Below, one piece after another: positions 1 to 64,000 of a stretch of DNA of 64,000 nucleotides (positions are counted from its first letter, which is position 1; every line of letters begins with the position of its first letter). The DNA comes from Hemiscyllium ocellatum. Its lineage: Eukaryota. Where the stretch lies: contig NC_083409.1 in NCBI RefSeq assembly GCF_020745735.1, forward strand, positions 6,747,534-6,811,533, given 5' to 3'. A program made the position numbers and the translations under genes. The notes below the pieces were generated by a model that was not told where the DNA came from, did no database searches, and saw only the letters and a program-made list of their open reading frames with translations.

Positions 1-1770
1 AAAAGGAAATTAGGAGGGCAAAGAGGGACTATGAAATATCTTTGTGAAATAGGATCAATCAAAACCCCAAAGAATTTTATCTGTTTGTTAAGGGTAAGAG
101 GATGACCAGGGAAATAGTGGAATGAATTCGAGACCAATGGACATCGTATGGAGCCAATGGACACAACAGAGAAAGACTTTGTAGCTGGAGATTGTACTTC
201 TGGTAACGAGTTTCTAGATCATGATAAGATTAGTAAGAATGAAGTATTGCATGTTTTAGCGAGCATAAAGGTGCGTGAATGCCCAGAGCCTGATGAAATG
301 TATCCCAGGCTGCTCTGGGAGGCAAGGGACGTGATTGCTGGAACCCTGGGGGAGATATTCAATCTTTGTTGGCCACAGGTGAAGTGTCAGGTGACTGGAG
401 GATTGCTAACATGGTTCCTTTGTTCAAGAAGAGTGGCCGGGATAGGCCAGAAAATTATGGTCCAAATCATCTGATACCAGTGGGAGGGAAATTATTGAAA
501 ACAATTCTGAGGAACAGGATTAACCGACAATAGGAAAGACAGGGATGTAAGAGGGCAATCATGTCTGAATTTGTTAATTGAGTATTTTGAAAAGGTGAAT
601 AAACATATTGATGAGGTTGTGAAGTTGATGTGTTTATATGGACTTCAGTGAGGCCTTTGGAAGACTGGCCCAAAGGCTAAGAGCCCATTGGAATCCAAGG
701 CAGGTTAGGATCCAAAACCAGCATCCAAATAAGAGACAAAGAGGGATGGTGGAGGATTTGAGGCCTGTGACCAGTGTTGCACCGTAGGAGACAACGCTAG
801 GGCTCTTGATACTTGCTGTATACACGAACCACTGGATGTGATTGTATACGGTATAATTTGTAAATTTGTAGATGACATGAAATTTTTGGTGTTGTTAATA
901 TTGAGGAGGAAGGTTTCAGGCTGCAACCTGATATCATTCAGCTGGTAACCTGAACACAGCAATGGCAGATGGAATTTTATCCTGATAAATGTGAGGTGAT
1001 GCACGTTTGGAGACCTAGTAAGGGAAGGATATACACAATGAATGGTAGGTCCATAGGGAGTGCTGAGAATCAAAGGGAACTGAGCGTACAAATCCATAGA
1101 TTCCTGAAGGTGTACAGCACAGGGAGACAGGGTGGGAAGAAGGCATACGGGATGCGTGACTTGATCAGCTAGGTACAGAATATCGGAACAAGGAAGTTTG
1201 TTGCTACTTTACAGAGTCCTGATTAGGCCACAGCTGGAGTTCTGTGTGCAGTTCTGGTAACCACACTATCAGAAGTGCACACAGAGCATCCAGAGGAGAT
1301 ACACCAGGATGTTGCCTGGGATGGCAAGTCTCAGTTATAAAGAAAGACTGGATCAACTGGGTTTGCTTTCCCTGGAGCAGAGGAGGCTGAGGGATCCACC
1401 TGATTGAGGTACACAAAATTATGAAAGGCAAAGACAAAGTAGATCACGTGATTCTTTACCCTGTGGAAGACATATCTAAAACTAGAAGGCATAAGATTAA
1501 GGTGAAGATTAAGTGGTTTGGGAGGGATTTGAGAAAATATGTTTTCACCCAGATGATATAAATATGGTACTGGCTATCTGAGAGGGTAGTGAAGGCAGGT
1601 ACTCTCACAACATTTAAGAAGCATCCGGACAAGCACTTAAAATGCCAGGGCATAGTTGGCTATGGACCAAGTGCAGTTTCATGGGACTAGTGCAGTTTGG
1701 TGTTTGTTGGTCAGCACAGACATGGTGGGCCGGGAGGCCTGTTTCTGTGCTGTATCACCCCATAACTCTG
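1..1770 (+). mobile_element. CR1-clade LINE, degenerate ORF2 RT and 3' end (5' part outside window)
   Basis: Decayed CR1 RT motifs: ATGGACTTCAGTGAGGCCTTTG (MDFSKAFD-like, ~637), TTTGTAGATGAC (FADD-like, ~865) and MEFYPDKCEVMH (969). A CR1-type 3' tail lies near 1740-1770. Many stops and frameshifts. Confidence 0.9.
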
Positions 1771-1789
1771 GCTCTGCGTTGAAGACAGT

Positions 1790-3540
1790 GAAGCCTGTGA
1801 CAAAATTTGAAGAGAAGGATGTGGAAGCATTCCCCATGTTGTTTAAGAAGATAGCAACACAAGTGAGGTGGCCAAAAGCAGACTGGAGCTTGCCCATGCA
1901 AACTAAATGAACTGGCAAAGCACAAGAGATTTCTCCTCCTTGTCTGAGGAACAGTCGCAGGATCATGGGGAGGGGAAAAGGGCTATTCTAAACACACATG
2001 AGTCGGTCCCAGAAATAAACAGACAGATGTTACAGAACTTATGGAAACAATCTGGACAAACTTCTACTGAGTTTGGAAGAGTTCAACAAAATAATGCTGA
2101 CAAGTGGATAAGAGCGATAAAGGCTAAGAGTACTGACAATACTCTCAGAGAAATTATTCTTTGAGAAGAATTTATGACTTTCTTTCCTTCCAGAATCAAA
2201 ATTCTTGTCGAAGACCAAAGTCCAACAGCACGACAAGCAGCTACAACGATAACTGATCCAGAAACCTTTCTCTGTCAGCCCCGGAAATGGGAGAAAAATA
2301 AAATGTGGGAGAGTGTGAGGAAGGCAGGGAGCCAGGGGAGAGAATGGACAGGAGGGAACATTCCGAGAACTCCTCCTCAGATTAAGAAGGAAGTTGCTGA
2401 GGGTGGAAGTGATGATCAGAAGCTTAAATGTTGCTCTGCGAATAAGGTGGGCCATGTGCGTTTGGAATGTTGGAAATTGTGAGGTAGACCCACGGGACTT
2501 ACACGAGTTAGAAAAAAATGAGTCAGAGAAGGGAACACAGATAGATAATCCCACGGAGCAGGTTGTAGCTGTAACTATAACAAAAAGGCCGGAGGTGAAT
2601 TCTGTCAGGAAGTAAAGGAATTTGTTAAGTAGTTGTGAGGTGGACATGATTTTTATCAAAAGGAATGATGGCTCCTTTTTCTTCAGCTAAACCCAGAACC
2701 AACCTGAGAGATACAGGGTCAATACAATCACTTTTACTGGAGAAATAATTGATTTTCCTTTTAGAGAGCTCAATCGGAACTAAAGTATTAATCAATGAGA
2801 TTGGTGGAGAATACATTCCACAGCCTCAGACTGAACGGATGACACTTCAGAGCTGCGAAAAGCCAAACTTTTTTCAGAAAGTGAGTGGTGAACCTGTGAA
2901 TCTCACTGTCATTAAGAGTATTTAAGAATGAGATAGATAAGTTCTTACTTGGTAAGGAGATGGAGGGTAATGCAGAGAATAGAAGAGAATGGGGGTGAGA
3001 AAAAAATCAACCATGATCGAATGACAGTGTTGACTCGATGGTCTGGATGGCCTGATACTTCTCCAGTACATGGTTTGAAAAGTACACTTGGCTGTATTAC
3101 ATTAATTGAACATGATGTTGATGTAGTTAATTCTGTCCCAATAAAGAAAAACATTTTGCTTAAACCCAGAGAAATAGGTCAACGTAACAAAGGAACTTCA
3201 ATACATGATAGAGAATCAATTGATTAAACTTTCAGAGTAATTGGAGTTTTCCTGTGGTATTGGTCCCTAAACTAGACAGGTCAATTAGATTCTGTGTAGA
3301 CTATAGGAAACTGAATGCAGTAACAAAGATTGATTCATTCCCTATTCTCAGATAAGAAGATTGCATTGAAAGATTGATAGTGTATCAGTCTTGTGTAAAA
3401 TTGATTTGTTAAAGGGACATTGACAAGTACCGCTGACGACATGAACACACCTTCAGGATTAAACCAATGGGGAGTGATGCCATTTCAGTTTAAGAATGCT
3501 CCAGTTACATTTGAATGATTATTGTGAAAATGAACAAGGT
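1790..3540 (+). mobile_element. Ty3/Gypsy LTR-retrotransposon gag-pol remnant (disrupted; short CR1 3' fragment nested at ~2835-3060)
   Basis: Gag-like FEEKDVEAF..F.KIA...WPKADW (~1805), a degenerate zinc knuckle CCSANKVGHVRLECWK (~2430), and Gypsy RT motifs [35 protein letters not shown] (3242-3350), IDLLKG (~3402) and MPFQFKNAPVTF (~3478). In-frame stops are present. Confidence 0.88.
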
Positions 3541-3779
3541 CACATACCCTACATGACACTCCATCTGCACAACATTTCTCCATAGCCCAGCTGTATCTAA
3601 TATTCAACAGGATGGACCTTCATTGGGAAAGACGTTTGTAACTAGAATAATGACACATCTCTGAAAATCACATTAATAATCGTTTTTACTGAAGCTTTCA
3701 TTGCTTCTGTGTTGATTGACACAATGCTGTGGTATGGACTTTGCTACTGCACTTTCTCATCTAGGAGAAAGTGAGGACT

Positions 3780-3890
3780 GCAGATTCTGGAGATCAGAGC
3801 TGAAAATGTTTTGCTGGAAAAGCGCAGCAGGTCAGGGAGCATCCAAGGAGCAGGGGAATCAACGTTTCGGGCATGAGCCCTTCTTCTGTA
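3780..3890 (-). mobile_element. Short PLE-terminal-repeat-derived element with degenerate hammerhead motif
   Basis: Same family as the copies at 48923-49122 and 59609-59822. The minus strand reads CAGAAGA-A-GGGC-TCAT-GCCC-GAAACGTT (3888-3861). Confidence 0.7.
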
Positions 3891-4127
3891 ATGTCTTTTC
3901 TGCAATGGTTCACATTTACATCATCAAATGTCCAGTCCAAATATCCTGTCATTATTCGTCATGGGATTCACTGGAATTGGCTCAAATCGGACGCCCAGCA
4001 GCTCAACTGGAGAGAGGGATGGAGCTCAGAGAGAGACACACCGAGAAAGAGAGAGAGAGAGAGAGATGGAGTTCTGAGTGTGATGGTGTTAAAGGACATG
4101 TGTATCTGAGTTGAATTGGTGCACTGG

Positions 4128-4274
4128 CTGGAGACTGCACTGGATGAATGGGTCCTCTCACTGGAGACTGCACTGGATTAATGATTCTCTGGCTGGAGAC
4201 TGCACTGGATGAATGGTTCTCGAGCTGGAGACTGCACTGGATGAATGGGACAATGGCTGGAGACTGCACTGGAT
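4128..4274. repeat. Minisatellite, 5 units of 32-33 bp
   Basis: Core CTGGAGACTGCACTGGAT starts at 4128, 4161, 4193, 4225 and 4257, with partly conserved linkers. Confidence 0.9.
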
Positions 4275-4944
4275 GTGTCAGCCTCTGACTGCAAACATTG
4301 GGCCCTGGCTGATCCTTTCCCTGCATCAAGGAATCCAGTGGATTGTCACCATTGGACTCGATATTGGACAGAGACAGGTCCACTCCAGGTCATAGGGATC
4401 TCAGGCCGGGTTATGGGAGTGAGTGAGAATGCTGGATCTGAGAGAGGGATCTCCTCCAGAACCATCCAAATGTAACAATTGGTTTCCAATCAGACAGAGC
4501 CTTGTCAGGGAGGGAGGGAGGGAGTGGGTGTTGGTGCTGGGCACATGGTGTCCAAGAGGAGGAGTGGGCAGTTCCTGGTTAGAAACTGAAGCTTCTGCAG
4601 CTTCTCCTGGCTTCTAGCTCCATCATTAAATCAGGAGCAGTTTCAACAGAGGATCCCCATTTCTCATCAACACACACCAACACCATCATCAGAACAGAAG
4701 GAATAGAAACAGCAGGAGGCCATTCACCCCCTCCAGCCTGCTCCACTAAACTCCAGGAAATAATGCCACAATCAACTCCATCTCTCCTCATCAGAAAATA
4801 CCCTGATCCCTGGAATCAGTCTCGTAAATCTTAGTTGTGCTCCCTCCAAGGTTAATCCATCCTTCTATACGTAAGGAGACTGAAACCGGAACCAGTGCTC
4901 CATTTGGGGCCTCAACAAGGTCACATATAATTGGTATAAGAGCC

Positions 4945-5030
4945 AAATTGTGTGGCACTAGAAATGCACAACTGATGAGGAGCAGGAGGGTTGACAGTTT
5001 GGGCATATGCCCTTCCTCAGGAATGGAGAG
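4945..5030 (-). mobile_element. Degenerate copy of the hammerhead-bearing short element
   Basis: The minus strand 5020-4993 reads CTGAGGA-A-GGGC-ATAT-GCCC-AAACTGTC. The flanking GAGGAGCAGGAG matches the family. Confidence 0.55.
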
Positions 5031-5059
5031 GTGCAATAAGATCTGGGTGTCCTTGTACA

Positions 5060-6700
5060 TCACTCACTGACAGTAAGTCTGTAGGAGCAGCAGGCAGTGA
5101 AGAAGGTAAATGGTATGTTAGTTTTTATAGTGACAGGGTTTGAGTACATGAGCAAGGATGTGCTGTTGCAATTGTACAGCGCTTGGGTGAGATCGCACCA
5201 GGAGTATTTAATCCAAAATTGGCTCAGTTAAAGGAGATAAGAGGGTGGAGGCAGAAAGTTGTCTGTGTCACCCCAGTACAGCGTGCAGTGGGATACCACA
5301 GGGATCAGTGCTAAGTCCCTTTTTCTGATATTTGGAAACAATGTTGATGAGATTGTTGATAACAAAGTTTGCAGATGACAATAAGATTATGGACGATTGA
5401 TAGCGAATAAGAAGGTTTTAGATGGCAGTAAGATATAATTGGATTGGTCAGATGGGAAGATCCGAGGCGGATAGAATTTAACTCTGATAAATGTGAGGTG
5501 ATGAACTTTGGAAGATGTAACATGTCAATAGAGCAGTTATGAAGGCGTACAGGTCACTTGCTTTTATTATTTCAGGCATAGAACATTGTGGATATGTTGG
5601 AGCTATACAGACCTTTGCTTTGGTCACAGATGGAGTGCTGTGTGAAGTTGTGGACACCACACTATAAGAAGGATGTGAATGTACTGGAGGGAGTGCACAG
5701 GAGATTGACCAGGAAGTTGCCTCGGATGGAGCATTTCAGCGATGAGGAGAGGCTGGACAAGCTCCTGCTTTGGTGCTGAGAAGGTTGAGGGGAAACATAA
5801 TAGAGAGGTAAAAGATTACGAGGGGAATAGGCAACATGAATAGAAAGCAGTTTTTCTCTTAGTTGAAGAGTCAATAACAAATTGGCACATATTCAAAGTG
5901 AAAGGCAGAAGATTCAGAGGGGATTCATGAAGCACAGTTTCACTCAGAGGGTGGTGGGGCTCTGAAACACAGTGCCTGGGGAGGCTTGTCGAAATGGGTA
6001 ACCTCACAGCCTTTAGAAAATACTTGGATGAACACTTGAAATGTCATAGCTTTCTGGGCTGTGGGTCTTGTGTTGGAATGTGAGGCTACAATAGGTTTAG
6101 TGTAGTTTTATGGACTGAAGGACCTCTTCTCTAATGTGTAATTTTATGATTCTGTTGTGTGCAGTTGCAATTTCCTGATCTGAGGAAGGATGTTCTGGCT
6201 GTGGAGGGAGGGCAGCGAAGGTTTACCAGGTTGATTCCTGGGAAGACAGCACTTGGATCTGAGGAGAAACTGGATTGGTAAGTATTATATTCATTGGAAT
6301 GTCAAAGATTGATGAGATTTCATTGAAACCTATACAATCCTAACAGAACAAGACAGGATAAACTCAGGAAGGATGTTCCTGATGACTCGGGAGGCCAGAA
6401 CCAGGGATTAGAGTTCAAGGAAATAGAAAAGGCCATTTAGGACCGAGGTGAGGAGACATGTGTTTGTCCAGAGAATAGAAAGCCTGTGACATTTTCTGAC
6501 ACAGAAAGTGGTTGGACACAAAATATTGACTGTTTTCAAAAAGGAGCTTGATATAGTTCTTAAGAATTAAGGGATCAAAGAGTTTGAGGAGAAAACAAGA
6601 ATCATGGTTTGATTTGGATGATCAGCCATAGTCAGATAGAATGGTAGAGCAGGCTTGAATGGCTGAATGGCCTACTCTTGCTCCTAGTTTCTATGCTTCT
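5060..6700 (+). mobile_element. CR1 LINE 3' fragments (at least two)
   Basis: GTTTGCAGATGACAATAAG (FADD, ~5368), LWTPHYKKDVNVLEGVHRR (5588 ORF), and CR1 3' tails at ~6110-6150 and ~6660-6700. Confidence 0.8.
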
Positions 6701-8149
6701 ATGTTTGAGATGCCGTTCATCAATGTGGAAACATGTGGGATTTGGGAACATCATTTGTCTTGGGTCAGAAATTAGTTTGGAGTTGGGAGACAGATTGGAA
6801 GAATAATGTGTGTCCTCCAATGAGCAAGATGTGAATGGTGGTGTCCTTGGGGTTCTGTGCTGGGACCTCAGCATTTCATGATTTTTCTCAATAATTTGGA
6901 TGAAGGAATGGAAAGTCATTATCCAAGATTGCTGACCACACTGAGTGAGGCAGCTCGGATGAGGTCGCAGAGGCAGAGAGGGTGAAGGATAAGGAGGGGT
7001 TTGAGAACAAGCATGAGAATTTGAAAATTGAGATTTTGTCGGACTAGAAACCATTGTAGGTCAGAAAGGGGATGGAGAAATAGGACTTGGTGCAAGTTCA
7101 GATACTGTCAGTAGAGTTTGGATGTGCTGAAGTTTTGCTAGAGTGATGGCAGTGATGTGGGCCAGTTACATGGATGGAATAAGTACAGAGGGATATGGAC
7201 CAAATGCGAGCAAATGGGACTAGATTAATTGTGAAAATTGGGTGACATAGACAGGTTTTGCCAAAGGGCCTGTTTCCATGTTCTAAACCTCTATGATTCT
7301 GTGACAAGACCAGAATGGTCATGTTTGGAGTACCCATGACATGGCTGAGATTTTCAGTGGCTGATCTTTGTGATGTGAAGGATGTGGGGCTCAGATTAGC
7401 CTCAAAGATGAGGCCAAGCATGTAAAGAGTCTGGTTGAGCAGCAGACTGTGCTCAGGGAGAGTGATGGAGTTTGGACTAGGAGCTGAAGAAGATGGCTTT
7501 GATCTTCCCAATGTGTTTCACAATGATCCTGGCTCCTCAGTCCTGACTGCTCTTAGTTGCTGTGATTGTCACTGATTGGACACTTATTATTAGAGATTCT
7601 GACCACAGCAGAAAGCCCCAGTGTAAAAAAATAACTGCAAAGACTGTCAGATCGCAAGGTTGAAACTTCACCAAGAGAGGAAGTGAAAGAAGGAGCTCGG
7701 GGCAGCTGGACGTTTGTTACTGAGACGAGAGAAAACTGTGAACGGTCTGCACTCCCTGGAATCTGACAGCACAGGAGGAGGCTATTCAGCTCATCGTGCC
7801 TGTGACTGATCCAATTAGTCCCATTGACCCTCTCTCTCCCCCTAATCAACTAATCTTTCCTTTTTAGCTTGATCACTAATTCCTTCGTATCGACCTGGGG
7901 CCACAGAATGAGACTGCACTGAAACTGGGCTCCAAAGTGGCATCTCATTCATTCATTGGGAGATAAGCTGCCTGGGCTGGGAAATGGAGCTCAGGACCCT
8001 GAACATTCCCTGTCCCCTCCTGAGGGATACTTTAGGTTGGGGCACAGTCCATGGAATGCGACAGTACATTCCTACCTCACCCATTTCCCCACTGTGTGTG
8101 TGTGAGGCTGGAGCCTGCAGAAGCCATTGACATTTTAGATCATCGAACA

Positions 8150-10025
8150 TAAAACATGGAACTTAGAACAGTGCAGTCCAGTACAGGCCCTTCAGCCCAT
8201 GGTAATGTGCTGAGCATTTATCTTAATCTAAGGTCAACCTAACCTACACACCCTTCAATTTACTACCATTCTTGTGCTTCTCCTGCATTCACTTAAAAGT
8301 CCCTAATGTCTCTGACTCTACGACCACCACTGTCAGTGTATTCCACATACATACCACTCTCCGAATAAAGAACCTACCTCTGACATCTCCCCTAAACCTT
8401 CCTCCAGTCACCTTACATTATGTTCCCTCATGATAGCCATTTCTGCCCTGGGGAAAAATCTCTGGCAATCTATTCTATCTATGTCTCTGATTAAATTACA
8501 CACCTCTCTCAAGTCACCTTTCTTCCTTTTTCTCTACAGTGTGTAAAATCCCAGCTCACTCAACCTCTCTTCATAAAACAAGCTCTCCAATCCAGACAGA
8601 ATTCTGGTAAATCTCCTCTGCATTGTCTCTAAAGCATCAACATCCTTGTTATAATTAAGCAACCAAAACTGGATACAATATTCGAAGTGTGGTCCAATCC
8701 GGGTTTTACAGAGCTGCAGCAAAACATCGCAACACTTAAACTCAATCCCCTTGTTAATTAAAGCTAAAACACCAAATGGCTTCTTAACAACCCTATCAAC
8801 TTGGGTGGCAACTTTGAGGGATCTATCTACGTGAACCCCAAGATTCCACTATTCCACACTGCCAAATATCCTGTCTTCAGCATTCAAATTCAAAATTCCA
8901 AAAAGAATCACTTCACATTTATTCAGGTTGAACTCCATCTGCCACTTCTCAGCCCAGCTCTACATCCTGTCTATGTCTTGTTGTCGCCTGAAACAGCCCG
9001 CAATACTGTCTACAACACCACTGACCTTTGCATCATCATCAAACTTACTAGCCCACTCTTCCACTTCTTCATCCAAATCATTTATAAAAACTAAAAAGAG
9101 CAGAGACCCAAGAAGAGATCCCTGTGGAACACCACTGGTCACCGACCTCCAGGTGGAATACATTCAATCCACTGCCACTCTCTGTCTGCTTTTGGCCAGC
9201 CAATTCTGTGTCCAAAGAACCAAATTCCCCTGTATCCCATAACTCCTAACTTTATGAATGAGCCGACTGTGGGGAACCTTATTAAATGCCTTACTGAAAT
9301 CCATGTACACCACATCCACTGCTCAACCTTCATCAACTTGACTCGTCATTCTCTCAAAGAAATCAGTAAGTCTTGTAAGGCATGACCTGTCCCTCACAAA
9401 GCCATGTTGACTATCTTTAGTCCAACTATGTTTTTCCAACTAGTCATAAATCCTATCTCTCAGAATCCATTCCAGTACCTTTCTTACCACAGACAAAAGA
9501 TTGACTGGATTGTAATTCCCAGGGGTTTCCCTATTCCCTTTCTTGAACAGAGGAACAACATTTGCCTCTCTCCAATCAGCCAGTATTACTCCTGCGGACA
9601 GTGAGGACGCAAAGATCATCGCCAGAGGTGCAGCAATCTCATTCCTCGCTATCTGTAGTAACCTTAGATACATCTGGTCTGGTCCTAGTGATTTATCTAT
9701 CTTGATGCTTCCCAGAAATTCCAGCACATCCAATTTCTTAATATCAATCTGTTCAAGCCTATTAACCTGGCCCACAGTGTTCTCACTATGAACACAGAGC
9801 CTGTCTCTTGTGAACACTGAAGAAAAAAAACTCACTATGGCCTCCCCTACCTCTTCCAATTCCAGGCATGAGTTCCCTCCATTACCCCTGATCAGCTCTA
9901 CCCTCTCTCTGGTCATTTTTATATCCGTCATGTAAATGTAGAATGCATTTGGGATTTCCCTAATCCTTCCCGCCAAGGTTTGATCATGCTCCTTCCTCCA
10001 TTTCTGAGTTCATTCCTAGTCATTC
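8150..10025 (-). mobile_element. CR1 LINE ORF2 (RT) to 3' end
   Basis: Minus-strand ORFs contain GVPQGSLLGSLLFLVFINDLD..SKFDDDAK, MDFSKAF (in the WISVRHL frame) and WREANVVPLFKKG. Confidence 0.9.
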
Positions 10026-10054
10026 TGTAATCCCCAAACCAGTGTCAGATAGCG

Positions 10055-13000
10055 TCATAGAGTCATAGAGATGTCTAGCATGGAAACAGACCCTTCGGTC
10101 CAACCTGTCCACGCCGACCAGATATCCCAACCCAATCTAGTCCCACTTGCCAGCACCCAGACCAGATCCCTCCAAACCCTGCCTCTTCATATACCCATCC
10201 AAATGCCTCTTAAATGTTGCAATTGTACCAGCCTCCACCACATCCTCTGGCAGCTCATTCCATACACATACCACCCTCTGCATGAAAAAGTTGCCCCTTA
10301 GGTCTCTTTTATATCTTTCCCTTCTCACCCTAAACCTATGCCCTCTAGTTCTGGACTCTCTGATCCAAGGGAAAATACTTTGTCTATATATCCTATCCAT
10401 ACCCCTCATAATTTTGTAAACCTCTATATGGTCACCCCTCAGCCTCCGACACTCCAGGGAAAACAGCCCCAGCTTGTTCAGCCTCTCCCTATAGCTCAAA
10501 CCCTCCAACCCTGGCAACATCCTTGTAAATCTTTTCTGAACCCTTTCAAGTTTCACAACATCTTTCCGATAGGAAGGAGACAAGAATTGCATGCAATATT
10601 CCAACAAAGGCCGAACCAATGCCGCTAATGACCTCCCAACACCTGTACTCAATAGTCTGACCAGTAAAGGAAAGCATACCAAACACCTTCTTCACTATCC
10701 TATCTACCTGCAACTCCACTTTCAAGGAGCTATGAACCTGCACTCCAAGGTCTCTTTGTTCAGCAACACTCGCTAGGACCTTACCATTAAGTGTATAAGT
10801 TCCCAAAATGCAGCACCTTGCATTTATCTCAATTAAACTCCATCTGCTACTTCTCAGCCCATTGGCCCATCTGGACCAAATCCTGTTGTAATCTGAGGTA
10901 ACCCTCTTCGCTGTTCACTACACCTCCAATTTTGGTGTCATCTGCAAATTTACTAACTGTACCTCTTATGCTCGCATCCAAATCATTCATGTAAATGTAA
11001 AATAATAGAGGACCCAGCACTGATCCTTGTGGCACACCACTGGTCACAGGCTTGCAGTCTGAAAAACAACCCTCCACCACCCTCTGTCATCTACCTTTGA
11101 GTCAGTTCTGTATCCAAATGGCTGGTTCTCCCTTTATTCCATGAGATCTAATCTTGCTTATCCGTCCCCCATGGGGAACGTTGTCGAATCCCTTACTGAA
11201 GTGCATATAGATCACATCTACTGCTCTGCCCTAATCAACCTTCTTTGTTACTTCTTCAAAAAACTCAGTCAAGTTTGTGAGACATGATTTCCCACGCACA
11301 AAGCCATGTTGACCAACCCTAATCAGTCTTGCCTTTCCAAATACATCTACATCCTGTCCCTCAGGATTCCCTCCAACAACTTGCCCACCACCGAGATCAG
11401 TCTCACCAGTGTATAGTTCCCTGGCTTTCCCTTGCCACCCTTCTTAATCAGTGGCACCACGTTTGCCAACCTCCAGTCTTCCAGCACCTGACCTGTGACT
11501 ATGGATGATACAAATATCTCAGCAAGAGGCCCAGCAATCACTTCTCTAGCTTCTCACTGAGTTCTTGGGTACACCTGATCAGGTCCTGGGGATTTATCCA
11601 CCTTTAACCGTTTCAAGACATCCAGCACTTACTCTTCTGTAATTTGGACGTTCTGCAAGATGTCACCATCTATTTCCCTATCGTCTATATCCTCCATATC
11701 CTTTTCCACAATAAATACTGATGCAAAATATTCATTTAGTATCTCCCCCATTTTCTGTGGCACCACATAAAGGCTGCCTTGCTGATCTTTGCGTGGCCCT
11801 ATTCTCTCCCTAGTTACCCTTTTGTCCTTAATATATTTGTAAATACCCCTTGGATTCTCCTTAATTCTATTTGCAAACGCTACCTCATGTTCCATTTTTG
11901 CCCTCCTGATTTCCCTCTTAAGTATACTCCTACTTCCTTTATACTCTTCTAAGGATTCACTTGATCTATCCTGTTTATAACTGACATATGCCTCCTTCTT
12001 TTTCTTAATCAAACCCTCAATTTCTTTAGTCATCCAGCATTCCCTATACCTACCATCCGTCCCCTTCACCTGACAGGAATATACTTTCTCTGGATTCTTG
12101 TTATCTCATTTCTGAAGGCTTCCCATTTTCCAGCCGTCCCTTTATCTGTGAACATCTGCCTCCAATCAGCTTTCGAATGTTCTTGCCTAATACCGTCAAA
12201 ATTGGCCTTCCTCCAATTTAGAACTTTAACTTTTAGATCTTGTCTATCCTTTTCCATCATGATTTTAAAACAAATAGAATTATGGTCGCTGGCCCCAAAG
12301 TGCTCCCCAGTGACACCTCAGTTACCTGCCCTGCCTTATTCCCCAAGAAGAGTAGGTCAAGTTTGCACCTTCTCTGGTAGGTACATCCACATACTGAATC
12401 AGAAAATTGTCTTGTATGCACTTAAGAAATTCCTCACCATCTAAACCTTTAACACTATGGCAGTCCCAGTCGATGTTTGGAAATTTAAAATCCCTGACCA
12501 TAACTATCCTGTTATTCTTACCCATAGCTGAGATCTCCTCACAAGTTTGTTTCTCAATTTCTCTCTGACTATTAGGGGGTCTATAATACAATCCCAATCA
12601 GGTGATCATCCCTTTCTTATTTTTCAGTTCCCAACCTTGCTTCCTCAAACTGAAGTAAGCTTCCTTCATCCTCTTGACAAGAAGCTCCTCCTCTCTTGTC
12701 ATCTAAGGTTCCTTCACCTTACCATTCTTGTCTCAGTGGAACAAAGTTATCCAACACTCGCAACAAGTGCTCCCAAACGGCATCCACAATTCTGTTGTGC
12801 TGGTCCCATAGAACAATTGTTCCTAATTTATACTCCACAGCTCTTGTTTAACAGCAATATAATTCCCCCCTCCCTCGTTACTATCTTCCCATATGGTCTG
12901 TTCCTATCCCTCCCCATGGTTATGGTAAAGGTGAGGCAGTTGTGGTCACTACCACTGAAATGTTCTCCCACCAAAAGATGTGACACCTGAACTGACTAAT

Positions 13001-13750
13001 TCCTAGCACCAAATCTAATATGGCCTCCCTCCTAATCATCCTATCTGCATATTGCATCAGGAATTCTACTTGGATACACCTGAAGAAATCGGCTCCATCC
13101 AGGAAATCTGCACTAAGGAGGTCCCAATAAATATTGGGGAAGTTGAAGTCACTCATAACAACAACTCGGTTACATCTGTAGCTTTCAAAGATCTGCTGTC
13201 CAATCTGTTCTACCATCTCTCTGCTCCCATTTGGGAGTCTATCAAAAACACCCAACAAAGTGATTGCTCACCCTAAACCCTCCCCAATAACCTGCTTTGC
13301 TGCAGCTTTGGTGCACTCTCTAATTAATAATGCTGCCCCCCTCCTCTTTTACACCCCTCCCTGTTCTTTCTAAAAGACCTGAACCCCGGAACAACCAGCA
13401 ATCATTCCTGCCCCTGTGAAATCCATGTGTCTGTTATAGCCATAGCATCATAGTTCCAAGTACTGATCCATGCTCTAAGTATATCACTCTTATTGCTGAC
13501 ACACCTTGCATTCAAACAGACATGTATTAACTCATCAACTGTATATCCTTCTTTACAGACGCTCTGCATTCTATTTCTGCGCATTCAACTACTACCTTCA
13601 ATAGCTGGTTGAAACCCTCGCAAAGTGCTCGAGCAATTCTCCCATCCAGGACATGTTGTCTCTCCAGTTTAAGTGCAAACCATCCTTCATGTCCAGGTCC
13701 CAACTTCCCCAGAAGGTACCTAATCATTTACGGATCTGAATTATGACCAA
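10055..13750 (-). mobile_element. Near-full-length CR1 LINE ORF2 (APE endonuclease and RT), composite and degenerate
   Basis: APE motifs CLNARCVSNK..WNYDAMAITDTW (13402-13584) and GLYYRPPNS..DFKFPNIDW (12322-12597). RT motif GVPQGSVLGPLLF..NDLD..SKFADDTK (10847-11080). The CATAGAGT repeat tail is at ~10056. Confidence 0.92.
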
Positions 13751-13849
13751 TTCTGACCACACCTGCTTCCCATAAGCATTGAGCTCAGTACTAATATACA
13801 AACAGTCCATCGTCTCAGTGGTGTAAGACAGTGAAGGGACCTGGAGGCT

Positions 13850-14995
13850 GGATGGGAGAGAGATGTGAATGGGCAGAGGCCCAGGTATATAGAGATACAG
13901 GAATGAGGGGGATCCGAGAGAGAGAGAGGCTCATAGAGAGAGAGAAGGACTGTGAAGAGTAGGGGTATAGTGACACAGTGGGTCAGAAATGTGAGAGATA
14001 CGGAGTGAGGGAGTCTGAAGTAGAGAGATTGAGATGGAGAGAGAGCAGGAGAATTGCATTGGGAGAGAAAGTGAAAATGTCAGCAGTGAAGCAAGTGAGA
14101 ATGGGTGGAGGAAGCTGGGTGAGGACATTGAAATCATGGAGTTAGCAGGCGGAAGGAACAGGAATAAGGGTTTCTGTGGTCAAGGGGCTGCTGTCGTGCA
14201 GAGATGGACATTGTTGTGGAGGTAGAGAGATTGTTGGGTTTGAAGCTCAAATACAGGACAGTCCATTAGGAAGGAGGTCGATGATAACTGGTCTCTATTG
14301 CAGGGTCCAATGGGAAGGAGGTAAATGTTTATTGGTGAAAGACACACATCCATTGGTGACGAAGAGATGAGTATGGTTTTCTGTGCCTTAAACTATATCC
14401 ACCTGGGAAGCAGGTGGAAATGGAGACAGGGAAAAAGGGAGAGAAGGAGGGATGGAAAGACGGAGGGAGACAGGGGGAAATAGTAAGCAGGAAACTATCA
14501 GTGAGACAGAGGGAAAGGAGGCATTTAACTGCTGCCCCAGGACTCGGTGTTCCAATGTCCAGCAGTAAGACGGGGTATAGAGATCAGTTAGAGAATGACA
14601 GAGAGAGTGGGAGAGAGAGAGAGGTGAGCAGGCAGAGTGACAAGGATCAAGCGGTACAAGAATGAGGGACAGAAGGAGAGAGAAAGGCTGACTGATACAG
14701 AGGGGTGGTGATACAGAGCATGCTAGAGATGGAGAGAAAGATGGGGTGTGAGGAAGAATACGAGAAAGAGAGTTGGGATGAGTCAGAAGTAGAGAGAGGT
14801 TGAGATGACGAGAGGCATAAGGAATGAGAGAGAATGGGGTGAAAGCGAGACAGAGTGAAAGAGTCAGGAATGGAGACAGAGATATCGAGATGGAGAGAGA
14901 CAGAAAGTGTGAGAGGGTTGCTGTGTGAGAGATTGAGAAAGATTCTGGAATAAAGAGAGAGAAAGGGTGACAGAGAATAGGCACAAATGGGTCTT
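13850..14995. repeat. GA-rich low-complexity polypurine tract
   Basis: Long run of imperfect GAGA/GGAGA repeats. It produces the spurious Leu/Ser-rich ORF 14388-14984. Confidence 0.8.
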
Positions 14996-15580
14996 TTTGT
15001 GTTGGTCAGAATATACCGAGTGGGTTTGCCACAGGAATCAGTGCTGGGGTGTAATTCTTTTTCCAGTCTCTGTCAATGACTTGGATGAAGTATGAGAAAG
15101 AAAATTGTTAATAAGAGAAAGGTTGTTTGGAAAGTAGGTTGTGACATGATCTGAAGGAGGCTATACAAAGATGTAACAAATGGTGAATAATGCTGGAAAA
15201 TGTGAAATTGATCAATTTTCAGTAATGATAAATATAGTGATTGCAACAAGGTTTTCCTGATGAACCTCATTGAGTATGCGTTCCTTGGTTTGGGCTGTGA
15301 ACTGGGCCAAAGAAGAGCGTCATGGCTGACAAATATAAACAAGAGTCGCCTCACTCTCGGGCCTGGATCTGAGCTGGCTGGTGAGAATCTTTGTACTGTA
15401 AACATGTAAATAAAGCGGGACTTTGTAACAGGATACTGATCTCTGAAGTTATTTCGACAAAAAAAGGCATATTATCCGAATGACAAAACATGGGGAGGGA
15501 GAAAGAGAGAGAGAGAGAGAGATCATGGGCTGGAGGGATGTGGAATGGAGAGAGGTCGACAGAGAAAGAGGGGGAGAGAC

Positions 15581-15613
<33 letters not shown>

Positions 15614-15659
15614 GAGACAGACAGAGGAAAAGAGACATGAGGGCAGACTGAGTGAGTGA

Positions 15660-16700
15660 CGGTGTCACAGAGTCAGAAAGACCTGCAACATATAAAAAGA
15701 GGTCCTTCCACCCATCGTGCTTGTGCCAGTCAAAAACAACCACCTCACTATTCTAATTTTCCAGTCCTTGGCCCATCGCCTTGTATACCTTGGCAGCCCA
15801 AGTGTATATACTACTTCAATATTGTGAGGGTCTTTGTCTCTCTCACCCTTACACGCAGTGAGTCCCCGATTCCCACCACCATCTGGGTGAAAATGGTTTT
15901 CCTCACATTTTCTCTAAACCTCATGCCCATGACCTGACATCTATCTCCGTTGTCATTGATCCCTTCATCAAGGGGAAGGACGCATACACCTCATGATTTT
16001 ATACATCTCAGTCATGTACACGATCAATCTCCTCTAAGGGAAACAACTCCAGTCTGTCCAATCTCTCTTCACAACAGAAACTCTCCAGATAACATCCTGG
16101 TAAATCCCCTCTGCAACCTCTCCAGAGCTATCATATCCCACTGATAACGTATATTCCCGAACTACATACCAATATTGTAGCCGTGGCCGAACCAACATTT
16201 CATTTCGATCCAAAAAAGTCTTCCTGCCCTTAAAATCGTCACCTCAACTAAAACAAAAGGAAAACCATACAGTCACAAAGATGTACAGCAAGGAAACAGA
16301 CCCTTCGGATCAACCTGTCCATGCCGATCAGATATCCTAAATAAACGTAGTCTAATTTGACAGCATTTGGCCCATTTCTCGTTAAAACCTTCTTATTCAT
16401 ATAGCTGTCCAGATGCCTTTGAAGTGTTGAAATTTTCCCATCTGCCTTCTTAACCATTTTATCCAACTGTCCTGAAACCTTAAAGGACCAGTGCACATGC
16501 ACACAAGGTCCCTCTGATCCTGGGTGCACCCCAGGGTCCGACTGTCCAACATGCATACATCTACCTTGTGTGTCCTGCCCAAGTGCGTCATATCACATTT
16601 ATATGGATTAAATTCAATTTGACATTAATCAGCCCATCTGACCAGTTCGTCTCTATCCTTCTATAATCTAAGGCTATCCATCCCTTCAAATTTTCAATCA
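15660..16700 (-). mobile_element. CR1 LINE 3' fragments
   Basis: Reverse-complement CR1 3' sequence (GGAAACAGACCCTTCGG tail motif at ~16291; CR1 UTR-like sequence at ~15850-16150). Confidence 0.7.
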
Positions 16701-16987
16701 TTTGTAAACATCCAGGTCAGACTTCCTACAATCAAATTGAAATAATTCACATGACGCAAAATCAGCAAAGACCCCTAATTCAGATGGGTATGGCTCAATC
16801 GTGGAGACAAGACATCCAGTCAGAAAAACACTCGACAATCAGTACCCTCTGCTTCCTGACAAGGAGAGATACAAATGGAAAGCGAGAGAATGAAAGCTGA
16901 GAAAGGGAAAAGAGGGGACAAGGAAGAGAGGAGGGAGAGAAGGACAGGTGAGTGAGTCAGAGAGAGGAAAGAGGAAGTGCGATGGGC

Positions 16988-17067
16988 TGACGTGGCTCTC
17001 TCTGCCTGATGCCATTTACATACTGAGGAACACCCAGTCAGACTCTCACAGGCAGCTGCTTTATAAA
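16988..17067 (+). promoter_or_regulatory. Ig kappa V promoter, cluster 1
   Basis: TGACGT (16988), octamer variant ATTTACAT (17014-17021), GAGGAA (17025-17030), E-box CAGCTG (17053-17058) and TATAAA (17062-17067), about 60 bp upstream of the ATG. The layout is conserved in cluster 2. Confidence 0.75.
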
Positions 17068-17127
17068 GCAGAGCCCAGTGAAGAGAGAGTTTATCAGGAA
17101 CCAGGCACAGGGACAGGAACACGCACC

Positions 17128-17176
17128 ATGATTTCACACATCCGGCTGATCTGGCCCTTGGCATTCTGCATCACAG
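17128..17176 (+). CDS. IGKV: Ig kappa light chain leader exon (MISHIRLIWPLAFCIT-G), cluster 1
   Basis: ATG, hydrophobic signal peptide and phase-1 donor G|GTAC. The 186-bp intron 17177-17362 ends in CCCCTCAG and has the same length as in cluster 2. Confidence 0.92.
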
Positions 17177-17362
17177 GTACAATTCTCTCTCCTTCCATCT
17201 TGAATCTTTAGCTGCTCTCCATTTCACTCCAATTCCACTGACTTGTGATTGAACGGAAAATGCTGAAACCAGAGGAATGCTCAGTGTCTCCAACAATCTC
17301 TTATTTGACTGGCTCTTTCTGTGAAAGTTCTGACGTCACTGTGTTTCTCTCTGACCCCTCAG

Positions 17363-17692
17363 GTATCAGTGGGGACATCACCATGAGCCAGACTCCTCCG
17401 GTGCTGTCAGTGAGACTGGGCCAGACCGCAACCATCACCTGTACGGCCAGTCAATCTGTTAGCAATGAGCTTTCCTGGTACCAGCAGCGAGAAGGTCAGA
17501 AACCCTCACTCCTGATGTACAATGCAGCAGCTCGATTCACAGGAGTCTCCGATCGATTCACCGGCAGTGGATCAGGGACCAGTTACATCCTGACAATCAG
17601 CAACATTCAGAATGAGGATGTCGCTGACTATTACTGCATGCAAGGTTACAGCAACCCTTTTACGTTTGGTAAAAGAACCAAGCTCAGACTGA
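17363..17692 (+). CDS. IGKV: Germline-joined Ig kappa V-J exon, cluster 1
   Basis: Translates as [106 protein letters not shown]. It has both Cys, WYQ and DYYC. V runs straight into J with no heptamer/nonamer, and the donor is A|GTAAGT at 17692/17693. Confidence 0.96.
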
Positions 17693-18129
17693 GTAAGTAA
17701 ACCTCAGTCCTCCATTATTCACCCTGTCAATACTGAAATACGCTTTCTAAAACACAAATGCTGAATTGTTGAAGGCATTAGTGGGGAGCTGCAGTGAATG
17801 AAATGGTTGATTGAGGAGCACTGTGTCTAACAGGGTGTCCAGCTGTATTTCTTTACTTTCATTGCGCCTTTAAGCAGCAAGTTATAAGTCAGTAAGTTTT
17901 ACTCACCTTGTGAAGGGGCTCTGTCCATTTGCAGCCTGTGGTCCCATTCCTGCAGCATGGAGTGAAATCAGTGAGTAACGTCCTACCAGTCTCAGTGTGA
18001 CGGACACGGGCAGAGTTTAATGTGAGCTCTGGTTCCCTCTCCCAGTCTCTGGTCTCACTGACCTCAGCAACAGCAGCAGTAGCACAGTGAGACACCGAGC
18101 TCCCACCTCCCCCAGCTTTAACTTTGCTC

Positions 18130-18370
18130 AATCACATAATCACAGAATTGTAACAGTGCACATGGAGGCTATTCTTCCCATCCTGTCTGTACGGCCTCTC
18201 TGAATGAGCAATTCACTGAGTGTCATTCTCCAGTCTTCTCCATGTCAGACTGTACATTGCTCCTTTTCAACTAAGTCTCATTCCCTTTGGAATGTTTCAA
18301 TTGAAGCTGCCTCCACCACACTCTCAGGCAGTGCATTCCACACCTTAACCACTCACTGGCTGAAAACGAT
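18130..18370 (-). mobile_element. SINE/CR1-tail fragment shared with cluster 2 (60685-60905)
   Basis: Aligns in inverted orientation to 60685-60905 at the same position relative to J, so the insertion predates the cluster duplication. Confidence 0.7.
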
Positions 18371-19169
18371 TGTCATCACCTCGCTTTTGCTTCTTTTACC
18401 AATTACATTCAATCTATGACCTCTCGTTCTCCATTCTTTCCTGATTAGGGGTATTTTCTCCCTATGTACTCTGTCTACATCCCTCCTGATTTCAAGTCCT
18501 CGATCAAATGTCCTCTCTGCCTTTCCTTTCCCAAGGAACATAGTCCCAAGATCTCCAATCTATCTTTTCTCGTCGACGTTCGTTTTTGCTGAAACTTCCT
18601 TGGGATTGTTTTTTGCCCTCTCTGCAAAGTATTAATATCATTCCTGAATTATTCACCTGATCTATACTCCTGAGTCCCATTTGCCACCATTTGACCCATA
18701 TCGCTCTATACCTTTCCTGTTCATGTATCTGCGCAAATGTTTTTTAAGATGTTGTAATGTTTTCACCTCCACCACTTCCTCTGGCAGCTCATTGCATATA
18801 ATTCAGCTGTCTGGGTGAAAAAGTTGCTCTCATGTCCCTTTTAAATCTTTTCCCTCTCACCTTAAACCTATGCCATGCAGCTTTGTGCTCCCCTACTGTG
18901 GAAAAAGACATTGGATAACTAATTTATCTATTGTCATGGAACAGGCCAGACCCCCTCAAAACATTTCGAGAAGTTAGTCCAGATTGTCATTTTTCTAGTT
19001 GTTCTGAGCAGGTGAACAGTGGATATTCCAGGAATGATGCAGTTGGTCAAAACCCCTTGGATTTAAACAAAACAGAATTTATTTACAGACTACCAACTGA
19101 AACATACAAAAGAGAACAGAATATAGAATAACATAACCTATCTGAGACCCATTCGACTATCTCACTTAA

Positions 19170-19980
19170 TGCCCACCAACAGGGTGATAGCAGATGGAAG
19201 GTATTCAGCCCGGAGCTCAGTGATTGATGGTGTTCTGCAGGGATCTGTTCTGCAGGGATCTGTTCTGGGATTTATGCTCTATGTGATTTTTAGAAACGAC
19301 TTGAATGAGGAAGTGGAAGTGTGGATTTGTAAGTTTGCGAATGACAAAAGATTGGTAGAGTGGTGGATAGTGTGGGTGGGCTGTTGTCGTTTACAATGGG
19401 ATATTGACAGTAAGTAGAGCTGGACTGAGAAGTGGCAGATGGAATTCAACCTGGAAAAGTGTGAAGCAACTCATTTTGTTAGGTCAAATTTGAATGCAGA
19501 TTACAGGGTTAAAAGCAGTTTGGAGGAACAGAAGGATCTTGGGGTCCATGTCCATAGATTTCTGAAAGTTGCCACCCATGTTGATAGGGTTGGTAAGAAG
19601 GAGTATGGTGTGTTGGTTTTCATGAGCTGGAAAATTGAGTTGAAAGGCCCCAAAGTAAATCGCTGGTTAGACTACACCTGAAATATTGCATTCGGTTCTG
19701 GTCACCTCATTATCTGAAGGGCGTGGAAACTTCACAGAGGATGCAGAGGAGATTTACTAGGATGTAGCCTGGACTGGAGGATATGTCTAAAGAAGAAAGG
19801 CTGAGGGAGCTAGGGCTTTCCTCATTGGAGAGAAGAAGAATGAGAGGTGACTTGATAGAGATGTAAAAAGATGAGAGACATAGATAGAATGGATAACCAG
19901 AGACTTTTTCCCAGGGCAGAAATGGCTTCCTTCAGGGGACCAAATTTTAAGGTGATTGGAGGAAGGATTAGGGGAGATGG
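19170..19980 (+). mobile_element. CR1 LINE RT/3' fragment
   Basis: GVLQGSVLG..VIFRNDL..CKFANDK (19169 ORF) and MEFNLEKCEATHF (19439 ORF). Confidence 0.85.
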
Positions 19981-21370
19981 AGTCATAGAGATGTACAGCA
20001 TGGAAACAGACCCTTCGGTCCAACTCATCCATGCTGACTAGATATCCGAACCCAATCTAGTCCCACCTGCCAGCTGCCAGCCGATATCCCTCCAACCCCT
20101 TCCTATTCATTTACCCATCCAAATGTCTCTTAAATTTTACAATTGTACCAGCCTCCACCACTTCCTTTGACAGCTCATTCCATACACTTACCACCCTCTG
20201 CGTGAAAACGCTCCCCATTAGGTATCTTTACATCTTACCCCTCTCACCCTAAACCTGTGCCCTCTAATTCTGGAGTCCCCCACCCCAGGAAAGAGACTCT
20301 GTCTATTTATCTTATCCAGGCCCCTCATGATTCTATAAACTTCTATAAGATTGTACCTCAGCCTCCTATGCTCCAGGGAAAACAGCCTATTCAACCTTCT
20401 CTACAACTCAATTCCTGCAACTCTGGCAACATCCTTGTAAATCTTTTCTGAACCCTTTCACGTTTCACAACATCTTTCCGATAGGAAGGACATCAGAATT
20501 GTACACAATATTCCAAAAGTGACCTAACCAATGACCTGTACAGCAGCAACATGACCTCTCAACTCCTGTACTCAACACTCTGACCAATGAAGGAAAGCAT
20601 ACCAAATGCTTTCTTCACTATCTTATCCATCTGTGAGTCCAGCTTCAAGGAGCTATGAACTTGCACTCCAAGGTCTCTGTTCAGCAACACTCCCCAGGAT
20701 CTTACCATTAAGTGTATAAGTCCTGCTCAGATTTGCTTTCCCAAAATGCAGCACATCGCACTTATCTGAATTAAACGCCATCTGCCACTTCTCAGCCCAT
20801 TGGCCAATCTGATCAAGAGTCTGTTGTAATCTAAGGTAACCTTCTTTGCTGTCCAATATACTTCCAATTTTGATGTCATCTGCAAACTTACTAACGGTAC
20901 CTCTTATGCTCACATCCAAATCATTTATATGAACGATGAAACATAGTGGACCCAGCACCGATCCTTACGGCACTCCACTAGTGACAGGCCTCCAGACTGA
21001 AAAAGAAACCGTCAACCACCACCCTCTGTCTTCCACCTTTGAGCCAGTTCTGTATCGAAATGTCTAGTTCTGCCTGTATTCCGTGAGAACTAGCCTTGCT
21101 GACCAGGCTTCCATGGGGAATCTTGTTGAATACCTTACTGAAGTCTACATAGATCACATCTACTGCTCTGGCCTCATCAATCCTTTTTGTTACTTTTTCA
21201 AAAGACTCAATCAAGCTTGTGAGACATGATTTCCACACACAAAGCCATGTTGACTATCCCTAATCAGTCCTTGCCTTTCCAAGTACATGTATATCCTGTC
21301 CTTCAGGAATCCCTCCAACAACTTGCCCACCACCGACATCAGGCTCACTGGTCTCTCGCTCCATGGCTTG
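19981..21370 (-). mobile_element. CR1 LINE RT to 3' end
   Basis: INDLDVSIRGTVSKFADDIK (20653-20958) and VDFSKVFNKIPH (20978-21238). The AGTCATAGAG tail is at 19981. Confidence 0.9.
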
Positions 21371-22024
21371 TCCTTACAACCCTTCTTAAACAGATGTCAG
21401 AGGTAGGTTCTTTACACAGAGAGTTGTTGGTGTGTGGAATGCACAGTGGTAGAGTCAGATACATTTGGGACATTCAAGCAACTCTTAGATCAGTACATGG
21501 ATGATAGTCAAATGAAGGGTATGTAGGTTCATTTGATCTTAGAATCATGTTTGATGTTTAATGATGCTGCTCACTCCCCTTTCATTATACAAATGTTTGT
21601 TTGAAAACTGTAAAGCTTCTTCAAGTAGATAAACTCAGACATTTTGGAGTTTATGTGTTTACGACTCTGAGAAAAAGCCAAAGACAACCTAACCTTGTTA
21701 AAGGAGCAGCATCGTCACACTCTGGCCCTCATGATTTTATAAAACCTCTAAATGGCCGTCCTCCAGCTCCTGCTCCAGGGAAAAAGTCCCAGCCCATCCA
21801 CCTTCTCCTTATAACTCAGACCTTTCCATCTCAGTAACATCATTGTAAATTCTTTTTGCAACTTTTCGTTTTATAACATCATTCCTCTAGCAGGGTGACC
21901 AGAATTGTACCCAGTGCTCTAATTGTGCTTTTATCAATATCTTGTACGACTGTAAATGACATCCTGTCTTCTGCTGTCAGCATTCTGACTGACGAAGGCA
22001 AGTGTGTCAGCCATCTTGTTCACC

Positions 22025-22310
22025 ACGGTAACACGGAGGCTTAGTGGTTAGCTCTCCTGCTCACACTGCCAAAGACCTAGACTCAATTCCCATCGTGCCC
22101 GCGTGGATTTTGTCTGGGTGCTCGGCTTTCCTCCCACTGTCCAATAATATGCAAGTTAGGTGGATTGACAATGCTAAAATGTTCATAGATTCCAGGGATG
22201 TGCAGGTGAGTTGGATTGGCCATGGAAAATGCAGGATTACAGGGATAAGTATGATGCTTTTTGGAGAGTTAGTATGGGCTTGTTGGGCTGAATGGCCTGC
22301 TTATACACTG
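22025..22310 (+). mobile_element. tRNA-derived V-SINE (HE1-like)
   Basis: tRNA-like head GGCTTAGTGGTTAGC...TCAATTCCC, a V-domain-like GCGTGGATTTTGTCTGGGTGCTCGGCTTTCCTCCCAC, and a CR1-like tail. Confidence 0.65.
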
Positions 22311-22549
22311 TTGATAGTTCTGGATGTAGGTTTATCTGGATGACATTTCATGACCATACTTGGTAATATCTTAAGTGAGGCTCCAAATGAAGTTTCACCC
22401 TAAGGCTCACTGATGTTGTTACCTAGTATGGGGGCGAAAAATCCGAAAATGAACCTTCCAGCTCAGCGAGCAAACCTCCATCCAGAACCTCAACCTGAGC
22501 CACAGGTCTTCTCAAAATTCGCTAACTGTTGATAGTCCATGATTCACCC

Positions 22550-25500
22550 TTTCTTTCAATGATGCCTCTTTCAAGAAACTATGCACCTGCACTCCTGAGC
22601 CTCTCGTTTTGACAACTCTCCCCAGGGTCCGATCATTAACTTTGTATGTCCTGACTCAGTTTACGTTATCAAAATGCAATACCACACCTTTATCTGAATT
22701 AAGCTTCATTTGCCATTCCTCGACCCAGTGGCCCAAGTGATCAATATCTCATTGTACTCTCAGACAGCTTTAGTCATTGCCCACATGTCACCAACTTTGT
22801 TGTCATCTGCAAAGTTACTAACCATACCTCCTCAATTCTCAACAAAACTGTTTGTATAAATGATAGATAAGAGTGGATACAGTGTGGAACACAGCTTTCT
22901 CGTCTGAACAACAACTTTCTACCATCACCCTCTGTCGTCTACTATCAAGCCAATTTTGTTTCCAATTGACTAGATTTCCCTGGACTCCATGGGATCTAAC
23001 CCAATTATTCCAGTCGACCATACAGGACCTTTTTGAAACCCTTGCTAAAGTCGATGTAGACAAATATCGATCACTCTGCCTTCAACTATTTTCTTGGTCA
23101 CCTCTTCAATCACTTTTGTGCGACACGATTTCTCACACACAAAACCATGCTGATTACCCCAATCAATCCTGACCTTTCCAAATACATTTGTAGATACTAC
23201 CTCTTAAAATTTCCTACAAAAACGTATCCACCACTAATGTCAGACTCACCGCTCTATGGTTCCCTGGATTCACCTTGCAGCCTTTCTTAAATAATGGCAC
23301 AAAATCATCCAGTCTTCAAGCCTCCCCTGTGGCTGTCAATGACACAAATATCTCTGCAAGGGGCCTCCCTGTCACTTCCTGAACTTTCCTTAAAGAACAA
23401 AGAAAATGTACAGCCCAGGAACAGATCTTTTGGCTCTCCAAGCCTGTGCTGATCCAAACCCCCACCTACTCATGCATCAGTTCTGACGAACCTTAAATGG
23501 ATCTACTGTGCCTGCCTATAGTACCACTGCTAGCAACACGTTCCAGGCACATACCACCCTCTGTGTAAAGTACTTTCAACATGTATCCCCATTAAATGTT
23601 TCTCCTCTCACCTTGAATGTGTGACCTCGTGTTATTGAATCCCTCACCCTGAGAAAAAGGTTTCTCTCTTTGCACCCTGACTTTACGCTTCATAAGTTTG
23701 TAGATGTCAATAAAGTCCATCCTCAATCTCCTTTATTGATAATGAAAAAGTCGTAACCTACACCACATCTCTTTATAGCTAGCACCTTCCGTAAAAGGTA
23801 ACATCCTTGTAAACCATCTCTGTACCCTTTCCAAAGCGTCCACATCCTTTTGGTAATGTGGCGACCAGAAATGTGCACACTATTCTAAATGCAGCCGAAC
23901 CAAAGTCTTGTACAATTTTAATATGACCTGCCAGCTCTTTTAATCAATACCCCGTCCGATGAAGGCAAGCAGACCATATGAGTTATTGACCACGCTCTCT
24001 AATTGTGCAGCAAAATTCAAGGTGCAATGGATCTGAACTCCCAGATCTCTCTGCTCATAAACGTTTCCTAAGGCCCTTCCATTTACAATATAATTTGCTC
24101 TAGAATTAGACCTCCAAAAAAGCATCACCTCACATTGGCATTGATTGAACTCCATCTGCCACTTCTCTACCCAATCTCCATTCTGCCTATATTCTCCGGT
24201 ATTGTTTGACAGTCCCCTATACTTTCTGCTGTACTTCAGATCATCTACAAATTTAATGATCAGACTACCAATGCCCTCTTTCAGATCATTTATGTATATC
24301 ACAAACAACAATGGCCCTAGCATTGATTCCTGTGAAACACCACTGGTCATCTTTCTCCATTTCAAGAAACTCCCTTCAACTGCTATTCTTGTCTCCTGTT
24401 CCTCAACTGGTTCTTTATCCACCTAGTTAGAACACCCTGCACACCATGTGACTTCATGGGCATTCTGGGTTAGACTTAATTAAGTCTTGGGCTTTATCTA
24501 CCTTCTTGAGATTTAAGAACAGACTACAACTCCTTTTCTTCTTTAATGTGGACTCTGTTCAAGACGTCACCATTTACTTCCTGAATTTATTGTTTGCTTC
24601 CATCTTTCTCAACTGTAAATACTGAGGCAAAATATTTGTTCTATAACTCACTCATCTCTTGTTTTACATAAAAATTTGAAAATTTCTAAGGGTGAAACAT
24701 TTGGAGTTGACCCATGGGATACGATCCATGATCATGACATTACTATGGATTCTCCTTTGTCCTTTTCCACTGTCTTCCTAAACCATCTGAGACAATGATC
24801 ACTCTTCCCTAAATGTCCTCTCAATGACACTTGATCGACTTGGGTTTCTTGGCTCCCAAGGTCCAAGTCTAGCAGAGCCTCCTTTCTCATTGGGTGGTGA
24901 ACACACGGCTGGAGAAAATTCACCTGAACACAGATTCACAACGCTGGCCCCTCTCTGCCCTTCACACTGCTACTATCCCAGTCTATATTCAAATAATTAA
25001 TGTCCCCCCAATTGAGGCAACGCTATCTTGTTTGCACCTCTCTCTGAGTTCCCTGTAAATTTGTCCCTCTCCATTCTTCCCACTAGTTGGTGACCTCGAG
25101 ACTGCACTGAATAATCTGATCGCACCTTTCATGTTTCTTGTCTTGAGCCAAATCGATTCTGTCCTTGACCCCTCTGAAATGTCGTCTCCCTCCAGCTCTG
25201 CTCTGATCTCTTGAACGAATTCCATGACTTTCGTGAACACCTTGTATCTTGGGATATTTAACACTCCCTCCTGTCCTTCTTTCCACCCAGTTTCTCTTGG
25301 AGACACAACATCAGATTTCCACTTGACAATCAGTGTCTGTAATTCCCCAGTCTTATTCCCCACACTCCTTGCAGTCCCATACATGCACAGTCACCCTGAT
25401 TTACAATTTAGTACTCTCATGGACGCTCCACACTGATACCAGCTGCTGCTCAAGCTCCCAAACCCAGAGCTCCAACTGCTGTCACTAACCACAATTCCTG

Positions 25501-25750
25501 CTCTCATGATATACCACCAGGACTCATCTGGAAATTTCCACATAGAACAGGCTGCATATTCTCTCCACTCACTGGTTATCGCTTGCAAAGTTTTCATAAC
25601 AAATTGCTGCAGCAGGGTTTGCAATCCACTGTAAATGTCTTTGGGAAAGCCTGAGGTGTGGAATGTTCAATAGAAATGCAGATCTTTCATGTCTGTGAAT
25701 GAAATGCATGCCCACCTCCATGAACTGCTCTACTGAAGGCACTATATCGG
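22550..25750 (-). mobile_element. CR1 LINE(s): RT fragments, endonuclease and ORF1 remnant
   Basis: GVSQESMLGPLLFVIYINDL..KFVDD (23940-24422), APE N-terminus ARSVGNKTGEL..WKSDVV (24989-25384), and an ORF1-like EYAACSMWKF (25391-25624). Confidence 0.85.
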
Positions 25751-25964
25751 GCTGGGGAACAGCTCCAGCCTCCCCAGGTGGTCTCGAGCATGGAAGGGGC
25801 GGCATGGCAGACTATTGGACGGGGAGCAGTCAGCAAGGCCACAGTGTGGAGCACTCTCCTCTCAGATTCACAATGTTGTGGCTTCATGTCCCACTCCAGA
25901 GATATGAGCACGTCATCCAGGGTGAGAGTGCAGTGCACTACGGAGGGAGTGCTGCACTGTCGGG

Positions 25965-26670
25965 GGTAAGTGCCGAGGGATTTCCAAACTGTCGGAGGGT
26001 CAGTACTGAAGGAGTGCTGCACTGTCAGAGAGTCAGAACTGGGGGAGTGTCATACTGTCAGAGGATCAGTACTGAGGGAGTGTTGCACTGTCACACGTCA
26101 GTATTGAGGGAATGCTGCATTATCAAAGGGTCAGTACTGAAGGAGTGCTGCACGATTAGAGGTTCAGTGCTGAGAGAGTGCCACACTCTCAGAGGGTCAG
26201 TACTGCGGGAGTGCTGCGCTGTTAGAGGATCAGTACTGAAGGAGTGCTGCACTATCAGAACGTCAGTACTGAGGGAATGCTGCACTATCAGGAGGTCAGT
26301 ACTGATGGAGTGCTGCACTATCAGAGGATCAGTACTGAAGGAGTGCTGCACTATCAGGAGGTCAGTACTGATGGAGTGCTGCACTATCAGAGGATCAGTA
26401 CTGAAGGAGTGCTGCACTATCAGAGGATCAGTACTAAGGGAATGCTATCAGAACGTCAGTATTGAGGGAATGCTGTACTATCAGTAGGTCAGTAATGATG
26501 GAGTGCTGCACTATCAGAGGTTTAATACAGAGAGAGTGCCGCACTCTCAGAGGGTCAGTACTGAGGGAGTGCCACACTGTCAGAGGATCAGTACTGAGGG
26601 AATGCTGCACTTTCAGAGGGTCAGTACTGAGGGAGTGCACCATTTCGGAGGGTCAGTGCTGAGGGAGTGC
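25965..26670. repeat. 33-bp tandem repeat (~21 units) in the cluster 1 J-C intron
   Basis: Unit approximately CACTATCAGAGGATCAGTACTGAAGGAGTGCTG. It gives the 11-aa periodic RGSVLKECCTI in ORF 25699-26487. Confidence 0.92.
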
Positions 26671-27189
26671 GCCATGTCGGACAGACCACCTTTCATTTGG
26701 AAAAATCTGATATCTGCCTCTCAGGAGGCACAATTAGAATATAACAGGGCAGTTCCCCCTAGCGTTCTGATTCTCTGCTCATGTCAATTTGCTATCTGGG
26801 ATCTTGCTGTGTACAAGCACAAGTGAGGGGCATGAGTTATTCCGAGTTGAGGATAGATGCTTCACGATTCCAAGTCTTTCTTTGAGGTTGGAATCTTTGT
26901 GTCCTCACACTAATTATTCTCCGTGTGCTCTCAGCTTCCAGGGGTCAGGAGGTCATGAGGAGTAATGAATTTGCCTGACCCTGGGACAATGAGACTCATT
27001 GCAGTCTCATCCTTGACCTCACCCCAGTGCGGGGCAGCAAGGTTTGAAATGAAATCTAAAACCTTTGACACAGGCACCCAACCTGACTACATCCTGAAGT
27101 GCATTGATTCAAGTCTGCTCCAGTGTTCTCTGATAAAGTCGTTCTGATCTGTGAGTGATCGAGGGTTTGTTAAAGAGATATTGAGACAA

Positions 27190-27730
27190 AGGATCGATGT
27201 CCTTTCGGGAAGGAAATCTGCCGTCCTTACCTTGTCTGGCCCACACGTGACTCCAGACCCACAGCAATGAGTTTAACTGTTAACCACCCTCTGTAATGGC
27301 CGAGCAAGGCCTTCCATTCTAACAATCGCTGGGAAGTCTCAGAAACAGAATGAAACTTGATAGGCAACCTGGCATCGACCTTAGCACCGGAAACAACATC
27401 AAAGAAAACTCTGTCTACCTTGTTACATCCTCCTTACTAACATCTGCGGGCTAGTGTCAAATTCAGGAGAACTGTCTCACAGACTAGACTGACAAGCAAC
27501 AGCCTGACACAGTCGTATTCACATAATTATACCGAACATTCTCCCAGACACCACCATTGCCATCCCTGCGTAGGTCCTGTCCCACCAGCAGGAAAGACCC
27601 AGCAGAGGTGATGACACAGTGATATAGAGCCAGGAGGGAGTGACCCTGGAAATCCTCAACATTGACTCTAGGCCTGATGAAGTCACATGGCATCAGGCCA
27701 GACATGGACAAGGAAACCAGTGGGTGTCTC
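27190..27730 (+). mobile_element. L2-clade LINE/SINE fragments (tail motif and endonuclease N-terminus)
   Basis: AAGGAAATCTGCCGTCCTTACC..CCAGACCCACAGCAATG tail-type motif, plus degenerate endonuclease coding (GELSHRL..QQPD.V; TIAIP..LSH.QDRPSRG-like). Confidence 0.55.
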
Positions 27731-27849
27731 ATCAGCGGTAGGGATACAATTGGAGAAATTTCTGAAGGTCGGATGAATCTCCATTTTGGGGTAGTCAGCT
27801 TGGCTTTGTCAGAGGGAGTCATGCCGAACAAATCTTTTGGAATTTTGTC

Positions 27850-28985
27850 GAGAAAGTGACCAGCTGTGTAGATGACGGAGGTGCAATTTATATGGTTTAT
27901 ATGAATTTCAGTAAGGCCTTTGACAAGGTTGTACTTGGGAGGCTGATAAAGATGATACAAGGCCAAGGGATCCAGGGTAACTTGGCAAGTTGGATCCAAA
28001 CTTGGCTTTGTGACAGGTGACAGAAGGTGATGCTAGAAGGCTGTTTGTGTGACTGGGTCCAGGGTGCAGTCGGATATCACAGGGATCAATGTTGGGTCCC
28101 GCATTGCTTGTGATGTACAGGAACAATGCCGAAGGGAATGTGGAGGTGGACGATAACTGATGTGAATGTGTTTGTGGATGATGTGAAGTTTGGTCGCATG
28201 GTTGTCAGTGAAGAAGAAGGTTTTCGGTTACAACAGGATATAACCGGATTGGTCAGATGGGAAGATCAGAGGCAGCTCGAGTTTAAACCTGATAAATGTG
28301 AGGTGATGCACTTTTGAAGATGCAAAATGCTAACAGGGCAGTTATGAAGGCGATCGGGGGGTACTTGCCTTAATCATTTTAGGTGGAGATTGAAAGAGCA
28401 TGGAGTATATGTTCAAGCTGTACAGAACAGTAATTCGGCCATAGCTGGAGCGCTGTGTGCAGTTGTCGTCACCGTACTGTAGGAGGGATGTGATTTCACT
28501 GGAGGGGGTGCAGAGGAGATTCACCAGAATGTTCCCAGGGATGGAACATTTCAGATGTGAAGAGGATGAATAAGCTGTTGTTGTTTTATTTGGAGCAGAG
28601 AAGGTTTAGGGAGTGAGGGGGATCCTGATGGAGGGGGACAAGGTTATGAGGGTAATGGACAGGGTGATAGAAAATAGCTGTACCCCTGACAGGGAGGGTC
28701 AAGAACAAGTTGGCTCACATTCAATGTGAAAGGCAGCAGCTTTAGAGAGGATTTGTGGAAAAGTTTTTTCACCCAGACTGTGGGGGTCCTGAATGTCTGG
28801 GAGGGGAGTTGAATTGGGAAATCTCACAACTTCCACAAAGTACTTGGATGAGCACCTGAAATGACCGAACATTCTGGGTTATGGGCCCACTTCCGGAGTG
28901 TGGGCGGAGTGTTGATTTAGTGTTTCGTTGGTGGCATAGACCTGATGGGGCGAATGACCATTTCTATTCTGTATGATTCTATGAA
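27850..28985 (+). mobile_element. CR1 LINE RT to 3' end
   Basis: ATGAATTTCAGTAAGGCCTTTGACAAGGT (MNFSKAFDKV, ~27901), FVDDVKF and EFKPDKCEVMHF (28126 ORF), and a TATGATTC tail at ~28975. Confidence 0.88.
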
Positions 28986-29244
28986 TTCTCCCGCTGATTA
29001 CTATGTACTGTTCTCCCTCGGCTGATGAATCAGTCTCTCTGCCACATTGAACTCAGAATGTACACTGGGTGGGGGACTTCAAACTGCAGCAGCAAAAATG
29101 AATTTTAATAAATGTCCATTATTTTGTTAGGTTTGTTCTGTATTGTATACAAATGTTCAAACTGATAGTTCTGCAAAATAAATGTTTGGAGAGTTAAAAT
29201 CCTGCCGAATGGCAGGGATTAAAATTGTTTCTCTTGTCTTTCAG

Positions 29245-29573
29245 GCGGTGAGAATTCACAACCCAAGCTGACCCTGCTGCCCCCCTACCCGGAGCAGGTC
29301 AATGCCACTGGCACTGCCACCCTGGTGTGCCTTGCCAATCACTTCTATCCCGATGAGCTGGAGGTGCAGTGGAAGAAGGATGGTGCAGTCATTTCGGACG
29401 GGGTTCAGACCAGCAACTACCTGCGAGCTTCGGACAGCACCTACAGTGTCAGCAGCCTGCTGACCCTCTCTGGGTCTGACTGGGAGTCCAACGCTCGCTT
29501 CTCCTGTGCCGTCACCCATGTGACCCTCCCCTCCCCTCTCAGCAAGAGCATCACGAGATCAGAATGTGTTTAG
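29245..29573 (+). CDS. IGKC: Ig kappa constant exon, cluster 1
   Basis: Acceptor TTGTCTTTCAG|GC. Translates as (S)GENSQPKLTLLPPYPEQVNATGTATLVCLANHFYPDELEVQWKKDG...FSCAVTHVTLPSPLSKSITRSECV-stop. It has C1-set Cys/Trp/Cys, the penultimate interchain Cys, and phase compatible with the J donor. Confidence 0.97.
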
Positions 29574-30088
29574 TGTGTTTGAACAGTTCACAGAGGAGAC
29601 ACAACTTTAAATAGAACAGGGCTGAGCTGGCAGGTCAAAGGTTATTGTCCGCACTGAATTTCAACACTCTTCCTTCTCAGAACTGGCTCAGAGACACTAC
29701 TGATGTTCAGGGCTCACGCCAGTTCATTGGTACAATGGAGAACGAGTTTTACTCGGTATCTAACCCTCGCTGTCCCTGTCCTTTGATGGGGACAGGGGTT
29801 ACTTGTGATGCCAACTAAAATTAGTTGAAGTTGCTGAAAACTGTCAGCTGTACAAAACAAGTTAAACCTCAGAAGTCTCTGCTTCAGTAAATCAGATCTC
29901 CTTCCTGCTCAGCCGCCAGTTCCAATTTAAGGTTTTGTCACTGTTTAAAGGGACAGGATTCTCATGTTATTGAGAAAAGCTCCACAAGCATTTTCCTCAA
30001 ACTCCATTGTGATTGTGTACGTGTACAACTTCCTCTGTTTGGGCTGTAATTACAGTTTTTTTCTGTTGATGTCAATCTGGGAAAAGGG

Positions 30089-30094
30089 AATAAA
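30089..30094 (+). terminator. Probable poly(A) signal, cluster 1
   Basis: First canonical AATAAA I found after the stop (516 bp downstream). It is conserved at the homologous position in cluster 2 (49538-49533). Confidence 0.5.
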
Positions 30095-30869
30095 GATGAA
30101 GAAGATTCAGTCTCTGTCTTGTGAATGCTTTGGAAATATTCCACCACCCCCTCAGGTGATTGGCAGAATATCAGCAAAATGATTGTCATGATTGGCTGCT
30201 TGGTCTGTCAATGAATGACACATTGGCTGAAATTTGGACTGACAGCCAATCATCAATCATTTCCAAGTGATCTCTTTGTTGGGGAATCTATGAGTTTACA
30301 AGATTCCAAACAGAACAGAAACTGAAAGCTGCTGGGGATGAATCATTACAATCTGAGGCATTTCCTCTTCACTCTGTTTATCCAAACCCAGTTGGTGGGA
30401 TCGCACTTTGACCTCTCTGCTGCTGCTGGGCAACACCTGAAACGAACTTAGGCCAGTCGCAGATGCTGGACAGTACAGTCGTGACATTCACTTCTCCCAC
30501 CTGACCCTGTTCCTCACAGCGACAGCTCAAAAGTGAACTGAGTAAGATCTTAGTTCAGAGAAAGGATCAGTCACGATCTCACCGCATACATGCCTCTGTA
30601 TAAGTGTGTCTGTTACCAAAAACTTTCTGTCGGTATGTGGTCAGTGTGGGTGTGACTGTCATTCAATGCTGTCTGTGGGTGTGTGTCTGTCAGTGTGGGT
30701 CGCACTGTCACTGTAACAACTGCACAGGGGCCAGTATCCCGTTGTGTGGAGGGTCCTTGACACTGATCCAGTTCCTTCCGAGGCAGCTCTCAGAGCAAAC
30801 GGGATGTCTGACACTCCTGTTTCTTTCTGATGTAAAGTGTCAGTGATGGACTGGGGTGGACAAAGTCAG

Positions 30870-30995
30870 AATTCACACGACACCAGGTTATAGTCCAACA
30901 GATGTACTTGACATCAGAAGCTTTCAGATTGCTGCTCCTTAGTCAAGTGAATAATTTCAAAAAAATCAGTTGGACTATAACCTGGTGTCATGTGA
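30870..30995. mobile_element. Inverted-repeat PLE-terminal-type fragment (second family)
   Basis: GACACCAGGTTATAGTCCAAC ... GTTGGACTATAACCTGGTGTC arms around a degenerate GGAGCAGC..GAAAGCTT core. Related to 48484-48550. Confidence 0.55.
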
Positions 30996-31544
30996 CTTCT
31001 GACTCTGTTTATTTCTGTCAGCCATGTCTCCCTGACTGGATCAGATTATCTGTCCCAATCAGGGAATTCATATTCTGTTAGATTCACTTGGCTGACCTCC
31101 AAGCTTCTGGACAATATGATGGAAACTCGGACACTCTTTCCTAATCTCAGGCGGCTCGAGGAGGTGGGATGGGAGGTAGCACATTTTGCTCTGGCGATGA
31201 AGTTGCATTCAATTGCCCAGCTCCTGGGTACCCAATCCGTGCACACACCATGCAGTATAACTGATCACACACACAGGCATTTCTGTTGGGGTACACAGCA
31301 TGATGGGTCTAGGCTCGCTGCTTCCAACCAGAATTATGTAGATTCAAGGCCTGTGCCAGAGATTTGGGAATGGTGCTGAACTTTGTCAGTATGGTGTACG
31401 CAGTGAGGGGAATCCTGCTCTGTCACACAGCCAGTCTTTTAGATGAGCCCTAAATCTTGTCCTGGGACTAATTTCAAAAATCAGGGAAGGTGATCACATG
31501 CTGAGTGTCACTTGTCTCTCACAGCCCACCATCATCCAACAGTC

Positions 31545-32080
31545 TTCCCCTCACTCCCCAGTCACGAAGCCTGGGCCTGGGTCTCCCCCTCACTCCCCAG
31601 TCACGGAGCCTGGGCCTGGGACACACCCTTCATTCCCCAGTCACGGAGCCTGGGCCTGGGTCTCCCCTCACTCCCCAGTCACGGAGCCTGGGCCCTGGGT
31701 CTCCCCTCACTCACAGTCATGGAGCCTGGGCCTGCGTCTCCCCCTCACTTCCAAGTCACTAGTCTGTGCCCTGTGTCTCCCCCTCACTCCCCAGTCACGG
31801 AACCTGGGCCCTAGATCACCCCATCACTCCCCAAACATGGAGCCTGGGCCTGGGTCTCCCCTCACTCCCCAGTCACGGAGCCTGGGCCCTGGGTCTCCCC
31901 TCACTCACAGTCATGGAGCCTTGGCCTGGGTCTCCCCCTCACTCCCCAGTCATGGAGTCTGGGCCTATGCCTCCTCCTCATCCCCAGTCACGGAGCCTCT
32001 GCCTGGGTCTCCACCTCATTTCCCAGTCACGGAGTCTTGACCCTGGGTCTCTCCCTCACTCCCCAGTCACGGAGCCTGGA
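31545..32080. repeat. Minisatellite, ~14 units of ~38-40 bp, C-rich on + strand
   Basis: Unit approximately TCCCCTCACTCCCCAGTCACGGAGCCTGGGCCTGGGTC. It explains the Pro-rich ORFs at 31498-32140. Confidence 0.92.
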
Positions 32081-33169
32081 TCTTTCTCTGTTCCCACCCT
32101 CTCCCTCTGTCGCAGAGTCTGGGAGGGGGTCAAGAAGTAACTCTCTGAGCCTCGAGTGTGCCATCACAGAACAGCAAGGAACGTCCCGATTGAAGGAGGA
32201 GATGACATGCTGGGCTACGTTGTCTCGAGGAAGCTGTTCAATATTGAACAGAACCAGCAGGAAAGGGCTGAACAACCAAGTTTCTGGACTGTAAGCAAAT
32301 GGGAATGGGACATGGAACAGGCAGATACACAGAGACGGACAATCACACCGAGAGGACCAAACTAGAAAGGTGACACTATTACGCAGCAGATGGAGTTTAA
32401 AGACACAGAGTGGAAGGTCATACACTTCAGTAGGCATAATCAAAATACAGATTATTATTTAAATGGAGAGAGATTCCAACAAAGTGCAGTGCAGAGGGAT
32501 CTGAGTGTTTTTCTGCATGAAACACAAAAAGTTATTGCAGGTGCTTTAGGTCTTTGAGAAGGTGAATGGAATTGAGGCTTTTATTGCTGGGGGGTTGGAA
32601 TGTTAAAATCGAGAAACCTTGTTTTAACTGAACAGGATGTTAGTGAGCCTGCACATGGAGTACTGTGTTCACTTTTGGTCTCTGTATATAAGAAAGGATG
32701 GGCTGGCATTGGAGTCCTCCTCCTGCTCCTATTTCCCATGTTCTTGTGAGCTCCAGTGTCATTCCCTCACAGCAGAACTGGTTTGGCGCCTACCTGCAGT
32801 AGCAGCTTCCAGCCTCTGGGTGGTGCCTTGCCCAACCTCCCGATTCCTCTCTCCAGTTTCCTGCTGCATTCGGTGGGGGAGGAGATACAATTGGCCATTC
32901 CGTTATCCTCAATCCCTCCCCCATCTCCCAAAGTCTCCAATCTGGCCTTCTCCCTCATGACTGGCAGCTGTGTCTTCAGTCTCCTAGGCCCTCAGTATAG
33001 GAATTTCCTCCACAAACCTCTCTCACTTCTTATTACGGGCTCTTTGTCTCCTGGTCATCAACAAAAACATTGTATGTTCCCAACTTTTGGATGGTTCCTA
33101 CATTAAAGATGTTTTATCAATACAATTGTCATTTTGTTATTGCAGACCAGGAGGTATTTGTTGACAGTT

Positions 33170-33570
33170 TTCACTGATATAAGAGGAAAGGGAATGACCA
33201 CTGGCTGTGGAGAGGTGATCATTTTCAGCCAGCTGTACCAACACCACCAGCTCACCAGCTTCATTAAGGTAGCACCTTCCAAACCCACCAACTGTTCCAT
33301 CTCGAAGGAAAGGGGCAACAGTCATATGGGGACATAACACCCTGCAAATACACCCTCAGGTCACTCACCACCCTGACTTGGAAATACATCATTATTCCTT
33401 CACTGTCACTGGGAAAAAAAATCTGGAATTCCCACCCAAAGAGCATTGTGGGTCTTCCTACAGTACATGGACTGCAGCAGTTCAAGAAGGCAGTGCACCA
33501 CCACCTTCACAGCTAGAGATGGGTATAAAATGCCGGCAAAGCCACTGATGCCCACATCTCATGAATGCAT
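33170..33570 (+). mobile_element. L2-clade LINE 3' fragment
   Basis: CACCACCCTGACTTGGAAATA..CCTTCACTGTCACTGG..GGACTGCAGCAGTTCAAGAAGGCAG is typical of L2-type 3' ends in sharks (recognised by eye). Confidence 0.55.
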
Positions 33571-34984
33571 TTTAAGAAGCCCGTATGCTTTGCGATCTCC
33601 CTCGTACCCAGCCCAATACTCAAGCCTCACTGGCTGCTTGGGTTTTATTTTCCAGCTTCTTCCATTCTCTGCTCCGTGTCCTAGCCCCAAAGTCCTGGTC
33701 AATAGCTCGCTGCTATTGTGGGAGCCTGCTGAGAGTAAATGGACTGATGCATTCCCCACATTACAACATTGTCTCCACATCAGAAGTATTCCATTGACTG
33801 TAAACAGCATTGAACATCATGAGCTCATGAAAGGTGTAACAGAAATACAATTCTCTCTCCTTTTTGTTTCCTCTCCATGCATTCCCATCTGTCTCCTCAC
33901 AACAGCCCCTCCTTGTTTAAAATCTGGACTGACTCCTACTTCTCTGGGAGACATCACACTGCGACAACATTTGAGACTGATGACCACCTTCTCGGTGGGC
34001 TTTGAATGTGAAGGTCAATAACACTCTCATTGGGACTAGATCTGGGTTGTCTCCATTCAGTCAGTGTTATTGTTCTGTGGCCAGACAGTCCTGACCAACC
34101 TTAGACCCTGTGATCTGACTGAGATGGAGGGTGAGCTGTGCCGGGTATTAACACATGGGTCAGTATAGTGCAACAGGGATTACCCATTTCACAAGAAAGT
34201 AAATGAAATTAACAAACCGGGTGGCTGTCAAGCCCCTCCCTGATGCTGAGAGAGTTGGAGGACAGAAACAGTCTCATCCTCAGAGAGAAAGGATGCTCAA
34301 AATGGCATGGCCCCAAAGCGGGAGGGGAGAGGAACAATTACACTCCCCTGAGAGAGAGGGGACAGTTACAGTGACACCAGAGACAGGAGACAGTAACTGT
34401 CTTTTAATCAATTTCTTGTTGTGTTCTGATGAATGACCTTGGAAAATTGGTTAGGTTCATATTTTCTCAGTTGTATTTGGCTTTGATGAAGTGATTTGGT
34501 AACAATGATTCCAATTCCATATTTCGTGTGGCAGCAGATCTACTGAAGGTCATGCTTTCATTTGGAGGTTGCCCAGGTTTCTGTCCAGGCTGATACAGCA
34601 TGACCTACCAGTGGTGTTCCTATTGGACTAAACCATCACACACGAGGGAATCTGACAGTCACTTTCTCTTTGTGCTAGCAAAGGGAGGGATTTGCTTGTG
34701 CTGCAATGGCAGCCAAAGAAATGGGTCAGTGGAGGTAATTTTCCTTGAAAGCTGGACGTAGTGGGATGAGAATTCATACACCCACCTACTCCGTCACACG
34801 GTGTTGAAGACCGTGTCCTCATCAAAACATGTTTGCAAAGCTCTTCGTAACACGTAAGGGGAGAGAAACATTGAAAACTGTATGATCACGCGTGAGGGTC
34901 CATTAACAACTAGGACCAATATGTTAAATGATCCCGGCACTGACATATTTCCATCATTAGTTTGTTAAGCAATATTAAAATGTC

Positions 34985-35335
34985 TGTGATCAGAAAGAAA
35001 AACCAAAACATTGTGCAGATTGTTGAACAGGCCCCTACACCTGGGCCTGAGGCAGGAGCCCAAGCTCCAACACACTGGCCTCACTTCACACCAACATTCA
35101 CACAGTGTGGCGTCATGAACTCCGGCCATCAATTCCTCTGGGACCGGGACAGAGTGAGGGAACAGGGACAATTGTAGAAGAGTCAATGAGGAGTAAGGCA
35201 AGATGGAGAGGATGTTTTAGAAAGGGGTTAGAGGAGGAAATATACTTTGTCCCACTCAATACTGATATTGTCTACGTGTATCAGAGAATGAATTAAAAAA
35301 ACACACTTTGAGGACAATCATATCACTGAGGACAT
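34985..35335 (+). promoter_or_regulatory. Conserved non-coding block downstream of C1 (candidate 3' enhancer)
   Basis: Inverted homologue at ~45440-45790. Segment 35012-35095 is identical to the reverse complement of 45683-45766 and contains the E-box CACCTG (35038-35043). Confidence 0.45.
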
Positions 35336-35879
35336 TTCATTGTGGTGAGATAAATATCCTGTTTCAGAAGCTTTCCCACCCTCTCTCTCTTTGCTCATTT
35401 CTCCGGATTGAACTGGTTAGACCCAAGCAGGGCACCAGTTCATTTGTTCTCTTCAGGGACAGTGAAACAGCGGCCCTCTGGTTGCTATAGAGTGCTGGTT
35501 CCGCTGCTGAGAACCACACATCAAAGTCCCAAGCCATGAGTATCTGAACGAAACAGCAGCCATTCCAATGGATTCCAGTGGGAATGAGTTATCGGTTGTT
35601 TCGGCCTGGATCTCCAGTCAGTCAATCAGGCCATGGCTGACCTGGAACATATTCCCACTTAATTCTGTAACGCTTATCTTCCTGAGTAAATGAAAATTGG
35701 AGAGTAGACAGACACAAGACAGAGCGAGGCCTTCGAGAACACAGAGAGCTTTCACTCTTCACAGCAAGGCTGTCATGGGAAACATCTGGTGAAGGGCTTG
35801 GAAGGAGGCGGGAGGAGACAGGCATGGGAAAAGAGACCTGACATTTCAAAGTAAAAACTGAATGCATTTTTTAGATTAC

Positions 35880-36110
35880 TTACAGTGTGGAAACAGACCC
35901 TTCAGCCCAACAAATCCACGCCTAACACTACGGGCAATTTAGCATGGCCAATTCACCTAACCTGCACATTTTTGGATTGTGGGAGGAAACCAGAGCACCT
36001 GGAGGAAACCCACGCAGACACGGGAACAATGTGCAAACTCCACACAGAGAGTAGCCTGAGGTGGGAATTGAATACTATGCCACTGTGCTGCCCACATATT
36101 GCCATCATCT
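35880..36110 (-). mobile_element. V-SINE (HE1-like)
   Basis: The minus strand carries the V-domain GTGTGGAGTTTGCACATTGTTCCCGTGTCTGCGTGGGTTTCCTCCAGGTGCTCTGGTTTCCTCCCAC. Confidence 0.8.
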
Positions 36111-36439
36111 AATGAATTAATGTGAGAGGATTAGAGACCCATAACAGGGAGAGTGTGGTAGACCCGAGGCTAAAAGGCAGACAGCAAAGAGCTGCATTAT
36201 TCATTCTCAGGGCATTAATGTCATTGACAAGCCTCATATTTATTGCCATCTCCATCTGCTCGGACTGAGTTCTTTGCTGAGGGAGTTCATGGGGCTGTTA
36301 AGAATGAATCATGACACTGTGGGACTAGAGTCACAGACCGGATGATGACTGGGATCCCTTGCCTAAAGAACACTTGTGAACATGACATTGAGTTTCATGT
36401 TTTTTGTTTATACCCATCCCAGCACCTTCCTTCCCAGAA

Positions 36440-38745
36440 TGGGAAGGCCACATTGGGTTTGGTGTTGGTTAATGAAACTGGCCAGCTGTTAGATTTGGAG
36501 GTAGGTGAGCACTTTGATGATAGTGACCACAATTGGGTTTTGTTTACTTGAGCAATGATAAGAGATAGATATATACTGCAGGGAAAACGTAATTGGTGGA
36601 AGAAAGGCTACTATGATGCGATTAGGAAAAAATTAGGATGAATAGGATGGGGGAAGGAAACTGCAGGGAATGGGCGCAACTGAAAGGTGGAGCTTATTCA
36701 AGGAACAACAACTGCATGTCCTTGATAAGTATGCACCTGTCAGGCAGGGAGCAAGTAGTCGAGCAAGGGAGCTGTGGTTTATGAAAGAAGTTGAATCTTT
36801 TGTCAAGAGGAAGAAGGAGGCTATGTTAGGATAAGACCTGAAAGCTCAGTTAGGGTGCTTGAGATTTACAAGTTAGCCAGGAAAGATCAAAAGAGAGAGC
36901 TAGGAATAGCCAGGAGGGTATATGAGATGTTGTTGGTGGATAGGATTAAGGATAATGCGAAAGCTTTGTATAATATCAGGAATAAAAGAATGACTGGAGA
37001 AAGGTTAGGGCCAATCAAAGAGAGTAGTAGAAAGTTGTACGTGGAGTGCAAAGAGATGGGGAAGTGCTAATGAATATTTTTCCTCAGTATTCACACTGGA
37101 AAAAGACAACATTATCAAGGAGAATACTGAGATACAGGCTACTAGACTCATGGGATTGACATTCACAAGGAGGAGGTGCTAGCAATTCTGGAAAGTATGA
37201 AAATGGATAAGTCCCCTGGGCTGTATGGGATTTATCCTGGAATTCTCTGGGAAGCCAGGAGACTACAGAGACCTTACCTTTGATCTTTATGTTGTCATTG
37301 TCTATAGGAATAGTGCCAGAAGACTGGAGGACAGCAAATGTTGTCCCCTTGTTTAACAAGGGGAGTAGAGACAACCCTGGTATTATCGACCAGTGAGCCT
37401 TACTTCGGTTGTGGGTAAAGTGTTGGAAAAGTTTAGAAGAGATAGGATTTATAATCATCTAGAAAGTAATAAATAGATTAGGGATAGTCAACACGATAGA
37501 TCGGGCCTCACAAACCTTATTGAGTTCTTTGAGAGGGTGACCAAATAGGTGCATGAGGGCAAAGCGGTTGATGTGGTGTATATGCACTTCAGTAAGGCAT
37601 TTGATAAAGTTCCCCACGATAGACTACTGCACAAAATACGGAGACATGGGATTGAGGGTGATTTAGCGGTTTGAGTCAGAAGATGGCAAGCTGAATTAAG
37701 AAAGAGCATGGTTATTGATGGATAATGTTCATCCTGGAGTTCAGTTACTAGTGGCGTAACGCAAGCATCTCTTTGGGCCACTGCTGTTTGCCATTTCTAT
37801 AAATGACCTGAATGAGGGCATAGAAGGATGGGTTAATAAATTTGGGATGACTCTGAGGTTTGTGAAGTTGTGGATAGTGCTGAAGGATATTGCAGGTTAG
37901 ATTTGGAGGTAGGTGTGCACAGGTTACACACGGGCATGGATAAGCTGCAGAGCTGGGCTGAGAGGTGGCAAATGCAGAGTTTAATGCAGAAAAATGCAAG
38001 GTTATTCACTTTGGAAGGAGCAATAGGAATAAAGAGCACTATTCTAATGGTAAGGTGCTTAGTAGTGTAGATGAGCAGAGAGATCTTGGTGTCCATGTAC
38101 ACAGATCTTTGAAAGTTGCCATCCAGTTTGATAGGGTGGTTAAGAAGGCTTATAGTGGGTTAACTTTTATTGGTAGAGAGATTGGGTTTCGGAGTCATGA
38201 GGTCATGCTGCAGCTGTACAAAACTCTGGCGTGGCCACAATTGGAGTATTTCATACAGTTGTGGTCACCGCATTAAAACAAGGATGTGGGAACTTAAGGG
38301 TTGAGAGGAAATATACTAGGATGTTGCCTGGCATGGAGGGAGGCCTTATGAGGAAAGGATGAGGGACTTGTGGCTGTTTGCATTAGGGAGAAGAAGGTTG
38401 AGAGTTGTCTTAATTGAGACATACTAAGATAATCACAAGGTTAGATAGGGTGCACAGTGAGAGCCTTTTTCCTGAGATGCTGAGGGGACATAGGATTTAA
38501 TTGAGGGGTGATAAGTATAGGAGAGATGTCAGAAGCAGTTTCTTTATTCAGAGACTAGTAGGGGCATGGAATGCACAGACTTCAACAGTAGCAGACTCGC
38601 CAATACTAAGGGCATTTAAATGGTCACAGGATAACCATATGAATGAAAATGGAATAGTGTAGGATAGATGGGCTTCAGAATATTTCCAGAGGTAGGCGAA
38701 ACACTGAGTGTCAAAGGGTTTGTACTGCGCTGTAATGTTTTATGT
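36440..38745 (+). mobile_element. CR1 LINE ORF2 (linker, RT, 3' end), degenerate
   Basis: GAAGACTGGAGGACAGCAAATGTTGTCCCC (EDWRTANVVP, ~37320), ATGCACTTCAGTAAGGCATTTGATAAAG (~37582), and AEFNAEKCKVIHFGRSN (37965 ORF). Confidence 0.9.
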
Positions 38746-41700
38746 TCCAGATGTGACATTGCTCACCACCGCCCTCTCCAGGACAATTAGGGAAGGACAA
38801 CAAATAGCAGACAAATCAAAGCTTGCTCCATCCCACGACAAATCAAAATAAATGACGTACAGTTCAAATGATTAAACTGGTGAGACTTGAATTCATCTCT
38901 TTGAAAGGCTGGAGCCTCGGCCATGACATGGGTGAACCTGCATTTTTAAATTGCAAGGTGGTATCCCCTATGGATCAGGCACAAAATGAATTACACACAA
39001 AGACCGAACAAAAGGCTACCAAAGTGTGTCACCAAACTGCAGTAATCAGCAATTTATCAGGGAGAACTCAAGAGAAAGCCATTAGTGGGTGTAAGAGGGT
39101 AAGACAGACAAGTGGCAGATGTCATTGAATGAACCATAAATACAGTAAAGCTGTTGGGATAGAGCAGGGCAACGGGATTAATTGAATTTTTCTATTGACA
39201 GCTTTCCTGGTTGTAATGACGTTAAAGGAAAAAGTGTAGCTCATATTGTAAACAATGTAATGCAGTGGGCAAGAAAGGATGTTGAGCCACATAAATGCTT
39301 AAAATTGGGAAAGAAAATCGGAAAATAAAATGGGAAAGCCAATGGGATTTTGGAAATAATATCGAGAGTGAGGAGATGGAGGAGAGAGTGGCCAGGACAG
39401 CTGTATTGAAGTATGGTTAGGTCACATCTGGGATATGGTGTACAGTTAGGGGCTTCAATGAGGGGCAATGCAGAATGGTCCAGGGACAGGGGATCTAGGT
39501 TACAAGGAAACGCCAGAAGAGTATCTCGAAGTGGGAGGGAGGGTATTCTGATTACAAAACTTGTTTTTTCATGAAATCGGCACAGTAAATGTAGATTTAC
39601 TGTCAAGACTGACAAACAGAAAGGCAAAACGACACATTCTCTGGTCATACACCAGGTACAGGAAGGAGAGCAGGAAAAATATTTTGATGCAAAGATTGGA
39701 ATTTAGTGAGTGCTGGTAAATTGAGTCCTCCATTCAAAATGGGGCAGAATTACTTCTTGGAGTTTGAATAGGTCTGAAGCAAAAGAGCAAATTACGATCA
39801 AATGGTCATTTGACAATATTGAACTGGCTTGAAAAATGCCCAGTGTTTGGAAGCTTTTCATTTTGCCTTCATCAGGATAATTGTAAAAGTACCAATCAAA
39901 GGAAAAAAACACGACATTTATATAGCATATGCGGAAAGTGCTGATAGGTTGAGATGTTGTCACTATGAACACGCCAATTTAAATATTGTTTTCCATTGCT
40001 GTGGCATTTCTGGTAAATTGTCCTGATTTATGCAAGACAAAAAGCTTCAACAATTTTTTTTTGTTTTTCGCAACATTCAAATTAGGATCAGTTTGGAGGA
40101 AAAGAATGAACAATGGTCTAAGGTCAGCAGAGACCAGGATAGTTTCACCTTGAACTTAATACAGGAATTATCAGGTGAAGTTTAATCACTGGAATGAGTT
40201 AGCCACCTTCCACTAGTTTGATTGTTTGAATTATCCATCAGTTATTTTGATTACTCCTGGGATGGGGACAGCATTGACGTGTCTGCTATTTATTGCCCTT
40301 TCCTAACTATCCTGGAGAGGGCGATGGTTATCCATGAGTTTGTTGAAGAGGATCTGACAGAGTGACAAGATCATGTGCTGTGCCTGAGTACATCTGTCCC
40401 TCAGGAGAATGAGCTGTGGCACAAGGGAAAACCCGGGGGTGGTGAAAAGGCACAGGCAGCCTGGCTAGGCTGCAGAGGGGCTCAACCAGGTTTGACGAAT
40501 GAGCTGATGTCCTTCTGAGCTGAGTTGCAGATTCAGGACTTTCAGGGCCGCACGGCTGACACTGTTACTGACCATAGCTCCATGATTGATGATACCTGCC
40601 CCAGGACAAAATCCACAGAAAGCTGCCTCCTGTGTGTCTGATGCGTCTGTGTGTCTCTCAGACATGACTGAGCAGGCAGCAAGAGTTTCAGCATTTGAAC
40701 GTGTTTGGGTCCATATCAGTGCAGAGAGGACTGATGACCAGGAAAAGTTCACCTTCACGTTTAAAGAACATTAATATTGATGGATCTGTCTGCTCCAAGG
40801 TCTCCCCAATAGTCCCTGCATCTTCCAGCAGAGCATGGCACAGGGTTGTGAGAGTTCAGATCAGCTCCCCCAAACAGTTTGGACAGTGTGCATCTGACTT
40901 GCTGCTGTTTGTGGGAACTGAGGGGGAAGACGTGTCCCTTTGGGATGACAGAACTCCCAGGGGCTGCTCAGAGGGATCCCGATGTTGATCCCTTCCCTGG
41001 AATAGCAGGTGAAAATCTGTTTCATTGCTCGTGCTCCTTGATGCCACACACCATCAAAGAGGCCTTGATGTCAAGGGCTGTCACTCTGCCCTTACCTCAT
41101 TCACATGGTCAGGGAGAGCTCAGTCCACTGACTCACATTTATCTGAATGAATTCCACTTGTTACTGATCAGCCCATCTGACCCTCCAGTCTGTCGATATC
41201 CTCATGTCGTCTTGTACTGCGTTGGAACACCCCCATTCATGAAAGTCAATAAATGGAAAACACTAAAATTTTAATTTAAATACTTAAGAGAACTACTGGA
41301 TTAATAGAGGAATTAAGACCTTTCGTTTGTAAATGGGGTCAATATTTCTTTATTGAGTTAAAGTGACTTCGGTTAAATACATCTGTAGTGAATGTATAAA
41401 TCTACAACAACTCCCACACAGGGTGTTTGGATTGGAGGCTAAGTTGAAAGTATTGGTGACAGATCAGGCAGGTGCAGAGATATCTGGGACTTTGTTCCAG
41501 AAGGATCTTATAAGCCTCAGGACCAGGCAGTCCAATTATTATGTATTATGGGGCATGAAGATCTGACTATGAAGGGGCAGGAGGGTATGGCAATGAGGAG
41601 GCCAGGTAAGGATTTGGAGAGCACTGTAGGACAGGAAAACCCCTCACTCTTGCTCTAGTTGTGTGTATGTTCACCGAGCTGGGAAGTTGATTTGTAAACA

Positions 41701-41779
41701 TTTTGTCCCCTGTCTCGGTGAAATCTTCAGAGCTTTGGAGCTTCCTGTGAAGTGCTGTTGTGCTGTGTTTTCTGGAATT

Positions 41780-42410
41780 TATTTGGTTCCATTCCTGCTG
41801 TTTCCAGTTAATGGTTCTGGATGTTCATTGCAGTGGTCGGTATACTGGGTCCAGGTCAATGTGCTTATTGACGGAGCCCATTGATAAGTGACATACCTCT
41901 AGAAATTCCCTCTGACTGCCCTCTGTTGACTTGTCCTATGATCATAGTGTTGGCCCAATTGAATTTGCGGTCCTTGTCATCTGTGTGTATAGCTACTCGG
42001 GACAGCTGCTCATGGGGTTGAGTGGCTCGTTGGTGCTCATGGATGTGGATGGCTAGTTGTCTGCCTGTGTGCCCGAGGTGTTTCGTGCAAATGTTACATG
42101 GATTCTTGTAAATTACATCTGTCTTTCGCAAGGTGGGTATTGGGCCTTTTGTTCTCGTGAGTTGTCTGAGTGTGGCTGTCAGTTTCTGGGCAGTTTCTGA
42201 ATGGTTGATGAAGACTCGCTGTCAGTTTTGTGATGTTTTTATATAAGGTATTGTGGCTAGTGAGTTAGGTCGTGGCATGTGCTCATCGCGTTGTTTGTCT
42301 GTTAGGTACCTGTGGATGAAGTTGCGTGAATATCCACTCTTGGCAAAACCTTTGTAGAAGTGTTCTTCTCTTTGCAGGTCGAGAGTGCTGCAGTGGGTTG
42401 TAGCCCTTTA
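41780..42410 (-). mobile_element. Penelope-like element remnant: RT C-terminus/thumb and GIY-YIG endonuclease
   Basis: Minus ORF 41865-42131 KTDVIYKNPCNICTKHLGHTGRQLAIHIHEHQRA..HTDDKDRKFNWANT matches the PLE GIY-YIG pattern (VIYxIPCxxC..YIGQTGR...EH). Upstream sequence encodes degenerate RATTHCST..KVFAKSGY and ATIPYIKNI. Confidence 0.85.
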
Positions 42411-45400
42411 GAACGGATTCCTAATGCAGCTTCTCCTGTGTGTGGGGAGGGATCAGGCAGAGAGGAAGAGTCAGTGCAGCCATTGTGCAGCATCCATTCT
42501 CGAGTTGTCCCATTTCCAATCCCACTGCAATGTCATTGACTGACCTCGACACCAATCAGATGCTCCCATCACAAGAGGCTCCATGGCCCTGAGGACTGTG
42601 AGAGTAAACCCTGTTCATTCAGATCGATCATCAAGCTCCAGCATTCCTGATGTGGTGGCAGCCAGGAGAATCGTGCCTATGGGAGATTCCATACACACTC
42701 CCTCCCTCCCGGCAGGGAAAGATTATTCCATGGCCCTGCTTTCCCTCCAAACTGATCCAAAATCATGTGTTGCTGAAAAATAGAGACATTTTGTCAAAGC
42801 TTTTGTCTTGCGCACAACAAGACAATTTGTAAGAAATAGCGCAGCAAAAGAATGGAGATCCCAACAGGTCAGGCAGCATCCATGGAGAGAAAGTAAGGCA
42901 AAATAAATGCTTTCACAAGAACGATTTTGTCTCACTCAAGTACTATATTCTCAAATGACCATTTGATCCTGTTTTCCTCTTTTGCTTCAGGCCTGTTGAA
43001 ATTCTAAAAAGTAATTCTGTCTTTTTTTGAATGGAGCACTCTGTTTATCATCATTCATCATTCAATTCCAATAACTGCATCAAAATGTTGTTCCTGATCT
43101 CTTTTCTGTACCTGATGTATGACTGGAGAATATGTCATTTTGCCTTTCAGTTTGTCTGCACTGATAGTAAATCTACATTTACTGTGTTTATTTGTTTAAG
43201 TATATTTGAACATCAGAATATCCTACCTCCACTGTCAAAATCCTATTCTGGCCTTCATAGAATCATAGAATCGAGGAATTCCTACAGAGTGGAAGCAGGC
43301 CATACAACCCAGCATGCTCATACCGACCCTTTGAAGGCCATCCCACACAAACCTACACTTCTCCCACCCTATTCCCGTAATCCTGCATTTTCCATGGCAT
43401 TTTTCATTTGCTAGCCTGCACATCTCTTGTGACCCTTGATCCCCTGTCCATATCCCATTATGTATTTTCCCTCAAAGCAGCCCCTAACTGTTCACCATTC
43501 TAGCCATGAACTAACCATTCTTCAGGACAGCTGCCGTGGTCACTCTCCCCTCCATCTCCTCACACTCAATATTCAATCCAAAATCACATTGACCTTTGTT
43601 TCTGATATTGTTTCCAAGTTAAAGAGATATGTCACTCGGCATCCTTTCTTGCACGCAGCAGTGTTTTTTATAATATAGACGGCTCTCCAAACTTTATCGT
43701 TCTCAGAGCAGTGACAACCGAGAAAACCTCTTCCAGCTCTCAGTGGAGAAATTCAGGTATTCCCGTTTCCCTTCTCTATCCCTATAGCTTCCCTTTCTGT
43801 GTGACTCTGTTTCTAGTGTGTTCAACAATATCTGACACTTGCCAGCCTAATGCGCTTACACCCACTGATACCAGTTGAGGTGTCCCAGATAAATTGCTGC
43901 TCTTTGCAGTTTGGTGACCCGCTTTGAAAGCCATTTGTTCGGTCTTTGAGTGTAATTAATTTTGTGTCTGATCCCAGTGTCAATCCGAAGGACACTCCAC
44001 GTTTCAGTCTGACAAACCAGGGTCACCCATGTCATGGCTCTATATCTAGCCTAGGCTCCAGTCTTCCAAAGAGATGAATTCAAGCCTCACCAGTTTGATC
44101 ATTTGAAGAGTGTCTCATTTATTTTGATTTCTCCTCGGATGGTCGGGCACAAAAATGGCTGCTATTTGTTACCCTTTCCTAATTGTCATGGAGAGGGCGG
44201 TGGTGAGCCATGTAATATCTGGGACGGAAGGCGCTGGGAACTGAACAAAAAAACCATGAAACTCAATGTCATGTTCATGAAAGTAGTTTGGACAAGGGAG
44301 CCCAGTCATCACCCGGTGTGTGACCCCTGTACCACAATGACATGATTCATTCTTAAAGGCCCCATAATCTGGCTCAGAACTCAGTCCGAGTAACTAGAGA
44401 TGGGCAATTAATTTGAAGTTTAATTTACAATATTTCATAGAATAGTTCGTTTTTTAAAATATATTTTAAATATTTAAACCTTTGTTAACCTGAGTGTACA
44501 AGGCATAACTTCAAAATTTGCTGATGGTATGAAACTTGGATATATTACATCTGATGAAGAAGATAGTGTCTAACTTCAAAAAGGATGTCGATAAGTTAAT
44601 GGAATGAGCAGATGGCTGTAGAAACAATGTAATGGAAAGAGCTGTCGCTGATTCATTTTGGAAGGAAAACTTTGAGAGACAAACCAAAAAAAAGGGTACA
44701 AGTATGGTTGGGTGTAGGGACAGTAGGCCCTGGATATTTATGTGCATCAGTCATTGAAGGTGGCAGGGTAGGCAGCTGTTCTCATGAGAGAGCAGCTGAT
44801 TAAAGCAGATGCCATATCAACATGAGCATAGAATACAGTGTGGATGTGAAAAGCATGTTTCCTTTTCGGGGAGAATATCAAATTAAAACAAGTTCCCTCA
44901 TAGAAAACCGAGATAAGCAGCTATTCTTTTTCTTGCATAAGTTCATTGATCTTTGGAACTCTTCATCAAACATAGAAATGAAACCCCTGAAGGCTTGTAA
45001 TGAAGAAGTAGATAGCCATTGCTTTCAAGAATCTATCAGAGTAAGGCAAGAATGTGGAATAATCAGGTGAGCCATGGGGAGCAGTCTCAAGAGGATGAAT
45101 CTCCTTCCTCTGCCCCTAACTCATTTGATCGTGTGTCCAGTTACATCGTTGAAAGAACAGCGCCTTGAAATTTTGTGGTTTTCAATAAAACAGCTGAAGT
45201 GGCTGCTGGTTTGTGTGGGCGCGAATGGAAGGGGACTTTACCCATAATCCTCAGCATCAGTGCAAGCGCTCTTTCGCAACTAGAGGGTAGTGCTTCATAG
45301 TCCTTGATCAGTAAAAAATAAACTGGGACGCTGCTTGGAGCAAACAGGCTCAATCTGTAGAGACCCATAGAGAGGCAGTGCAGCTTTAGAAGTAGGGTAC

Positions 45401-45439
45401 TTATCACACCACAATGAAATTGTCCCCTGTGATAAGAAA

Positions 45440-45790
45440 GGTACTTTGATGTGACTTTTGTTTGTCTTCACAGTGTGCTGTTTTGTTCATTCTGTGAAAC
45501 ATATAGATGATGTCAGTACTGAGTGGCACGAAGTATATTTCCTCCTCTAACCCCTTTCCAAAACACCCTCTCCATCTTGCTTTACTCCATATTGACTCTT
45601 CTACAATTGTCCCTGTTCCCTCACTCCGTCCCGGTCCCAGAGGGAATGATAACCGGAGTTCATGACCCCGTACTGTGTGAAGGTTGGTGTGAAGTGAGGC
45701 CAGTGTGTTGGAGCTTGGGCTCCTGCCTCAGGCCCAGGTGTAGGGGCCTGTTCAACAATCTGCACATTGTCATTTTTCTCTTTCTGACTG
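45440..45790 (-). promoter_or_regulatory. Conserved non-coding block downstream of C2 (candidate 3' enhancer)
   Basis: Inverted copy of 34985-35335, with an 84-bp identical core at 45683-45766. Confidence 0.45.
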
Positions 45791-46229
45791 TACAGGAGTT
45801 TTCAAGCTGCAGTAACTTGCTGGCAACAAGGTGTCTTGTCTAAAAGTCTCCCAGCACTGGACAGATTTCTGCTGTTGATTATTTTTTCTCTCTCTGGAGT
45901 CAGCTCTGTATTCAGTGCCTGTTATCATTTTGTTAGAGTTCATATGTCAGCTGCTGCTTCCTTGCTATGAACTTGGAAAAACATCATCAATGCCTCTTGA
46001 GATTTAAATCATTTAACATTCCAGTGATGTGAATGCATCAGTGTTGGTGATAGCAGGGAGCATTTAACATCATGGTTCTAGGTTTTAATGGATCCTCTCT
46101 CGTGATAATACAGTTTGCAATGTTTCTCTCCACTTACGTGTTAATCAGATGCTTGCAAACCTGTTATGATGAGAACAGTGCGTCTTCAACACTGTGTGAT
46201 GGAATGGATAGGTCAATAAAGGGGAGGGA

Positions 46230-46365
46230 GGTAGCTCTAAATCCAGAGGTGGCTATGAGTACCTGGATGGGCCCCAGCTCCCCCTGCCCCTTTATTGGCT
46301 ATGCTGAACAGTCCCTCTTCAGTGCCTACACAGGCATTGTGCTCCAGCTCTTGAAGACAGGGGGG
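46230..46365 (+). mobile_element. Penelope-like element RT fragment
   Basis: VAMSTWMGPSSPCPFIGYAEQSLFSAYTGIVLQL resembles the PLE RT motif GVAMGTRMGPSYACLFVGYVEQSLF..Y.G..PQL. It is followed by a G-rich low-complexity tract to ~46560. Confidence 0.7.
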
Positions 46366-46669
46366 TCTGAGATGGCTGAAGGAGGGGAGGGGGCAAGGGG
46401 GATGGGAATGGGAGAGAATGGATGTGGGAGAGAAAGGAGATTGAGCGGAGGTGGGTTGTGGAGTGAGGTGTGGGAGTGGGAAGGTGGGGATGAGGTGAAG
46501 ATGGAGAAGTGGAGGGATAGGGTGCACTGTGGGGGTGTATGGGTGAGGAGGGAAAGCGACTGTGCTGGCTGGCTGCAGGTAGGCATTTGGACTCAGGGTG
46601 ACTCTGGGAAATGTAGTCTAAGTCTTGGTTGCAGAGTGGGGGGGTCAGAAGTGGAGGCAGAAGTGGAGC

Positions 46670-46975
46670 GAAGTCAAGGGCAATTTGGGTGTTTTGACCC
46701 AGGTTCAATTCCAGCCTCAGGCAACTGTATGTGTGGAGTTTGCAGGTTTCCTCTGGGTGCTCTGGTTTCTTCCCACAATCTAAAGATGTGCAGGTTAGGT
46801 GAATTGGTCATGCTAAATTGCCCATAGTGGTCAGGGATGTGTAGGTTAGGCTCATTAGTCAGGGAAAAAGCAGAGTAATAAGATAGGGGATTGGGTCTTG
46901 GGTAGCTTCCTTTTCCAAGGGTCAGTGTGGACATGTTGGGCCAAATGGCCTGTTTCCTCACTGTAGGGATTTTAT
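46670..46975 (+). mobile_element. V-SINE (HE1-like)
   Basis: B-box-like GGTTCAATTCC, GTGTGGAGTTTGCA V-domain, and CR1-like tail GGGCCAAATGGCCTGTTTCC. Confidence 0.75.
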
Positions 46976-47604
46976 GACAGTCCATTCCAGATTCCCACGA
47001 CCCTTTGAGTGAAAACGTTCTTCGCCAAATCTCATTTGCGGTGTCCATAATGAAACCTTTCAAACCATTATTTTGTCTCGTGTCATTTAGCTCTTGAGCT
47101 CCTTCTTCAATAAATGTTTTATTCTTTTTGATAAAATATGAATTCTCTGACAGGGACAGTTAACTTTGTCCAATCAGGGATCCCTGGATGACAGATAAAA
47201 AGGGACATGTCAGAAGGACTGATACTCTGGGACCTGACTCTGAATAACAACCTGCCAACCAACCCACTGCTTCTGTCACCCTCAATTTCCCCATGCTTAC
47301 TTTTGTTTCACCTTCGATCCAGCCTGTGCTGCCTTTGAGAGAGTTTGGCCTTCCCTCCATCACCCAGGAATGTGGTCATTATCCCAGAGCAGTCACACTT
47401 TTAACCTGAGTGTCATCATAGCTGGGGAAGGGGGAGAGAACTTGGCACCTTCATTGTGGTCATACCTGTCATTAATCCACCGCAACCTCTTTGGGCTGCA
47501 AGAATTCAGCCTCCTTCCCTCAGACAGCTCCCCTCCCTGGAAATTAATATTGCTGCACCTTGTTCTGGGTTAATTAACCACTGAAATATGACTCATCCTT
47601 TATA

Positions 47605-48175
47605 ATAGACTACACCTGGAGTACTGTGTGCAGTTCTGGCCTCCAAATTTGAGGAAAGACATTCTGGCTATTGAGGGAGTGCAGCGTAGGTTCACGAGGT
47701 CAATTCCTGGAATGGAGGGATTACCTTACACTGAAAGACTGAAGCGACTGGGCTTGTATACCCTTGAGTTTAGAAGACTGAGAGGGGATGTGATTGAGAC
47801 ATAGAAGATTATAAAAGGATTGGACACTCTGGCAGCAGGAAACATGTTTCCGCTGATGGGTGAGTGCCGAACCAGAGGAGACAACTTAAAAATACGGTGT
47901 AGACCATGTAGGACAGAGATGACGAGAAACTGCTTCACCCAGAGAGTGGTGGCTGCGTGGAATGCTCTGCCCCAGAGGGCAGTGGAGGCCCAGTCTCTAG
48001 AGTCATTTAAGAAAGAGTTGGATAGAGCTCTCAAAGATAGTGGCATCAAGGGCTATGGAGATAAGGCAGAAAGCGGTTACTGATTAGGAATGATCAGCCA
48101 TGATCATATTGAATGGCGGTGCAGGCTCGAAGGGCTGAATGGTCTACTCCTGCACCTATTGTCGATTGTCTATTG
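47605..48175 (+). mobile_element. 5'-truncated CR1 LINE 3' end (relatively intact)
   Basis: CACCTGGAGTACTGTGTGCAGTTCTGG, ORF 47820-48083 (RGDNLKIR..FTQRVV..WNALP), and a CTATTGT repeat tail at ~48156-48175. Confidence 0.9.
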
Positions 48176-48922
48176 ATATATGACTATGGGGAGCCAGCAT
48201 TGGCTGGGCAGACAGCCAGATTGACCCTGGATTCAGAAAGTCCCTTGTAATTGGGCAACACATTAGGGAGCACAGTCTAGATTAGAATAGTGCTGGAAAA
48301 GCATAGCAGGTCAGGCAGCATCTGAGGAGCAGGAAAATCGACATTTCTGCATTAGGAAGCACAGTGACCACTGTCTCTGAAATCCCTCCCTTACTGAGAA
48401 TACACTCTCAGTATTCACCTTTCTCAGCTGCCATCTGAATTTACTATAAATTCTGTGTCCAAAGATCCTGCCCCTCCAACTATCTGATGAAGAAGCAGTG
48501 CTCTAAACGCTTCTACTTTCAAATAAACCTGTTTGACTATCACCTGATGTTGGATTTTTAACTTCGGCCATCTGAATGAGCTGCCATCTCAGACTGAATC
48601 ATCTGAACTGTTTTTCATTCATGATTTGAGAAGATTAAAGCCGAATCTTCAATCCCCAGCACAAAGCCCATTCTCAATCCATCGCTCGGAGACACATACC
48701 TCAGAGAGATACCTACAGACAGCACAGAGGAACGCACTCACCCTGTGAGACAGGTAGCACTGAGGAACATGATCACACTCCATGTAGTAGACAGGCGTCT
48801 CTGAATGTGGGTGCATTACAGAACGCTGCCTGTGGGTGTCTCTCTGAGTAACAAATCCACACTGAGAGAGACCCCCTCCAAGCAGCATTAAGTTAAACAA
48901 TCACACTCAGAGAGGCACACAT

Positions 48923-49122
48923 TCTAGATTAGAGTGGTGCCGGAAAAGCACAGCAGTTCAGGCAGCATCCGAGGAGCAGGAAAATCGATGTTTCGGGCAA
49001 AAGCCCTTCATCAAGAATAAAGCTCTATTCCTGATGAAGGGATTTTGCCCGAAATGTCGATCTTCCTGCTCCTCGGATGCTACCTGAACTGCTGTGCTTT
49101 TGCAGTACCACTCTAATCTAGA
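48923..49122. mobile_element. 200-bp palindromic PLE-terminal-derived element with opposed hammerhead motifs
   Basis: TCTAGATTAGAGTGGT...ACCACTCTAATCTAGA arms. The + motif is CTGATGA-A-GGGA-TTTT-GCCC-GAAATGTC (49031-49058). The - motif is TTGATGA-A-GGGC-TTTT-GCCC-GAAACATC (49014-48987). Confidence 0.8.
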
Positions 49123-49532
49123 ATCTGGTTTCCAGCACTTGCAGTCCTTGTTTTTACCTCAGAGAGATACAGGCAACAATGTCTGTGAATGGCCGAAGAT
49201 TGTTTCAGCAGCTACACAAAATGCAGCAGAGATTGCACAGTGCGATCCCATCAGCTGGGTCTGGACCAACAGAGTGAAGAGAGAATACGTCAAATTGTAC
49301 TTATTGAGTCCTAACAGCTTTTAGTTTCTGTTCTTTTTGGAATCTTGTAATCTACATAAATTCCTGACCAAAGGGATCATTTGAAAATGATTAATGACTG
49401 ATGATTGCAATTGATTGACAGGCCAACCAGCCAATCTTGACAATGGCCTGCTGAAATGCAGCCAATCAACTGAGGCGGCGAGGAACGTCATCGATTACCA
49501 AAGCACACAGAGACAGAGACTGAATCTTCATC

Positions 49533-49538
49533 TTTATT
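49533..49538 (-). terminator. Probable poly(A) signal, cluster 2
   Basis: AATAAA on the - strand 524 bp after the stop, in a flank homologous to 30089-30094. Confidence 0.5.
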
Positions 49539-50061
49539 CCCTCTTCCACATTCACATTGACAGAAAACACCCTGCAATTAACAGCCCAGAGAGGAAGCTG
49601 CTCAAATTCACAGCCACAATGGAGTTTGAGGAAAGCACTTGTGGAGGTTTGGTCAATAACATGAGAATCCTGTCCCTTTAAACAGTGACAAAACCTTAAA
49701 TTGGAACTGACAGCAAAGCAGGAAGGAGATCTGGTTTACTGAAGCATAGACTTCGGAGGTTCACATTGTTTTGTACAGCTGACAGTCTTCAGCAACTACA
49801 AGAGATTTTACTTGGCATCACAAGTCAACTCTCTCCCCACCAAACACTCCCAGGACAAGGACAGCATGGGGTTTGACATAGAATAAAGCTCCCTCAACAC
49901 TGTCGCAATGACCTGCTTTAACATCCAAACCTCAGAAGGTTCTCTGAGCAGTCCTGAGAAGGAAGAGAGTTGAAATTCAGTGCTGACAATGACCTTTGTC
50001 CTGCCAGCTCAGCCCTGTTCTATTTAAAGTTGTGTCTCCTCTGTGGAATGTCTCCGACACT

Positions 50062-50390
50062 CTACACACATTCTGATCTCCTGATGCTCTTGCTGAGGGG
50101 AGAGGGGAGGGTCACGTGGGTGAGAGCACAGGAGAAGCGAGCGTTGGACTCCCAGTCAGACCCAGAGAGGGTCAGCAGGCTGCTGACACTGTAGGTGCTG
50201 TCCGAAGCTCGTAGGTAGTTGCTGGTCTGAACCCCGTCCGAAATGACTGCACCGTCCTTCTTCCACTGCACCTCCAGCTCATCGGGATAAAAGTGATTGG
50301 CAAGACACACCAGGGTGGCAGTGCCCTTGGCATTGACCTGTTCCGGGGAGGGGGGCAGCAGGGTCAGCTTGGGCTGAGAGTTCTCACGGC
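50062..50390 (-). CDS. IGKC: Ig kappa constant exon, cluster 2
   Basis: Acceptor TGTCTTTCAG|GC. Translates as (S)RENSQPKLTLLPPSPEQVNAKGTATLVCLANHFYPDELEVQWKKDG...FSCALTHVTLPSPLSKSIRRSECV-stop. It is 329 bp, like C1. Confidence 0.97.
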
Positions 50391-51899
50391 CTGAAAGACA
50401 AGAAAAACAATTTTAATCCCTGCCATTTGAACGGAATTCAACCCTCACAATATTCACTGGCAATACAATCTTTTTGAACATTTTTACTCAATACAGAATA
50501 AACCCAACAAAAGCACAGACATTGTTCAAATTGCTTCTTGGGATCTGAGTGTCACTGGCAGGGCCAGCATTCATTACCGTCCCTAGTTGCCACTGAGAAG
50601 ATGATGGCGAAGCAGCAGAGAGAGAAGGGACAGTTTTGGACCATCGTTTATAGAATCAATGTGGGCATCTGGAAGGGCTATCAATGGGGGAGCATTTCAG
50701 TGACAGTGATCAGAACTCAGTGAGATTGAGAGTAGGGATGGAAATGGAGAACAATGGAGCAAGTGTAAAAGTTTTCATTTTACTAAACTGTGTGGTGCTT
50801 GGTAAAAGTGGATCAGAACCAATGACATGATGGGAAATCAGTGTCAGGGCAGTGGGATCCCTCGAAGGATGAGACATACTGTTCCGAATCTGTTCCCACA
50901 ATGCGTAAGCGTTGGACTCCCAGATCTCGACCAAATGAACAAGAGGATTGGGGTTCATGTACTGACATGGATTGGGAACTGGTTTTCAGTCAGCACAGAA
51001 AGAATGAGTCTTTTCCTGACTGGCTGGTAATTATAACTGAGAGTGCCACAGGGATCAGGCCTTGGTACCCAGTTATGCATAATATATAATAATAGAGTCA
51101 GAGGGACGTAAAATGCTCATCAGCCCATTGTGTCCATCCTGGTCAAAAAAAAACAACGCAATAATTGTCATCCATTTTTCCAGCAAAAGGTAAGTGTATG
51201 AAATGTGTGTTTAAGAAGGACTTTGATATATTTCGAAGGATTAAAGGGATCAAAGAAAGTGGGGAGAAAGTAGGAACAGGGGACTGTGTTGGATGATCAG
51301 CCATGATCACATTGAATGGTAGAGCAGGCTTGAAGGGCCGAATGGCCTACGGCTGCTCCTATGTTTGATGTTTCTATCTGTTTCTCAGATAATGAAGGAA
51401 TGTATCTCATCATTTTGAAGGTGGAAGTCAGATGTGTGTGGAGCTGGAAGATGGGGCCATGGTGATTAATGAATGTAGGCCAGTGAGGTGGTTAAGAAGA
51501 CACATGGGATTAACTGTTTTTCTTTTTCCCTTGATGGAATGAGGGCATTGCTGGATCCACAGCATTTAATGCCCATCCCTAATCACCCAAAGCGCAGTTT
51601 AGAGTCACCCACATTGCTGTGGGTCTGGGGTCACATGGTAAGGATGGTAGTTTCCTTCCCTAAAGGACATAAGGGAATCAGATGCTTTTTCCTGACAATA
51701 AACGATAGTTTCATGGTCATCATTAGTCTCTTAATTGCAGATTTTGTTTTGATTGAATTTGAATGCCGCCATCTGCTGGATTCTAACCCTGGTCCCCAGA
51801 ACATTACCTGGATCTCTGGATTAACATTTCAGCAATAACACCATTAGACCATCACCTCCCTTAACTCATTTTTAGTTGACTGTGAAAGCAAGGAGTTGG

Positions 51900-53620
51900 T
51901 TTATTCTGGAACTGTATAAAACCCCAGTCAGAGCACAGTGAGAGAACTGTGTACAGTTCTGGTCACTACATTACAGGAAGGTTGTGATCTCTCGAGAGAC
52001 CAGGACAGAGGAAGAGTTTGTCTCGAATGGAGACTTTGAGCTTTGAGGTTGGATTGGCTGGGAATGTTTTCATTGTAACAGAGGTGGCTGAGGTGAGATT
52101 TGATTGTGGTGTGTAAAACGATGAAGGGCCTTGACAGGGAGGGTAGAAAGGACTGATTTCCACCTGCACAGAGGGCAATAACCATGGGGAGAGATTGAAA
52201 TCAGTTAGGGACAGGATTAGAGGGAATTTGAGGGCATTTGTTTTCACCCAGAGGTTGGTGGAATGTGGGACTCACTGTCTGAAAGGGTGGGAGAGGCAGA
52301 AACCCTAATCACATTGAAAAAACACTGGATATTGACTTGAAACAGCGAAACCTCCAGAACTATGGAGCAAGAGCTGGAAAGTGGGATGGAGCGTGATATC
52401 TCTTTAACAAATCTCCGATCATCCACAGATCAGGAGAACTTTGTCCGAGAACATTGGAGCAGACTCAGATCCACACACTTCAGAGAAGAGTCACGTGTCT
52501 GTGTAGAAGATTCCAGATTATATTTCCAACCTTGCTGCACACTATTGGGCTGAGGTCAAGGGTGAGGCTGCAAAGATTCTCAGTGTCCTAGGGTCAGACA
52601 TTGTCACTGCTCCTCATGATCCCATGAATCCTGAAAGGTGGGAGTACGCATACAATGGATGAGGATTCTGATCAGGAGACTCCAACCGTAAAGAAAGACT
52701 TGCACTTGTGTAGCACCTGTCCCCAACTCAGGATGTCCCAGTGGATCTTTCCAGCAGACTGTGCACAGCGAGATCCCAAACACCATGTGATAATTAGCAG
52801 AGAAATACATTCTGAGTGATTTTGACTGTGGGATAATTATTGAACAGGGTCACCAAGGGGAACTGCCTGCTCTTCATCCAATAGTGCCATGAAATGGCAT
52901 CTTTCACAACTGAAAGACTCTCAGTTCATTTAAAAAGTGAAGAATAGTTCCTTGAAGATGAAGTTGCAGGTAGGTAGTGGAGTGACAAAGACATTTGGTT
53001 TGCTTTCCTTTATTGGACAGTGCATTGATTATTGGAGTTGGGAGCTGTTGCTGCTGTACAGGACATTGGTGAGGGCACTTTTGGAATACTGTGTGCAATT
53101 CAGTTCTCCTTGCTGGAGAAAAAATGTTGTGAACCTTAAAATGATCCAGAAATGATATACAAGGATGTTGCCAAGGTTGGAGGGTTTGCGTGAAAGGGAG
53201 AAGCTGACTAGGCAGAGGCTGTATTCCCTGCATCATTGCAGGTTGATGGGTGACCGTATAGAGGTTTATAAAATCATGAGTGGCATAGATCAGGTGAATA
53301 GAGAAGAACTTTTCTCCAGAGTGGGGGAGTCCAGAACTGGAGGGCATAGGCTGAAGGTGACAGGGGAATGATTTAAAAGGGACCTAAGGGACAACGTTTT
53401 CATTCAGACGGTGTTAAATGTATGGAATGAGCTGCCAGAGGAGGTGGTGAAGGCTGGTACAATTACAACATTTAAAAGGCATGGGTATGTAAATAGGAAG
53501 ATGTTAGAGGGATATGGGCCAAATGCTGGCAAATGGGACTAGATTAATTTCGGATATCTGATCAGCATGGACAAGTTGGACCGAAGGGTCTGTTTCTGTG
53601 CTGTCCATCTCTCTGACTCT
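51900..53620 (+). mobile_element. CR1 LINE 3' fragments (two)
   Basis: VRALLEYCVQFSSPCWRK (52937 ORF), RLMGDRIEVYKIM (53165 ORF), and CR1 tails. Confidence 0.85.
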
Positions 53621-53959
53621 AATTATATTTCAATCCAGGTTCTCCCAAAGACATTTACATTCAGTTTTGTTCGACAAGCAGTCACTGTTGCAATGCCAGT
53701 AACCTGGCAGCCAGTTTCTACACAGCAAGATCCCACTAGAAGCAATGAGCTCAAAGAGCAATAATGATGTTGGCTCAACGACAAATATTAGCCTGAACTC
53801 AAGTCAAACAGAAAGTAATTGAGTTCAGCTGGATGGAAAATGAGAAAATGGAAGGTAAAGGAGAAGGTAGGATTGCCGTTGAGTGATGGAATGATTGTTA
53901 CGAGAAAATAAAAGAAAGGGATGGAATTTTTGAATATCATAAAAGTGCAGGGAAAATCA

Positions 53960-56900
53960 ACAATAGAACAAACTTAAAGAGTTTGTGTCTAAATGCACGA
54001 AGCATTCCGAGTAAGGTCGACAAAGTGATGCCACAAATTGTGTAAATTGAGTTTCTCTGGAATTTAAACCAGTTAACGTGGAGGAGGGCTCAGGGGAGAT
54101 TATTCAAGTTTCTAGAAGATGTAAAAGGACAGAGAGTACAGAACAGATCAGGTATTGAACATAAAGCACAGCAGATAAGGGAACAATGATGGGAAGGAAG
54201 GCAGTCAATGCAGGACTGAGGGTGTTGTACTTAAAAGCACACAGTATACACAATGAGCTTGTAGTCCAGATTGAAACCGGCAGGTACGATGTTGTGGGTA
54301 TCACAGACACATGGCTGCAAGTTGATCCAGGCTGGAAACCAAATATCCAAGGATACATGTCCTATCAAAAGGACAGGCAGATGGGCAAGAGTTGCCTTGT
54401 AAGTGAGAAATGAAATTAAATCAAAAGCAAGTAGTGATATAGAGTCAGAAGGTGTAGAATGTGTGTGGGTAGAGCTGAGGAACTGCAACAAATAAAGAAT
54501 CTGATGCAAGTTATGTCAAGGTCTCAATTCAGTAATCAGGGTGTAGGAAAGGAACTCAATCAGGAGACAGAAAATGTCAGGGGAGACTTCAATGGATAGG
54601 TGGGCTGGGTAGCGCGTCTCCAGGAAAGGATTTCATGGAATGTCAATGAGATGGATTTTGGAGCAGCTTGTGGTTGAGCCATTATGGAACAGGCAGGTCT
54701 GGATTCAGTGATGTGTATTGAGGCAAACTTGATTAGTGAGTTAAAGGTGAAAGTATCCCTATGGATACGTGACAATAATACGATAGGATTCCCCCTGTAG
54801 TTTGAGAGAGAAGCTGCAATCAGATTGAACAGTATTTCAATTGAGTTAAGGTAACTCCAAAGACATGAGGAAGAAGTTGGCCAGAGTTCGTTGAAAGGGA
54901 GCCGAGCAGGTAAGATGGTGTGGCAGCAAACAGCAGAGTTTCTGGGGGTAATTCAGGAAGCAGAGCATGGATTCATCCCAAAAAAGAAGAAACAACCTAG
55001 GGGAGGACAAGGCAACCATGGCTAATGGGGGGAGGTCAAGGAAAGCATAAAAGCAAAAGGAAAAGCACACAATGTGGTGGAGAATAGTGGGAAGCCAGAG
55101 GATTAGGAAGCCTTTGAAAACCTGCAGAGGATAACTGAAAAAGCATTCAGGGTGGAGATGGTGAAATGTGGGAGTTATCTAGCCAGTAATATAAAAGAAG
55201 ATTGCAGGAGTTTTATCAGGTGTATAAAAAGGAAGAGGGAGTCATAAATAGACTATGGATCACTGGAAAATGAGGCTGGAGAAAGAATAACAGGAAATGA
55301 AGGAATAGCAGAGGAATTGAATAGATACTTTGCATCAGTCTGCACCATGGAAAACACCAGCAGTGTACCAGTACTTCAAGACTGTCAGGGGTCGGAGGGG
55401 AGTGTAGTGGCCATCACTAAGGAGGAGGTACTGGGGAAGCTGAAAGGTCTGAATGTAGATAACGCACCCAGACTGGACGAACTACACCAGTGTGTTCTGA
55501 AGGAGATTGTTGAGGAGATTGTGGAGGCACTGGTGATAATCTTTCAAGAATCAATAGAGTCAGGGTGTGGAGGTGGGATGGTGACGGATTTGGTAGGGGC
55601 AAGGGACATGAAAATGGCTCACATACCATCCCTGTTTAAGAAGGGAGGGAGTTAGAAGATGGGACATTATCAGCCAGTTAGCCAGGACTCAGTTGTTGGT
55701 AAGGTTTTAGACTTACATTTAAGGATGAAATTGCAGAGGACTTGGAAATGTAATGGCTTCATCAAGGGGACGTCATGCCTGGCAAATCTATTAGAATTGT
55801 TTGAGGAGGCAATGAGCCAGTCAGACAAAGGAGAGTCTAAGGAAGTAATCTATTTGGATTTCCAGAAGGCATTTGACGTAAGATAAGCGCCCACAGTGTG
55901 GGGCAATGTACTGGCATGGACCGAGGACTGGAAGGTTGGCATAAAGCAGAGCATGAGGAACAATGGCCGCTGGTGATGAGTAGAGTTCTGCAGGTGTCAA
56001 TGTTAGGACCATAACTGTTCACGTTATACATTAACAATCTGGATGAAGGAAGTGAAGGCATTGTTGCTAAGTTTGCAGATGACATGAGATAGGTGGAGGG
56101 ACAGGTAGTGTTGAGGAAGTGGGAAGGCTGTAAAAGCTCCTGGATAGGCTCGGAGAGTGGGCAACGAAGTGGCAGATAGAATACAATGTGTGACAGTGTG
56201 GGGTTATGCACTATGGGAGGAAGAAGAGATGCAAAGTCTGTTTGCTAAACGAGGAAAGCCTTTGGAAATCTAAAGCACAAACCTCATTCAGGTTTCCCTT
56301 CAGGTTAACAGGCAGGTCCAGTTTGTGCTTGGGAAGGCAAATGAAACGATAGCATTCATTTCAATTGGGCCAGAATACAAGACCAGAGATGTACTGCTGA
56401 GGCTGTGTCAGTCTCTGGTCCGACTGTATTTGGAATATTGTGAACAGATTTGGGACCCATATTCTAAGAAACAATGTGTTGGCATTGGAGGGGTTTACAA
56501 GAATGATCCTGGGGATGAAAGGCTTGTCAAATAGGGCGTGTTTGAGGACTCTGGGTCTGGACTCGATGGAGTTTAGAAGGATGAGGAGGGATCTTATTGA
56601 AATTTACAGAATACAGATAGACCTGGATAGAGTGGATGCAGAGAAGATGTTTCCGGAAACAGGAGAGACTCGGTACACAAGGCACATCCTCAGAATGAAG
56701 GGCCGGCCCTTTCGAGCTGAGATGAGGAGGACTTTCTTCAGCCAGAGGGTGGTGAATCTGTGGAGATCAATGTTACAGAGGGCAGTGGAGGCCAAGTCAC
56801 TGAATGTATTTAAGACAAGGATAGATAAGTGTGTGATTGTTAAGGGGATGGAAAGTTCCTGTGGAGTAGGCAGGAGAATGGGGGTGAGAAGCATATCTGC

Positions 56901-56965
56901 CAAGATCAAATGGCAGAGAAGATTCCATGGGCTGAATGGCTGATTTCTGCTCCTATTTCTTAAAG
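53960..56965 (+). mobile_element. Near-full-length CR1 ORF2, degenerate
   Basis: TGTCTAAATGCACGAAGCATT (CLNARSI, ~53986), YDVVGITDTWL, YLDFQKAFD (~55850), TTTGCAGATGAC (FADD, ~56072) and a 3' tail at ~56950. Confidence 0.88.
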
Positions 56966-59608
56966 TCTTCTGGATAGTTTCCCCAAAACCCTGGAACACT
57001 GAACCCACTGGACCGTGAGCCCTGCTGGAGATGTTTGTCATCAGAACTTTGCCAAGAGACAACCAAAGAGTGGAGAGAGTGTGCATCCATGTGGGAATTT
57101 CAGAATGTTTCCCAGCACCTGGAATACCTTGAGTACTGGAAATGTGGTCAGTGACAGCAGTTACAGCTCCGGGTTTCGGAGCTTGAGCAGCAGCTGGTGT
57201 CAGTGCGGAGTCTCCATGAGGCTGAGAGCTCCGTGGAGAGCACATTTCTAGATGTGGTCACTCCGCAGCTTAAGAGTATGCAGAGAGAGAGGGAATGGGG
57301 GAGCAGCAGACAATCCAAAAGGATCAGGCAGCTTGTACAGGAATCCCCAGGAATCCTACTCTCCAACCAGGATTCAGTTCAGAATCCTGATGAGAATGAT
57401 GGTTCATCTGGGGAGTGCAGCCAAAGGCAAGTCCATGGCACCACTGGTTGCTCAGCTTTATTGGGGGTGGGAGAGAGTGGAGGGGGGGTGGTATAAGGAA
57501 GATTGGAAGAGTGATCGTGAAAGGAGATTCGAAACAGAGGGCATTGATAGGTGTTTCTGCAGTTGCAGAAGGGAATCCAAGATGGTGTGTTGTCTCCCTG
57601 GTGCCAGGGTGAAGGATGTCACTGTGCGGTTGCAGAGCACCATGAGGGGAGAGGGGGAACAGGCAGCAGTCGTGGTCCACATCGGTCTCAGTGACAGAGG
57701 GAGAAAAGGGATGTAGTCCTGCAGTCAGAATTTAGGGAGCTCAGAAGGGAATTAACATCAGGAACTCAAAAGTAGGAATCTTCAGATTACTCCAAGTGCC
57801 CCACGTAAGTGAGAAGAAGAGCAGGAGGATAACTCAAGTGACTGTGGGGCTGGAAAGAGGATCCAGGAGGGAGGATTTTAAATTGTTGTGACATTGGGAC
57901 TGGGTCTGGGGGAGATGGGTCCTGGATAGACCAGACAGCGTTGCTCCTGAACAGAGCTGGCACTGAGCTCCTTTGAGGTGATCTACTCGTGCTGTTGGAG
58001 AGGGTTTAAACTAACTTGGCAGGGCTGTGGGAGCCAGGAGAGACTGTCAGAGAGGAACACCAAGGTCCACAGAATCATCAGTGCAGTCAATAAGTCACCA
58101 CCCAGTGGGAAGGATTTAGAGGAATACATTTGCAAGGAATTTACAGAGACCTGCAAATATAATAGTCATTATAAATGGGGTGGGGGGAATGTCTTTAATT
58201 TCTGAATATAGACTGAGGTAGTAGCAGTGTGAAGGACAGAGAGGGGCCAGGGTCATGAGAGTGTGTCCACGTGAATTTTCTGTAGCCGCATGTTTCCAGT
58301 CCAATGAGAAAGGAGGCTCTGCTAGATCTGGATCTTGGGAATGAGGAGGCCCAAGTGGATCAAGTGTCAGTGAGATGACACTTACGGACGAGTGACCATT
58401 GTATCACAAAGTTGAGGGTGACGGTAGAAAAGAACAAAGCCTTTTCAGGGTCAAACATCTTCATTGGGAAAATGCCAACTTCTATAGGATGTGGATGTAT
58501 CAGATCTGAATAAAGTGGGATCAAAGGTTGGCAGGAAAGTCCTGAAAAGAACAGTAGAGGATGTGGACCAGGTATAGTCGAGATACATTTGAAGGAGGGC
58601 AAACAATTCCTGAACTTACTCAAGGGCAAAAGCCGTAGAATTATGGTAAATAAGAAAAGGGCAAAGGAGTAACTAGAGAGAGAATAGGGCCCCATGAAGA
58701 TGAACAATGTACCTCTGGGTGGATACACAGGAAATGGTTCAGGTCTTAAATGAATATTCCAAGTCAGTATTTATCATGGAGAAAGACATGGAAATTTGGG
58801 AACTTTGGAAGTAAATGGTAATGTCTTAACACAAGTCCACATTACAGAAGAGGATTTCTTAACGTGCAAGACGGTAGATAAATCTCAAGGACCTGATCAG
58901 GTGTATCCCAGGACATTGTGGAAAGCTACGAAAGAGATTGCTGGACCCCTTGATGAGGCATGTTTCTGATTGACAGCCATGAGTGAGATTCTGGAGCACC
59001 AGAGAGGTTGGCTAATGTTAGCCATTATTTAAGAAAGGCTGTAAGGAAAAGCCAGGGAGCTGTAAACCAGTGAGCCTGACGTCATTGCTGGGTAAGTTAT
59101 TGGAGTGAATTCTGAGGGGCAGGATTACATGCATTTGGACAATCAATGTAGTTTTATGCATGGTAATCGTGTCTCACTAACGTGATTGAGGTTGTTTGAA
59201 GAGAAGATTGATGTCGGCAGAACAGTAGACACTGTCTATATGGACTTCAGCAAAGCATTTGACAAGGTTCCACATTATAGGCTGATTAGTAAGCTCAGGC
59301 CACATGGGATCCAGGGGGAGCTAGCCATTTGGGTAAAAAAAAATGACTTCAGGATAGGAGACAGAGAGTGGTGGTAAGGGGTTGCTTTTCAGATTGCAGA
59401 TCAGATATCAGCTGTGTGCCACAAGGATTGGTGCTGGTTCCATGGCTTTTCATCATTTAAATAAATGATTTGGATGTGAATATAGGAATTCTGGCGAGGT
59501 TGTAAATGACACTAAAATTGGTGGTGCAGTGGATAGTGAAGAAGCTTATCTGAACGTACAGTGGGACCTTGATCATTTGGGGAAATGGGCAGAGGTGTGG
59601 CAAATGGA

Positions 59609-59822
59609 AAAAAGTGCGGACTGCAGATGCTGAAAACCAGAGTTTAGATCAGAGTGGTGCTGGAAAAGCACAGATTGTCAGGCAGTATCCGAGGAGCAGA
59701 AAAATCGACCTTTCGGCTAGAGGAATCCTGATGAAGTGCTTATGCCCGAAACGTCGATTTTCCTGCTCCTCGGATGTTGCCTGACCTGCTGTGCTTTTCT
59801 AGCACCACTCTGATCTAAACGC
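59609..59822 (+). mobile_element. Palindromic hammerhead-bearing short element inserted in CR1, with 12-bp TSD
   Basis: Flanked by GTGGCAAATGGA at 59597-59608 and 59823-59834. Inverted arms span 59642-59820. Confidence 0.85.
59723..59760 (+). ncRNA. Minimal type I hammerhead-ribozyme-like motif
   Basis: GAATC-CTGATGA-A-GTGC-TTAT-GCCC-GAAACGTC-GATTT. Stem I is GAAUC/GAUUU, the core is CUGAUGA plus GAAA, and the self-complementary ACGU precedes a GUC cleavage triplet. There is one stem II mismatch and activity is untested. Confidence 0.55.
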
Positions 59823-61362
59823 GTGGCAAATGGAGTTCAATGTAGATAAATGTGAGATGTTGCATTTTGGAAAGTCAAACCGGGGCAGGACTTATACTGT
59901 TAATGGTGGGGCCATGTTGGAGTATTGTTCAACAAAGTGACTTCGGGGTGCAGGGGCAGGTGCAGTTGCAGGGGCAGGGGCAGGTGCAGGTGCATTATTC
60001 CTTGACAATGGAGTCACAGGGAGACAGGGAGATGAAGAAGGTGTTGGGTACACTTGCCTTTATTGGGCACTGCACTAAGTATCAGAGTTGGGACATCATT
60101 TGCAGCTGTACAGGAAATTTGGGAATAATGTGAACAATTCTGATCATCCTGTGATACGAAGGATGCTGTTAAACTTAAAATTCTGCAGAAAAGATTTGCA
60201 TGGATGTTGCCTGGAACTGGAGGGTTTGAGCTGTTGGAAGAGACTCAATAGATGGGTTATTTTTCCTACTGGATCGGAGACTGAAGGGTGGCCTTATAGA
60301 TGTTTATAAAATCATGACGGGCATGGACAGGGTGTATATCCCAGGTCTTTGCCTTGGGAAAGGGAATCCAAAACTAGAGGGTATATGTATAAGATGGGAG
60401 GCAAAAGATCCAAAAGGGACCTGAGGGGTAACTTGTCACACAGAGGGTGGTGAGTGTATGGATCGAGCTGTCAAAAAAAGTGCTGGAGACGGATACAATT
60501 ATAGCATTTAAAAGATGTTTGGATGGGTACATGAATAGGAAGGGTTTAGAGGGATGTGGGCTAGATGCTGGCAAATGGGATGAGGTCAGTTTTGGGTATC
60601 TAGTTAGCATGGAGAAGTTAGACCGAGAGACCACAGATTGAAAGTAATTGAAAAAGTGAGAAAAGTGAGCTGAGGGAATACATTTTAAGCCAGTGGGTGG
60701 TTAAGGTGTGGAATGCACTGCCTGAGAGTGTGGTGGACGCGGCTTCAATTGAAGCATTCCGAAGGGAATGAGACTGTTATCTGAAAAGGAACAATGTGCA
60801 GGGTGGTAGGGAGAAGGCAAGAGAATGACACTCAGTGAATTGCTCATTTGGAGAGCTAGTCCAGACCGGATGGACAGAATGGCCTCCTTGTGCACTGTAA
60901 CAATTCTCTGATTGTGTGATTGAGCAGAGTTAAAGCTGGGGGAGGTGGGAGCTCGGTGTCTCACTGTGCTGCTACTGCTGCTGCTGCTGAGGTCAGTGAG
61001 ATCAGAGACTGGGATAGGGAGCCAGAGCTCACATCAAACTCTGCCCGTGTCCGTCACACTGAGACTGGCAGGAGGCTACTCACTGATTTCACTCCATGCT
61101 GCAGGAATGGGACCACAGGCTGCAAATGGATAGAGCCCCTCCACACAGTGAGTAAAACTTACTGACTTATATCTTGCTTTTTTTAAAGAGGGTATGAAAG
61201 TAAAGAAATACAGCTGGGCACCTGTTAGACACCGTGCTCCTCAATCAACCATTTCATTCACTGCAGCTTCCCACTAACACCTTCAACAAATCAGCAACTG
61301 TATGTTAGAAAGTGGGTTCCAGTATTGACAGGGTTAATAACAGATGATTGAGGTTTACTTAC

Positions 61363-61397
61363 TCAGTCTGAGCTTGGTTCCTTTACCAAACGTAAGC
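61363..61397 (-). CDS. IGKJ: Ig kappa J segment, cluster 2 (LTFGKGTKLRL)
   Basis: GCTTACGTTTGGTAAAGGAACCAAGCTCAGACTGA followed by donor GTAAGT. The FGxG motif is intact. Confidence 0.96.
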
Positions 61398-61436
61398 CAC
61401 AGTGAGAGCTCCCAGTGCAGAGGCTGTACAAAAACC
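61398..61436 (+). other. 23-bp-spacer recombination signal sequence of J
   Basis: CACAGTG (61398-61404), a 23-bp spacer, and ACAAAAACC (61428-61436). Heptamer and nonamer are perfect consensus. Confidence 0.97.
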
Positions 61437-61867
61437 TCAGCTCTCTGCTTCTCTCTTATCGGTGTCAATCTCTCTCTGTCTCTGTCTGTCTCTCACTCAC
61501 TCTCACCCTCTCCCTGCCCCTCTCTGTCTCTCCCTCATTCATGTTTCTTTCTCTCTCTGTCTCTCTGGGTTGTTTCCAGCTGGGCTCGGGAGGTTTGTGA
61601 TTTTTTTTATGTTAAATCTTGCAGCTGCACTTCACATGTGGCCATTCAGTGTAAGAGGGAAAGTGGAGGCCTTCGGTGAGCGTTGAGATATCACGGGGAT
61701 TGGAGTGTGTCGTGGACAGTGGCAATCCCAGTTTGGGGTAATTTGATCAATTTCATTTAGATCTAACTGTGGCTATATCAGTTCAGGCGGTAAAACTGTG
61801 TCCATTATTATACATTTTATTCAACTGTGGGACGTGTGAGTACAGGTGGTTGTACTTTATGTATTGA

Positions 61868-61895
61868 GGTTTTTGTTCAGCTCTGTATCACCGTG
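61868..61895 (-). other. 12-bp-spacer recombination signal sequence of V
   Basis: The minus strand reads CACGGTG (61895-61889), ATACAGAGCTGA (12 bp) and ACAAAAACC (61876-61868). V-12/J-23 is the kappa-type configuration. Confidence 0.96.
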
Positions 61896-62192
61896 AAGGC
61901 CAGCTGTAACCTTGCTGACAGTAATAGTCAGCGACATCCTCATTCTGAACGTTGCTGATTGTCAGGGTGTAACTGGTCCCTGATCCACTGCCGGTGAATC
62001 GATCAGAGACTCCTGTGAATCGAGTTGCTGCATTGTAGATCAGGAGAGAGGGTTTCTGACCTTCTCGCTGCTGGTACCAAGCAAGGTTGCTGCCAATGTC
62101 TTGACTGGCCGTACAGGTAATGGTTGCGGTCTGGCCCAGTCCCACTGATAGCATTGGGGGAGACTGGCTCATGATGATGTCCCCACTGATAC
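61896..62192 (-). CDS. IGKV: Ig kappa V segment (unrearranged), cluster 2
   Basis: Translates as [95 protein letters not shown]. It has an intact acceptor and an RSS. Confidence 0.97.
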
Positions 62193-62378
62193 CTGAGGGG
62201 TCAGAGAGAAACACAGTGAAGTCAGAACTGTCACAGAAAGAGCCGGTCAAAGGAGAAATTGTTGGAGACACTGAGCATTCCTCTGGTTTCAGCATTTTCC
62301 CTTCAATCACTAGTCAGTGGAATTGGAGTGAAATAGAGAGCAGCTAAAGTTTCAAGGTGGAAAGAGAGAGCTTTATAC

Positions 62379-62427
62379 CTGCGACACAGAATGCCAGGGG
62401 CCAGATCATCTGGATGTGTGAAATCAT
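62379..62427 (-). CDS. IGKV: Ig kappa leader exon (MISHIQMIWPLAFCVA-G), cluster 2
   Basis: 49-bp exon with donor G|GTAT and a 186-bp intron, paralogous to 17128-17176. Confidence 0.92.
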
Positions 62428-62487
62428 GGCGTGTGTTCCTGTACCTGTGCCTGGTTCCTGATAAACTCTCCCTTCACTGGGCTCTGC

Positions 62488-62567
62488 TTTATAAAGCTGC
62501 ATCCTGTGAGAGTCTGACTGGGTGTTCCTCAGTATGTAAATGGCATCAGGCAGAGAGAGCCACGTCA
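62488..62567 (-). promoter_or_regulatory. Ig kappa V promoter, cluster 2
   Basis: On the minus strand: TGACGTG (62567-62561), ATTTACAT (62541-62534), GAGGAA, and TATAAA (62493-62488). Confidence 0.75.
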
Positions 62568-63639
62568 GCCCCTCACACTTCCTCTTCTCCCTCTCTCTCT
62601 CTCTCTCACTCTTTCTGTCTCAGAGTCATTGATGTGAACAGCACTGAATGAGGCCATTTGGCCCATTGTTGTCTGTGCTGGTAAACAAAGATCTGATGGC
62701 ACTAATCCCATCCTCCAGCTCTTGGCCCATTACCCTGGTGGCTACAGCAACACAAGGGAATATCTAAACACTGCTCCAATGTCAAGAGAGTTTGTGACTC
62801 AACCAGGCTTTCAGGCAGTGAGTTCCAGATTCCCACCACCCTCTGGGTGAAAACATTTCTTCTCAACTCTCCTCTCACTCTCCAACTCTCCAACTAACCT
62901 GGCCATGGACTCACTCGTGAGCACAACGATGAGAGGGGATCTGATTGAAACATATAAAATTGTAACAGGGCTGGGCAGGGAGGAGGTTTCCCCTGGTTGG
63001 GGAGTCTGGAACCAGGGGACACAGGCTCAGGTGGATACAGGGTAGTCCATTTCAGACTGAGACGAGGAAACATTTCTTCACTCAGAGGGTGATCAACCTG
63101 TGGAATTCTCTTCACTGAAGGCTGTGGAGGACAAGGAATGAATATATTCAAGAAAAAGAGAGAGATAATTGTTTTGCATTTTAACAGCTTGAAGAGAATG
63201 GGGAGAAGGCAGGAATATGGCTTTGAGAGAGAGGATCAGCCATAGATCATAGAATGCCTACAGTGTAGAAACAGGCCATTTGGCCGGACACGCCCCACAC
63301 CGACCCTCGAAGAAATAATGACATTCAAAAATTGATACAGCCATAATCATACTGAATGGCAGAGCTGACTCAACGGGCCGAATGGCCTACTGCTGCTCAA
63401 AGTTTCTACGTGTCCATGTCTGTGTTACCTTCAATCTCTGCACCAGGTTGTTAAGTCCTTTATTCATGTAAAAAGTGCCATCCTACCCACCTTATCACTG
63501 TCCTGAATAATCTTATCCCTCTCTATCAGGTCACTTTTAAGCCTTCACTGCTCAAAGCTCACATTCAGGCAGCAACCTGGGAAATCTCCCCTGTACCCTC
63601 TCAGGTACAATCACGTTCTTCCCTGAGTGTGGTGACCAG

Positions 63640-64000
63640 GCCATGTCCCTCTCTCCCTCTGACTCACATCTGCCATTTCTTTCTCTGTACCTCTATCTCT
63701 CTCTCCCACTGTTAATCTCTTTCATGTTCTCTCTCTCTCTCTCTCTCTCTCCCCCACACACACACACACAGTCGCATAGCCACTCTCTCCAACTCACTGA
63801 TGCTTTCTCACTCCATCTTATCATCTGTTTTTCCATCTCTCACTGTCTCTATTACTTGCTCCCTCTCTCACTTCAATTAAAAGCCTCCAATTGTTATCTG
63901 TCACTTTCTATTCCTCCCTCTTTCTCTCTCCTTCCCTCTCTAAATCCCAATTTGCAGTCTCTCTCCCTCTCTCTGTCATTATAAATCTGCCCATACTCAT
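63640..64000. repeat. CT-rich (GA-rich on cluster 2 sense strand) low-complexity tract with short (CT)n/(CA)n
   Basis: Imperfect CTCT repeats. They produce the spurious ORF 63643-63984. Confidence 0.8.

What the first reader, a model, noticed from the sequence alone, without database searches (positions are those of the whole stretch)
17363..17692. Germline-joined (pre-rearranged) in-frame Ig kappa VJ gene
Seen: V reads directly into J (..TGC ATG CAA GGT TAC AGC AAC CCT TTT ACG TTT GGT..) with no RSS. The leader intron, promoter and 11.5-kb J-C intron are all retained, so this is a DNA-level join and not a retrocopy. Using cluster 2 as the ancestral proxy, the junction is the intact V end (CCTT) plus J lacking 2 nt (GC|TTACG), with no N additions, giving a 9-residue CDR3 (MQGYSNPFT). 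Established: germline-joined Ig genes occur in cartilaginous fish, including nurse-shark NS4 light chains, and are attributed to RAG activity in germ cells. Inference: this is a heritable fixed-specificity light chain.
Basis: partly seen in the sequence, partly recalled or inferred. Interest (0 to 1): 0.75.

Follow-up and report, generated by a model that had tools for sequence, protein, structure and literature searches.

The report
Germline-joined shark kappa light-chain gene
A bamboo-shark-type antibody kappa light-chain gene has its V and J pieces already fused, in frame, in the assembled genome; this kind of gene was described in nurse sharks in 2000, so it is a clean new example and not a new kind of thing.

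Summary
On the + strand there is a complete kappa (type III/NS4-like) minicluster:
- promoter;
- leader exon 17128-17176;
- 186-bp intron;
- one V-J exon 17363-17692 with no recombination signals;
- an 11,552-bp J-C intron;
- C exon 29245-29573.

The spliced reading frame is 235 aa and open. CDR3 is MQGYSNPFT.

A sister cluster on the - strand (62427-50062) is split, with a 12-spacer and a 23-spacer signal. It is about 91% identical to the joined gene on both sides of the join. The only structural difference is a clean loss of signal, intervening DNA and signal, plus 2-4 coding-end bases, with no added bases.

That is the footprint of a RAG-type coding joint, as Lee et al. (2000) reported for nurse-shark NS4 genes. 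A public Chiloscyllium punctatum contig carries another joined kappa gene. This scan has already noted several more on other DNA of this same genome.

Three things are not shown:
- No public run confirmed or refuted the junction.
- No RNA or protein record carries this CDR3.
- The J motif reads FGKR instead of the canonical FGxG, so function as a light chain is uncertain.

Verdict: a new member of a known kind, of modest interest.

The parts
17014..17067 (+). Promoter of cluster 1: octamer-like ATTTACAT (17014-17021) and TATAAA (17062-17067). Both are conserved in cluster 2.
17128..17176 (+). Leader exon (ATG at 17128; donor ACAG|GTACAA).
17177..17362 (+). Leader intron, 186 bp. It is 91.9% identical to that of cluster 2 and the same length as in nurse-shark NS4 genes and in L001.
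17363..17692 (+). Fused V-J exon. V runs to 17659 and J from 17660. CDR3 (MQGYSNPFT) is 17638-17664. The J motif FGKR has AGA at 17674-17676. The donor follows 17692.
17693..29244 (+). J-C intron, 11,552 bp. The first ~740 bp are homologous to cluster 2. The rest carries a reverse-transcriptase fragment and a 33-bp tandem array.
29245..29573 (+). C-kappa exon of cluster 1 (C1-set domain, stop at 29571-29573). It is 94.2% identical to the C exon of cluster 2.
30089..30094 (+). First AATAAA downstream of the C exon.
61896..62427 (-). Comparator cluster 2: leader 62427-62379, 186-bp intron, V segment 62192-61896.
61868..61895 (-). Cluster 2 V signal: heptamer CACGGTG, 12-bp spacer, nonamer ACAAAAACC.
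61363..61436 (-). Cluster 2 J signal (GGTTTTTGT, 23-bp spacer, CACTGTG; 61436-61398) and J segment 61397-61363 (FGKGTKLRL).
50062..50390 (-). Cluster 2 C-kappa exon. Its protein is identical to the C region of annotated C. punctatum kappa chains.

Best explanation
This is a germline-joined member of the shark kappa (type III / NS4-like) light-chain family, in a hemiscylliid, most likely a Chiloscyllium bamboo shark.

**Origin (inferred).** An ancestral split minicluster, like cluster 2, underwent one V-to-J coding joint in the germ line. The 12-signal, about 450 bp of intervening DNA and the 23-signal were excised. Two to four coding-end bases were trimmed and nothing was added.

**What is shown.** The rest of the transcription unit was left untouched: promoter, leader, 186-bp leader intron, J donor, 11.5-kb J-C intron and C exon.

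**Consequence (inferred).** The gene can be transcribed and spliced without RAG. It would give a 235-aa precursor with one fixed CDR3, MQGYSNPFT.

**What remains open.** Inheritance in the germ line is not shown. Nor is it shown that the gene is expressed, or that the protein pairs with a heavy chain. The J motif is FGKR instead of FGxG, so I put a working light chain at roughly even odds.
For: - **Fused in-frame exon.** There are no signals at this exon, and the only signals in the window are those of cluster 2.
- **Homology on both sides.** The two blocks that flank the join are 90.9% and 87.3% identical to the split sister cluster. They bracket exactly the signal, intervening DNA and signal.
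- **Complete gene.** The spliced ORF is intact at 235 aa, and splice sites, promoter elements and a poly(A) signal are present.
- **Family.** The domains are V-set and C1-set. The best matches are annotated shark kappa chains: C. punctatum 83-85%, and a nurse-shark light chain (named 'Ig lambda-like' in nr) 74%.
- **Selection.** The pairwise dN/dS between clusters 1 and 2 is 0.28 in the frameworks, 0.12 in C and 1.39 in the CDRs. With L001 as outgroup, the cluster 1 lineage has 13 non-synonymous and 13 synonymous changes, an omega of about 0.3. This is not pseudogene-like.
- **Precedent.** About 10% of roughly 50 nurse-shark NS4 genes are germline-joined, with little evidence of N region at the joints. 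They were found in all seven wild sharks tested, and two of them were detected in neonatal spleen and epigonal organ RNA (PMC2193156; review PMC5192425).
- **Independent example.** C. punctatum contig BEZZ01000502.1 (L001) carries another joined kappa V-J in genomic DNA.
- **Same genome.** Scan notes report several further joined kappa genes on other DNA of this genome. I did not check them.
Against: - **No independent read support.** No indexed run holds more than 0.30 of the sampled words.
- **Unclear read picture in run X3.** This run matches the cluster-specific flanks exactly. Yet at several letters private to cluster 1, every contig laid carries the paralog letter. The likely cause is contig simplification in a multi-copy family, but absence of this allele in that animal is not excluded.
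- **No expression record.** No protein or transcript-derived record carries this V-J or CDR3.
- **Broken J motif.** J reads FGKR. Cluster 2 and all 13 relatives that have a J read FGxG.
- **No date for the join.** The nearest split genes available (cluster 2, L002, L003) are all about 9% divergent.
Confidence: 0.82

Rival explanations
1. The join is real and inherited, but the gene is no longer, or never was, a working light chain. It is an 'ORF-status' relic on its way to becoming a pseudogene, like two of the six joined NS4 genes in nurse shark.
For: - The second glycine of the J motif is replaced by arginine, while cluster 2 and all 13 relatives with a J keep FGxG.
- The C exon has five replacements private to this copy, against at most one in cluster 2. 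One of them creates an N-A-T sequon.
- No transcript or protein record carries this sequence.
- Joined pseudogenes are known from nurse shark and are noted elsewhere in this genome.
Against: - The 235-aa frame is open, and all splice and promoter signals are intact.
- Omega on this lineage is about 0.3, and 0.12-0.28 in C and the frameworks.
- The counts of non-synonymous against synonymous changes do not differ significantly between the two lineages (13:13 against 8:9).
Confidence: 0.35
2. The join is somatic or an assembly artefact. A B-cell rearrangement, or a collapsed or mis-joined read path, was taken into the consensus, and the inherited allele is split.
For: - No independent run confirmed the junction.
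- In run X3 the letters private to cluster 1 are not seen in the contigs laid.
Against: - Any one somatic junction at one of many clusters would be a tiny share of reads in any tissue, so it should not win a consensus (inference).
- The junction lacks N bases. Lee et al. found likely N region in somatically rearranged NS4 cDNAs but little sign of it in the germline joins.
- Divergence from paralogs is the same inside and outside V, at about 9%. There is no local excess such as hypermutation would give.
- Joined kappa genes occur in an independent assembly (L001), and the scan notes many at other loci of this genome.
Confidence: 0.07
3. The gene is a primordial, never-split V-J exon, or a conversion or retro-insertion from processed RNA, and not a RAG-type rejoining of a split gene.
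For: Only the absence of signals, which any of these origins would give.
Against: - The gene is only about 9% diverged from split genes of its own family on both sides of the join, non-coding DNA included. A never-split origin would need the same signals to have been inserted repeatedly.
- Both introns are retained, which excludes a processed copy.
- Lee et al. reached the same conclusion for NS4 by phylogeny.
Confidence: 0.03

Closest known systems
Nurse-shark NS4 (type III / kappa) germline-joined genes R4, R7, R18, RE18, R6, R19 (Lee, Fitch, Flajnik, Hsu 2000, PMC2193156)
   Same: - Same isotype and the same order of sharks (Orectolobiformes).
- Same minicluster layout, with a 186-bp leader intron.
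- The joined gene sits among split paralogs whose V-J spacing is about 500 bp.
- The joint has trimmed ends and no N region.
- The joined gene lies within a few per cent to about 10% of split relatives.
   Different: - A different genus (bamboo-shark type).
- A different CDR3, from an independent join.
- Germline presence across individuals and neonatal expression were shown for NS4 but are untested here.
- This copy has FGKR in J.
Chiloscyllium punctatum joined kappa gene on BEZZ01000502.1 (L001, protein chiPu_0011747)
   Same: - V-J is fused in genomic DNA of a bamboo shark.
- The leader intron is 186 bp.
- The V-J-C frame is full length.
   Different: - A different subfamily (69% identity).
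- CDR3 is MQDYSVPQTLS.
- J is the canonical FGKG.
- The J-C intron is only about 3.5 kb.
Fully germline-joined isotypes: lambda (type II) in all cartilaginous fish studied, sigma-2 (type I) in skates, and the nurse-shark joined sigma-2 chain that pairs with IgM1gj (PMC5192425, PMC2192082)
   Same: A heritable pre-assembled V-J that gives a fixed CDR3. Its proposed role is as an early-life or innate-like chain.
   Different: - Those are whole isotypes or loci fixed as joined.
- Here one member of a mostly split kappa family is joined.
- A partnership with a particular heavy chain is unknown.

Membership tests
Germline-joined shark kappa (NS4/type III) gene | V and J are contiguous in one exon, in genomic context, with no recombination signals. 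| tested here: met
Germline-joined shark kappa (NS4/type III) gene | The rest of the minicluster (promoter, leader intron, J-C intron, C exon) is retained and homologous to split members on both sides of the join. | tested here: met
Germline-joined shark kappa (NS4/type III) gene | Sequence membership of the shark kappa family. | tested here: met
   The domains are V-set and C1-set. The best matches are annotated shark kappa chains, at 83-85% to C. punctatum. The C region of the sister cluster is identical to the C. punctatum C-kappa.
Germline-joined shark kappa (NS4/type III) gene | The junction is consistent with RAG-type coding-end processing and has no N region. | tested here: met
   The junction is CCTT|TTACG. 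The proxies are V ends CCTT (cluster 2) or CCTTGA (L002, L003) and J GCTTACG. That gives 2-4 nt lost and none added. The result depends on the proxy.
Germline-joined shark kappa (NS4/type III) gene | The joined form is present in non-lymphoid or germline DNA, and in several individuals. | tested here: inconclusive
   No run holds more than 0.30 of the words. The contigs laid match the flanks but do not show the junction either way.
Germline-joined shark kappa (NS4/type III) gene | Transcribed without rearrangement (in NS4, mainly in neonates). | tested here: inconclusive
   No RNA holder was listed. No protein record carries this V-J or CDR3. No raw RNA reads of this species were laid.
Functional Ig light-chain V-J-C gene (IMGT-style criteria, from established knowledge) | Open frame, start codon, canonical splice sites, the two conserved V-domain cysteines and the conserved FR2 tryptophan. 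| tested here: met
Functional Ig light-chain V-J-C gene (IMGT-style criteria, from established knowledge) | J motif F-G-X-G. | tested here: not met
   The motif is FGKR (AGA at 17674-17676). Cluster 2 and all 13 relatives with a J have FGxG.

The most novel reading that the evidence does not exclude
The joined gene is not a decaying copy. It is a heritable, RAG-independent receptor chain that has begun to evolve away from ordinary light chains. Signs of this would be the altered J bulge (FGKR), a new N-A-T sequon and other private changes in C, and an overall omega still near 0.3. [quoted passage not shown]
Probability: 0.1. Interest if true: 0.55.

Novelty: new member of a known kind. Interest (0 to 1): 0.3.

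Why it matters
Germline-joined antibody genes show that RAG-type recombination has acted in shark germ cells. They also show that pre-assembled receptors with a fixed binding site can be inherited. This copy adds a clean, in-frame example in a bamboo-shark-type genome, next to a split sister cluster that serves as a built-in control. With the other joined copies noted in the same genome, it could help measure how often such joins arise and how long they stay intact. It does not change the picture set out in 2000.

Tried and rejected
- **Public runs.** I searched twice for runs holding the gene (after two busy errors). The best share of words was 0.30, and no listed holder is on record as RNA.
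- **Laying contigs.** I laid contigs of four runs from four organisms on 16000-20000. Run X3 matches the unique flanks exactly, so it is the same species. The family-conserved core is covered only by short contigs dominated by paralogs. None of the 32 pieces listed bridges 17659|17660. This is not a test of the join.
- **Exact-product look-ups.** The 146-aa ORF across the join and the cluster 2 V ORF are not on record.
- **Junction-focused protein search.** Residues 105-150 gave 7 candidates, none with this CDR3.
- **C. punctatum chromosome models.** I could not examine a possible orthologous locus.
- **Closer split proxy.** L002 and L003 are as distant as cluster 2, about 9-10%. I could not tighten the date of the join.
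- **Re-inserted excision product.** The only matches to the intervening sequence elsewhere in the window are GA-rich low-complexity hits.
- **Excess of private replacements.** A comparison with the protein consensus suggested 13 against 1 for the joined gene. Polarising at the DNA level with L001 gave 13:13 against 8:9. I do not claim accelerated evolution.

Full report
**What is there.**

Cluster 1 lies on the + strand. Its parts, in order:
- an octamer-like ATTTACAT at 17014 and a TATAAA at 17062;
- a leader exon, 17128-17176;
- a 186-bp intron;
- a single exon, 17363-17692, that reads from framework 1 of a V-kappa domain straight through CDR3 (MQGYSNPFT, 17638-17664) into a J segment and ends at a strong donor (CTGA|GTAAGT);
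- a C exon at 29245-29573, which lies 11,552 bp further on behind a good acceptor;
- an AATAAA at 30089.

Spliced, the three exons give an open 235-aa precursor. Pfam sees a V-set and a C1-set domain.

**The built-in control.**

Cluster 2 is a second cluster on the - strand, convergent with the first. Its parts are:
- leader 62427-62379, again followed by a 186-bp intron;
- V segment 62192-61896;
- a CACGGTG / 12-bp spacer / ACAAAAACC signal;
- a GGTTTTTGT / 23-bp spacer / CACTGTG signal;
- J segment 61397-61363;
- C exon 50390-50062.

These are the only recombination signals in the window.

The two clusters align in two blocks. Block one is 16948-17652 against 62609-61903, at 90.9%. Block two is 17660-18430 against 61395-60620, at 87.3%. 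What cluster 1 lacks is therefore exactly the signal, the intervening DNA and the second signal, which is 498 bp in cluster 2.

Identity by segment:

| Segment | Identity |
|---|---|
| Promoter | 92% |
| Leader intron | 92% |
| V | 91% |
| J | 32 of 33 bases |
| First 500 bp of the J-C intron | 90.5% |
| C exon | 94% |

Both introns and the promoter are retained, so this is a join in DNA and not a processed copy.

**The junction.**

Cluster 1 reads ...AGC AAC CCT T|TT ACG TTT GGT. Cluster 2 offers V ...CCT T and J GC TTACG TTTGGT.

However, two split C. punctatum genes fetched here (L002, L003) end V with CCTTGA. V may therefore have lost 2 nt as well.

No reconstruction needs N or P bases. 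Untrimmed ends would be out of frame, and the observed trimming restores the frame.

I found no copy of the intervening sequence elsewhere in the window. There is thus no sign of a re-inserted excision product.

**Whose genome.**

The closest proteins are annotated kappa chains of Chiloscyllium punctatum (83-85% over V-J). Next come Hemiscyllium ocellatum, then a nurse-shark light chain (named 'Ig lambda-like' in nr) at 74%.

The C region of cluster 2 is identical in protein to the C. punctatum C-kappa. The window is from a bamboo-shark-type (hemiscylliid) genome. I cannot name the species.

**What is known.**

- Lee et al. (2000, PMC2193156) showed that about 10% of roughly 50 nurse-shark NS4 (kappa) genes are germline-joined.
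- Those genes share the 186-bp leader intron, and their split relatives have a V-J spacing of about 500 bp.
- Their joints show trimming, possibly P nucleotides, and little sign of N region.
- Joined genes were present in all seven wild sharks tested. Two of the six joined genes are pseudogenes.
- Two of them (R4, R18) were detected in neonatal spleen and epigonal organ but not in adult blood cells.
- The review PMC5192425 restates this.
- In public bamboo-shark data, contig BEZZ01000502.1 (L001) carries another kappa gene with V-J fused in genomic DNA.
- Three C. punctatum RefSeq models (P0003, P0004, P0006) read cleanly from V through J to C. Models of split genes, by contrast, read into the signal.
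- Notes of this scan, which I did not check, list several further joined kappa genes on other DNA of this same genome, some in frame and some not.
- No paper in the held library describes joined kappa genes in Chiloscyllium.

**Is it germline?**

I could not test this directly.
- No indexed public run holds more than 0.30 of the gene's sampled 31-mers.
- Only 3-6% of those words occur elsewhere in the window. The shares seen therefore reflect words shared with paralogs across the family.
- I laid contigs of four runs from four organisms. The DNA run X3 gave contigs identical to the window in cluster-specific flanks: 16474-16633, 16813-17010 and 19116-19273 with no difference, and 18347-18511 with one. 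It is therefore the same species.
- Inside the family-conserved core, every X3 contig laid carries the paralog letter at several positions private to cluster 1. None of the 32 pieces listed bridges the junction.
- The tool itself warns that contigs drop rare variants and show presence, not absence. A single-copy path beside family-consensus paths about a hundred times deeper is just such a case.
- I record this as unexplained and inconclusive.

The case for germline status rests on inference.
- One somatic junction at one of many clusters cannot dominate a consensus.
- The joint has no N bases.
- Divergence from paralogs is even across V and its flanks.
- Joined kappa genes recur in independent assemblies.

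**Is it functional?**

In favour:
- The frame is open and all signals are intact.
- The conserved cysteines and tryptophan are present.
- There is purifying selection. The pairwise dN/dS between clusters 1 and 2 is 0.28 in the frameworks, 0.12 in C and 1.39 in the CDRs.
- With L001 as outgroup, the cluster 1 lineage has 13 non-synonymous and 13 synonymous changes, an omega of about 0.3. Cluster 2 has 8 and 9. The leader intron splits 7 to 7.

Against:
- The J motif reads FGKR. Cluster 2 and all 13 relatives that have a J read FGxG. By the usual criteria for J genes (established knowledge), this makes it 'ORF' status and not plainly functional.
- The C exon has five private replacements. One of them creates an N-A-T sequon.
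- No transcript-derived or annotated protein with this V-J or CDR3 exists in the 5.8-billion-protein collection within the length band searched. No exact ORF is on record either.

I put a working light chain at about even odds.

**Age.**

The nearest split genes I could reach (cluster 2, L002, L003) are all about 9% divergent in non-coding DNA. The join is younger than that split. I cannot date it further.

**Verdict.**

The germline-joined reading is well supported by anatomy and precedent, but not proven by reads. 'Fixed-specificity light chain' is plausible but unproven, and the broken J motif weakens it. This is a new member of a known kind, and the scan has found the same kind before on other DNA of this genome.

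Noticed in passing
window 50062-62427 (-): A complete split kappa cluster that looks competent to rearrange, convergent (tail to tail) with the joined cluster. The two C exons are about 20.5 kb apart. Its V heptamer is CACGGTG (G at position 4). Its V coding end is 2 nt shorter than in two C. punctatum split genes.
   Followed up: partly
window 17674-17676 and 29245-29573: The joined gene has R in place of the second G of the J motif. Its C exon has five private replacements (G, Y, T, V, T), including a new N-A-T sequon. The C region of the sister cluster equals the family consensus.
   Followed up: partly
window 25939-26670: A tandem array of 33-bp units (about 22 copies, 78% matches) inside the J-C intron of cluster 1. 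It produces long spurious ORFs on both strands.
   Followed up: no
window 31542-32079: A tandem array of 39-bp units with a 194-bp higher-order period, about 2 kb downstream of the C1 exon. It produces proline-rich ORFs in several frames.
   Followed up: no
window 20656-20958 (-): A reverse-transcriptase fragment (Pfam RVT_1, E 6.6e-8) in the J-C intron. Several other ORFs that look retroelement-like in the window gave no Pfam match.
   Followed up: partly
window 16474-16633 (run X3): One DNA run of the same species holds two versions of this upstream flank, with 0 and 12 differences, at similar depth (20 and 30). This is either a divergent allele or a close paralog of the region upstream of the joined gene.
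   Followed up: no
L001:10001-14428: C. punctatum contig BEZZ01000502.1 carries a different germline-joined kappa gene. Its CDR3 is MQDYSVPQTLS, its J is FGKG, its leader intron is 186 bp and its J-C intron is about 3.5 kb.
   Followed up: partly
L003:2325-2900: This split C. punctatum kappa gene has degenerate heptamers on both sides: CACAATG after V and CAAAGTG before J. It may rearrange poorly.
   Followed up: no
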